Shown here: positions 1 through 32,000 of the stretch, one piece after another | How the letters are laid out: the number at the start of each line of letters is the position of its first letter | How positions within the stretch are numbered: the first letter of the stretch is position 1 | Assembly (NCBI RefSeq): GCF_000015025.1 | Contig: NC_008578.1 | Span: 2,190,001 to 2,222,000, forward strand | DNA length: 32,000 bases | Direction: 5' to 3' | Source: Acidothermus cellulolyticus 11B | Lineage (GTDB): Bacteria > Actinomycetota > Actinomycetes > Acidothermales > Acidothermaceae | Notes under the pieces: model-generated | What the model was told of the DNA's origin: nothing | Databases searched by the model: none | The model's input: only the letters and a program-made list of their open reading frames with translations | Position numbers and translations under genes: made by a program

Positions 1-1702
1 CGGAAATCGTCACGGGGCTGGCGACCGTCAGGGTGCTCGACGACGTCGGCGACGAAATCGTCACCGTCGGCGGCGTGGTGTCCGTGGATGGCGACGCCGG
101 CACCAGTCCGCTCATCAGCGTCTGAGGTTGTACGCCCATGTCCGCGAAAAGGTTCACTGTGGCCTGCTGCATGCGCGGGTCGGCAGGCGACGTCGTACCA
201 TCGTGATCGTCGTCAAGTCCCCACGCCCACTGCACCGTGCCGGCGCCGAAAACGAGCGCCCCGCTCGGTGCCCGATACAAGGTGAGACTGTGGGTGACCG
301 TGCCCTGCGCCACGGTGTTTCCGTAGTCAATCATTTTCTGTGGGACGGACTCGACGGTTGATGACAAGTCGATGAGGCCGGCGGGTCGGAAGCCGTTGTC
401 GACATCGGAGTCGAATTCGTATCCGAGGGTGTTGGGCGCCAAGGTCGCGGTCTGACCGGGACCAAGGCTGGCCACCGACGTGTTCCGCCAGATGCGATCC
501 CTGCTGTACGGGTACGGCACCTGAATGGCGAAGCCGCCGGTATTCGACATGTACATGGTGCCGCTCAACGCATTTTCCGGGTGATACCCGTCACCTTGCG
601 GATTGATCGGTGGGCCAAAACGCGGGTCCCGCCAGGTGGCGGTGGTCGTCGTCGGTTCCAACGGGTCGATGGGCCCGTTCGCCCAGGTCTCCTTGTAACT
701 GACCAGCGTGCGGTACGGCGTGTTCGAGCCGTCAACGCTGGGTTCCCACCGAGTCTTCCAATAAATTTCGTTGCCGCTGAAGAAGGCGAGATTGACGCCG
801 GCGTCGCGGGCCGCTTCGACGTTCGCACGCTGTTCGCCCGACCAGTACTCGTCATGTCCGACCGATAAGAAGATGCGATGGTTGAGGAGCAGGCTGCCGT
901 TGCGCGCAGTGTCAACGCCGGAAATGTAACTGACGTCGTATCCATTCCGCTCCAGGAAGCGGATCATCGGATATTCGTTGCTGAACAAGTAATCACGGCC
1001 GTCGTTGTCGCCCCGCGTCGAGAACGGCCGATTGTAGCTGATCTTGTATGCCCGGCCGTTGCTCCCGGTGTAGAAGTCCGCACCGCCGTAGGTGTTGTAC
1101 GCCTCCCAGGTGGTGTCCGACGTCTGGAAGACGATGTCGGAGTGGCTCGAGTCGTCGCGGACGACAAAGGGAATCTGACTCTGCCCGCCGGTGTCGGTCC
1201 GGGTGAGAACCGCCAGGTACACCCCGGAGACGGCCGTGGTTGGTACCGTCCAGGAGGCCGAGACGGCCCAGTCTCCGCAGTCGACCAACTGGGTGGCCGG
1301 ATCGGTGATGCAGGCCGGCTGATTCTGCGGCAAGGCCGCCGACGGCGTGATGCTCGCAATCTTGCGCGCTCCGTCGCCGCCATACCAGCCCAGGCGGTAA
1401 ATGTCGATCGTGTATGCGGACGCGTCGGTCGAAATTTTGAAGTACTCGGTCTGGCCGATGTTCACGCTCATGTCGGTGGCGAAACCCTGGATGGTCGGAT
1501 CGCCGACGCCGGTCACGTCCCAGACGCTCTCCGGGGTCCCCGGTTTGGAGTTCTCGCAGACGATCGGGTTGCTCCCCGGTCCGCACGGCGATGTCGCGGC
1601 GGAAGCCGCCGGCTGTGCAGCGAGCAGTCCTCCTGCTGCCAAAGCAGCCGCCGCGAACACCCGCGCCACGTGCAGCGACCTCGTCGTTATCCGCGCCATC
1701 AT
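1..1702 (-). CDS. Secreted protein with N,N-dimethylformamidase beta-subunit-like domain; 3' end runs off the window
   Basis: Not in the ORF track because there is no stop codon inside the window. My manual minus-strand translation from the ATG at 1702-1700 reads open to position 2. It starts MMARITTRSLHVARVFAAAALAAGGLLAAQPAASA, a signal-peptide-like N-terminus. It continues with protein-like motifs: DTTWEAYNTYGG, SVGHDEYWSGEQR, FFSGNEIYWKTRWE, GTVQWAWGLDDDHDG. I recall these from the DMFase large-subunit-like family. The ATG overlaps the upstream stop codon (ATGA, 1699-1702). Confidence 0.65.
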   Translation of the reverse strand, partial: MMARITTRSLHVARVFAAAALAAGGLLAAQPAASAATSPCGPGSNPIVCENSKPGTPESVWDVTGVGDPTIQGFATDMSVNIGQTEYFKISTDASAYTIDIYRLGWYGGDGARKIASITPSAALPQNQPACITDPATQLVDCGDWAVSASWTVPTTAVSGVYLAVLTRTDTGGQSQIPFVVRDDSSHSDIVFQTSDTTWEAYNTYGGADFYTGSNGRAYKISYNRPFSTRGDNDGRDYLFSNEYPMIRFLERNGYDVSYISGVDTARNGSLLLNHRIFLSVGHDEYWSGEQRANVEAARDAGVNLAFFSGNEIYWKTRWEPSVDGSNTPYRTLVSYKETWANGPIDPLEPTTTTATWRDPRFGPPINPQGDGYHPENALSGTMYMSNTGGFAIQVPYPYSRDRIWRNTSVASLGPGQTATLAPNTLGYEFDSDVDNGFRPAGLIDLSSTVESVPQKMIDYGNTVAQGTVTHSLTLYRAPSGALVFGAGTVQWAWGLDDDHDGTTSPADPRMQQATVNLFADMGVQPQTLMSGLVPASPSTDTTPPTVTISSPTSSSTLTVASPVTIS

Positions 1703-2862
1703 CGAACCGCTCCTGTCTCGTGAGCCAACGGCGAGCCATCGCCGGGTGATGTCTCACCGACGGTCAACGCCTCGCGAAGAGTGTCGATGACCACGTCACA
1801 CTGCGACGTCGTCATGCCCGGAAAGATCGGAAGGGAGAGAATCTGCGTCGCCGCCCGCTCCGCGACAGGAAAGTCACCCGCACGATAGCCCAATCCCACA
1901 TACCCGGGTTGCAGGTGCACTGGTATCGGGTAATGCACCGCGGCACCGATACCGGCTCGGTTCAACGCCGCAAGGACGGAGTCACGGCGCGGAATTCGGA
2001 TGACGTACAGGTGCCACACGTGTTCATTGCCCGGGCGGACCGTCGGCACCCGCACCTCGTCGATCTCAGCGAGCCGCTCGCTGTAGTATACCGCGATCTC
2101 TTGACGCAGGGCGTTCCAGTCGTCAAGCCGGCGCAATTTTTCGCGGAGTATCACCGCCTGCAGGGCGTCCAATCGGGAATTGAACCCGATATCCGGATGG
2201 TGGTACTTCCGCGCGCTTCCGTGATTGGCGAGCCGGCGCGCGTATCGGGCGAGCCCCTCGTCATCAGTGAGAACGGCTCCCCCGTCGCCGTAGGCTCCGA
2301 GATTCTTCCCTGGATAGAAGCTGGTCGCGGCGATATGCCCAAGACCGCCGGCACGGCGGCCGTCCAGTCGGGCGCCTTGGCACTGGGCGGCGTCTTCGAT
2401 GAGAGCGAGATTGTGTTTCTCCGCAATCTTCGCCAGGTCGCGCATCGGAGCGACCTGGCCGTACAAGTGCACGGCAATGACCGCCCTGGTACGCGGCGAG
2501 ATTGCCGCTTCCACCCCGCGTGGGTCGATGAGCAGGTACTCGTCGTCGCAATCGACAAGCCGGGGAATCGCACCCGCGCGCAGGACGGCTTCCACCGTGG
2601 CGACGAAAGTGTTGGTCGGCACGATGACCTCATCGCCGGGTCCGATATGCAGAGCGCGGAGAGCGATTTCGATCGCGTCGGTACCGTTGGCCACTCCGAC
2701 GCAATGCGTCACCTCGCAGTAGCGGGCAAAGTCCGCTTCGAATTCCTCGACGGCGGCACCTCCGATAAAAGCGCCGCGCCGCATGACATCGAGCAGCGTC
2801 GGCAAAACCTGCGGCTCGATGACACTGTGCTGCCACGTAAGGTCGACGAGCGGAATCGGCAT
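1699..2862 (-). CDS. DegT/DnrJ/EryC1/StrS-family PLP-dependent sugar aminotransferase (copy 2)
   Basis: Track ORF 1699..2994 trimmed to the internal ATG at 2862 (MPIPLVDLTWQH...), 2 nt after the upstream stop. N-terminus and length (387 aa) are typical of DegT. Family-like segments: GVANGTDAIEIAL, FYPGKNLGAYGDGG, HYPIPVHLQP. Confidence 0.9.
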   Translation of the reverse strand: MPIPLVDLTWQHSVIEPQVLPTLLDVMRRGAFIGGAAVEEFEADFARYCEVTHCVGVANGTDAIEIALRALHIGPGDEVIVPTNTFVATVEAVLRAGAIPRLVDCDDEYLLIDPRGVEAAISPRTRAVIAVHLYGQVAPMRDLAKIAEKHNLALIEDAAQCQGARLDGRRAGGLGHIAATSFYPGKNLGAYGDGGAVLTDDEGLARYARRLANHGSARKYHHPDIGFNSRLDALQAVILREKLRRLDDWNALRQEIAVYYSERLAEIDEVRVPTVRPGNEHVWHLYVIRIPRRDSVLAALNRAGIGAAVHYPIPVHLQPGYVGLGYRAGDFPVAERAATQILSLPIFPGMTTSQCDVVIDTLREALTVGETSPGDGSPLAHETGAVR

Positions 2863-2864
2863 GT

Positions 2865-3548
2865 TCACCCCGTCCTTACGAGTTCGACACCGAGCGGAGT
2901 GGTGAAACCGGCGCGCCGGGCCGGCGTGCCATACCAGATCTCGCCGGCAGGGACGTCCACCGTAACCACTGACCCCATCCCGACCAGCGCCCACGCGCCG
3001 ATCCGCAGGTTTTCCCGAACCAGCGCGCCAGCGCCGACGTAAGCGCCGGTGTCAATCTGCACCGAGCCGCCGAACGTCGCGCCGGCGCAAATCGTGGCGA
3101 AATCCGCGACGACGTCGTCGTGCGTGAAAACCGCACGCGGCATGACGGCGACGTGTGCGCCGAGGCGGACCGCCGCCGTGGCGACGACACCCGCCAGGAC
3201 GAGGCATCCAGCACCAAGAACCGTGTCGGCGGCCAAGCAGGCGCTGGGATGCACGACCGTCGCGTACCGTTCCGCCGGCAAGGAGAGGCGACGGGCAAGC
3301 CGGTAACGGCTGGAGAAGTCACTAGGCCGGCCGGTCGCGAGAAGCACCTGGGCCGTTTCCGGGATGCTGTCGGCGGTGATCGGTCCGAGGACCGGCACCC
3401 CGTCGATCACCGTACCGTGGCGGGTTGCGTCATCGTCGAGAAAGCCGAGGAGCTGCCACGTCGCGCGCTCGGCGTTCACGGCATGCACCGCCTGGACCGC
3501 CTCGCGGGCGAGCCCACCGGAGCCGGCAATGACGAGCGGCCGGGTCAT
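2865..3548 (-). CDS. NeuD/PglD-family hexapeptide-repeat sugar N-acetyltransferase
   Basis: ORF 2865..3587 trimmed to MTRPLVIAGSGGLAREA (ATG 3548), which forms an ATGA overlap with the upstream stop. Has an N-terminal Rossmann-like GSGG segment followed by a left-handed beta-helix C-terminus (IGAHVAV..., GGSVQIDTGAYVGAGALV). Confidence 0.85.
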   Translation of the reverse strand: MTRPLVIAGSGGLAREAVQAVHAVNAERATWQLLGFLDDDATRHGTVIDGVPVLGPITADSIPETAQVLLATGRPSDFSSRYRLARRLSLPAERYATVVHPSACLAADTVLGAGCLVLAGVVATAAVRLGAHVAVMPRAVFTHDDVVADFATICAGATFGGSVQIDTGAYVGAGALVRENLRIGAWALVGMGSVVTVDVPAGEIWYGTPARRAGFTTPLGVELVRTG

Positions 3549-4537
3549 GCGACCCTCACCGGAATGACACCCTCGGCCTGGAGCCACCGCACCAAGTCGT
3601 GCAAACCGTCAGCGAGGCTGATGCGGGCCTCAAAGCCGAGCAATTCCTTCGCCTTGCGCGTGCTCGCCAACCGCCGGGTGACGTTGTTGACCCGCCGTGC
3701 CGGGGCGAATTCCGGACGCAGATCGCTGCCCATCGCTGCGAGAAGGGCATCGGCCAGCTCGCGCAGACTGGTTTCCGTTCCGGAGGCGACATTAATCACT
3801 TCGTCGCTCACCGGAGCCGCAGCAGCAAGAAGGTTCGCCCGCGCCACATCCGCGACGTGCACGAAGTCCATGGTCTGCAATCCGTCGCCTTCGATGATGG
3901 GCGGCTCACCGGCGGCGATGCGTTTCGCCCAACGGATCAGTACTTCCGTATAGACGCCGAAGGCGTCCATGCGCGGGCCGTACACGTTGAAATACCGCAG
4001 CGCGACATACTTGAGCCCGTACATGTCGTTGAAGCTGCGTAGCAGCCCCTCGTTGAAGGTCTTGATGGCGCCGTACAGCGTTCGGTTGTGGTACGGATGG
4101 TGCGTTTCTTCCGTTGGGAAACTCTCCGCCAGCCCGTACACCGAAGCCGACGACGCGGCGACGACCTTGTCAACCCCGGCTGCAACGGCGGCCTCGACGA
4201 CATTGAACGTCCCCGTCGCCAGCACATCGAACGCAAGCCGTGGTTCTTCCGCACACTGCGTGATACGAATCGCCGCTTGGTGAAAGACAAGGTCCGTCCC
4301 GGCGACGGCGTCGCGGACCACCGCCGGATCCCGAATATCGCCCTCGATGACCTCAACCCGGCCGGACGCGCATGCGGCGACGAGATTCTCCCGACGACCG
4401 CGGACGAAATTGTCCAGCACCACGACCCGCGACGCACCGGCCGCTATGAGCTGGTCCACGATGGTCGAGCCGATCGTTCCAGCACCGCCCGTCACCAAGG
4501 CCCGACAACCGCGCAACGCGTCAACATCAGCAATCAC
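3545..4537 (-). CDS. NAD-dependent epimerase/dehydratase (extended SDR; UDP-sugar 4-epimerase or 4,6-dehydratase-like)
   Basis: 330 aa. VTGGAGTIGS nucleotide-binding motif near the N-terminus and a YGAIK catalytic YxxxK. GTG start overlaps the upstream stop by 4 nt. Confidence 0.9.
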   Translation of the reverse strand: MIADVDALRGCRALVTGGAGTIGSTIVDQLIAAGASRVVVLDNFVRGRRENLVAACASGRVEVIEGDIRDPAVVRDAVAGTDLVFHQAAIRITQCAEEPRLAFDVLATGTFNVVEAAVAAGVDKVVAASSASVYGLAESFPTEETHHPYHNRTLYGAIKTFNEGLLRSFNDMYGLKYVALRYFNVYGPRMDAFGVYTEVLIRWAKRIAAGEPPIIEGDGLQTMDFVHVADVARANLLAAAAPVSDEVINVASGTETSLRELADALLAAMGSDLRPEFAPARRVNNVTRRLASTRKAKELLGFEARISLADGLHDLVRWLQAEGVIPVRVA

Positions 4538-5703
4538 AACAGGCGCTCCCTACCACCGTATGCCGCCGGGTCTGCGCTCGGCCGCGATACATCCCCGGAA
4601 TCCTCCGCTTCGGCGGCTCCTGCCGCTCCAGCCGGCACCGGCTCCCGAGTCCGCCCGTCCCGCAGCGCAACCGGCGCTCCACCGCGTTCCAGGCTGCGCG
4701 ACGCCGCCTCGAGAATGTCGAGGATCCGCAGTCCACTCATACCGTCCGTCAGCGCCGGGCGTCCCTCCCGGATCGCGGCTGCAAATTCGCTGACCACTTC
4801 ACCCAGTGCTTCCCGTTCCACCAGCGCAGGTGCCACCATGTCTCCCGCCCGGTAGGAAACCAATGCGTCGCGTCGCTGATCCCCGTCCAGTTCGGTCGTG
4901 GCGCGAAGGTCGACGCCGCGGTCGAAGAGGGCAATACGGGTCACCGGATTGAGGTCGTCCCAGAGCAGAATCCGTCGCGACCCGCCGATCAGCATGGTCC
5001 GGATTTTCACCGGACTGAGCCAGTTCACATGGATGTGCGCGAGGCCGCCGCCCGGCAGGGCGAGACTGAGATACGCCAGACACGCCCGCCCCGCGCCAAT
5101 GGGATCGGCGCCGTGCACCGCCACCGAGATCGGACGAACCTCCGCAGGGAAAACGAAATCCATAATGGACAAGTCGTGCGGCGCGAGATCCCAAATGACG
5201 TCGACGTCACGCTGCACAAGACCAAGGTTTATCCGCACGGAGTCGAGATACTGGACAGCGCCAAGGGTCCCGCTTGCGATAATGTCCCGCATCTTGCGGA
5301 CCGCCGGCGTGTAGCAGTACGTGTGATCGCACATCAGCACGAGCCCGCGCTCGATCGCCATGGCGACGAGAATGGCCGCGTCGTCATAACTGGCGGCCAG
5401 CGGTTTCTCCACCAGTACGTGTTTCCCCGCCCGCAGCGCCGCCGCCGCAATCGGGAAATGCGTGGCAACGGGCGTCGCGACGATGACGGCGTCGGTCTGC
5501 GGATCCGTCAGCACGTCCTCGAGATTGTCCGTCACCAGGGTGTCGGAGAACCGGCCGGCCACCCGGCGCGCTCGGTCGACGTCGACGTCGCAGACCCAGC
5601 GAAGGCGGAATTCCGGACTCGCGAGAACGTTACGCACCAGATTGGGACCCCAGTACCCGGCTCCGACGACGGCGACGCCCAGTGGTTCTCTCGTCATCGG
5701 CAT
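4534..5703 (-). CDS. Gfo/Idh/MocA-family NAD-dependent sugar dehydrogenase (WbpB/WlbA-like candidate)
   Basis: 389 aa. N-terminus GVAVVGAGYWGPNLVRN is a Rossmann motif, and VEKPLA is typical of the family. An alternative start at M3 (5697) would give an ATGA overlap with the upstream aminotransferase stop. Confidence 0.88.
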   Translation of the reverse strand: MPMTREPLGVAVVGAGYWGPNLVRNVLASPEFRLRWVCDVDVDRARRVAGRFSDTLVTDNLEDVLTDPQTDAVIVATPVATHFPIAAAALRAGKHVLVEKPLAASYDDAAILVAMAIERGLVLMCDHTYCYTPAVRKMRDIIASGTLGAVQYLDSVRINLGLVQRDVDVIWDLAPHDLSIMDFVFPAEVRPISVAVHGADPIGAGRACLAYLSLALPGGGLAHIHVNWLSPVKIRTMLIGGSRRILLWDDLNPVTRIALFDRGVDLRATTELDGDQRRDALVSYRAGDMVAPALVEREALGEVVSEFAAAIREGRPALTDGMSGLRILDILEAASRSLERGGAPVALRDGRTREPVPAGAAGAAEAEDSGDVSRPSADPAAYGGRERLL

Positions 5704-6887
5704 GCCTCTCGGAGAACGTCGCGGACGGCGGTGATGACCCGCTCCTGCTCACCGTCCGTCATCGCGTGAAACAGCGGAAGGATGATGGAACGTGTCGTCA
5801 CGGTGTCGGTCACGGGTAGGGCGCGCGACGCCATTCCCGCATACGCCGGTTCACGATGCGCCGCCATGATGCCTCGGCGTGCAGATATGCCGGCATCGAG
5901 CAGTCGGCTCAGAAATTCCTCCTGCGAAATGTGGTAACGCCCGTCGGGCAGAATCCAGAATGACTGAAAGTTCGTCGTGCCATATGGCGGGTCGGCCACG
6001 GTTTGGAGACCCGGCATGTCGGCGAAGGCGGCAATGTAACGGCTGGCACGTTCACGGCGGCGTGCCACGATGGCGTCGAGCTTTTCAAGTTGCGCGAGCC
6101 CGATAGCGGCTTGGACGTCGGTCATCCGGTAGTTGTAGCCGAGCTCGAGATAACGTTCCAGGACGGGCCGGCGGAGCTCATGGCGCTGCGCGGCCGAGAC
6201 ACTCATCGCGTGTTCACGGAGACGCCGTAGGCGGACGGCGAAATCCTCACGGCTGGTGAGAATCATGCCCCCTTCGCCGGTCGTAATAATCTTCCGCGGA
6301 TGAAACGAGAGTACGGCGAGATCGGAATGCGCTCCGATCGGCCGCCCGCGGTACGTCGAACCGATGGCACAGGCGGCATCTTCAATGAGGACGGCTCCTC
6401 GCGTGGCACATAACGCGGCGACAGCGTCGACGTCCGCCGGTGTTCCCGCCTGGTGGACAAGAAGGACGGCAACAGTCCGCGGTGTCCAGGCGCTCTCGAT
6501 GGTCTGAGGCGTGAGATTCAACGTGCCCGGATCGACGTCGGCGAACACTGGTGTCGCACCGCAATACCGGACGGCATTTGCCGTGGCGATAAAGGATAAC
6601 GAGGGAACGATGACGTCGTCACCGGGGCCGACTCCTGCCGCCAGCAACGCAAGGTGCAAGCCTGTCGTGCAGGATGACACCGCAATGCCGTGCTCGGCCC
6701 CGAGCCGTCGGGCGACCGCGCGTTCAAACTCTGCAACACGCGGGCCCTGCGCCACCCAGCCGGAGAGGACCACCTCAGCGGCCGCCTGCGCCTCGGCCTC
6801 ATCGAGCCACGGCTTCATCACCGGTATGAGCGCCGCCGAGTCCGAGGCGTTCAGACCGGTGATGGTCGCACCGCCCGTGTGCTTCAT
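5694..6887 (-). CDS. DegT/DnrJ/EryC1/StrS-family PLP-dependent sugar aminotransferase (copy 1; WbpE/PglE-like candidate)
   Basis: ORF 5694..6968 trimmed to MKHTGG... (ATG 6887) so that it does not overlap the upstream gene end at 6923. Shows the LIPVMKPWLDEAE DegT-type N-terminus and SFHPRKIITTGEGG around the PLP-lysine region. Confidence 0.87.
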   Translation of the reverse strand: MKHTGGATITGLNASDSAALIPVMKPWLDEAEAQAAAEVVLSGWVAQGPRVAEFERAVARRLGAEHGIAVSSCTTGLHLALLAAGVGPGDDVIVPSLSFIATANAVRYCGATPVFADVDPGTLNLTPQTIESAWTPRTVAVLLVHQAGTPADVDAVAALCATRGAVLIEDAACAIGSTYRGRPIGAHSDLAVLSFHPRKIITTGEGGMILTSREDFAVRLRRLREHAMSVSAAQRHELRRPVLERYLELGYNYRMTDVQAAIGLAQLEKLDAIVARRRERASRYIAAFADMPGLQTVADPPYGTTNFQSFWILPDGRYHISQEEFLSRLLDAGISARRGIMAAHREPAYAGMASRALPVTDTVTTRSIILPLFHAMTDGEQERVITAVRDVLREACR

Positions 6888-6922
6888 GGCATCCCGCCTA
6901 TCGGACGTCCCAAGCTCCGCCG

Positions 6923-8452
6923 TCAATACGCACCGGACCCACGGACGACAGCAAAGGCGGTCTTCCACAAAATCATGAGATCCAACCAGAAGGACCAGTT
7001 CTCGACGTACCAGAGGTCAAGCCGCACGGAGGTCTGCCAATCGAGGTCAGACCGGCCGCTGATTTGCCAGAGCCCGGTGAGGCCCGGCTTGACGAGGAGG
7101 CGGCGTTTCGCTTCCGGCCCATACATGGCGACTTCGCGGGCCAACGGCGGCCGAGGACCGACGAGCGACATATGACCGAGAAGAACGTTGACCAATTGCG
7201 GCAATTCATCGAGGGAATACCGCCGGAGGAATCGGCCGACCGGCGTCACCCGCGGATCGTCGACGAGTTTGAACAGCACACCAGTAGCACCATGCTTGTT
7301 CTTGTCCAGCAACTCGGTGAGCCGGTGCTCAGCGTCGGCGTACATGGACCGGAATTTGTACATCCGGAAAGACTTGCCGCCCTTGCCGACCCGCTGCTGG
7401 CAGAAGAATGCACCGCCGTCGCTCGTTGCAACCACCGCAATCGCGACGGCGAGGAGAAGCGGGCTGAGAACGATAAGGGCGATCGCCGCCGCGAACCGGT
7501 CGAACGCTTCTTTCAAGACACGGCGGAATCCGTGAAATTCGGGGGCTTCCACGTGCAGGAGCGGCAAGCCCGCGAGCGGCCGGATGTGAATGCGTGGACC
7601 CGTGACATCCACGATGGTGGGAGCGACGATGAGATCGACTCCTGCCGCTTCGAGATCCCATCCGAGTTTTCGGAGCTTGGGTCCGCACAATTCCGGGCAC
7701 GGCAGGACGGCGACGGCCGCGGCGTCTACCGCGACGACCGCCCGCGTCACCGACTCCAGATCGTCGATGACCGGTACACCGGCGGCGTCCAGCCGATGGT
7801 GCGAACCGGCCTTCCCACCGGGAACGCAGGCACCGACGACGAAGAGACCCGCGTACGCTTCCCGCCGCATCGCCTCCGCAAGCTCAGCCGCAGTCGCATC
7901 GTGTCCGACAATCAGCACCCGTTGCAGGTGGCGGCCTTGCCGTCGCTGGAAATGCAGCCACTTTCGCGCACCGTAACGCGTCACGAGGGTCGCGGTCATC
8001 GCGCCGGGCACGGCAAAGAGAGCGACGCCGCGGCCGCCGAGCGAGGACGTCGCATACCCGGCGGTCGCAATGCACGCGGTGAGGCCGAGTCCCGCATGCA
8101 CGACGCGGCGATACTCCTCAGACCCCAGCCCGAGAAAGCGGGGTTCGTACGCGCGCAGCAACGCCAAGGTCGCCGGCCAGCCCAAGCCAAGCGCGACGAC
8201 CTGGAGCCAGGCTGCTCGATCGACCCGGCCGGCGTACCCGGATGAATACACGAGAACCGCAAGAGCCGCGATGACCCCTTCCGCTACGGCAAGCACCCGG
8301 CCATAGCGACGCAGGAAGCTGAGCCGGTCCCGGACGGCACGCCGGCTCCGCGTTGTACGCAACACCCGATCGGTCCGACGCGGAAGCGTCGAGACCTCAT
8401 CAAGAACGACCACGCCCCCCACCTTCCGAAACTGTGTGACGTCTTGCCTCAA
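6923..8452 (-). CDS. Polyprenyl-phosphate glycosyl-1-phosphate transferase (bacterial sugar transferase, WbaP/CpsE-type initiating enzyme)
   Basis: 509 aa. Hydrophobic N-terminal half. C-terminal domain carries the family signatures SLVGPRPPL, PGLTGLWQISGRSDL and LDLWYVENWSFWLDLMILWKT. The track start is a TTG at 8452; in-frame GTG codons lie just downstream, so the start is uncertain. Confidence 0.88.
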   Translation of the reverse strand: MRQDVTQFRKVGGVVVLDEVSTLPRRTDRVLRTTRSRRAVRDRLSFLRRYGRVLAVAEGVIAALAVLVYSSGYAGRVDRAAWLQVVALGLGWPATLALLRAYEPRFLGLGSEEYRRVVHAGLGLTACIATAGYATSSLGGRGVALFAVPGAMTATLVTRYGARKWLHFQRRQGRHLQRVLIVGHDATAAELAEAMRREAYAGLFVVGACVPGGKAGSHHRLDAAGVPVIDDLESVTRAVVAVDAAAVAVLPCPELCGPKLRKLGWDLEAAGVDLIVAPTIVDVTGPRIHIRPLAGLPLLHVEAPEFHGFRRVLKEAFDRFAAAIALIVLSPLLLAVAIAVVATSDGGAFFCQQRVGKGGKSFRMYKFRSMYADAEHRLTELLDKNKHGATGVLFKLVDDPRVTPVGRFLRRYSLDELPQLVNVLLGHMSLVGPRPPLAREVAMYGPEAKRRLLVKPGLTGLWQISGRSDLDWQTSVRLDLWYVENWSFWLDLMILWKTAFAVVRGSGAY

Positions 8453-8848
8453 GTTCCCGAGACAATTCGCCGATGCCTTCCATGTAACGGAGGTCCTGCG
8501 GACCGTTCCGTTACTGGACCCACCCCAGGCCCTAGCTCACTGTACGATACTTGGCCCCTTCTGCGAAGAGGAACCGACGCATCCACGGGTAAACTCACCC
8601 GTTCGTCGCAGACGAATGCCGCTAAGCGTCGTGAGAGCAGCACAAACCGGAATAGGCTGAGTATCGGCTGATTTCCGATTTGTCGCATTTCGCAGCATTC
8701 GCGGGCAGCGGTGACGGCCTGAGCGCGGCAACGACGTCTCCCGGGCGTATGCATCAGGCTCGCGGGCGGATGCACCGACCTTCAGCGCGGCGGTAGCGTC
8801 CTCGCGCGCATCGGTACGGCCGCGGTAATGACCCGAAGTCAGGACAGA

Positions 8849-9424
8849 CTACTGCAATTGCTGACAGGTCGGACAGGTCAGTACAGCCGGCGGCTCAACC
8901 GCATCACTGATTTTCTGGCCGCAGCGGCACACCCAGCCACGATGACGGGCCGGGTTGCCAGCGACAAGCTGGTGCGGAGCGACGTCCCGGGTTACCACAG
9001 CGCCGGCGGCCACCATCGCCCACTCGCCAATCTCGTGACCACAGACGATCACTGCGCCGCCGCCGATCGACGCCCCCCGCCGGACAATCGTCGGTACGAC
9101 GGTCCACTCGGTGCTGCCGGCACGCGGGCGCAAGTCGTTGGTGAAGACAGCGCTCGGACCGACGAAGACATCATCCTCAAGGGTCACGCCCCGGTATACC
9201 GAGACGTTGTTCTGAATCTTGACGCGGTCGCCGATGCGGACGCCCTCGTCCACGAAGACGTTCTTCCCGATGTTGCATCCGACGCCAATCGATGCGCCGG
9301 TCCGCACGTGTACCTGACGCCAGAGCCGAGTGTCGCGGCCGATCTGCGCACCGGGTTCGACCTCCGCCGTCGGATGGCAGAAGAAGGAAGTTTCGGGACT
9401 CTCGGTCACCGATGAATCGCTCAT
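8849..9424 (-). CDS. Left-handed beta-helix sugar N-acetyltransferase (WbpD/QdtC/WxcM-like)
   Basis: 191 aa. FCHPTAEVEPGAQIGRDTRLWRQVHV...IGKNVFV...VKIQNNVSVYRGVTLEDDVFVGPSAVFTND...GNPAR matches the pattern I recall for UDP-2-acetamido-3-amino-sugar N-acetyltransferases. Has an extra C-terminal CxC...CxxC tail. Its ATG overlaps the lhgO stop (ATGA, 9421-9424). Confidence 0.85.
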   Translation of the reverse strand: MSDSSVTESPETSFFCHPTAEVEPGAQIGRDTRLWRQVHVRTGASIGVGCNIGKNVFVDEGVRIGDRVKIQNNVSVYRGVTLEDDVFVGPSAVFTNDLRPRAGSTEWTVVPTIVRRGASIGGGAVIVCGHEIGEWAMVAAGAVVTRDVAPHQLVAGNPARHRGWVCRCGQKISDAVEPPAVLTCPTCQQLQ

Positions 9425-10659
9425 TGTGACTCCACGGCTGGTACGTCGTCCGTCGAAAGAAGCAGCCGGGCCAGCTCTTCGCCGATCGGGATGCTGGACG
9501 TCGCGGCAGGAGACGGCGCATTGCGCACCGCGACCACCTTGCCGACGCGACGCACGATGAAATCATCGACCAGACGACCGGCGGCGTCCATCGCTTGCGC
9601 ACGCACTCCGGCCCGTGCCCGGATCAGATCCCGGGCCGTAATACCGGGCAGATACGCGGCGACGTCGGCAGCAAAACGGCGTCGGCTGACGGCCCGCCAC
9701 ATTTCCGCGCAACCAACCCGCCAATACCTGCGGGCAAACCGGAGGAATCCCGGCCAACCGATCGCATCGAGCACCTCGTCCGGCCGCACGGTCCGGGCGC
9801 GGTATCCCTCACGTGCCATGGCAAGGACGGCGTTCGGCCCGACCAGCAGCTCTCCACCGACCGTCGGCGTAATGTGCACGCCGAGAAAAGGCAGACCCGG
9901 ATCCGGCACCGGGTAAATCAACCCGCGCACGCGAGTGCGCCACTCAGGCGTCAATCGGTAATAGTCGCCTCGGAACGGAACAATCCGTGGCTCCGGTGCA
10001 TCTCCGGCCATGACGGCGAGCCGGTCGCCATACAAGCCGGCGCAAATCAGCACTCGACCCGCAACAACGCGATCCCCGTTTCTCCCGGTGAGAACCACGG
10101 TGTCCTGGCGCTGCTCGATGTGCTGCACGGGAAAAGCCGTCATTATCCGGCCGCCGGCGGCCCGGATGTCGTCGGCAAAACTTCGGGCAATCGCCGGAAA
10201 ATCGGTGATCGCCGTCCGCGGCGAGTGCAACGCGGCTACTCCGCGGGCCGTCGGTTCGATACGCCGCAGCTCATCGGCGTCGATCAGGCGGACGTCAGGG
10301 ACGCCGTTGGCACACGACCGTCGATACAACTCTTCAAGACGCGGAATCTCGGCGTCGCGAAGCGCCACCACGACTTTGCCGCACTCCACGTACGGCAAGT
10401 GACGTTCGGCGGTGTATGCGGCAAGCGCGGCCCGGCCCGCCGTGCAGAACCGCGCCTTCAACGAACCCGGGGCATAGTAGACACCCGCGTGAACGACGCC
10501 GCTGTTGCGGCCGCTCTGGTGGCACGCGAGACGCTCTTCCTTCTCAAGAACCACCAGCGAGAGCGTCGGCTCCCGCTGGAGCACGGCCCGGGCCGCCGCG
10601 AGTCCGACAATCCCGCCGCCGATGACGGCGACGTCCGCCGACGCCTGCGCCGTGCTCAT
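9421..10659 (-). CDS. lhgO: L-2-hydroxyglutarate oxidase/dehydrogenase (FAD-dependent)
   Basis: 412 aa. VAVIGGGIVGLAAA FAD motif. CHQSGRNSGVVHAGVYYAPGSLKARFC, PFRGDYYRL, LIYPVPDPGLPFLGVH, GVRAQA and NAPSPAATSS track E. coli LhgO (YgaF) closely, as I recall that sequence. Confidence 0.88.
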   Translation of the reverse strand: MSTAQASADVAVIGGGIVGLAAARAVLQREPTLSLVVLEKEERLACHQSGRNSGVVHAGVYYAPGSLKARFCTAGRAALAAYTAERHLPYVECGKVVVALRDAEIPRLEELYRRSCANGVPDVRLIDADELRRIEPTARGVAALHSPRTAITDFPAIARSFADDIRAAGGRIMTAFPVQHIEQRQDTVVLTGRNGDRVVAGRVLICAGLYGDRLAVMAGDAPEPRIVPFRGDYYRLTPEWRTRVRGLIYPVPDPGLPFLGVHITPTVGGELLVGPNAVLAMAREGYRARTVRPDEVLDAIGWPGFLRFARRYWRVGCAEMWRAVSRRRFAADVAAYLPGITARDLIRARAGVRAQAMDAAGRLVDDFIVRRVGKVVAVRNAPSPAATSSIPIGEELARLLLSTDDVPAVESQ

Positions 10660-10677
10660 CGCATCACCCGCACCGCC

Positions 10678-11541
10678 TCAGTATGCCCGCCGCGACGTGT
10701 CGTCCGCTGACCACATAGCAGCTCGGCCGCGCCATCGACGCCAGGCGGCCAACGCGCGTGCCGCAATCGTCAGCGTGACGAAGACACCGGCTTGGACGAG
10801 CGAGACACGGCGAGCCAGCACGAGCCGGCGGACGGCGGGCGGTTCGGCGGCCGTACGCGGCCAGCGGATGTCGAGTTCGCGATTCCCGTTCACAATCCGC
10901 GCACGCCGGCGTACCAGAGCGGACACCGTCCGAGGCGCCCGGATGACCGAGCGGCCCGCCGCGACGACGCGTTCCGACGCTGCAAATTGGCGCGCAACAA
11001 AACCGTCATCGCTGAGAACATCCGGCCACTGCGAGATCCGCGCCGCTCCCGCGCGGTTCACCGCGAAAATTCCCGCACCCGACCCATCAGGGGCGGCATG
11101 CTGCCGTGCCGACCAGACGGCGTAATACGCGCGCACCAGCCGGGACGAGCCGGCTGCATCGACCTCGCCGCACACGACGCCGAGCCGCGGCATGTCACCC
11201 GCCACAGCATCCCGCACGTTCCGGAGCGTTGTCACGTCGACGAGCACATCGGCGTCCAGATAAATGCGCACATCCGCACGCTCAACCAGCGGCTCGTCCT
11301 CCGCTTTCCGCAGGGCGGCTATCTTGGACGCCACCGGAATTTCCCGAACCTCGACCGGCCTGCCGGTCTGCTCTCCGGTTGAGCGCGCCGCCTCGGCGGT
11401 GCCGTCCGAGCAACCATTGCACACCACGAGAACCTGGAATTCGCCCGGCGCACTCTGCGGCAGGAAAGCACGCAAGGTCCGCTCGATGACCGCCGCTTCG
11501 TTGTGCGCCGCCATGACAATGGTTGCTGCGGGCTCCGCCAT
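10678..11541 (-). CDS. Family 2 glycosyltransferase
   Basis: 287 aa. N-terminus TIVMAAHNEAAVIERTL...VLVVCNGCSDGT and a downstream DAD motif (YLDADVLV) are typical of GT2. Confidence 0.85.
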   Translation of the reverse strand: MAEPAATIVMAAHNEAAVIERTLRAFLPQSAPGEFQVLVVCNGCSDGTAEAARSTGEQTGRPVEVREIPVASKIAALRKAEDEPLVERADVRIYLDADVLVDVTTLRNVRDAVAGDMPRLGVVCGEVDAAGSSRLVRAYYAVWSARQHAAPDGSGAGIFAVNRAGAARISQWPDVLSDDGFVARQFAASERVVAAGRSVIRAPRTVSALVRRRARIVNGNRELDIRWPRTAAEPPAVRRLVLARRVSLVQAGVFVTLTIAARALAAWRRWRGRAAMWSADDTSRRAY

Positions 11542-11574
11542 GCCGTCCTTTCCGATCAGAGGTCATACTAAGTC

Positions 11575-12429
11575 GTGCACGCACCGATGAATCGCGAAAC
11601 TGTCATGAGCCGGGCCCGGGACGATCCGGAGCCTATTCTTCTCACGATCTTCTCGGCCCTTGGCCGCGAGGCAGAAATTCCACGCCTCCTCACCATGTTC
11701 TCCGAATCCGAACGAGCGCGGTTCTCGCAGCATCACGGCCGCGAGAATGCCGTCGTCACCCGCGCGACACTCCGACAGGTTCTCAGCAGCCTCCTCCGTA
11801 CGGAACCTGGGGGCATCGTGATAGAAAACGACGCGCATGGCAGGCCGCGCGCCGTCGCCAGACGCCGTGTCGAGTTCAGCGTGACACACACCGCGCACGT
11901 CGGCGCAATTATCGCAACGACAGGCAGGCTCGCCCTCGGGATCGACCTGGAATGGCGCGGCCGAGTAAAACCGTGGACAGACGATGCCGTGGCGCGCATG
12001 GCCCGCCGCTGTCTTACCACCGATGAACGGACGGAATTCGACACATTACGGGACGACGAGAAGCGCAACGCTTTTCTCCGTGCCTGGACGAGAAAGGAGG
12101 CGTTCCTCAAAGCCCTCGGCACCGGCCTGACGACGCCGATGCGCCACGTGCATCTCGGTCTTGGCGATATCCCGGACCTTCGGCAATTACCAGCGCCGGC
12201 ACAGGGCTGGGCCTGGCGTTTGCTCGACCTCGACGTCCGGCACACCCCGGCGGCCTGCGAGCCGGCCGGTGACACCGCCGTTCCCCGCGATTTCCTCGGC
12301 GCCATCGCTGTCGGCCTGCCACGCGGACGCACCGGCGGTCTAGCGGAGCCGGAGGCCGATATCACCGTCCGGTTGACCATCGACGCGCCGGGGTTCGAGG
12401 TCTCCGTCACCGATTCGGGTTCCCGCTGA
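11575..12429 (+). CDS. 4'-phosphopantetheinyl transferase (Sfp-type)
   Basis: 284 aa. LGIDLEW (G-x-D Mg site) and WTRKEAFLKALGTG (W/F-x-x-K-E-A-x-x-K signature). GTG start at 11575. A CATACT -10-like hexamer at 11564-11569 would fit a leaderless transcript. ATG codons at 11587 and 11605 are alternative starts. Confidence 0.8.
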   Translation: MHAPMNRETVMSRARDDPEPILLTIFSALGREAEIPRLLTMFSESERARFSQHHGRENAVVTRATLRQVLSSLLRTEPGGIVIENDAHGRPRAVARRRVEFSVTHTAHVGAIIATTGRLALGIDLEWRGRVKPWTDDAVARMARRCLTTDERTEFDTLRDDEKRNAFLRAWTRKEAFLKALGTGLTTPMRHVHLGLGDIPDLRQLPAPAQGWAWRLLDLDVRHTPAACEPAGDTAVPRDFLGAIAVGLPRGRTGGLAEPEADITVRLTIDAPGFEVSVTDSGSR

Positions 12430-12462
12430 CCGGTTCGGGGTCTCCCTCACCACGGTGACGCA

Positions 12463-13053
12463 TTACGGCCGCTGACGACCCCGCCCGTGCACGGCGTTCT
12501 GCGTCGCCGCTAATCCGACGCTGAGCAGGCTTTCGACGACGTCTGCCGCCTCTTCGAGATGTACGCCGAGCTCGGCGCGTTCCGCCGCGGAGAAATCCCG
12601 CAGAACGTACTCCGCGGGATCCAGGTGCGGCGGTGGGCGGCCGATCCCGAACCGGACGCGCAGGTAATCGGCGCCGCGCAGCGCAGCGGTGATCGACCGG
12701 AGACCGTTGTGACCGGCGTCCCCTCCGCCGCGTTTGACCCGCAACACGCCGAAGGGCAGGTCGAGCTCATCGTGGACGACGATCAGCCGCTCCCGTGGAA
12801 TGCGGAAGTAGTGCAGCAGGCCGGCGACCGGGCCGCCGGATTGGTTCATGTACGAAAGCGGCTTGGCGAGCATCGCCGGCTGACCGGCCAGTCGGCCATT
12901 GGCCAGCTGGGTGCGGGTGCGATGCACCGTGAACCGCATTCCGGCCCGCTCGGCGAGCAGGTCGACGACCATGAATCCGACATTGTGCCGATTCTTGGCG
13001 TAGGCCGGTCCCGGGTTGCCCAACCCGACAACGAGCCACGGCTCGTCCGGCAT
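12463..13053 (-). CDS. pth: Peptidyl-tRNA hydrolase
   Basis: 196 aa. [26 protein letters not shown] is the canonical Pth N-terminus. Lies in the conserved position after rplY. Confidence 0.95.
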
Positions 13054-13068
13054 GTCACATCGCTACGG

Positions 13069-13680
13069 TCAGCCGGCGGCCGCGCCGGCACCGGTTTCGG
13101 TCGCGCCCTCAACCGCCTCGGCCAGTTCGGACGCCGTCAGCGCCGGCAACAGGTGGACGACGACCTCATCCGGCTCCGCCGCGGCGGTCACCCCGTCCGG
13201 CAGACGCACGTCACGCACGTAGATCGAACCGCCGATCTCCAGCCCGTCAAGGGAAACTTCGATTTCCTCCGGGATGCGGGTGGCGTCGGCGCGCACCGGG
13301 AGAGCCACCAGATGCTCCTCGAGAACCCCGCCGGGAGCATGCGTCCCCACGAATCGCAGCGGCACATCGACCTCGACCTGCTCCCCGCGGCGTACCAGCA
13401 GCAAATCGACGTGCTCGAGAAATCCGGTCACGACGTTGCGCTGCACGGCCTTGGGCAGCGCGAGCTCACCGTCGTCCGGACCCTCCAGCCCCTCGAGCCG
13501 GAGCAGAACGTTGGGCGTCTTCAGCGCAAGCATCAACTCATGCCCGGGGAGGCTGATGTGCCGGGGCGGGGTGCCGTGACCGTACAGCACGGCGGGAACT
13601 TTGCCGGCACGGCGCACCCGACGCGCGGCACCCTTGCCGAACTCGGTCCGCGGCTCGGCCTTGATGCGTACCTCGGACAC
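13069..13680 (-). CDS. rplY: 50S ribosomal protein L25 / general stress protein Ctc
   Basis: Track ORF 13069..13782 trimmed to the GTG at 13680, which is preceded by a GAGGAG RBS. VSEVRIKAEPRTEFGKGAARRVRRAGKVPAVLYGHG is the typical L25/Ctc N-terminus, and the C-terminal tail is acidic/Ala-rich. Confidence 0.9.
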   Translation of the reverse strand: MSEVRIKAEPRTEFGKGAARRVRRAGKVPAVLYGHGTPPRHISLPGHELMLALKTPNVLLRLEGLEGPDDGELALPKAVQRNVVTGFLEHVDLLLVRRGEQVEVDVPLRFVGTHAPGGVLEEHLVALPVRADATRIPEEIEVSLDGLEIGGSIYVRDVRLPDGVTAAAEPDEVVVHLLPALTASELAEAVEGATETGAGAAAG

Positions 13681-13928
13681 GGCGTAACACTCCTCGCGGC
13701 TCGTCGGAATCTCAATGAGCGGATCACACCGCCTGCACCTGCAAGGGGCAGCGGTCCGCCAGTTTAGCCGGACGCCCGGCACACCGTGTCACGGCCCCGC
13801 GGGCTGCGAACGTGATCACGCTACCCACCCAGACGCCGACCGTCCCGCAGCCGTCGCTGACCGGCCCGCGTGAGCGGTCCCCTGCCGAACGCTGATCCAA
13901 CCGCATGCACCGACCGCGGTGGCCCAGA

Positions 13929-14906
13929 TCAGCTTGCGCCATTGAAGAGGCTGGTCACCGAGCCGTCCTCGAAGACTTCCTGGATCGCTCGGGCCAGCAT
14001 CGGCGCGATGGTCAGCACCGTGAGTTTGTCGATGCGCCGCTCCGAGGGCACCGGCAGCGTATTGGTCACCACCACTTCGCTGATCGGTGAATTCTTCAAC
14101 CGATCGACGGCGGGACCGGAGAGCACTGCGTGGGTTGCGGTTGCCACCACGTCGGCGGCACCGTTCTCCATCAATGCGTCAGCCGCTTTGGTGATTGTTC
14201 CGGCTGTGTCGATCATGTCATCGACGATGACGCAGATGCGCCCCTCGACCGCGCCGACCACCTCGTGAATTTTCACCTCGTTGGCGACCAGCGGATCGCG
14301 CCGCTTGTGAATGATGGCGAGGGGACAGTTCAGCCGATCGGTCCACCGTTCCGCGACCCGCACCCGCCCGGCGTCCGGTGCGACCACCGTGATACGCGAG
14401 GTGTCCAGCTTGCTCTCGATGTAATCGGCGAGGATCGGCAGTGCGAAGAGATGGTCGACAGGCCCGTCAAAGAAGCCTTGGATCTGCGCGGTGTGGAGGT
14501 CGACGGCCATCAACCGGTCGGCTCCGGCGGCTTTGAAGAGATCCGCCATCAACCGGGCTGAGATCGGCTCGCGACCGCGGTGTTTCTTGTCTTGACGCGC
14601 GTATCCGTAGAACGGGACGACGACCGTGATGCGCTTGGCCGACGCGCGTTTGAGCGCATCGACCATAATCAGCTGCTCCATGATCCACTTGTTGATGGGG
14701 GCGCAGTGGCTTTGGATCACGAACGCGTCACTGCCGCGCACGGACTCGTCGAAGCGGACGAAGATTTCGCCGTTGGCGAATTCATAGGCGGACGTCGGCG
14801 TCGGCTCGATGCCCAGGCACGCGGCCACTTCGGCAGCAAGCTCGGGGTGGGCGCGCCCCGAGAAGAGCATGAGCGTCTTCTGACCCTGCCGCCTGATACC
14901 GGTCAC
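13929..14906 (-). CDS. prs: Ribose-phosphate pyrophosphokinase
   Basis: 325 aa. LMLFSGRAHPELAAEVA, VVPFYGYARQDKK and VIVDDMIDTAGT (PRPP-binding loop). Confidence 0.95.
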   Translation of the reverse strand: MTGIRRQGQKTLMLFSGRAHPELAAEVAACLGIEPTPTSAYEFANGEIFVRFDESVRGSDAFVIQSHCAPINKWIMEQLIMVDALKRASAKRITVVVPFYGYARQDKKHRGREPISARLMADLFKAAGADRLMAVDLHTAQIQGFFDGPVDHLFALPILADYIESKLDTSRITVVAPDAGRVRVAERWTDRLNCPLAIIHKRRDPLVANEVKIHEVVGAVEGRICVIVDDMIDTAGTITKAADALMENGAADVVATATHAVLSGPAVDRLKNSPISEVVVTNTLPVPSERRIDKLTVLTIAPMLARAIQEVFEDGSVTSLFNGAS

Positions 14907-14964
14907 GCCGCCTCGCCTGTCCTGTCTACGTCGAGAGCCTGTACCCGTTCATTGTCACGCAGGG

Positions 14965-16482
14965 CTAGCGCGATGCATCGTCGCCTGCGTCCCGGCCGGA
15001 CGTACCGCCCGCCGCCGGCGGTCCGCCCGCTGCCGAAGCCTGCTTCGCTGCCTCCGCCGCGCGGGTACCCGGCCGCTTCCGGACCACCCATCCTTCGATG
15101 TTCTGTTGCCGGGAGCGGGCGATCGCGAGCGCACCCGGCGGCACATCCTCGACGATCACGGAACCCGCGGCGGTGTACGCCCCGTCGCCGATCGTCACCG
15201 GAGCGACGATCATCGTGTCGCTGCCGATTCGGACGTCGTTCCCGACGACGGAATGATGCTTGGCGACCCCGTCGTAATTCACAAAAACCGTCGCCGCGCC
15301 TACGTTGGTCCGCTCACCGATCGTCGCGTCGCCCACGTACGACAAATGCGGCACCTTCGATTCCGCGCCGACGACAGCGTTCTTCATCTCCACGAATCCG
15401 CCGGCTTTCGCGCCGCGCCCCAGTCGCGTGCCTGGGCGCAAATAGGTGTACGGCCCGACCTCGGCGTCCGGACCGATCTGCGCGTTTTCGCAGGTGGCGT
15501 CCCGAACTCGGGCCCGTTCCCCGACCTCGGTGTCGATCAGATGGCAGTTGGGGCCGATCCGAGCGGACGCCGCAACCCGCGTCGTCCCGGCCAGGATCGT
15601 ATTCGGCCAGATTTCGGCGTCCGGCGCGACATCGACGTCGACGTCGATCCAGGTGGTCGCCGGGTCCATGATGGTCACCCCGGCACGCATCAACGCGGTG
15701 TTTTTCCGATCGCGAAGGAGTGCGGCGGCGACAGCAAGTTGTGCTCGATCGTTGACGCCGAGGATTTCGCGCCAGTCATCGAGGACGGCGGCGGCAATCG
15801 GCTCGCCCTCGGTGCCAAAGATCCGAACGACGTCCGTGAGGTACTCCTCGCCTTGCGCGTTGTCGGTGGTGAGGCGGGCCAGCGCGGCCCGTACTTTTGC
15901 TGCGTCAAAGGCGTAGACGCCAGCGTTGACTTCACGTATCTCCCGGTGCGCCGGATCGGCGTCCCTTTCTTCGACGATGCCCCGGACCCGGCCGGAGTCG
16001 TCGCGCAGGACTCTGCCGTAGCCGGTGGGATCGGGCATTGTCGCGGTAAGGAGCACGCCGGCGACCCCGGTCTGCTCCCGATGCGCAACCATCGCGGCGA
16101 GGGAGCGGGGGGTGAGCAGCGGGGTGTCGGCCGCGGTGACGAGGACCGTGCCGGTGAGGGTGGGACGGCCGGCGGCGCGCCGTTCAGCGTCGAGCGCCTC
16201 AAGGGCCGCCCGGACGGCGTGACCGGTGCCGCGCTGCTCGGTCTGGTAGACCGGCTTCGCGGCAGGGTCGATCTCGGCGAGGTGGGCTTCGACCTCCGCG
16301 CGCCGGTGACCGGTGACGACGACGAGTTCCTCCGGATCGAGGGCTCGGACGGCGGCGAGCACGTGGCCGAGAAGGCTGCGGCCAAGGATCGGGAAGAGCG
16401 CCTTGGGCCGAGTCGAGCGCATCCGGGTGCCTTCACCGGCGGCCAGCACGATCGCCGCGGCCGGGCGGGAGGTTTCGCTCAT
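14965..16482 (-). CDS. glmU: Bifunctional UDP-N-acetylglucosamine pyrophosphorylase / glucosamine-1-phosphate N-acetyltransferase
   Basis: 505 aa. [31 protein letters not shown]-terminal nucleotidyltransferase motif. Hexapeptide-repeat C-terminal half, then a Pro/Ala-rich tail. GGGAGGAG RBS upstream of the ATG at 16482. Confidence 0.95.
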
Positions 16483-16751
16483 CCGCGCCTCACTCCTCCC
16501 GCCTGATTAGCGTTTCCTGGCCTTCGGCCCGGCGGCTTGCGCAGCGGCGGTATCGCAGGGCCGCCGGCGTTGCCGCACGGCTGCGACCCCGGTACCGCCC
16601 GGCCCGGGCGCCCGCGGTCGGGAACACGACCGGCCCTGGCGCACGGTCGAGTCGGGCACACGACCGACCCTGCGCCCGCGTCTGACCACTCAGCCGCCGG
16701 GTCCTGGTCGGTGACACTGTGCCGGGATGTCGCCGCCCGCGCCGCTGCCTG

Positions 16752-16822
16752 CTCCCGGGGGAGGATTCGAACCCCCATTAATGGGACCAAAACCCACTGT
16801 CCTGCCCTTAGACGACCCGGGA
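16752..16822 (-). tRNA. tRNA-Gln (anticodon TTG)
   Basis: Folded by hand as a 71-nt cloverleaf on the minus strand. Acceptor TCCCGGG/CCCGGGA; D arm GTCT-AAGGGCA-GGAC; anticodon arm GTGGG-TTTTGGT-CCCAT (anticodon TTG); T arm GGGGG-TTCGAAT-CCTCC; discriminator G. CCA is not encoded. Confidence 0.9.
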
Positions 16823-17054
16823 AGACGATCGCGGATGTGCCGTGACCGCAGGTAAAACCTACCCGCCCGCGCGCGGCGGCGCAGCATGACCTGCGGACAG
16901 TGGATGCACGGAGAGACTTGCGCGAAGTCCCTGCTCCGGCGCGGCCATTCGGACGCCGGTCACGCCGGAAGCGTTCCTGGCGCGGGTCAGCGCGCCGCCG
17001 GAAGTGTTTCGGACGCCGGTCCCTGGGCGCTGTCGGACCTCGTCGCGGCGATCG

Positions 17055-18095
17055 TCACCCCGCGGCGGGCTGATCGGTTCCGCCCGCGGTCATTTCGTCC
17101 GCGCTCGCTTGACCGCGAACCGATCCGTGCGGAACCACGGCATGCTCAGCCGGAATCGTGCCGAGGATCCCCTTCTGGTAATCCTCGAATGCTTGCAGCA
17201 CTTCGGCTTTCGTGTTCATGACGAACGGTCCGTACATTGCCACCGGCTCGCGAATCGGTTCGCCGCCGAGGACAAGGACGTCAAAGTTCGGACTGCGGCT
17301 CTCTTGCTGTTTGCTGGCCGATACCGTAATGGCGTCCCCAGCGCCGAAGACGGCCAATTGACCGTAGCGCAACGGATGCCGGCCCGCGCCGACGGCGCCG
17401 AAACCGCCGAGGGCGTACACGAGGGCGTTGAAATGCCGCGGCCACGGAATTGTCACCGACGCGCCTGCGGCAAGCGTCACGTGGAGCAAGGCGATCGGTG
17501 TGTGGGTGATTCCCGGGCCTCGAAATCCGTCAACCTCGCCCGCGATGATACGAAGGAGCGCACCGCCGTCCGGCGACGCGACGAGCGACACCGCACTGGC
17601 CCGGATGTCTTGGTAGCGCGGTGGAGCGAATTTCAACCGGCGCGGCAGATTGACCCAGAGCTGAAAACCGTGGAACAGGCCGCCGCTCGCGACCAGGTAT
17701 TCCGGCGGCCGTTCGATATGCAGGATCCCGCGACCGGCTGTCATCCATTGCGTATCACCGTTCGTGATAAGTCCGCCGCCGCCGTTGGAATCGTGGTGCT
17801 CAAAAATGCCGTCAATCATGTATGTGACGGTCTCGAATCCGCGGTGCGGGTGCCACGGCGTACCTTTCGGTTCACCCGGCGCGTATTCGACTTCGCCCAT
17901 CTGGTCCATGTGGACGAAGGGATCAAGCGCGGCGAGGCTCACGCCCGCAAACGCCCGACGGACCGGGAAGCCTTCGCCCTCAAGCCCGGACGGCGCTGTT
18001 GTGATCGAAACCACCGGACGGTCGCGCTCGACCGCCGGATCGACGTGGCGAAGCCGGGGCAGCGCAAGAATGTTGTCAACGGTGACAGCGGGCAT
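17055..18095 (-). CDS. Pirin-family protein (bicupin)
   Basis: Track ORF 17055..18149 trimmed to the ATG at 18095 (MPAVTVDN...), preceded by a GGAGG RBS. PWHPHRGFETVTYMIDG and GDTQWMTAGRGILHIE are the pirin cupin motifs. Confidence 0.9.
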   Translation of the reverse strand: MPAVTVDNILALPRLRHVDPAVERDRPVVSITTAPSGLEGEGFPVRRAFAGVSLAALDPFVHMDQMGEVEYAPGEPKGTPWHPHRGFETVTYMIDGIFEHHDSNGGGGLITNGDTQWMTAGRGILHIERPPEYLVASGGLFHGFQLWVNLPRRLKFAPPRYQDIRASAVSLVASPDGGALLRIIAGEVDGFRGPGITHTPIALLHVTLAAGASVTIPWPRHFNALVYALGGFGAVGAGRHPLRYGQLAVFGAGDAITVSASKQQESRSPNFDVLVLGGEPIREPVAMYGPFVMNTKAEVLQAFEDYQKGILGTIPAEHAVVPHGSVRGQASADEMTAGGTDQPAAG

Positions 18096-18181
18096 GGTGT
18101 CCTCCACGACGAGACTCACTGCCGGGAACGGCGCCGGCGGCCCTTGCATTCCCGATCTCGCATATGGCCGTGCTGATTGAT

Positions 18182-18381
18182 CCCGCCCGCAGCGTCAGCG
18201 ACTCGTCCGCGGCGTCTCGTCCGCAGCCTCAGGGACCGTGACACTAACGCCCAGCGAATCACTCTCACGCACGCCCGCGGGATCGCCGAACGCACCGGCG
18301 ACACCGACGCCGAGCCGGATCACTCCAGGCCGACCGGATCACTCAGGCCGAGCAGCCGGGGCAAGTGCCGGGGCGGCGGAT
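18182..18381. repeat. Left copy of the direct repeat bracketing the CRISPR-Cas cassette
   Basis: 18182-18316 equals 25016-25150 (135 bp) with one mismatch (18199 c versus a). 18345-18381 equals 25161-25197 (37 bp, identical). The segment between the blocks differs: 28 nt here versus 10 nt in the right copy. Here it holds a tandem duplication of an 18-19-nt unit: ggatcactccaggccgacc / ggatcactcaggccgagc. Confidence 0.92.
18345..18381 (-). pseudogene. Orphan duplicated fragment of the last ~12 codons of the DUF885 gene
   Basis: The minus-strand reading ..PPPRHLPRLLGL.. is identical to the true C-terminus of the 25154..26788 gene. Homology stops abruptly at 18381 and there is no upstream gene body. 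Confidence 0.6.
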
Positions 18382-18608
18382 CGGTGGCGCTTGACCTGCC
18401 ATCGCCGCAACGACTGACACAGACTCAACCGGCTGGTTGAGATGCCGCGGGTCCGACATTGAGATGACCCGCCACACGTTCCGTCAAGGCGAGAGATTTG
18501 GATATTACGCAGCCTATGCCGTTACGAGCCGGCCGAATCGTTATCGGCCTCTTCCACTGGCTCCCAAGCGGTATTTCCTGGTCGTTTTGCGCGAAGAAGA
18601 CAGCTCTT

Positions 18609-20116
18609 TGTTTAAAGCCTGTCTCAATCCCCCGGCTAAAATGGGCGTACCGCGGAAACAGCTATCGCGCATGCTGGGGAGCCTGTCTCAATCCCCCGGC
18701 TAAAATGGCAGGCTTGACGGGCTCTGCTCGCGGGAAGCTGGGGAGCCTGTCTCAATCCCCCGGCTAAAATGGAAAGCACGGCGGGCTGCCGGCCTCACCC
18801 GCTGGGGAGCCTGTCTCAATCCCCCGGCTAAAATGGCGCGTCAGCCGCGGCACGATTACCGTACGCTGGGGAGCCTGTCTCAATCCCCCGGCTAAAATGG
18901 ATCTGGCCGAGTGCTCGTGGTCACGACGCTGGGGAGCCTGTCTCAATCCCCCGGCTAAAATGGCGACCAACGGAAGATCGCCGATATGATAGCTGGGGAG
19001 CCTGTCTCAATCCCCCGGCTAAAATGGCAATCATCCCACGGCTGCGCACCCCACGGCTGGGGAGCCTGTCTCAATCCCCCGGCTAAAATGGATCGGCTTG
19101 GTGCGGACCGGCGGGTTTTGCTGGGGAGCCTGTCTCAATCCCCCGGCTAAAATGGGCAGATTGATGCTAAAGCTGGGGAGATTGCTGGGGAGCCTGTCTC
19201 AATCCCCCGGCTAAAATGGGCAGATTGATGCTAAAGCTGGGGAGATTGCTGGGGAGCCTGTCTCAATCCCCCGGCTAAAATGGCTCCGGGTGGTATTCCC
19301 GCCGGGACCTGGCTGGGGAGCCTGTCTCAATCCCCCGGCTAAAATGGCCAACCGCGTACATGGTCGAGGTTTGCAGCTGGGGAGCCTGTCTCAATCCCCC
19401 GGCTAAAATGGGAAACTGTGAAAAACGGTGCCTTTGCCAGCTGGGGAGCCTGTCTCAATCCCCCGGCTAAAATGGTCCGCACCGTCGACTCGTACGCCTG
19501 CAGGCTGGGGAGCCTGTCTCAATCCCCCGGCTAAAATGGAGATCCTTGAGTGCGTGCCCGGTGCCGCGCTGGGGAGCCTGTCTCAATCCCCCGGCTAAAA
19601 TGGCGCCCGCGCCGCCTGAGCTGGTCGAATTGCTGGGGAGCCTGTCTCAATCCCCCGGCTAAAATGGTGCTCGAGCACCGGTAGCAGCTGTGTCTGCTGG
19701 GGAGCCTGTCTCAATCCCCCGGCTAAAATGGGATCCCACACCCAGCACCAGAACGCGCGGCTGGGGAGCCTGTCTCAATCCCCCGGCTAAAATGGCCACC
19801 CGGCCACCGTAGCGCGCGGCGGAGGCTGGGGAGCCTGTCTCAATCCCCCGGCTAAAATGGTCCATGTCAATTCAGTGGTGGCCGACCTGCTGGGGAGCCT
19901 GTCTCAATCCCCCGGCTAAAATGGCCGACCGAGCGAAACGCCCGGTGCGAGAGCTGGGGAGCCTGTCTCAATCCCCCGGCTAAAATGGTTGATGGCGTGC
20001 GATATTCCCCGGTGCGGCTGGGGAGCCTGTCTCAATCCCCCGGCTAAAATGGAGCGGGACTTGAACCCGCGACCAGCGGAGCTGGGGAGCCTGTCTCAAT
20101 CCCCCGGCTAAAATGG
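18609..20116 (+). CRISPR. CRISPR array: 24 x 36-bp repeats (GCTGGGGAGCCTGTCTCAATCCCCCGGCTAAAATGG), 23 spacers
   Basis: Repeat starts: 18609 (degenerate), 18673, 18737, 18801, 18865, 18928, 18992, 19056, 19120, 19184, 19248, 19312, 19376, 19440, 19504, 19568, 19632, 19696, 19760, 19825, 19889, 19953, 20017, 20081. Twenty-one spacers are 28 nt, one is 27 nt (18901-18927) and one is 29 nt (19796-19824). The strand is assigned from tracrRNA complementarity and the -10-like box in each repeat. Confidence 0.97.
18637..18642 (+). promoter_or_regulatory. -10-like hexamer TAAAAT inside the repeat (positions 29-34); recurs in all 24 repeats
   Basis: TAAAAT fits the TANNNT actinobacterial -10 consensus and ends 2 nt before each spacer. 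The coordinates give the first copy as an example. This placement is analogous to the repeat-embedded promoters established for Neisseria and Campylobacter type II-C arrays. Confidence 0.4.
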
Positions 20117-20121
20117 AGGAC

Positions 20122-20156
20122 GGCTGAGATCCCTGGGTTGACCTGGGATCTCAGCC
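20122..20156. terminator. Perfect 12-bp hairpin between the last repeat and the cas2 stop (possible bidirectional terminator)
   Basis: GGCTGAGATCCC (20122-20133) pairs with GGGATCTCAGCC (20145-20156) across an 11-nt loop. It is followed by TTGTTG on the plus strand and, after 8 nt, by a TTTT run on the minus strand. Confidence 0.5.
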
Positions 20157-20163
20157 TTGTTGA

Positions 20164-20490
20164 TCATGGAAAAATCGCTAGTTGCTGCGGTGGATCTTCC
20201 GGCGGAACGAGCCTTTCGCCAACGTAGCAGAGTGCGCGGGCCCATTCGTGATCTGAGACGGGGATCACCCGCAAGACGCCCCCCGGCGGGACGACCGCTC
20301 CGGCTGCGGATCCCACCCATCGGAACCCTGCCCCATTGATCATGTACTTCGCGTAGACACTGAGCTGAACTCGGCTGAAGCCAAGTTCCAGGAGATGATG
20401 TCGGTAGCGGTTCGCGTCCCGCCGCTGCTCCCTGGTCTGGGTAGGTAGATCGAAAGCTGCGATGGCCCACACCGGTTCGTCCTTAAGCAT
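20164..20490 (-). CDS. cas2: CRISPR-associated endoribonuclease Cas2
   Basis: 108 aa. Cas2-like N-terminus (WAIAAFDLPTQTREQRRDANRYRHHLLELGFSRVQLSVYAKY). Overlaps the cas1 end by 8 nt and lies directly next to the array. Confidence 0.93.
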   Translation of the reverse strand: MLKDEPVWAIAAFDLPTQTREQRRDANRYRHHLLELGFSRVQLSVYAKYMINGAGFRWVGSAAGAVVPPGGVLRVIPVSDHEWARALCYVGERLVPPEDPPQQLAIFP

Positions 20491-21370
20491 GCGACAGCTC
20501 CATGGCGGGTGGTCTCAGACTTCGTATCTCGCCCTCGACGTACCGACCGACCTGCTGGGCAAACCGCTCCACGGCTGTTCCCACGGTCGCTCCGCTCGCA
20601 TCAAATTGGTGATCAAGCACCGCTACAAGAAGGCGCTTAGTGGGACGGTCAAGACCCGATGCGCCCGCAGTGACGATCTCTATGACCGTCTTGTCCACCG
20701 CAGGTCGGAATGGTTCGATAAGATCGTCAACCAGCGTAAACGGATTATCGTGGCGCCGGTGCCAAAGGCCGAGGGACGGCGCGAGTCCCGCACCGACCAC
20801 CGCGCGAAGGCAACAACCACGTAAGATCGCATAGCCGTAGTCTAGGAGGCCGTTGACAACGTCACGTGCTCGCGGAACGCGACGAAAGTGCTTGTCCTGA
20901 AACAAGCGAGCCCAATACACGCGCGCGGCAGCCCCTTCAGCATTGCTTGCATCACCTGATCGAACCTGCGCCGCGAGTCGCTCCAGTTGCGCCACACCGT
21001 CTCGGCGAAGCGCCCGTAGCACAGCGGCCTGATTGCGGATCTTTGTCTTCACGATATTCATCCATGCGTTCTTTTGCCTAGGCAACGAAAGCTCCGCCTG
21101 CGCGCGATGACGAGCCGCCACCCGGTTGTGAGTCGACCACGGCAATGTAGCGGCTACCGGAACACCCCGCCAGTCGCAGTGCACCACGCCTACCCCGAAC
21201 GCCGCAGCGCGGTCAATAACGCTGCCGTGCAGGGAGACGTACGGCCCCGTAAGCATCATCGCGACGTCAACCAGCGGCACCCGCTCGTCACCGACAAGAA
21301 GTGCCCCTTGAGCCGCATGCACCTCACCGGACAGTTCGGACAGATCCACGACACGCCACGGTCCTGTCAT
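20483..21370 (-). CDS. cas1: CRISPR-associated integrase Cas1 (type II)
   Basis: Track ORF 20483..21520 trimmed to the ATG at 21370 (MTGPWRVVDLSEL...), which forms an ATGA overlap with the cas9 stop. Conserved segments: NAEGAAARVYW, LLDYGYAILRG, GLWHRRHDNPFTLVDDLIEPFRP (catalytic His and acidic residues). Confidence 0.95.
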   Translation of the reverse strand: MTGPWRVVDLSELSGEVHAAQGALLVGDERVPLVDVAMMLTGPYVSLHGSVIDRAAAFGVGVVHCDWRGVPVAATLPWSTHNRVAARHRAQAELSLPRQKNAWMNIVKTKIRNQAAVLRALRRDGVAQLERLAAQVRSGDASNAEGAAARVYWARLFQDKHFRRVPRARDVVNGLLDYGYAILRGCCLRAVVGAGLAPSLGLWHRRHDNPFTLVDDLIEPFRPAVDKTVIEIVTAGASGLDRPTKRLLVAVLDHQFDASGATVGTAVERFAQQVGRYVEGEIRSLRPPAMELSHA

Positions 21371-24300
21371 GGTGTACCGCCGCTCCAGGGATCTGCGCTC
21401 CAAGGCCGCCACGAGTACGGGAGATGACCCCGGCGCCACCGAGGTTGACCAAGCGCAGTTCGTCGGATCACCGTAAGGCCAGGGTGGCACAAGACCTTTG
21501 CGACGGTCGCCCGCCAACACCGCGGGAAGAATTGTGCGAGAATCTCCCCGGCTTCAGTCAAGGTGTCGGGACGATCGCTTCTCTCCGTGCGGAGAACCTC
21601 AGCTTGTTCCGCGGAGAGAAACGCCGGCTTAAGATTGATCCTTTTATCATCCTCAAAGCCTGTGACGACCCAATGCCGCTCCGGGAAGTACTTCAGGAAC
21701 ATACTTAAATCCCCGGCTGCCGTTGTCACACCTTCCGGGCCGAAATCCAACTCGTCTCCGGGGACAAGCCAGCCAACCTGTTTCGCATCGCCAGACTCCA
21801 CCGCCTTCACTAACGCGATGCTGGCATAGCGCCATGCCGGCGTCCACGGCGGCAACTCAGCAGTAAAGACGTCCACGCCGTCACGAAGAAGGCCAGCAAC
21901 AGCCAAGTCCGCAAGTGAAACACGCAGCAGAGCAAAGGACGGGGAATGACTGCTGCCCCAGCGGAAGACGCGGGCGTGGTGAAAAGATGCAATGTACGCC
22001 GCACCGCCGCGCACCCGTATCGAGCCTCGATCATCCGGGAACAGCTTTACCCGATCGCGAGGACCCAAGACCCTATCAGAAAGGACGATATGCCGGTTCT
22101 CGTCAGCGGGTAGCACGTCTTCACTAGGGCTCACCTTGAGGAATCGACCACCAGGATCGGTAAGGGCGAGGAAGGCGGCATAAACCTCAGGCTCGACGAT
22201 GCGTCGTAGCTCTGCTCCTTTCCACGCAGCTCCCACCGTGTGCTCCGAGAAGGCGCGAAGTGTTTCCTCATGCAGCGCGCCGGTCGGCCTCAGTCGCAAC
22301 GGTGCGGCCACGGCGATACTGTCACGGGCGGCGGTACTAATGAGTAAGTCGCCTAGACCCGAGCAGGACTCCTTCCATTGACGATAAGCTGGCGACTGAG
22401 GCTCCTCTGTTGAATGCCGGTTCACATCGCTAGGCCGACGCCAGAACTCCGCTGAGACGCGACGACTCCGCGCGTCGGCCAAGGTCTTCGCGACGCCCGG
22501 AGTCAGCGTTGTGAGCACAACCGCGTCCACGGCATGGTGCCGACGATCGAGCCGCTTCGTGCTCGTTGACTGAGCAAAAATTGCAACACGGGAGAAGAGC
22601 CTCTCGATCGAGATATCGAGCCAGCGTCTCGCTTCGGCGGTCACGCCACCGCGGAAAACCGCTACCTGAGCTACTCCGTTCTTTTCGCCGTAACTGAGCA
22701 GGCGGTCCCTTAGCGCGACAGCTGCGTAGCCGGTGGATTCAATGCTTTGAATCACTTCGGGATCGGAGGTGCGCCTTTTGAGGCGGGCGACGACAGACTT
22801 CTTGTACCGAGAGAACTCGTCGCGAGTCCAGTACATGTTGCCTGAGTATTTCAGCTTTTGGACACGATCGATCACGTCGCGAAGCTGTACTCTATTACTT
22901 GTCTCAGCCCACGACGCAAAGGGACGTCGACCTTTTTCCTTGTTGCACGCTCCGCAGGTAATCGCGAGATTCTCATGTCTGTTCGAGCCGCCGTCCGTAC
23001 GCGGGACAATGTGGTCAAGCTCCGAATTCTCCCAGCTAATGGGCGCGCCGCAGTACATGCAATGGCAGTCGTAGAGTTCGAGCAGCCGCGCACGGACCAA
23101 ATCAGCTGGAGACGGATCACTAAGGCCGGAGGCGCGAAGTTCAGCGCGGATTCGATCGTTTGCTTTCCGATGGGCACGACGGGCCGCTTCTTCTTCCGCC
23201 TGTCGTTCCCTTGACTCGCTGGCTCCCCGTGCCAACTCAACGACGATACTCTGGGGTGGACCCCAGCGCATCGTGGCTGACGAAAGAAACTTCCTCAGAA
23301 TCGCGAGATTGCGGTCCACCACCGGATGTCCAGTCGCTTCGTGCAACGCCGGTAGCGGCGGGCGCCAGTTGTCGTCAACCCCGAAACACGTTTTTCGAGC
23401 ATTATGCACGTCAACACCGTCATCCCGCATAACCCGTGTCAAACCAGACAAGGTCAGCCGACTATACGCGACGCGGCCGCTTGGTAGAGCCAGGCCCTCA
23501 AGCGCCTCGAGCTCCGCGTCCGGTAGGTGCACAAGGAGCTCTTGCTCTTCCTCGCCGGCAATAGAGTTGTCGGCCAAGGCGGCCACAAGATCTGAACGCG
23601 ACGTGCGATCCTGCTCCTGCCACCATTGAGCGAAGGTTGGAATCTTACGCCGGTTTTTAGCGATAAACTCAGCAATACGGGCCGACGTCTCGTCGAACGG
23701 AGCGAACTGTGAATATGCGAGCGACGACGGCCCGTCTTCTTCCGGCACGCTCGTCAGGTCGCTTTCATTCGGCAACTTAAGAATCTCCAGCGCAATATCT
23801 GACCACGTGAGGCTACGCTCGGTTTGAGCAAGCAACGCTTCGATCACCGCGTTGCGCTCTTCAAGGGAAAGCGGCCGTGAACCAGAGCCATCACGTATCC
23901 GCAGGTTAGCCACCGCCGCAACGATGCGATACTCCTGAAACTCCAGACACGCGCGTGACGCGCGAAGCTGACTGGGGTCAAGGGGATCGCGGCCGATGCG
24001 CTCTGCCGGGACACTTGGCCGCTTCTGACAGAACACCGCGTCGATGACGTTTGACACGACATCCTCCGGCAGCCCCTGCACATCGGCAATGCACCGCAAT
24101 TCCCAGAGCACATCCTCCTGGCGAAGACGCGTTTCAAAGGCAGTTGCGTTACTTAACTCGGCGCGGCGTCCGGCGGACTGTTGCGTTGGATTCAGCCGAA
24201 TCCCCGGTGCGCGCTGAAGCAGGTAGCCGGCCCACTGACCAACCGTCCCCGGCTCGAGCGACACGGAGTACCGGGCTTCCAGACTCTCCCGAGTGCGCTC

Positions 24301-24783
24301 CCACGAGTCGCTAGGCTGCGGTAGATTTTTGAGGTCTTTAATGGTCGTCCACGGGTTCCGCCATCCCCGGTGACGTGCCATGTGGCTCACCGCGTATCCA
24401 AGCAGGCGGCGCCGCTCGGTCTCATCGACGACGTATTCCTCGGCGAGCCGCTTACGAGCAAGCCAAGCGTCGACTGGCGACACGTTCTTGTCCGGCAACG
24501 GCGTCCAGCCGAGCTCCGAAAGAAGCATGTCGAGATCACGTAGGCGTGCGCGACGAAAGCGTCGCAGCCGGCGAGCACGGCGCGCCATGCCTCTCAGAGC
24601 CAGCCGACTCGCTCCCGATCTTTCATCCCCGACGCCGCCGTCATGTATCCACGACACTGCGGCCAAGATCTCTTTCGGCTTGTCTTCCTCATAGGAAACC
24701 GCCGCGAGGCCGATTGACCGCTCGCCTACGTCGACGCCCAGCCGCCAGGTGACAGGCACCGTCCCCACCTCAGAACCACCCAT
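21367..24783 (-). CDS. cas9: Cas9 endonuclease, type II-C, Actinomyces naeslundii-like architecture (about 1138 aa)
   Basis: RuvC-I WRLGVDVGERSIGLAAV; Arg-rich bridge helix RRARRLRRFRRARLRDL; RuvC-II IVVELARG; HNH CMYCGAPISWENSELDHIVPR...NLAITCGACNKEKG; RuvC-III RRHHAVDAVVL. Blocks I recall from AnaCas9: ARHRGWRNPW, VANLRI, GRVAYSR, FGVDDNW, HHARVFR. Start placed at the ATG at 24783 (GAGGAG upstream). The track ORF extends to 24861. Confidence 0.96.
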   Translation of the reverse strand: MGGSEVGTVPVTWRLGVDVGERSIGLAAVSYEEDKPKEILAAVSWIHDGGVGDERSGASRLALRGMARRARRLRRFRRARLRDLDMLLSELGWTPLPDKNVSPVDAWLARKRLAEEYVVDETERRRLLGYAVSHMARHRGWRNPWTTIKDLKNLPQPSDSWERTRESLEARYSVSLEPGTVGQWAGYLLQRAPGIRLNPTQQSAGRRAELSNATAFETRLRQEDVLWELRCIADVQGLPEDVVSNVIDAVFCQKRPSVPAERIGRDPLDPSQLRASRACLEFQEYRIVAAVANLRIRDGSGSRPLSLEERNAVIEALLAQTERSLTWSDIALEILKLPNESDLTSVPEEDGPSSLAYSQFAPFDETSARIAEFIAKNRRKIPTFAQWWQEQDRTSRSDLVAALADNSIAGEEEQELLVHLPDAELEALEGLALPSGRVAYSRLTLSGLTRVMRDDGVDVHNARKTCFGVDDNWRPPLPALHEATGHPVVDRNLAILRKFLSSATMRWGPPQSIVVELARGASESRERQAEEEAARRAHRKANDRIRAELRASGLSDPSPADLVRARLLELYDCHCMYCGAPISWENSELDHIVPRTDGGSNRHENLAITCGACNKEKGRRPFASWAETSNRVQLRDVIDRVQKLKYSGNMYWTRDEFSRYKKSVVARLKRRTSDPEVIQSIESTGYAAVALRDRLLSYGEKNGVAQVAVFRGGVTAEARRWLDISIERLFSRVAIFAQSTSTKRLDRRHHAVDAVVLTTLTPGVAKTLADARSRRVSAEFWRRPSDVNRHSTEEPQSPAYRQWKESCSGLGDLLISTAARDSIAVAAPLRLRPTGALHEETLRAFSEHTVGAAWKGAELRRIVEPEVYAAFLALTDPGGRFLKVSPSEDVLPADENRHIVLSDRVLGPRDRVKLFPDDRGSIRVRGGAAYIASFHHARVFRWGSSHSPSFALLRVSLADLAVAGLLRDGVDVFTAELPPWTPAWRYASIALVKAVESGDAKQVGWLVPGDELDFGPEGVTTAAGDLSMFLKYFPERHWVVTGFEDDKRINLKPAFLSAEQAEVLRTERSDRPDTLTEAGEILAQFFPRCWRATVAKVLCHPGLTVIRRTALGQPRWRRGHLPYSWRPWSADPWSGGTP

Positions 24784-24912
24784 GGTCGGATCAGCTCCTC
24801 GTCCGTACTCAACGCCTTTGATGATCAGTTGCAAGCTCACGATAGCGACATGGACCGACATAATGCACGGATTTTTTGAGACGCAATACCTTGCGATCAG
24901 AGCGGCGCGATG

Positions 24913-24918
24913 TATACT
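24913..24918 (+). promoter_or_regulatory. -10 hexamer TATACT for the predicted tracrRNA
   Basis: TATACT lies 6-8 nt upstream of the first anti-repeat nucleotide, in the cas9-upstream intergenic region and divergent from cas9. Confidence 0.45.
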
Positions 24919-24922
24919 CGCA

Positions 24923-24999
24923 GCGAGACAGGCTACCTAGCAAGACCCCTTCGTGGGGTCGCATTCTTCACCCCCTCGCAGCAGCGAGGGGGTTCGTTT
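24923..24999 (+). ncRNA. Predicted tracrRNA (anti-repeat, nexus hairpin, terminator hairpin)
   Basis: 24925-24941 (GAGACAGGCTACCTAGC) is complementary to repeat positions 1-17: 15 Watson-Crick pairs, 1 G-U and 1 mismatch. Next come AAG and the hairpin GACCCC-TTCGT-GGGGTC (24944-24960), a 10-nt linker, and the hairpin CCCCCTCGC-AGCA-GCGAGGGGG (24971-24992) with a TTCGTTT tail. The ends are approximate. Confidence 0.8.
24971..24999 (+). terminator. Intrinsic terminator of the tracrRNA
   Basis: 9-bp GC-rich stem with a 4-nt loop, immediately followed by the T-rich tract TTCGTTT. Confidence 0.7.
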
Positions 25000-25015
25000 A
25001 TGATCACGGATGCCA

Positions 25016-25197
25016 CCCGCCCGCAGCGTCAGAGACTCGTCCGCGGCGTCTCGTCCGCAGCCTCAGGGACCGTGACACTAACGCCCAGCGAATCACTCTC
25101 ACGCACGCCCGCGGGATCGCCGAACGCACCGGCGACACCGACGCCGAGCCAGCTCACGCCAGGCCGAGCAGCCGGGGCAAGTGCCGGGGCGGCGGAT
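25016..25197. repeat. Right copy of the direct repeat bracketing the CRISPR-Cas cassette (includes the genuine 3' end of the DUF885 gene)
   Basis: See the left copy for the alignment. This copy holds the real stop codon (25154-25156) and the last ~14 codons of the 25154..26788 gene, plus about 138 bp of downstream sequence. Confidence 0.92.
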
Positions 25198-26788
25198 TCC
25201 CAAAACTCAGCAGCGTGTCGTGCAGACGACGGTCGCTCCACTCCGGGTGGGCGGCGCGAAGCTGCGCCGCCACCTCGCTCACCTCGAGAACTCCGACGTG
25301 GTAGGTCGACAACTGCGCGCTCGTGAGCAGTGCGCGTCGCCACTTGCCGACCGCCTCCCCCTCCTCTTGGTACCCGCGGTCGCGCAGCAACCGCAGCGCT
25401 TCCTCCTCCGTCAGCCCCTCGCAATGCACCCCTACGTCAAGCACCGCGTTCAACGCCGTCCGCAACCGCATTTTCAGCTGTTGCATCGCCACGGCAAGGC
25501 CGCCGAACCCGTACCGCGCCATCACCTCTTCGGCGTACACCGCCCACCCTTCGACAAACGGCCCGCTCCAGAACGCCCGGCGTACCAAGGTCGGAGTTTC
25601 CGACCGCCGGGCGTGCGCTAATTGGAGCATGTGGCCGGGCATGGCTTCATGCACGACGAGATTGCGCAGCGCATGCACGTTGTACTCCCGGTAAAACGAC
25701 GCAACCCGTTCCGAGGGCCACGAAGCAGGAGCCGGGGAAATCGCGAAAAAAGTAGGCGTATCCGGTGGATCCAGCGGTCCCGGCGGTTCGCAATACGCCA
25801 CGGCGACCCCGCGGTGAATCTCCGGCATGACGATGATGTCGAGCGGATCGGCGTAGTATGTGACCAACTCGCGTCCTTGGACGAACTCCGTCGCCTCAGC
25901 CAACGCGGAGCGTGCTTCGGTGATGACCGTCTCGTCATTGGGAGCCTGCTCGGCCAATCGGGCGAAAATCTCTTGTGGTGAACCGCCGAGCCGGCCCGCT
26001 GTCTCCACCATTGCCTGCTCAACCCGCTGAACCTCCGCCCACGCAGCGGCGGCGACGTCTTCCGGGCGCCGCGCGACATCCAACACCAGCGCGAGTTTCG
26101 CCGTGTACAGCTCCGGTCCGAGCCGTGGATCGCCGTCCGCTTGGTCGAGCTGCTCACACAGCCACGCCAGGTGGGTGCGGACCGCTTCGACCGCCGGCGC
26201 CAACCGCTCGGCAACCAGGCCGGCGTACGGACTTCCCTGTGCGTGCGCGGGAATTTCGTCCTCCAACAGCCGCAGCGTTCCGCTGAACTGGTCGATGGCC
26301 GTCTCCACGTGCACGCGCGGCATGTCACGGGACGACGCGCGCGCCGCCGCCAGCTGTTCCGGAACCGCGGCGAGCCGGCCGGCCAAGGCGCGAAGCCGGT
26401 CATCGAGTGGAGCGAAATCCCGGGCAAGGAGCAGATACAGCGCCGTGCCGGGGTTGGCCTGCAGCGGATTCCACTCGTGTTCCCGTAGCGTCTCCAACTC
26501 GAAAAGCCGTTCCGCAACCTTGTTGCGGAGGATCTCCGCGTCGACGCGGTGGCCGACGGGCAGTCGGTCGAGCGGGTACCGCTCCAGACGGGTGAGGACG
26601 GCGCGCAGCGCCCGGATCTCGTCGTTGACCGCTGCGGGCCGCAGGTCCTCGAGCCGGTCATCAAACCGGTGATCGCCGATTGCGGTGGCGAGTGAGGGCT
26701 GGTACGCAAGCAGCTGGTCGACCGCCTCCGAGGCGAAACGTTCAAAGTCGGCCGCCGGCTCAGGGGTGGACGCAACCGTCATGGGCAT
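25154..26788 (-). CDS. DUF885-family protein (putative metallopeptidase-like)
   Basis: 544 aa. The size and the HEAMPGHMLQ motif (HExxPGH) are characteristic of DUF885 as I recall it. An alternative ATG lies at 26782. Confidence 0.8.
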   Translation of the reverse strand: MPMTVASTPEPAADFERFASEAVDQLLAYQPSLATAIGDHRFDDRLEDLRPAAVNDEIRALRAVLTRLERYPLDRLPVGHRVDAEILRNKVAERLFELETLREHEWNPLQANPGTALYLLLARDFAPLDDRLRALAGRLAAVPEQLAAARASSRDMPRVHVETAIDQFSGTLRLLEDEIPAHAQGSPYAGLVAERLAPAVEAVRTHLAWLCEQLDQADGDPRLGPELYTAKLALVLDVARRPEDVAAAAWAEVQRVEQAMVETAGRLGGSPQEIFARLAEQAPNDETVITEARSALAEATEFVQGRELVTYYADPLDIIVMPEIHRGVAVAYCEPPGPLDPPDTPTFFAISPAPASWPSERVASFYREYNVHALRNLVVHEAMPGHMLQLAHARRSETPTLVRRAFWSGPFVEGWAVYAEEVMARYGFGGLAVAMQQLKMRLRTALNAVLDVGVHCEGLTEEEALRLLRDRGYQEEGEAVGKWRRALLTSAQLSTYHVGVLEVSEVAAQLRAAHPEWSDRRLHDTLLSFGNPPPRHLPRLLGLA

Positions 26789-26841
26789 AACCTACGGGCA
26801 GAAGGCGACGGCGCGCACCGCAGCACAGGAGGGAGTCAGGC

Positions 26842-28401
26842 GTGGCGGAACGAGCGGGCGGACGGTGGCAGCTTGGTGTTCCCGTGATCGTCGCTTCGCA
26901 CCGGGCCCCCGTCCAGTTCCGCCGCGAAGGCGGCCGCCGGATCGCCCGCCGCGGGGCCGGTGGGCTCGTCACCGCGCTGCTCGGTCTCGTCCGCGAGATC
27001 CCGGACGCCGTATGGGTCTGCGCGGCGAGCACCGAGGAGGACGCTGCGGTCGTCGCGGAACACCGCGGCAAGGCGATTCCCATCGCCGTCGGGCCATTGC
27101 CGCGCATCGCCGACCCGGACGCCCATGACGAACCAGTCGCCGCGATCCGCATGGTGGAAATTGATCCCGCAGCCCGGGAGGACTTCTACTCGGTCATCTC
27201 CAACCCCATGCTCTGGTTCGTTCAGCACGGGCTCTACGACTTGACCCGCGCACCGAACATCGACGAGGTTGAACACGAGGCATTCGAACACGGCTACGTC
27301 GCGGTCAACCGCGCCTTCGCCGACACCATCGCGGAAGAAGTGGAGAGCCGAGGCGGCCGCGCCCTCGTCATGCTCCACGACTACCACTTCTACCTCGTCG
27401 CCGCCATGGTCCGGGAACGCTGCCCCGACGTCGTACTCTCGCATTTCGTCCACATTCCCTGGCCCGGACCGGACGCGTGGCGGGTCCTCCCGCCGCACAT
27501 GCGCGACCAGATTTTCGCCGGGCTGCTCGGCAACGACATTGTCGCGTTCCACACCGAGCGGTTCGCCCGCAATTTCCTGCTCTGCGCGCAGGAACTCCTC
27601 GGCCTTCCCATCAATCTCGACAAAATGACCGTACAGTACGGGCCGCGGACCATCGCTGCAAAGACGTATCCGATTTCCATTGACGTCGACGCCCTCGAGG
27701 AAGTCGCGAGGAGCAAGGCTGTCCGCACCCGCCTGGACGACCTGGAGACCTGGCTCGCCGCAGAAGGAGGCAAGCTCATCGTCCGAGTGGACCGAACGGA
27801 TCCGTCAAAGAACATCGTTCGCGGCTTCCTTGCGTTCGAACGGCTCCTTGACGACCATCCTGAACTGGTCGGGAAAGTGCGCTTCCTCGCCTTCCTGCAG
27901 CCAAGCCGTCTCGATGTCCCCGAGTACGTCGAATACATTGGCCGCATCGGCTCTGTCGTCGCGCGCATCAACGCGAAGTACACCCGCGGCGGTGAAGCGC
28001 CGATCGACCTCCGTCTGCATGAGGACTTCCTCACCGCGGTGGCGGCGTACAGCATCTGCGACGTCGTCATGGTCAATTCAATCGCCGATGGGATGAACCT
28101 CGTCGCGAAGGAAGCCGTCTGCGTCTCCCGGCGCAACGCCGTGCTCGCTCTCTCGGAGAACACCGGCGCGTACGAAGAATTAGGTGCCTTCGCCGTCACG
28201 CTCTACCCCTTCGACATCCAACAGCAGGCGGATGCGCTGTACATTGCGCTCATGATGCCGGAGGAGGAACGCCGGGAACGCCTGGAAGCGGCGGCGGAAA
28301 TTGTGCGGGCCAACAACGTGACGAAGTGGCTGGACTTTCAGCTCACAGATCTCGCCGAGTTCACCGGGCTCTGGTCGTGGAAACCGACGCGATCGTCATA
28401 G
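26842..28401 (+). CDS. otsA: Family 20 glycosyltransferase, trehalose-6-phosphate synthase-like
   Basis: 519 aa. GTG start preceded by AGGAGGGAG. VIVASHRAPV, GGLVTAL, LHDYHFYLV, VDRTDPSKNIVRGFLAFERLL and NSIADGMNLVAKE are OtsA/GT20 signatures. The gene symbol is tentative. Confidence 0.82.
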   Translation: MAERAGGRWQLGVPVIVASHRAPVQFRREGGRRIARRGAGGLVTALLGLVREIPDAVWVCAASTEEDAAVVAEHRGKAIPIAVGPLPRIADPDAHDEPVAAIRMVEIDPAAREDFYSVISNPMLWFVQHGLYDLTRAPNIDEVEHEAFEHGYVAVNRAFADTIAEEVESRGGRALVMLHDYHFYLVAAMVRERCPDVVLSHFVHIPWPGPDAWRVLPPHMRDQIFAGLLGNDIVAFHTERFARNFLLCAQELLGLPINLDKMTVQYGPRTIAAKTYPISIDVDALEEVARSKAVRTRLDDLETWLAAEGGKLIVRVDRTDPSKNIVRGFLAFERLLDDHPELVGKVRFLAFLQPSRLDVPEYVEYIGRIGSVVARINAKYTRGGEAPIDLRLHEDFLTAVAAYSICDVVMVNSIADGMNLVAKEAVCVSRRNAVLALSENTGAYEELGAFAVTLYPFDIQQQADALYIALMMPEEERRERLEAAAEIVRANNVTKWLDFQLTDLAEFTGLWSWKPTRSS

Positions 28402-30059
28402 GGAGCGGGCCGAACGGCCTGGTCGCCGCAAATCTGCTCGCGGACGCCGGATGGTCGGTGCTGGTCGTCGAAGCAGCGCAGCAACCCGGCGGCGGGGTGC
28501 GCTCCGGCCGTTACGTCGATCCGGACTTCATCTCTGACGCCTGCAGCGCCTTCTATCCGCTCGCGATCGCCTCACCGGCGATGCAGGCCATGCAGCTCGA
28601 ACGGTACGGCGTGAGATGGCGCCACGCTGATTTCGCGTTTGCGCATCCGCTTCCGGACGGCCGGGCGCTCGCCGTCTCCCGGGACGTCACGGAAACCGCT
28701 GCATTGCTGGATGATGTCGCCCCCGGATCCGGAGCCGGCTGGATGGAGCTCGCCGCGCTCTGGAAACGCGCCGCGCCTGCGTTGATGGACGCGCTCTGTA
28801 CGCCGTTCCCGCCGGTGCGCGCCGGAGTACGACTCGCCCGGGCGCTGTACCGCAGCGGTCTTGGGCGGTTCGCCCGGATGGCGCTTCTTCCGGTGCGGCG
28901 GTTTGCCGAGGAATGGGTCCGCGAACCCACCGGCCTTCTTTTCGCCGGCAACGCTCTGCACGCAGACTTCGCACCGGAATCCACGATGAGCGGCTTGTAC
29001 GGCTGGCTGCTCGCCATGCTCGCCGGTGACGTCGGATTTCCCGTTCCCCAAGGGGGAGCGCAGCGCGTCACTGATGCGCTGCTCGCCCGGTTGCGCGACC
29101 GGGACGGCGAATTGCTCTGCGGCCGGCGCGTGACCGGAATCCTCATCCGGAGCGGGCGGGCCGTTGGGGTCCGTCTCGCCGACGGGGACGAGATTGCCGC
29201 CCGCCGGGCTGTGCTGGCCGCCGTCCCAGCCCCATCCTTGTACGGCGAATTGATACCACCCGAGCATGTGCCGGAGAATGTGCGCCGCGACCTGCGGAAT
29301 TTTCAGTGGGATTTCGGGACGGTAAAAATCGACTGGGCGCTGCACGAGCCGATACCGTGGACCAACGACCTTGTCCGACGCGCCGGGACCGTGCACATCG
29401 GCGCGTCGATGGACGACCTGACCCGATATGCCGCCGACCTGGCGATGGGATTGGTTCCGGCCCGGCCGTTCGTCGTCCTCGGCCAGCTGTCGACGGTGGA
29501 TCCAAGCCGGTCACCCGCCGGCACCGAATCCCTCTGGGGATACACCCACATTCCGCAGCAGATTCGCGGTGACGCCGGACCGGATGGGATCTCCGGAGCG
29601 TGGACGGAGACGGAGATCGAGGCATTCGTCCGGCGCATTGAAGACCACATCGAGCGCTACGCGCCGGGATTCCGGGAGTGCATCAAGACCCGCGTCGTGC
29701 GCGGCCCGGCGGCCATGGACGCCGACCATCCCGGCTTGCACAACGGCGCATTCGGGCAAGGCACGGCGGCCCTGCACCAACAACTGATTTTCCGGCCCCT
29801 TCCGGGTGTTGCCCGCCCGGAAACGCCCATTCCCGGCCTGTATCTGGCGTCCTCCTCCGCCCATCCGGGTCCGGGTGTGCACGGCGCCTGCGGCGCCAAT
29901 GCGGCGCGGGCGGCATTGCGTGCCGATCATCTGGCAACGCGGATCTTCGGTGCGCCGCTGCGCCGAGTGTGTGAACGGGTCATCCGAGGACCTGAGCACC
30001 CCGCAAGCCAGCGGCCGGTCCTTGACTCGCCTGACCGTCCGCCGAAGAGGCTCTCATGA
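28326..30059 (+). CDS. NAD(P)/FAD-dependent oxidoreductase, phytoene desaturase (CrtI)-like family
   Basis: 577 aa. DAIVIGSGPNGLVAANLLADAGWSVLVVEA dinucleotide-binding motif. C-terminal GLYLASSSAHPGPGVHGACG is typical of the family. The true start is probably the in-frame GTG at 28377, which shortens the overlap with otsA. Confidence 0.85.
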   Translation: MAGLSAHRSRRVHRALVVETDAIVIGSGPNGLVAANLLADAGWSVLVVEAAQQPGGGVRSGRYVDPDFISDACSAFYPLAIASPAMQAMQLERYGVRWRHADFAFAHPLPDGRALAVSRDVTETAALLDDVAPGSGAGWMELAALWKRAAPALMDALCTPFPPVRAGVRLARALYRSGLGRFARMALLPVRRFAEEWVREPTGLLFAGNALHADFAPESTMSGLYGWLLAMLAGDVGFPVPQGGAQRVTDALLARLRDRDGELLCGRRVTGILIRSGRAVGVRLADGDEIAARRAVLAAVPAPSLYGELIPPEHVPENVRRDLRNFQWDFGTVKIDWALHEPIPWTNDLVRRAGTVHIGASMDDLTRYAADLAMGLVPARPFVVLGQLSTVDPSRSPAGTESLWGYTHIPQQIRGDAGPDGISGAWTETEIEAFVRRIEDHIERYAPGFRECIKTRVVRGPAAMDADHPGLHNGAFGQGTAALHQQLIFRPLPGVARPETPIPGLYLASSSAHPGPGVHGACGANAARAALRADHLATRIFGAPLRRVCERVIRGPEHPASQRPVLDSPDRPPKRLS

Positions 30060-30979
30060 CCTACCTCCTCGGCGTCGCCGCTGCCATCTTTCTTGGCCTG
30101 GGATTCACCCTGCAGCAGCACGCCGCCGCTTCCGCGCCTGCCAGCGATTTCCTACGGATACGCCTCCTCATTGACCTGCTGCACAAGCCGATCTGGATTG
30201 TTGGTGTGCTGTCGATGATTGCGGGGCAGGTGCTCTCGGCCATGGCCCTTGCGACCGCAGACGTCTCCCTCGTCGAACCGTTGCTCAGCGCCAACGTATT
30301 GTTCGCGCTGATTCTGGCCCGGCTGCTTTACCACCAGCCCCTGGGACTTCGCGAGTGGTCTGGTTCCCTTGTGCTGAGCGCGGGTGTGGGAGTTTTTCTC
30401 TGGGCTGGCGACCCACGCGGCGGTGATCCGGACACCGATTCACTGCTCCGCTGGGTTCTGGCTATCGGCGTGCTTCTCCTCGCCCAACTCTGCGTCGTCG
30501 AGGCACGTCGGCGTGGCGGCGAGGTCCGGCCGATGCTGCTCGCGGCCGCCGCCGGTCTGCTCTTCGGGGTCCAAGACGGGCTCACCCGACGGGCGACCGC
30601 GGCGTGGCATGCCGGAATCGCAAAGATTTTCCTGCACTGGGCGCCGTACACGCTCATCGCCATCGGCATTGTCGCCATGCTGCTCGCGCAGAGCGCCTTC
30701 GAGACCGGACGCCTGCGCACCACGCTGCCCGTCATCGCCGCGGCCGAGCCGTTAGCCGGGATCGCGATGGGCGTCATTGTTTTCGGCGAGCGCGTACGGC
30801 TGGACACCCTGCCTCTTGCCGGCGAAGCCTGCGGCCTGGCCGCAATCGTCGCCGGAGTGGTTCTGGTCGGCACGTCACAGAATTTCCGCCAGCTGGAACA
30901 GGCCTTACTGCGACGCCGTCCCCGCCTCAGTCATCGGCATGCGGACCTCAGGCTCACCCGCAACCACACGGTCGACTAG
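30056..30979 (+). CDS. Polytopic membrane protein, DMT (EamA/NIPA-like) superfamily
   Basis: 307 aa, almost entirely hydrophobic helices (about 9). ATGA overlap with the upstream oxidoreductase stop. The family assignment is weak. Confidence 0.65.
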   Translation: MTYLLGVAAAIFLGLGFTLQQHAAASAPASDFLRIRLLIDLLHKPIWIVGVLSMIAGQVLSAMALATADVSLVEPLLSANVLFALILARLLYHQPLGLREWSGSLVLSAGVGVFLWAGDPRGGDPDTDSLLRWVLAIGVLLLAQLCVVEARRRGGEVRPMLLAAAAGLLFGVQDGLTRRATAAWHAGIAKIFLHWAPYTLIAIGIVAMLLAQSAFETGRLRTTLPVIAAAEPLAGIAMGVIVFGERVRLDTLPLAGEACGLAAIVAGVVLVGTSQNFRQLEQALLRRRPRLSHRHADLRLTRNHTVD

Positions 30980-31021
30980 CCACGCGGACGCCGACGCCGC
31001 CACCGTCCGCTGCCGGAGTGT

Positions 31022-32000
31022 TCAGCCGATCCAGACGGTCTTGATGTTGCAGAATTCCCGGATTCCGTGGGCGGACAGTTCCCGGCCGTACCCGGAGTTC
31101 TTGATGCCGCCGAACGGCACCTCCGGGTACGACGTCGTCATCCCATTGACGAAAACCATGCCCGCCTCGAGTCCATTGACGAAGTGCTCCGCCTCCGCCA
31201 GATCGCGTGTCCACACATTGGAGCCGAGGCCGAACGGCGTTGCGTTGGCGAGGCGCAGCGCCTCATCCGCCGAGGTGACCCGGTACAGGCCCGCCACCGG
31301 ACCGAAAACTTCCTCGTCGAACATCCGCATCTGCGGTGTCACGCCGGCGACGACCGTCGGTGGATACCACCATCCCGGCCCCTCCGGTCGCCGTCCGCCG
31401 CACAGAATCTGCGCACCCTTCGCCCGCGCGTCCTCCACCAGCTCTTCCACGTCGGCGCGTCCCTGCTCGGTGGCGAGCGGGCCGATCTCGGTCGCGTCGT
31501 CGAGCGGATCGCCGACTTTCAGCGCGGACATTTTCGCGACGAACGCCTCGGCGAACGCCTCGTAGACCTCCGCGTGCACAATGAACCGCTTCGCGGCAAT
31601 GCACGACTGGCCGTTGTTCTGGCACCGGGTGGTGGTGGCGACCTCGGCGGCACGCTCGATATCCGCAGACGGCAAGACAATGAACGGGTCGCTGCCGCCC
31701 AATTCGAGCACGGTCTTCTTCAGTTCCCGGCCGGCGATTGCGGCGACCTGCCGGCCCGCGTATTCGCTGCCGGTCAGCGTCACGGCGCGGATCCGCGGAT
31801 CCGCGATTATTTTTTCGACCGCATCGGAACCCACGAGAACGGTGACGAAGGCGCCGTCGGGAAATCCGGCCCGCCGAAAGAGCTCTTCCAAGAAGAGCGC
31901 GGCCTGCGGCACGTTGCTCGCGTGCTTCAGCACCCCGCTGTTGCCGGCCATCAGAGCGGGCGCGGCGAATCGGATCACCTGCCAGAGCGGGTAATTCCAC
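31022..32000 (-). CDS. NAD(P)-dependent aldehyde dehydrogenase (succinate-semialdehyde dehydrogenase-like); 5' end runs off the window
   Basis: LELGGSDPFIV, CQNNGQSCIAAKRF (catalytic Cys) and FGGIKNSGYGRE are ALDH signatures. The frame stays open to the window edge, reading WNYPLWQV, so the M in the track is not the true start. Confidence 0.9.
   Translation of the reverse strand, partial: WNYPLWQVIRFAAPALMAGNSGVLKHASNVPQAALFLEELFRRAGFPDGAFVTVLVGSDAVEKIIADPRIRAVTLTGSEYAGRQVAAIAGRELKKTVLELGGSDPFIVLPSADIERAAEVATTTRCQNNGQSCIAAKRFIVHAEVYEAFAEAFVAKMSALKVGDPLDDATEIGPLATEQGRADVEELVEDARAKGAQILCGGRRPEGPGWWYPPTVVAGVTPQMRMFDEEVFGPVAGLYRVTSADEALRLANATPFGLGSNVWTRDLAEAEHFVNGLEAGMVFVNGMTTSYPEVPFGGIKNSGYGRELSAHGIREFCNIKTVWIG

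Follow-up and report, generated by a model that had tools for sequence, protein, structure and literature searches.

The position of lhgO in the window (the whole 32,000-nucleotide stretch of Acidothermus cellulolyticus 11B DNA that was analysed) raises the question of why a gene for an L-2-hydroxyglutarate (L-2-HG) oxidase is embedded among glycan and amino-sugar genes. The original prediction held that the enzyme recycles 2-hydroxyglutarate (2-HG) produced by a WbpB/WlbA-type dehydrogenase of the same cluster. The placement of the gene was as described: the TGA stop of lhgO and the ATG of the following acetyltransferase gene (WbpD/QdtC-like in the prediction) share 4 nt (ATGA, read as 'cacaATGAgcg'). 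The features are listed in Table 1.

Table 1. Features of the lhgO locus, with window coordinates
Feature	Position	Strand	Basis or remark
Secreted giant DMFA2_C-domain protein, N-terminal part, cut by the window edge	1..1702	-	DMFA2_C 362 bits
DegT2, WbpE/QdtB-like sugar 3-aminotransferase	1699..2862	-	Best PDB matches
PglD/NeuD-type sugar N-acetyltransferase	2865..3548	-	TIGR03570 184 bits (cut-off 160.8)
SDR, epimerase-like extended SDR, candidate 2-oxoglutarate-dependent C4 oxidase	3545..4537	-	Pfam Epimerase
GFO, Gfo/Idh/MocA NAD-dependent sugar dehydrogenase, putative nucleotide-sugar 3-dehydrogenase	4534..5703	-	Pfam GFO_IDH_MocA
DegT1, 4-aminotransferase-type sugar aminotransferase (ArnB/perosamine-synthase-like)	5694..6887	-	DegT_DnrJ_EryC1 372 bits
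Polyprenyl-phosphate glycosyl-1-phosphate transferase (PGT, priming enzyme)	6923..8452	-	TIGR03025 402 bits; Pfam Bac_transf
Non-coding gap of ~400 nt, acetyltransferase gene to PGT gene	8453..8848	-	Sequence read
WlbB/WbpD-like hexapeptide-repeat sugar 3-N-acetyltransferase, 191 aa	8849..9424	-	Hexapep domains, left-handed beta-helix
lhgO, FAD-dependent L-2-hydroxyglutarate oxidase/dehydrogenase, 412 aa	9421..10659	-	NF008726, Pfam DAO, 8w75 match
GT2-family glycosyltransferase	10678..11541	-	Pfam Glycos_transf_2; first gene of GT2-lhgO-acetyltransferase unit

The gene had been placed between the GT2 gene and the rest of one glycan operon. Its position is correct, with a spacer of 18 nt from the end of the GT2 gene to the lhgO ATG, but the non-coding gap, whose sole ORF (8449-8775) has the codon-position GC of non-coding DNA, is a probable internal promoter region. 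Because this gap separates the gene sets, GT2-lhgO-acetyltransferase and the genes from PGT to the giant protein probably form two separate transcription units instead of a single operon. In the latter set, stop and start codons overlap between GFO and SDR (GTGA), between SDR and PglD (ATGA), and between DegT2 and the giant protein (ATGA). DegT1, which may start at 6887 or at 6815, and GFO are adjacent as predicted and overlap by 10 nt, but DegT1 precedes GFO in transcription. The giant protein has a signal-peptide-like N-terminus and homologues that carry DMFA2_C, DUF4082 and Big_5 domains; Streptomyces, Actinoplanes, Microbacterium and many metagenomic loci likewise have a homologue downstream of the module. 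GT2 homologues with 35-38% identity flank the GFO module in ~10 related loci.

The solved structures closest to DegT1 were ArnB (268 bits) and perosamine synthetase (244 bits), so that the aminotransferase beside GFO most resembles 4-aminotransferases rather than the WbpE-type partner that had been proposed. The WbpE/QdtB-like enzyme is DegT2, which lies beyond the range covered by the prediction and best matched QdtB (349 bits), DesV-type enzymes (338 bits) and WbpE (296 bits) in the PDB. The acetyltransferase encoded next to lhgO was closest to 3mqg/3mqh (177 bits), followed by QdtC-type enzymes. GFO, DegT2 and this acetyltransferase make a route of 3-oxidation, 3-transamination and 3-N-acetylation plausible.

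The lhgO product itself is predicted to be an orthodox L-2-hydroxyglutarate:acceptor oxidoreductase. It scored 502 bits against the NCBIfam equivalog NF008726 'L-2-hydroxyglutarate oxidase' (cut-off 299), contains a Pfam DAO domain, and matched Drosophila L2HGDH (PDB 8w75) with 359 bits. All six L2HGDH substrate-binding residues (S88, H92, Y289, L299, H302 and R393) are present; they contact both carboxylates (C1 and C5) and the C2 hydroxyl of the substrate, and they were invariant in every glycan-linked LhgO homologue examined as well as in unlinked ones. LhgO-type enzymes are L-specific, and those of the L2HGDH type are inactive on D-2-HG (PMC10726252).

Association of lhgO with glycan genes recurs in other genomes. 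The locus of a 65%-identical LhgO relative reads PGT-lhgO-acetyltransferase-GFO-SDR-DegT-PglD-DegT-giant protein, with lhgO and the acetyltransferase gene still coupled. A Microbacterium subclade (L035, L118 and L119) has the two genes in the reverse order relative to the window; acetyltransferase and lhgO overlap by ATGA, and the pair is divergent from giant protein-GFO-SDR-DegT-PglD. The lhgO gene of this subclade is a member of the native Micrococcales clade, and the coupling arose independently of that in the window lineage. Four species of Deinococcus and a Verrucomicrobiia MAG carry lhgO as an internal gene of an rfbF-lhgO-SDR1-rmlC-(DRL-like or SDR2) cassette with overlapping genes. Two loci of the window lineage (L002 and L003) have rfbF and SDR1 genes 3-9 kb from lhgO, and a third (L009) has rfbF only. 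In Gemmobacter, an rfbF-SDR1-rmlC cassette is accompanied by a Bp3253/3dme-type flavoprotein (386 bits), which belongs to a second L2HG-oxidase-like subfamily; Bp3253 retains all L2HGDH substrate residues (PMC10726252).

The analysis covered ~40 independent contexts of lhgO; in 4 lineages the gene lay in a glycan operon, compared with well under one in our rough estimate of the random expectation. Because the linkage extends beyond the window genome, the original prediction came through its own check for uniqueness, and a literature search turned up no account of lhgO within a glycan operon. The likeness of these arrangements in unrelated bacteria suggests that lhgO recycles 2-HG from sugar oxidisers that would use 2-oxoglutarate. 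The general idea of recycling was backed by the Microbacterium, Deinococcus, Verrucomicrobia and Gemmobacter loci, whereas the WbpB mechanism proposed for it was only partly supported.

An alternative that we consider unlikely, while giving it real weight, is that lhgO is a positional hitch-hiker or relic, that is, a housekeeping repair or catabolic gene beside glmU-prs-L25-pth that has no pathway-specific role. A variable surface-glycan island would occupy the same spot, and rearrangements would have put lhgO between glycan genes, with which it would be co-transcribed; it may also be a remnant of a former, now replaced rfbF/SDR1 cassette. In the window lineage, lhgO is always within a few kb of glmU-prs-L25-pth regardless of the glycan genes present, which fits simple positional inheritance. 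The distance to pth is 1-8 kb for homologues with 60-65% identity, whose neighbours are quite different sugar gene sets, and in one locus (L044) lhgO stands alone on the opposite side of L25-pth, outside any sugar operon. Other lhgO contexts are catabolic, beside a succinate-semialdehyde dehydrogenase gene, a GntR regulator or an MFS transporter, and sequence comparison with homologues lacking a glycan link revealed no specialisation of the LhgO protein. In addition, lhgO was absent near 79 of 80 related metagenomic GFO modules and near those of Streptomyces and Actinoplanes. Since many SDR1 cassettes (e.g. in Leisingera, Tsukamurella and rhizobia) likewise have no lhgO in cis, LhgO, if needed by such modules, would usually be supplied in trans. 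Against mere inheritance of position stand the independently formed Microbacterium pair, which is far from pth, the retention of lhgO inside the Deinococcus and Verrucomicrobiia cassette, and the second L2HG-oxidase-like family that joined the cassette in Gemmobacter. By a rough estimate, chance adjacency to a single WlbB-like gene has a probability of ~0.001 per lineage, or ~0.03 over the ~30 lineages sampled.

In the exact version of the original prediction, GFO is a WbpB-type ping-pong dehydrogenase and the sole source of the 2-HG that LhgO oxidises, with 2-oxoglutarate supplied by its partner aminotransferase. This version is a special case of the recycling that we favour, and we regard it as improbable. 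GFO, the WbpE-like DegT2 and the WlbB-like acetyltransferase are all encoded in the cluster, and lhgO is coupled with a 3-N-acetyltransferase gene in two lineages. A precedent also exists: P. aeruginosa WbpB reduces 2-oxoglutarate to D-2-HG, and its coupling with D-2-HG dehydrogenase, which O-antigen synthesis requires, was published in 2021 (PMC8651671). However, the D-2-HG produced by WbpB is not a substrate for L-specific enzymes of the LhgO type, and the route does not extend to Bordetella as had been claimed, because WlbA of Bordetella and Chromobacterium follows a sequential mechanism without 2-oxoglutarate (PMC10622841). GFO matched P. aeruginosa WbpB with only 32 bits in an alignment confined to a 32-residue EKPL stretch, and this limitation to a family motif ruled it out as a WbpB-type enzyme. 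Its nearest NCBIfam model was the archaeal UDP-GlcNAc 3-dehydrogenase (132 bits, below the cut-off of 450), and its best solved or curated relatives were other sugar 3-dehydrogenases. The best PDB matches were 6nor and 7bvj; we take 6nor, the top match, to be GenD2, which belongs to the sugar 3-dehydrogenases of the wider GFO family and whose assay used free NAD+. Sequence comparison revealed no residue signature that distinguishes lhgO-linked GFOs from the remaining ones, and the Deinococcus, Verrucomicrobia and Gemmobacter cassettes contain neither a GFO of the same family nor an aminotransferase.

The SDR offers a likelier source of L-2-HG. Its best PDB matches were 6wjb/6wj9 (158 bits) and UDP-hexose 4-epimerases, and it has the motifs SSASVYG and YGAIK without the dehydratase acid/base pair. 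SDR1 of the cassettes has epimerase-type motifs and likewise lacks this pair, although the two proteins are only 26% identical. Despite lacking dehydratase residues, both are followed by enzymes whose substrate must be a 4-keto sugar, namely RmlC-like epimerases, a C-methyltransferase fused in Leisingera, or a 4-aminotransferase-like DegT. Against the SDR as the source, SDR1 matched 6vo6 with only 79 bits, and 6vo6 was absent among the PDB matches listed for the window SDR (down to 95 bits). The situation of both proteins resembles that of Campylobacter Cj1427, an SDR-type C4 oxidase that 'requires alpha-ketoglutarate' and was described as a 'ping-pong dehydrogenase' (PMC7949155). Because Cj1427 is a better-fitting precedent than WbpB for this cluster, we rank the SDR as the first candidate for the L-2-HG source and GFO as the second. 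The stereochemistry also favours the SDR, since Cj1427, the sole SDR precedent, reportedly interconverts 2-oxoglutarate and L-2-HG, whereas WbpB, the sole GFO precedent, gives the D form.

The best reading of the observed gene identities, overlaps, active-site residues and recurrence, and one that we consider somewhat probable, is that LhgO recycles L-2-HG from a 2-oxoglutarate-dependent sugar-nucleotide oxidase of the cluster. The GT2-lhgO-acetyltransferase unit would co-express lhgO with a cell-surface amino-sugar pathway, in which one or both nucleotide-sugar oxidases would hold NAD(H) tightly. The SDR, as a putative C4 oxidase, would feed DegT1 and the PglD-like acetyltransferase, and GFO, as a putative C3 oxidase, would feed DegT2 and the WlbB-like acetyltransferase. 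After oxidation of the sugar, the enzyme-bound NADH would be re-oxidised by reduction of 2-oxoglutarate, released by the two aminotransferases, to L-2-HG. LhgO would then return this otherwise dead-end product to 2-oxoglutarate and pass the electrons to quinone or O2. We infer the use of 2-oxoglutarate by SDR or GFO, the stereochemistry of the 2-HG and the identity of the sugar. If correct, the net effect would be irreversible sugar oxidation with 2-HG build-up avoided.

LhgO could instead support the pathway indirectly, a possibility that we consider quite improbable. No cluster enzyme would then form 2-HG stoichiometrically, and LhgO would either clear L-2-HG that arises in general side reactions, thereby protecting the two glutamate:2-oxoglutarate aminotransferases from inhibition by 2-HG, or donate electrons locally to the membrane quinone pool. 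The cluster does encode two DegT aminotransferases, D-2-HG is a reported inhibitor of transaminases and WbpB (PMC8651671), and a 2026 preprint presents eukaryotic L2HGDH as a local quinone reductase. However, the rfbF-SDR1-rmlC cassettes with lhgO contain no aminotransferase. The central 2-oxoglutarate pool, moreover, far exceeds the flux through a glycan pathway. Finally, kinship to the related family of type 2 glycerol-3-phosphate oxidases (130 bits) could point to a neofunctionalised flavoprotein acting on a sugar, a polyol phosphate or a glycan acyl substituent rather than on L-2-HG, but the equivalog score well over its cut-off and the invariance of the six substrate-binding residues make this highly improbable.

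Positions 1-11541 of the window, which has a GC content of about 65%, were occupied by a run of minus-strand genes (table below). Our reading of the sequence placed 18 nt between the GT2 glycosyltransferase gene and lhgO, an ATGA overlap between lhgO and the hexapeptide-repeat acetyltransferase gene, a 10-nt overlap between the first DegT aminotransferase gene (DegT1) and the Gfo/Idh/MocA dehydrogenase gene (GFO), a GTGA overlap between GFO and the extended SDR gene, and ATGA overlaps at both the SDR/PglD and the DegT2/giant-protein junctions. With GC this high, sense and antisense frames could not be told apart by codon-position GC, and gene calling did not rely on it. The embedding of lhgO among glycan genes and its overlap onto the acetyltransferase gene, both stated in the original prediction, were thus confirmed from sequence, with corrections to the description. 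Upstream of the run lie a phosphopantetheinyl transferase gene, pth, an L25 gene, prs, glmU, tRNA-Gln and a pirin gene.

Coordinates of genes and gene sets in the window and at comparison loci
Locus	Feature	Coordinates	Strand	Remark
Window	Secreted DMFA2_C-domain giant protein, N-terminal 567 codons	1-1702	-	Continues past the window's left edge
Window	DegT2	1699-2862	-	After PglD-type gene
Window	PglD/NeuD-type acetyltransferase	2865-3548	-	After SDR
Window	Extended SDR	3545-4537	-	After GFO
Window	Gfo/Idh/MocA dehydrogenase (GFO)	4534-5703	-	After DegT1
Window	DegT1	5694-~6887	-	After PGT
Window	Polyprenyl-phosphate sugar-phosphate transferase (PGT)	6923-8452	-	
Window	Non-coding gap, ~400 nt			Between acetyltransferase gene and PGT gene
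Window	Hexapeptide-repeat acetyltransferase, 191 aa	8849-9424	-	Directly after lhgO
Window	lhgO	9421-10659	-	Second in transcription order, after GT2
Window	GT2 glycosyltransferase	10678-11541	-	First in transcription order
Window	Pirin gene	17055-18149		
Window	Type II CRISPR-Cas locus	18600-24861		
Window	CRISPR array	roughly 18600-20120		~24 repeats, 64-nt period
Window	Cas1	20483-21520	-	
Window	Cas9, 1164 aa	21367-24861	-	
Window	GT20 gene	26842-28401		Trehalose-6-phosphate-synthase-like
Window	Amine-oxidase/FAD-family gene	28326-30059		After GT20 gene
L124 (Deinococcus plasmid)	lhgO cassette	7160-12083		
L126 (Deinococcus plasmid)	lhgO cassette	7162-12125		
L127 (Deinococcus plasmid)	lhgO cassette	7157-12086		
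L022 (Verrucomicrobiia MAG)	lhgO cassette	8630-13092		
L131 (Leisingera aquaemixtae)	SDR1/C-methyltransferase fusion	7001-9343		
L132 (Gemmobacter aquarius plasmid)	DAO-family protein	3859-4980		
L116	Giant protein	15300-18596		
L117	Giant protein	17108-20761		
L035 (Microbacterium)	Giant protein	3275-8986		
L118 (Microbacterium)	Giant protein	3449-9187		
L002 (window lineage)	Lasso-peptide-like set	6548-9823		Between PGT/ABC genes and lhgO
L005 (Mycobacteriales MAG)	lhgO, GH25 muramidase and pirin genes	10001-15153		
L006 (Mycobacteriales MAG)	lhgO, GH25 muramidase and pirin genes	10001-14043		
L123 (Streptomyces sp. NBC_01343 linear plasmid)	Gene run ending in lhgO	2518-9104		

The lhgO product matched the NF008726 equivalog over its full length (502 bits against a cut-off of 299, residues 9-397) and Drosophila L2HGDH (PDB 8w75) with 359 bits. 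Ser88, His92, Tyr289, Leu299, His302 and Arg393, which bind 2-oxoglutarate or L-2-hydroxyglutarate (L-2-HG) in the Drosophila structure (PMC10726252; Drosophila numbering), were all kept in the window protein, as they were in 30 LhgO homologues, glycan-linked or otherwise. D-2-HG is not a substrate of the Drosophila protein, the only one for which this specificity has been shown (PMC10726252). Because the active-site residues were invariant, a neofunctionalised LhgO was rejected. On sequence grounds the window gene is a standard L-2-HG oxidase gene set between two glycan genes, of the same family and with the same substrate residues as the enzymes of metabolite repair or glutarate catabolism (Drosophila, human); its closest named relative, from an Acidothermus sp. 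MAG, is 73% identical. The E. coli gene lies in a csiD-lhgO-gabDTP context, and some plasmid lhgO loci are likewise catabolic, with succinate-semialdehyde dehydrogenase. In contrast, the genes to which lhgO was translationally coupled in the window, Microbacterium, Deinococcus and Verrucomicrobia were those of nucleotide sugars or glycans and not those of glutarate or GABA catabolism.

The acetyltransferase encoded beside lhgO was of the WlbB type, a left-handed beta-helix of about 190 aa, with 177 bits to 3mqg/3mqh, which we take to be Bordetella WlbB, against 68 bits to QdtC; its score against the NeuD/PglD model (90 bits) was under the cut-off of 160.8. DegT2 had the 3-aminotransferases QdtB, DesV and WbpE (296 bits) as nearest solved relatives, and DegT1, which is accompanied by the PglD-type acetyltransferase in the SDR-containing module, the 4-aminotransferases ArnB and perosamine synthase. 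The window SDR was closest to UDP-hexose and UDP-HexNAc 4-epimerases (best PDB match 6wjb, 158 bits); its motifs, SSASVYG and YGAIK, form the epimerase-type S...YxxxK set, and the 4,6-dehydratase acid/base pair is absent. Our search of the window's cluster showed no gene for a WbpA-type UDP-GlcNAc 6-dehydrogenase (UDPG_MGDP_dh), a partner in the WbpB pathway, and four related loci carry one. GFO scored 132 bits, below the cut-off, against the archaeal UDP-GlcNAc 3-dehydrogenase model NF040723, and its PDB neighbours were 6nor, presumably GenD2, and 7bvj, which we believe to be GnnA. Among curated or solved proteins these three are closest to GFO, and the GnnA/GnnB and GenD2/GenS2 pairs carry out oxidation then transamination at C3, the chemistry predicted for GFO. 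Together the gene set suggests two putative branches of oxidation, transamination and acetylation, one at C3 (GFO, DegT2 and the WlbB-like protein) and one at C4 (SDR, DegT1 and PglD). The assays of GenD2, which is a sugar 3-dehydrogenase and belongs to the wider GFO family, supplied free NAD+/NADP+ and involved no 2-oxoglutarate-driven recycling; if GFO acted like GenD2, it would make no 2-HG.

The original prediction took GFO for a WbpB-type dehydrogenase whose 2-HG, made from 2-oxoglutarate, LhgO would recycle. P. aeruginosa WbpB binds NADH tightly and converts 2-oxoglutarate to D-2-HG, and a D-2-HG dehydrogenase mutant of this species has reduced O-antigen (PMC8651671). In BLASTP, GFO aligned with WbpB (a query 100% identical to PDB 3oa2) at 32 bits over 32 residues near EKPL only, sharing nothing with it past this family motif; similarity did not run the full length, and WbpB (PDB 3oa2, 3o9z) was absent from the best 60 PDB matches of GFO. 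Because the alignment was confined to the EKPL stretch, membership of GFO in the 2-oxoglutarate-dependent WbpB/Thermus subfamily was ruled out. The same prediction counted the Bordetella enzyme as a 2-oxoglutarate user, which did not hold either: according to PMC10622841, Bordetella and Chromobacterium WlbA follow a sequential mechanism, not a ping-pong one with 2-oxoglutarate. In the P. aeruginosa pathway (WbpB/WbpE/WbpD plus PA0317), an NADH-holding sugar 3-dehydrogenase is discharged by 2-oxoglutarate, and normal O-antigen depends on a 2-HG dehydrogenase. The window contains WbpE-like (DegT2) and WbpD/WlbB-like genes. The WbpB and D2HGDH work means that the concept of 2-HG recycling is already published, for the D enantiomer and for an enzyme of a different family encoded at an unlinked locus, whereas the window gene is lhgO and lies within the cluster.

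Streptomyces, Actinoplanes, Micromonospora and soil metagenomes commonly held GFO homologues with 58-70% identity. When 80 metagenomic loci and two genomes were surveyed by tblastn, they revealed a widespread GFO-SDR-DegT1-(PglD)-DegT2 module, with or without a WlbB-like gene, GT2, PGT and a giant DMFA2_C/DUF4082 protein; across about 80 loci no dehydratase-type SDR was found in it. Near the module, lhgO occurred at one of the 80 metagenomic loci (L044), alone and outside the operon on the far side of L25-pth, and was therefore rejected as a regular member. In a non-exhaustive survey, the accessory genes that recurred were those for glycosyltransferases, a flippase, an ABC transporter and a polysaccharide deacetylase, joined at four loci by one for a UDP-sugar dehydrogenase. 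The survey revealed neither a further flavoprotein nor another 2-hydroxyacid dehydrogenase such as D2HGDH. GFOs of lhgO-linked loci showed a few conservative changes and no distinguishing residues. The giant secreted protein (DMFA2_C, DUF4082, Big_5 and Big_7; 1100-1900 aa) flanks or follows GFO-SDR-DegT in Streptomyces, Actinoplanes, Microbacterium, the window and many soil contigs, and may be either the protein that is glycosylated or an enzyme that processes the glycan. Nothing relevant on DUF4082 was found in the literature searched. With this protein, GFO-SDR-DegT-PglD-DegT constitutes a widespread, uncharacterised actinobacterial surface-glycan module.

When the neighbourhoods of lhgO itself were compared, all seven contexts of the window lineage (LhgOs 60-99% identical) were glycan loci, within a few kb of pth where this was determinable. 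One had the order PGT-lhgO-acetyltransferase, with a 4-nt overlap, then GFO-SDR-DegT-PglD-DegT-giant protein, as in the window; others had different sugar genes (cytidylyltransferase-like, SDR, C-methyltransferases, RmlC-like). LhgOs of Mycobacteriales MAGs (59-60% identity) were in non-glycan contexts, as were 24 of the 26 GTDB loci (46-57% identity), the exceptions being L035 (Microbacterium) and L022 (a Verrucomicrobiia MAG). In L035, a WlbB-like gene precedes lhgO with an ATGA overlap, in the order opposite to the window's, and the two genes are transcribed away from giant protein-GFO-SDR-DegT; this arrangement recurs in Microbacterium sp. SCN 70-27 and on a JGI contig, and M. capsulatum and Glutamicibacter carry lhgO elsewhere. 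Since the Microbacterium gene groups with the Micrococcales clade, its pairing with the acetyltransferase is independent of the window's. Because each lhgO falls in the clade of its own taxon and the gene order is opposite, we rejected co-transfer of lhgO and module between Microbacterium and the window lineage. Thus the linkage is not unique to this genome, having been kept in a window-lineage relative and having arisen separately in Microbacterium.

Other genes also neighboured lhgO in these loci. In L002, of the window lineage, the intervening lasso-peptide-like set comprised Asn_synthase, Transglut_core3, PqqD and a 40-aa ORF. In L005 and L006, lhgO is followed by GH25 muramidase and pirin genes, the latter 64-67% identical to the window pirin gene, which lies about 6.4 kb from lhgO, beyond glmU; its proximity may be a remnant of older synteny.

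Outside the actinobacteria, a plasmid tblastn search identified an rfbF-lhgO-SDR1-rmlC-DRL-like oxidoreductase cassette in Deinococcus aetherius, D. aquaticus and D. taeanensis, and a reciprocal search with SDR1, an epimerase-like SDR distinct from the window's, found the lhgO/SDR1 adjacency in D. ficus too. The Verrucomicrobiia MAG had rfbF-lhgO-SDR1-RmlC-SDR2, with all genes overlapping. The Deinococcus proteins matched glucose-1-phosphate cytidylyltransferase (449 bits), LhgO (588 bits; all six substrate residues kept), RmlC (183 bits) and, for the DRL-like protein, PDB 3upl (243 bits). Relatives of the cassette rfbF and SDR1 (39-51% identity) occurred in the window-lineage loci L002 and L003, and of rfbF only in L009. 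SDR1 has SSCSVYG and YxxxK, again the epimerase-type set without the dehydratase pair, and is followed by an RmlC-like enzyme, which needs a 4-keto sugar. No recognisable 4,6-dehydratase was found in the Deinococcus and Verrucomicrobiia cassettes, an absence suggesting that their route, through a CDP-hexose, involves net oxidation at C4. A single protein of Leisingera aquaemixtae (780 aa), encoded directly after rfbF, joins SDR1 to a C-methyltransferase (Methyltransf_13/23/14), implying that the SDR1 product is a keto-sugar substrate for C-methylation.

Many SDR1 cassettes lacked lhgO in cis, including those of Leisingera, Tsukamurella and rhizobia, the last with lhgO elsewhere on the replicon. 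In Gemmobacter aquarius, a 373-aa DAO-family protein is encoded two genes upstream of rfbF-SDR1, next to rmlC and a DRL/SAF oxidoreductase. It is 31% identical to the window LhgO and gave 386 bits to PDB 3dme (Bp3253), in which all L2HGDH substrate residues are conserved (PMC10726252). The Gemmobacter flavoprotein may be a functional analogue of LhgO. The cassette is thus accompanied by members of two different L-2-HG-oxidase-like families.

The best solved relative of Deinococcus SDR1 was 6vo6/6vo8, which we take to be C. jejuni Cj1427, at only 79 bits; 6vo6 was absent from the PDB matches listed for the window SDR, the lowest of which had 95 bits, and no close relationship to Cj1427 was apparent. 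According to PMC7949155, Cj1427 (MlghA) starts the pathway by oxidising GDP-manno-heptose at C4, 'requires alpha-ketoglutarate', and is cited as 'a unique ping-pong dehydrogenase', with a C3/C5 epimerase and a C4 reductase acting next. The logic of the Cj1427/Cj1430/Cj1428 pathway, in which an epimerase-like SDR oxidises C4 without dehydration and an RmlC-like 3,5-epimerase and a C4 reductase follow, is that of the rfbF-lhgO-SDR1-rmlC-reductase cassette, although the sequence similarity is weak. In the window, unlike in C. jejuni, an aminotransferase would receive the 4-keto sugar, which is probably carried on UDP or CDP and not on GDP. According to Huddleston et al. 2020, Cj1427 reportedly co-purifies with NADH, is re-oxidised by 2-oxoglutarate and oxidises L-2-HG back to 2-oxoglutarate. 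If its product is L-2-HG, this would be a substrate of LhgO, and the objection over enantiomers raised by WbpB would disappear, provided that the source is an SDR of the Cj1427 kind. The C. jejuni capsule locus is not known to us to contain a gene for a 2-HG oxidase.

In all, lhgO or a Bp3253-type gene was present in nucleotide-sugar operons of at least four lineages: the window's, Microbacterium, Deinococcus with the similar Verrucomicrobia cassette, and Gemmobacter, where the gene is of the Bp3253 type. These operons hold epimerase-like SDRs, or a GFO, that must carry out net oxidation. From these gene contexts we slightly favour a role for lhgO in the glycan pathway through recycling of L-2-HG, with the SDR a better candidate for its source than GFO. 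The nucleotide-sugar oxidase would retain NADH and discharge it onto 2-oxoglutarate, yielding L-2-HG, and LhgO would close the loop by returning L-2-HG to 2-oxoglutarate. The leading competitor, that lhgO is a hitch-hiker or relic, appears unlikely given this recurrence, yet it draws on the behaviour of lhgO in the window lineage as a long-term resident of the pth neighbourhood; the lack of lhgO in cis in most GFO and SDR1 modules and the weak similarity of the window SDR to both Cj1427 and SDR1 also count against recycling. An indirect role, or a different substrate of LhgO, takes up the remaining probability. The WbpB-type version of the original prediction, itself a special case of recycling, is improbable after the GFO alignment.

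Recycling might extend to a general relay, which we propose tentatively and with less conviction than for the window alone. NADH-retaining sugar oxidases, namely epimerase-like SDRs of the SDR1/Cj1427 kind and perhaps this GFO family, would reduce 2-oxoglutarate, and an in-operon LhgO or Bp3253-type oxidase would regenerate it in at least four lineages and four phyla; the electrons would pass to the respiratory chain and drive net sugar oxidation at C3 or C4. Candidate carriers would be the uncultured Acidothermus/Frankiales-related group, Microbacterium, Deinococcus and Verrucomicrobia, with the Bp3253 type beside the cassette in Gemmobacter. The product of the window's module would then be a sugar of the 2,3,4-triacetamido type, destined for a surface glycan that accompanies the giant DMFA2_C/DUF4082 protein.

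Recycling of D-2-HG with WbpB and 2-oxoglutarate-dependent sugar oxidases are already known. A dedicated in-operon L-2-HG oxidase appears undescribed, and our literature search for a link between lhgO or L-2-HG oxidase and polysaccharide or nucleotide-sugar gene clusters found nothing relevant. The 'ping-pong' sugar dehydrogenases that use 2-oxoglutarate (WbpB, Cj1427) have been seen as oddities, and D-2-HG in Pseudomonas is the only case in which the fate of their 2-HG by-product has been studied. If lhgO does recycle 2-HG in these operons, lhgO and Bp3253-type genes would be a genomic marker predicting 2-oxoglutarate use by uncharacterised SDR and GFO sugar oxidases, coupling to the quinone pool would make net oxidation of nucleotide sugars irreversible, and L-2-HG oxidase would have a biosynthetic role past metabolite repair and glutarate catabolism. 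Cultivable carriers exist in Microbacterium and Deinococcus.

On the linear plasmid of Streptomyces sp. NBC_01343, lhgO ends a run of aminotransferase, ATP-grasp, Ldh-family oxidoreductase, VOC and methyltransferase genes that looks like a small-molecule pathway, in which the Ldh-family enzyme could also make a 2-hydroxyacid. Elsewhere in the window we observed a type II CRISPR-Cas locus and, at 26842-30059, the GT20 and amine-oxidase/FAD-family genes followed by an EamA-type transporter gene, a group unrelated to the lhgO finding.

Follow-up and report, generated by a model that had tools for sequence, protein, structure and literature searches.

The native type II-C CRISPR-Cas9 locus of Acidothermus cellulolyticus and its match to the published AceCas9

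The window analysed here, a stretch of 32,000 nucleotides from Acidothermus cellulolyticus 11B, carries a type II-C CRISPR-Cas9 system that is complete and functional: cas9, cas1 and cas2 are present together with a CRISPR array and a tracrRNA (Table 1). It is almost certainly the native locus of AceCas9, the thermostable Cas9 of this species. The first AceCas9 paper is reportedly that of Tsui et al. 2017. The identification rests on sequence matches to PDB chains and to the published single-guide RNA (sgRNA), and since the enzyme that it matches exactly is already in the literature, the locus is a rediscovery: real and complete, but ordinary, already known and not a discovery.

Residues 27–1164 of the cas9 open reading frame matched the 1138-residue chains of 8D2K, 8D2L, 8D2N-Q and 9AR5 (2584 bits) at every displayed residue, where the displayed alignment covers residues 1–931 and 939–1138 of 1138 and leaves out 932–938. 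The HNH-deleted chains of 6WBR and 6WC0 also matched at every displayed residue. The data-availability sections of the respective papers name all these entries as AceCas9 of A. cellulolyticus. The published AceCas9 sgRNA scaffold, taken from the template in the supplement of PMC7733487, was identical to positions 24930–24995 over 66 nt, and the repeat part of that sgRNA was identical to the 5′ end of the array repeat. Thus, in the displayed protein residues, the tracrRNA-derived scaffold, the repeat 5′ end, and the catalytic and PAM-contact residues, the locus is the same as AceCas9, with no difference among the displayed residues; what the window adds is the native context, i.e. the array content, the strand layout and the flanking direct repeats. 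The sequence-only reading had the right gene set, but its cas9 start required correction: the open reading frame spans 21367–24861, and translation begins at M27 (24783) instead of the ATG further upstream (24861).

Table 1. Features of the AceCas9 locus and its surroundings, in window coordinates.
Feature	Position	Strand	Basis or description
Direct-repeat copy A	18182-18381	plus	Pirin side; includes a DUF885 3′-end pseudo-copy
CRISPR array	18609-20116	plus	1 degenerate and 23 perfect 36-nt repeats, 23 spacers
Hairpin, 12-bp perfect stem	20122-20156	unstranded	Folds at -29 / -27 kcal/mol on the two strands
cas2	20164-20490	minus	108 aa; Pfam and NCBIfam
cas1, type II Cas1	20483-21370	minus	295 aa; TIGR03639, 215 bits, E=9e-64
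cas9 (AceCas9)	21367-24783	minus	1138 aa; Pfam, NCBIfam and PDB chain match
Putative sigma-70-like promoter of tracrRNA	24891-24918	plus	TTGCGA, 16 nt, TATACT; consensus match only
tracrRNA (predicted ends)	24925-~25001	plus	Anti-repeat match, 66-nt sgRNA scaffold match, fold
Direct-repeat copy B	25016-25197	plus	DUF885 side; overlaps the last ~14 codons and stop of DUF885

The Cas9 has a split RuvC and an inserted HNH nuclease domain, as indicated by the Pfam HNH and RuvC_III matches and the catalytic residues. All nuclease motifs, read as intact from the sequence alone, were located: Asp18 (GVDVG), Glu516 (VVELAR), and His750 and Asp753 (HHAVDA) of RuvC, and Asp590 and His591 (DHIVP) with Asn605 and Asn614 of HNH. 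The PAM-contact residues Glu1044, Arg1088 and Arg1091 were present as well. In AceCas9, the target strand is cut by HNH (Asp590, His591, Asn614) and the non-target strand by the two-metal RuvC site (Asp18, Glu516, His750), whereas Glu1044, Arg1088 and Arg1091 contact the PAM (residue roles from PMC10861241 and PMC7733487). Plasmid depletion and cleavage assays defined this PAM as 5′-NNNCC-3′, the sgRNA in the crystals has a guide of 20 nt, and cleavage of DNA by the enzyme has been shown both in vitro and inside cells (PMC7733487). The reading of a complete, working II-C system rather than a relic was right. The proposal that PAM and guide requirements were unknown was wrong, because the protein is AceCas9, for which both the PAM and the sgRNA are published; for this very protein, the literature likewise already contains the suggested HMM comparison, PAM-depletion assay and in vitro cleavage experiment. 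As published for this protein and scaffold, AceCas9 finds DNA carrying the 5′-NNNCC-3′ PAM once it is loaded with a guide, which is either fused to the repeat:anti-repeat scaffold or paired with it, and HNH and RuvC cut that DNA.

The three cas genes were contiguous and overlapping, forming an operon without a fourth gene. The translational coupling read from the sequence was present as described, with the ATGA of the cas9 stop and cas1 start and an 8-nt overlap, ATGCTTAA, between the cas1 stop and the cas2 start. The cas open reading frames matched Cas9_a, HNH, RuvC_III, Cas9_Topo, Cas9_C, TIGR01865 (195 bits, cutoff 100), TIGR03639 and Cas2, and no families other than Cas9, Cas1 and Cas2; within Cas9, the Pfam domains followed the order Cas9_a, HNH, RuvC_III, beta-hairpin, Topo and C-terminal domain. 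Type II-C is defined by the minimal cas9-cas1-cas2 set with no fourth gene (PMC3737331). An assignment to subtype II-A or II-B, or to a new type II subtype with an overlooked fourth gene, has as its sole basis the unusually short 17-nt anti-repeat, which was missed in an early survey (PMC3737331), and we regard it as having practically no chance of being correct. No Csn2 or Cas4 family match was found in the 30 large flanking open reading frames scanned across the window, so the layout without csn2 and cas4 proposed earlier was confirmed, and the cassette is adjoined by a pirin gene on one side and a DUF885 gene on the other. Moreover, the closest relatives with a solved structure belong to II-C, and AceCas9 itself is classed as type II-C in the primary literature (PMC7733487).

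The closest of these relatives to the type II-C Cas9 of the window was AnaCas9 of Actinomyces naeslundii (4OGC/4OGE), to which query residues 40–1151 aligned over chain residues 13–1098 with 494 bits and E=6e-147. Against the 2584 bits of the self match, this score shows a clearly diverged sequence, which bears out the expected resemblance to AnaCas9 with a different sequence: the homology to 4OGC is full-length, and the two are different enzymes. The second-closest solved relative, CdCas9 of Corynebacterium diphtheriae (6JOO), is also II-C and diverged in sequence (404 bits, E=9e-120). The host of CdCas9 is an actinobacterium whose operon is likewise the minimal cas9-cas1-cas2 set, and the PAM of CdCas9 differs from that of AceCas9. 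Similarity to the Neisseria and Campylobacter Cas9 proteins was only distant (E about 1e-12).

The tracrRNA anticipated by the sequence-only reading was found and is that of the published AceCas9 scaffold. It is encoded upstream of cas9 on the plus strand and divergent from it, and comprises the anti-repeat (24925–24941), stem-loop 1, stem-loop 2/terminator (24970–24993) and a U-rich tail. When the leading 17 nt of the repeat were compared with the sequence outside the array, the anti-repeat was the only match (2 mismatches), where ~0.16 such matches were expected by chance; the repeat:anti-repeat pairing of 17 nt includes one G·U pair and one G·A mismatch. We identified it by this contiguous 17-nt match and by identity to the published scaffold, not by duplex energy, by which several unrelated 40-mers scored better in the GC-rich window. 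An Rfam search at gathering thresholds returned only tRNA-Gln and no tracrRNA family. The promoter search gave the single site listed in Table 1, against 0.0 expected from shuffles. The tracrRNA would be made from this sigma-70-like promoter, divergently from cas9, and would pair with the crRNA over only 17 bp.

The array was indeed large and uniform, although it lies outside the interval 20164–24999 that had first been assigned to the system. Its 36-nt repeat, GCTGGGGAGCCTGTCTCAATCCCCCGGCTAAAATGG, occurs in the perfect copies listed in Table 1, with the degenerate copy at 18609–18644, and each of the spacers, of which 22 are distinct, is 27–29 nt long. The crRNA sense strand is plus, opposite to the cas genes, because the published sgRNA consists of the guide followed by GCTGGGGAGCCT; array and tracrRNA are both on the plus strand and opposite to the cas operon, which corrects the first reading. 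Transcription of the array would consequently be convergent with cas9-cas1-cas2. Every repeat carries a -10-like TAAAAT at positions 29–34. In Neisseria meningitidis, promoters lie at the repeat 3′ ends, and the box seen here in the sequence can be likened to those of N. meningitidis and Campylobacter jejuni; array transcription probably starts at it, by analogy with the II-C loci of these genera. In both of those loci, as predicted here, array and cas operon are transcribed in opposite directions, with a degenerate repeat at the transcription-upstream end of the array (PMC3737331). Such repeat-internal promoters directed against the cas operon are typical of these two loci, but membership in type II-C does not depend on them. 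Unlike in Neisseria and Campylobacter, the tracrRNA here is upstream of and divergent from cas9, and the repeat:anti-repeat duplex is 17 bp. The hairpin that separates the cas2 stop from the first repeat is located in a leader-like region beside the acquisition end and, judged by its sequence, probably serves as a terminator where the cas and array transcripts converge.

The cas2-proximal end would be where Cas1-Cas2 insert new spacers of 28 nt. The near-identical strains L014 and L020 (99.7–100%) differ at the cas2-proximal spacer, and distal spacers 1–2 are common to the metagenomic strain L001 (98.8% identical), which then diverges. In these sequence comparisons, the cas2-proximal differences and the shared distal spacers indicate recent spacer acquisition in nature. 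We also followed the suggestion that the PAM be deduced from protospacer flanks, and none of the spacers tested had a natural protospacer in the phage, plasmid, viral-contig and genome collections. The whole array gave only chance-level or tRNA-like 26/28 matches against phages and plasmids (blastn, E<=10). Viral contigs held no match to the PAM-proximal 22 nt of spacers 9/10, 13, 20, 21 and 22 or of two strain-variant spacers (one from L014 and one from L001), and no spacer matched the window outside the array at <=6 mismatches. Spacer 23 was considered as self-targeting, as it resembles the reverse complement of a tRNA 3′ half, but it had no exact match in the genome contigs, and its 22-nt PAM-proximal part had no match in viral contigs either, which leaves self-targeting without evidence. 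Natural targets therefore lend no corroboration here to the NNNCC PAM or to native immunity.

The array, cas2, cas1, cas9 and the tracrRNA form a cassette (18382–25015) of 60.7% GC. The high-GC actinobacterial background noted earlier was evident in the window, at 65–67% GC with housekeeping neighbours of actinobacterial style, in keeping with A. cellulolyticus as the source; GC3 was 0.63–0.66 in the cassette genes vs 0.74–0.82 in their neighbours. A direct repeat of 182–200 nt brackets the whole lower-GC cassette. We also observed a 39-kb public contig, SRR11077874_774, that lacks the cassette: its flanks, identical to those of the window, are joined through one hybrid copy of the repeat. From these sequences we propose, tentatively and at slightly less than an even chance, that the cassette was acquired horizontally and is bracketed by a duplicated DUF885 3′ end with its downstream intergenic region, that homologous recombination between the repeats may delete it precisely, and that natural or cultured populations of this strain may mix Cas9-plus and Cas9-minus cells. 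SRR11077874_774 is the single supporting contig and could be a k=31 assembly collapse. We found no mention of the SRR110778xx runs in the literature.

The foreign composition, the bracketing repeats, the cassette-free contig and the lack of protospacers in the four collections would also fit a locus whose genes are intact and whose reconstituted enzyme works, yet which is silent or no longer immune in its native host, a recently acquired, dispensable cassette in the course of being lost. We consider this improbable, in view of the three intact and translationally coupled genes, the perfection of the 23 repeats, the tracrRNA with its predicted promoter and terminator, and the spacer differences among close strains, cas2-proximal in those 99.7–100% identical, with the distal spacers still shared with the 98.8% strain.

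As a discovery, the locus carries no weight. AceCas9 has already been reconstituted, and its PAM is published, as are its catalytic mechanism, its sensitivity to methylation (cleavage is blocked when the first PAM cytosine is 5-methylated), its structure in at least eight states, and its trial for genome editing in a thermophile, which gave partial activity. The practical value of the present check is that it keeps a rediscovery from advancing. The details of the native context are incremental, namely the convergent array, the strand layout of the tracrRNA, the 17-bp anti-repeat, the spacer turnover, the flanking repeats and the possible precise-deletion variant, and they may interest those studying the gain, loss and expression of Cas9 loci. 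If the deletion by repeat recombination were true, it would offer a straightforward way of switching a Cas9 system off by loss.

Protein identity was searched among solved structures, and the C-terminal 200 residues were compared separately. Residues 27–1164 of the cas9 ORF matched the full 1138-residue chain of 8D2K, 8D2L, 8D2N-Q and 9AR5 (2584 bits), with complete identity at the residues displayed (1–931 and 939–1138). The HNH-deleted constructs 6WBR and 6WC0 were also matched. These two entries represent AceCas9, the Cas9 of Acidothermus cellulolyticus, a protein of 1138 amino acids placed in type II-C by the primary literature (PMC7733487), as do 8D2K-8D2Q (PMC10861241). The published sgRNA is transcribed from a template consisting of the guide, GCTGGGGAGCCT, a GAAA loop and a 66-nt scaffold (PMC7733487 supplement). 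The scaffold is an exact match to plus-strand positions 24930–24995, and the array repeat on this strand has GCTGGGGAGCCT at its 5′ end. Because both the protein and the scaffold match, the window is, judged from sequence, the native AceCas9 locus. Its GC content (65–67%) and housekeeping neighbors (pth, L25, prs, glmU, tRNA-Gln, pirin, DUF885 and otsA) are consistent with A. cellulolyticus. Besides AceCas9 itself, the closest solved relatives were AnaCas9 (E = 6e-147) and CdCas9 (E = 9e-120), both II-C.

The system is real, complete and functional, of type II-C, and the same as the already known AceCas9 system. The sequence-only reading was right about the biology; the novelty it saw in PAM and guide requirements, which it regarded as unknown, does not hold, since both are published for AceCas9. 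In a 7N plasmid library, 5′-NNNCC-3′ was the sole significantly depleted motif, NNNAC being weak; the PAM is read by Glu1044, Arg1088 and Arg1091, and 5-methylation of its first cytosine blocks the enzyme (PMC7733487). All three PAM-reading residues were found in the window Cas9. The sgRNA comprises a 20-nt guide, a 12-bp repeat:anti-repeat stem, two connecting loops and two stem-loops (PMC7733487). The HNH domain holds one metal on Asp590 and Asn614, with His591 as the general base, whereas RuvC holds two metals on Asp18, Glu516 and His750 (PMC10861241). AceCas9 has also been tried as an editing tool in Clostridium thermocellum; with 24-nt guides, 37% of the cells were killed.

The cas9 product carried the Pfam domains Cas9_a, HNH, RuvC_III, Cas9 beta-hairpin, Cas9_Topo and Cas9_C, and matched NCBIfam TIGR01865 (Cas9); the cas1 and cas2 products matched TIGR03639 (type II Cas1, 215 bits) and TIGR01573 (Cas2), respectively. 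The RuvC residues were D18 (GVDVG), E516 (VVELAR), and H750 and D753 (HHAVDA), and the HNH motif DHIVP supplied D590-H591, accompanied by N605 and N614. The three minus-strand genes overlap: cas9 stops and cas1 starts within ATGA, and the last 8 nt of cas1 (ATGCTTAA) also begin cas2. The defining type II-C features, namely a RuvC- and HNH-bearing Cas9, cas1, cas2 and tracrRNA, are each present, and neither csn2 nor cas4 was found among the ORFs scanned in the window. The intact nuclease motifs, the gene overlaps and the II-C layout without csn2 or cas4, all read earlier by eye, were thereby borne out. An in-frame ATG at 24861 lengthens the cas9 ORF by the stretch 24784–24861, and the resulting 1164-aa form is the one called on ENA and Logan contigs (L014, L015); the characterized protein starts at Met27.

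Features of the AceCas9 locus and its surroundings (window coordinates unless stated otherwise)
Feature	Position	Strand	Remarks
Direct-repeat copy A	18182–18381		
Degenerate repeat (n = 1)	18609–18644		
CRISPR array, perfect repeats	18673–20116	plus (crRNA sense)	23 perfect 36-nt repeats, GCTGGGGAGCCTGTCTCAATCCCCCGGCTAAAATGG
12-bp hairpin	20122–20156		between array and cas transcription units
cas2	20164–20490	minus	
cas1	20483–21370	minus	
cas9 ORF	21367–24861	minus	1164 codons; ORF scan
cas9 true start	24783	minus	Met27, GAGGAG upstream; 1138 aa
Predicted tracrRNA promoter	24891–24918	plus	TTGCGA-16-TATACT; sequence match; start ~24924–24926
Predicted tracrRNA terminator hairpin	24970–24993	plus	followed by TCGTTTAT
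Direct-repeat copy B	25016–25197		overlaps last codons and stop of DUF885
Hybrid junction	L004/L026 7234–7385		= window 18333..18182 + 25167..25016

The anti-repeat was the sole repeat-like site of the window outside the array (24925–24941, opposite strand, 2 mismatches in 17 positions, ~0.16 expected by chance); in such GC-rich DNA, duplex energy by itself did not distinguish it. Chylinski et al. 2013 (PMC3737331) listed A. cellulolyticus among the loci with no detectable anti-repeat, probably because the native repeat:anti-repeat duplex spans only 17 bp and includes a single G.U pair and a single G.A mismatch. The tracrRNA would be transcribed from the plus strand, divergently from cas9. A uniform array with a matching tracrRNA had been claimed from the sequence, and the perfect repeats together with this anti-repeat agree with that claim.

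The array, with 23 spacers of 27–29 nt, lies downstream of cas2, beyond the interval 20164–24999 that the sequence-only reading gave for the locus. Every repeat within 18609–20116 contains a −10-like TAAAAT at repeat positions 29–34 on the crRNA sense strand, two bases from the 3′ end, which suggests that promoters of the Neisseria/Campylobacter type lie within the repeats. By analogy with the type II-C loci of these genera, crRNAs may start within each spacer. With plus-strand crRNAs, the array would be read towards cas2, convergently with the cas operon. Arrays encoded opposite to the cas genes, in which the degenerate repeat occupies the “wrong” end, have been described in N. meningitidis and C. 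jejuni (Chylinski et al. 2013, PMC3737331), and the AceCas9 locus is likewise arranged. Spacers 9 and 10 (19156–19183 and 19220–19247) are identical (GCAGATTGATGCTAAAGCTGGGGAGATT) and contain the repeat-like GCTAAAGCTGGGGAG, resembling the 3′ end of the repeat fused to its 5′ end; they may represent a duplication or an array-derived spacer. Their sequence had no match in viral contigs.

The whole cassette, comprising the array, cas2, cas1, cas9 and the tracrRNA, is bracketed by a direct repeat of 182–200 nt, whose two copies share a 152-nt core (97% identical), with 18 extra nt in copy A. Since copy B covers the 3′ end and stop of DUF885, copy A is a duplicate of a gene end, and the pair resembles a scar of insertion or recombination. 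The GC content of the cassette (18382–25015) is 60.7% vs. 66–67% in the flanks, and GC3 is 0.63–0.66 in the cas genes vs. 0.74–0.82 in neighboring genes, which points to horizontal acquisition of a compositionally foreign cassette. Elsewhere in the window, a 34-nt tandem repeat (2.6 copies; 16599–16680 and 16751–16822) occupies a 73%-GC stretch adjoining tRNA-Gln(TTG), just past the glmU start, and has no relation to the CRISPR locus.

One of the 14 contigs carrying DUF885 has no cassette. In this 39-kb Logan contig (SRR11077874_774, L004/L026), DUF885 is joined to pirin via a single hybrid repeat copy, and, A/B differences in the repeat aside, the flanks equal the window. The contig represents either a variant produced by precise recombinational deletion or a collapse in the k=31 assembly from which it comes. 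Strains diverged by 0.3–1.2% from the window keep a cassette junction, on the pirin side in the metagenomic contig L001 and on the DUF885 side in L014; therefore, if the hybrid junction is real, it arose secondarily, when recombination between the repeats deleted the cassette. That the cassette is recombination-prone is a tentative reading, to which we give slightly less than an even chance.

None of the spacers tested yielded a protospacer in phage, plasmid, viral-contig and genome collections, and therefore the PAM could not be re-derived from natural targets. Spacer 23, at the cas2-proximal end (20053–20080), corresponds in reverse complement to tRNA positions 39–66, spanning the 3′ strand of the anticodon stem, the variable loop, the T-arm and the first acceptor base. 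It matched mycobacteriophage tRNA regions at 26 of 28 nt and had no exact match in the genome and viral collections searched. Given the NNNCC PAM, the tRNA gene targeted would have to bear a GGN anticodon.

The cas genes recur, as identical or near-identical copies, in many public assemblies, and the arrays differ among related strains. L001 (98.8% identical; 1–290) shares with the window its degenerate repeat and its spacers 1–2, after which two different spacers follow. The cas2-proximal spacer is unlike spacer 23 in L014/L023 (99.7% identical; 1–105) and also differs from the window in the near-identical L020 (1–45). The array is ancestral at its distal end and turns over at the end next to cas2. 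Shared distal and differing cas2-proximal spacers argue for ongoing acquisition, and indicate that it is polarized, with new spacers entering on the cas2 side, downstream in terms of crRNA transcription.

Follow-up and report, generated by a model that had tools for sequence, protein, structure and literature searches.

The 32,000-nt stretch of Acidothermus cellulolyticus DNA analysed in the current study (the window) carries a CRISPR-Cas locus, the features of which are listed in table 1. The Cas9 protein encoded there aligned over all 1138 residues with chain A of PDB entry 8D2K (2584 bits, 100% match), and also matched entries 6WBR and 6WC0 over residues 1-1138. These entries are the heat-tolerant Cas9 of A. 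cellulolyticus (AceCas9), which is classed as type II-C in the literature. According to the ORF map and the NCBIfam hits, the gene content is that of type II-C, i.e. cas9, cas1 and cas2 only; neither csn2 nor cas4 was found at the locus, where the array abuts cas2 and a DUF885 gene lies upstream of cas9. Cas1, cas2 and the array are all situated downstream of cas9.

Table 1. Cas genes, CRISPR array and elements of the tracrRNA gene in the window (position 1 is the first nucleotide of the window).
Feature	Position	Strand	Evidence
CRISPR array, 24 repeats of 36 nt (GCTGGGGAGCCTGTCTCAATCCCCCGGCTAAAATGG), 23 spacers of 27-29 nt	18609-20116	+	
cas2	20164-20490	-	TIGR01573
cas1 (type II)	20483-21520	-	TIGR03639, E 1.6e-63
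cas9 (AceCas9, 1138 aa)	21367-24783	-	PDB 8D2K over residues 1-1138; TIGR01865
Predicted sigma-70-type promoter, TTGCGA-16 nt-TATACT	24891-24918	+	Promoter scan
-10 box, TATACT	24913-24918	+	Sequence reading
Anti-repeat, 17 nt, GAGACAGGCTACCTAGC, pairs with repeat nt 1-17	24925-24941	+	Search, pairing scan, fold
Connecting loop 1 (CL1), AA	24942-24943	+	CL1 (A49-A50) in the crystal structure
Stem-loop 1 (SL1, 'nexus' hairpin), GACCCC UUCGU GGGGUC, GACCCCTTCGTGGGGTC	24944-24960	+	Fold; SL1 (G51-C67)
Connecting loop 2 (CL2), GCATTCTTC (RNA GCAUUCUUC)	24961-24969	+	CL2 (G68-C76)
Stem-loop 2 (SL2) hairpin, ACCCCCTCGCAGCAGCGAGGGGGT, 10 bp, loop AGCA	24970-24993	+	Terminator scan; SL2 in the structure
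SL2 with UCGUUUAU tail, intrinsic terminator	24970-24999	+	Terminator scan

A preliminary description of this DNA had placed a tracrRNA, divergent from cas9, at 24913-24999. The site is intergenic, flanked by the start of cas9 (24783) on one side and the stop of the DUF885 gene (25154) on the other. The orientation was given correctly, as cas9 is encoded on the minus strand and the RNA, with a predicted start near 24925, on the plus strand. Two plus-strand ORFs that run across the site (24876-25304 and 24910-25326) had no Pfam hits, and were rejected as protein-coding genes. The neighbouring DUF885 gene (25154-26788, minus strand), which is convergent with the tracrRNA, encodes a full-length protein (Pfam E 5e-96) with no obvious link to CRISPR.

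Anti-repeat, promoter and hairpins

A tracrRNA is expected to carry an anti-repeat against the spacer-proximal end of the repeat, and a single such site was present in the window. When repeat nt 1-17 were searched for with up to three mismatches, the 23 full copies in the array and one further site were found, at 24925-24941 on the minus strand with two mismatches; by chance, 0.16 matches would be expected per whole window. This result bears out the earlier claim that the site is the only repeat-complementary sequence outside the array. Inspection by eye and folding gave 15 Watson-Crick pairs, a G4-U wobble and a G7xA mismatch, the last forming a 1x1 internal loop in the folded duplex, and the one G-U pair and one G/A mismatch originally read from the sequence were therefore correct.

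Apart from the array itself, nothing on the two strands of the 32-kb window matched repeat nt 18-36. An anti-repeat longer than 17 nt was rejected, since nothing complementary to this part of the repeat lies upstream of 24925. Additional upstream pairs offered by RNAduplex were likewise rejected, as they would require a 13-nt loop across the -10 box.

In a gapless, unanchored pairing scan that allowed G-U pairs and covered both strands and both senses of the repeat, 24925-24941 ranked first with a score of 14, but mononucleotide shuffles of the window scored 13-20.5 in the same scan. Complementarity alone is therefore not decisive for this site, as shuffled sequence reaches similar values when the scoring is lenient. 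Nor was 24925-24941 singled out by an RNAduplex energy scan of the whole window with the repeat in both senses. The scan was uninformative because the DNA of the window is GC-rich (67% GC), and duplex energy was rejected as a measure, its best hits being loop-rich pairings within coding regions. The weight of the case rests instead on the anchoring of the pairing at repeat nt 1, the position next to cas9, the structured tail, the homologues and published experiments.

Upstream of the anti-repeat, the TATACT motif pointed out in the preliminary description was recovered by the promoter scan as part of a TTGCGA-16-TATACT promoter (1 found, compared with 0.1 expected), which is the only promoter-like site in 24500-25500. 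The predicted -10 box is separated from the anti-repeat by 6 nt. On the 3' side, a 78-nt RNA folded into two hairpins (z = -4.05 relative to shuffles), and the terminator scan detected a terminator-like hairpin at 24970-24993, followed by TCGTTTAT. The U-tail that follows SL2 is weak (UCGUUUAU). A structured 3' tail ending in a terminator hairpin, as is typical of a tracrRNA, was thus supported by the folds, by the terminator scan and by the covariation of 16/16 modelled pairs described below.

The details of the tail needed some correction. The GACCCC/GGGGTC hairpin was present as proposed, but the linker before it is AA and not AAG, the G being the first nucleotide of the hairpin. The second, terminator-like hairpin was also confirmed, with a stem of 10 pairs (one A-U pair and nine G-C-rich ones) in place of the nine originally counted. 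Folding of the fused sgRNA that had been proposed gave exactly the structure drawn (z = -8.7): the duplex is interrupted by a 1x1 loop, and is followed by AA, a hairpin of 6 bp, a linker of 9 nt and a hairpin of 10 bp. An Rfam scan of 24900-25010 with E values up to 10 returned no family match, the curated tracrRNA family included; the actinobacterial tracrRNA family is absent from Rfam 15.

The published guide RNA and its relatives

Templates used for in vitro transcription of AceCas9 sgRNAs consist of the guide, GCTGGGGAGCCT, GAAA and AGGCTACCTAGCAAGACCCCTTCGTGGGGTCGCATTCTTCACCCCCTCGCAGCAGCGAGGGGGTTC (Das et al. 2020, PMC7733487 supplement). The first constant part, GCTGGGGAGCCT, is identical to repeat nt 1-12, and the last 66 nt, AGGCTACCTAGCAAGACCCCTTCGTGGGGTCGCATTCTTCACCCCCTCGCAGCAGCGAGGGGGTTC, are identical to window positions 24930-24995 (66/66 nt, single occurrence), with 24930-24941 forming the anti-repeat strand of the published sgRNA. 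In the crystal structures 6WBR and 6WC0 (Das et al. 2020 Nat Commun, PMC7733487), the sgRNA was described as a repeat:anti-repeat duplex, an AA connecting loop, a 17-nt SL1, a 9-nt connecting loop 2 and SL2. These element boundaries coincide one-to-one with the predicted fold over 24930-24993. CL1 (A49-A50) makes base-specific contacts to Cas9 in the crystal structure, and CL2 (G68-C76) is buried within the protein (PMC7733487).

AceCas9 was further reported to cleave DNA with sgRNAs that carry the 24930-24995 sequence, in vitro as well as in E. coli; in a mutational library, all three stems and both linkers proved to be required (PMC7733487). The same 94-nt sgRNA is contained in the cryo-EM structures (Das et al. 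2023 Nat Catal, PDB 8D2K-8D2Q).

The published scaffold and the RNA encoded in the window are the same molecule with the same layout (duplex, AA, SL1, 9-nt linker, SL2). They differ in that the published sgRNA is engineered, with a 12-bp duplex, a GAAA loop and an end at ...GGGGGUUC, whereas the genomic gene has a 17-bp duplex, a promoter of its own and a UCGUUUAU tail. The architecture of the sgRNA put forward in the preliminary description was accordingly sound, but of the full 17-bp duplex, only 12 bp are used in the published sgRNAs. With cas9 being AceCas9 and 24930-24995 the published scaffold, the feature is real, its coordinates are right and its interpretation as a tracrRNA was correct. 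The label 'de novo' has to be dropped, since the RNA had already been published, used as an sgRNA and solved in crystal and cryo-EM structures. The first AceCas9 paper, reportedly that of Tsui et al. (2017, ACS Synth Biol), is said to have dealt with the tracrRNA/sgRNA scaffold. No expression data or transcript mapping for the native AceCas9 tracrRNA was found in the AceCas9 literature surveyed, to which the original 2017 paper did not belong.

Because the AceCas9 guide RNA was already published, engineered and solved, the discovery value of the present reading is small. It does serve as a check of method: A. cellulolyticus was among twelve loci without a detectable anti-repeat in the first systematic survey (Chylinski et al. 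2013), and the tracrRNA listed there as undetectable was recovered by reading the raw sequence, with its architecture accurate to the nucleotide. Older screens do miss this short anti-repeat.

For the comparative analysis, 162 loci with relatives of AceCas9 (30-48% identity) were taken from genome and metagenome collections, the closest metagenomic relatives being added by exact look-up. A first covariance model, whose seed consisted of the window and three relatives, detected homologues of the RNA beside cas9 in 43 loci, 33 of them distinct. Among the 33 distinct homologues, 95.7% of the pair cells were standard pairs and 16/16 modelled pairs changed on both sides; the covariation score was 0.76, compared with 0.21 for shuffles and 0.07-0.12 when the partners were slid. 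Compensatory changes were seen at 6/6 modelled pairs of SL1, and 10/10 pairs of SL2 covaried (98.5% of cells paired).

The AA(G) linker was unpaired and conserved, with AA retained in the 33 distinct homologues, and the linker motif GAAUUCUCC was unpaired and conserved throughout the family. Such conserved unpaired linkers fit the reported base-specific contacts to Cas9. It was also observed that the bases immediately after SL2 (24994-24999), UCGUU, were kept in nearly all of the 33 distinct homologues, which exceeds what a plain U-tail needs.

A second covariance model was built from 24 relatives with the window sequence excluded, and was run with filters off. It gave a single match above noise in the window, at 24925-25003 on the plus strand (62.1 bits, E 3.7e-13); as its relatives had been chosen with the first, window-seeded model, the test is partly dependent. 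A covariance model that spans the whole family of actinobacterial type II-C tracrRNAs could aid in annotating the guide RNAs of compact or thermostable Cas9s that are as yet uncharacterised.

Wherever a locus had both a tracrRNA and an array, the 5' portion of the tracrRNA matched the repeat of its own locus. The sequences of these pairs differ between loci, e.g. GCUGGGGAGCCUGUCUC with GAGACAGGCUACCUAGC in the window, GCUGGGGAACCUAUCC with GGAUAGGUUACUCAGU in L082, GUUGGGGAAGUCGUUCA with UGAACGACUUACCCAAC in L166, and GUUUCAAUCUCUCUCCC with GGGAGAGACAUUGAAAU in L025. An interruption at repeat nt 7-8 recurred among the closest relatives. The relatives also carried a -10 hexamer of the TANNNT type 5-7 nt upstream of the anti-repeat: TATACT in L083, TACAAT in L164, TATGCT in L166, and TATACT-ggtagc-GACTGAATTCCTAGT in Actinomyces naeslundii (L042), with a like spacing in a Corynebacterium locus (L013).

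Taken together, we consider it almost certain that the plus strand from 24925 to about 24999 encodes the tracrRNA of the A. cellulolyticus type II-C CRISPR-Cas9 system (AceCas9). The promoter, the start near 24925, the 3' end and any processing by RNase III are predictions. Transcription would most likely start about 7 nt after TATACT, so that the RNA would begin directly with the 17-nt anti-repeat, and would most likely stop at the GC-rich SL2, giving an RNA of about 75 nt.

The native primary transcript could instead be longer, through an upstream start or read-through of SL2, and be trimmed by RNase III or other nucleases, so that the 75-nt form would be a processed product. For many characterised tracrRNAs, 5' extensions as well as forms processed by RNase III are indeed known (Chylinski 2013), and the terminator tail is weak. 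However, there is no further repeat complementarity upstream of 24925, the sole promoter-like site in 24500-25500 sets the start near 24925, and the -10 box of the relatives is likewise placed 5-7 nt before short anti-repeats, which makes a longer precursor rather unlikely. That the site is a chance 17-mer followed by a hairpin that merely terminates transcription or insulates cas9 from the convergent DUF885 gene, with no tracrRNA, is exceedingly improbable: shuffled sequence does attain the lenient unanchored score of 14, RNAduplex energies leave the site undistinguished and the hairpin is ~160 nt downstream of the DUF885 stop, but the same 66 nt are a functional published sgRNA scaffold bound to Cas9 in crystal and cryo-EM structures, the relatives-only covariance model matches the site (E 4e-13) with covarying hairpins and anti-repeat, and on the minus strand the hairpin is followed by GAAGAAUGC, which contains no U run.

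Direction of the array and 5' ends of the crRNAs

The tracrRNA pairs with repeat nt 1-17, the spacer-proximal end when crRNAs are read from the plus strand, and the preliminary description had concluded from this that the array is transcribed in the plus direction. That direction was upheld by the plus-sense sgRNA, which is active, by a -10 box conserved in the repeats and by the degenerate first repeat of the array; because the sgRNA is functional in the plus sense, the crRNAs are taken to come from this strand. Arrays of type II-C systems are known to be transcribed opposite to the cas operon (Chylinski et al. 2013).

Read against the direction of cas9, 41/41 distinct repeats of 36 nt from the clade had a TANNNT motif at nt 29-34, which was preceded in 32/41 by TG at nt 26-27. 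The TANNNT pattern was absent at other offsets and in the reverse sense among these 41 repeats. In the repeat of the window the -10-like box at nt 29-34 is TAAAAT, without the TG of an extended -10. Repeats of type II-C arrays carry their own promoters, as is known from work on Neisseria.

The leftmost repeat (18609-18644, TGTTTAAAGCC...) was mutated at nt 1, 2, 4, 5, 6 and 7 only, i.e. at the end that pairs with the tracrRNA, and its -10 box was intact. A mutated 'extra' first repeat, which avoids an extraneous crRNA, has been described for type II-C arrays in the literature, and the mutations seen here fit this pattern. Transcription of the crRNAs from the minus strand, co-directional with cas9 and served by a different anti-repeat elsewhere in the genome, can be given next to no credence, for although array-orientation tools often assume co-directional transcription (Chylinski 2013) and the anti-repeat search covered 32 kb of the genome, repeat nt 18-36 and their complement were unmatched outside the array in this window, the plus-sense sgRNA is active, the conserved TANNNT exists in the plus sense only, and the degenerate repeat lies at the plus-sense 5' end, as type II-C predicts.

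With the array read from the plus strand, opposite to cas9, crRNA transcription would probably start from the TAAAAT in each repeat. A start ~7 nt past the hexamer would fall at about spacer nt 5 and leave a guide of ~24 of the 28 nt. The repeat sequences thus suggest that every repeat has its own promoter and that the guides are ~24 nt long; AceCas9 guides of 24 nt have been employed by others. The first 17 nt of the repeat 3' of each spacer would then pair with the anti-repeat, and Cas9 would bind the duplex, the AA linker, SL1, the 9-nt linker and SL2, and cleave guide-matching DNA beside a 5'-NNNCC-3' PAM. Published work with sgRNA fusions has demonstrated both binding and cleavage by AceCas9.

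The promoter of the tracrRNA lies directly next to a minimal anti-repeat, which has 17 nt and is interrupted by a mismatch, and each repeat has a -10 box of its own; it is on these grounds that we propose that the 5' ends of both guide RNAs are set by transcription initiation and not by processing, and that this layout is clade-wide. The chances that this proposal is right appear about even. If true, it would explain why anti-repeats were missed in Acidothermus, Corynebacterium diphtheriae and Bifidobacterium (Chylinski et al. 2013).

Several other features were observed in and around the array. A hairpin, GGCCGAatcgttaTCGGCC, followed by TCTTCC lies at about 18530-18555, ~55 nt upstream of the array, and is a possible counterpart of the insulating terminator reported in type II-C leaders. 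Another long hairpin, GGCTGAGATCCCTGG...CCTGGGATCTCAGCC, nearly perfect and followed by TTGTTG, separates the last repeat from the cas2 stop (20122-20155), and may terminate transcription of the array, of the cas operon, or of both. An identical 28-nt spacer, GCAGATTGATGCTAAAGCTGGGGAGATT, occupies two adjacent units (19156-19183 and 19220-19247), and contains GCTGGGGAG, the start of the repeat. The cas-proximal, presumably newest spacer (20053-20080, AGCGGGACTTGAACCCGCGACCAGCGGA) resembles the reverse complement of the T-arm and acceptor end of a tRNA, and overlaps weak tRNA-like Rfam hits; it does not correspond to the tRNA-Gln gene in the window (16751-16822).

Comparison with other type II-C systems

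The actinobacterial type II-C clade, which includes Actinomyces naeslundii (AnaCas9), Corynebacterium, Bifidobacterium and metagenomic loci, has the same RNA family as the window. Its tracrRNAs share the AA(G) linker, SL1, the GAAUUCUCC linker and SL2, with anti-repeats mostly of 14-20 nt, although the Cas9 proteins are merely 30-48% identical to AceCas9.

The position of the tracrRNA gene varies within this clade. It is divergent from cas9, as in the window, in the subclade of AceCas9 (L081, L082, L163, L164, L168, L083 and L166); the divergent orientation was therefore rejected as a peculiarity of Acidothermus, the closest relatives being oriented alike. In L083 an array sits upstream of cas9. 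In most other members of the clade the tracrRNA gene is upstream of cas9 and co-directional with it, and in L101 it lies between cas2 and the array. Judged from these gene orders, its position and orientation have been reshuffled several times, at least three, within the clade, and moving or flipping the gene is harmless for a trans-acting RNA.

The type II-C systems of Neisseria meningitidis and Campylobacter jejuni resemble that of the window in having a cas9-cas1-cas2 operon with an array transcribed in the opposite direction, new spacers at the transcription-distal end and a mutated 'extra' first repeat. Their Cas9 proteins are distant from AceCas9 (PDB E-values of 1e-12 to 1e-18, over partial stretches). 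In Neisseria, the 5' ends of the crRNAs are reportedly set by a -10 box that each repeat carries in its 3' end (Zhang et al. 2013), and the AceCas9 array, as judged from its repeats, may have a box of this type. The tracrRNA gene of Neisseria is located between cas9 and cas1, and the anti-repeat of this RNA is longer and undergoes processing by RNase III. The tracrRNA of AceCas9, in contrast, is encoded upstream of and divergent from cas9, with a 17-nt anti-repeat at its predicted 5' end.
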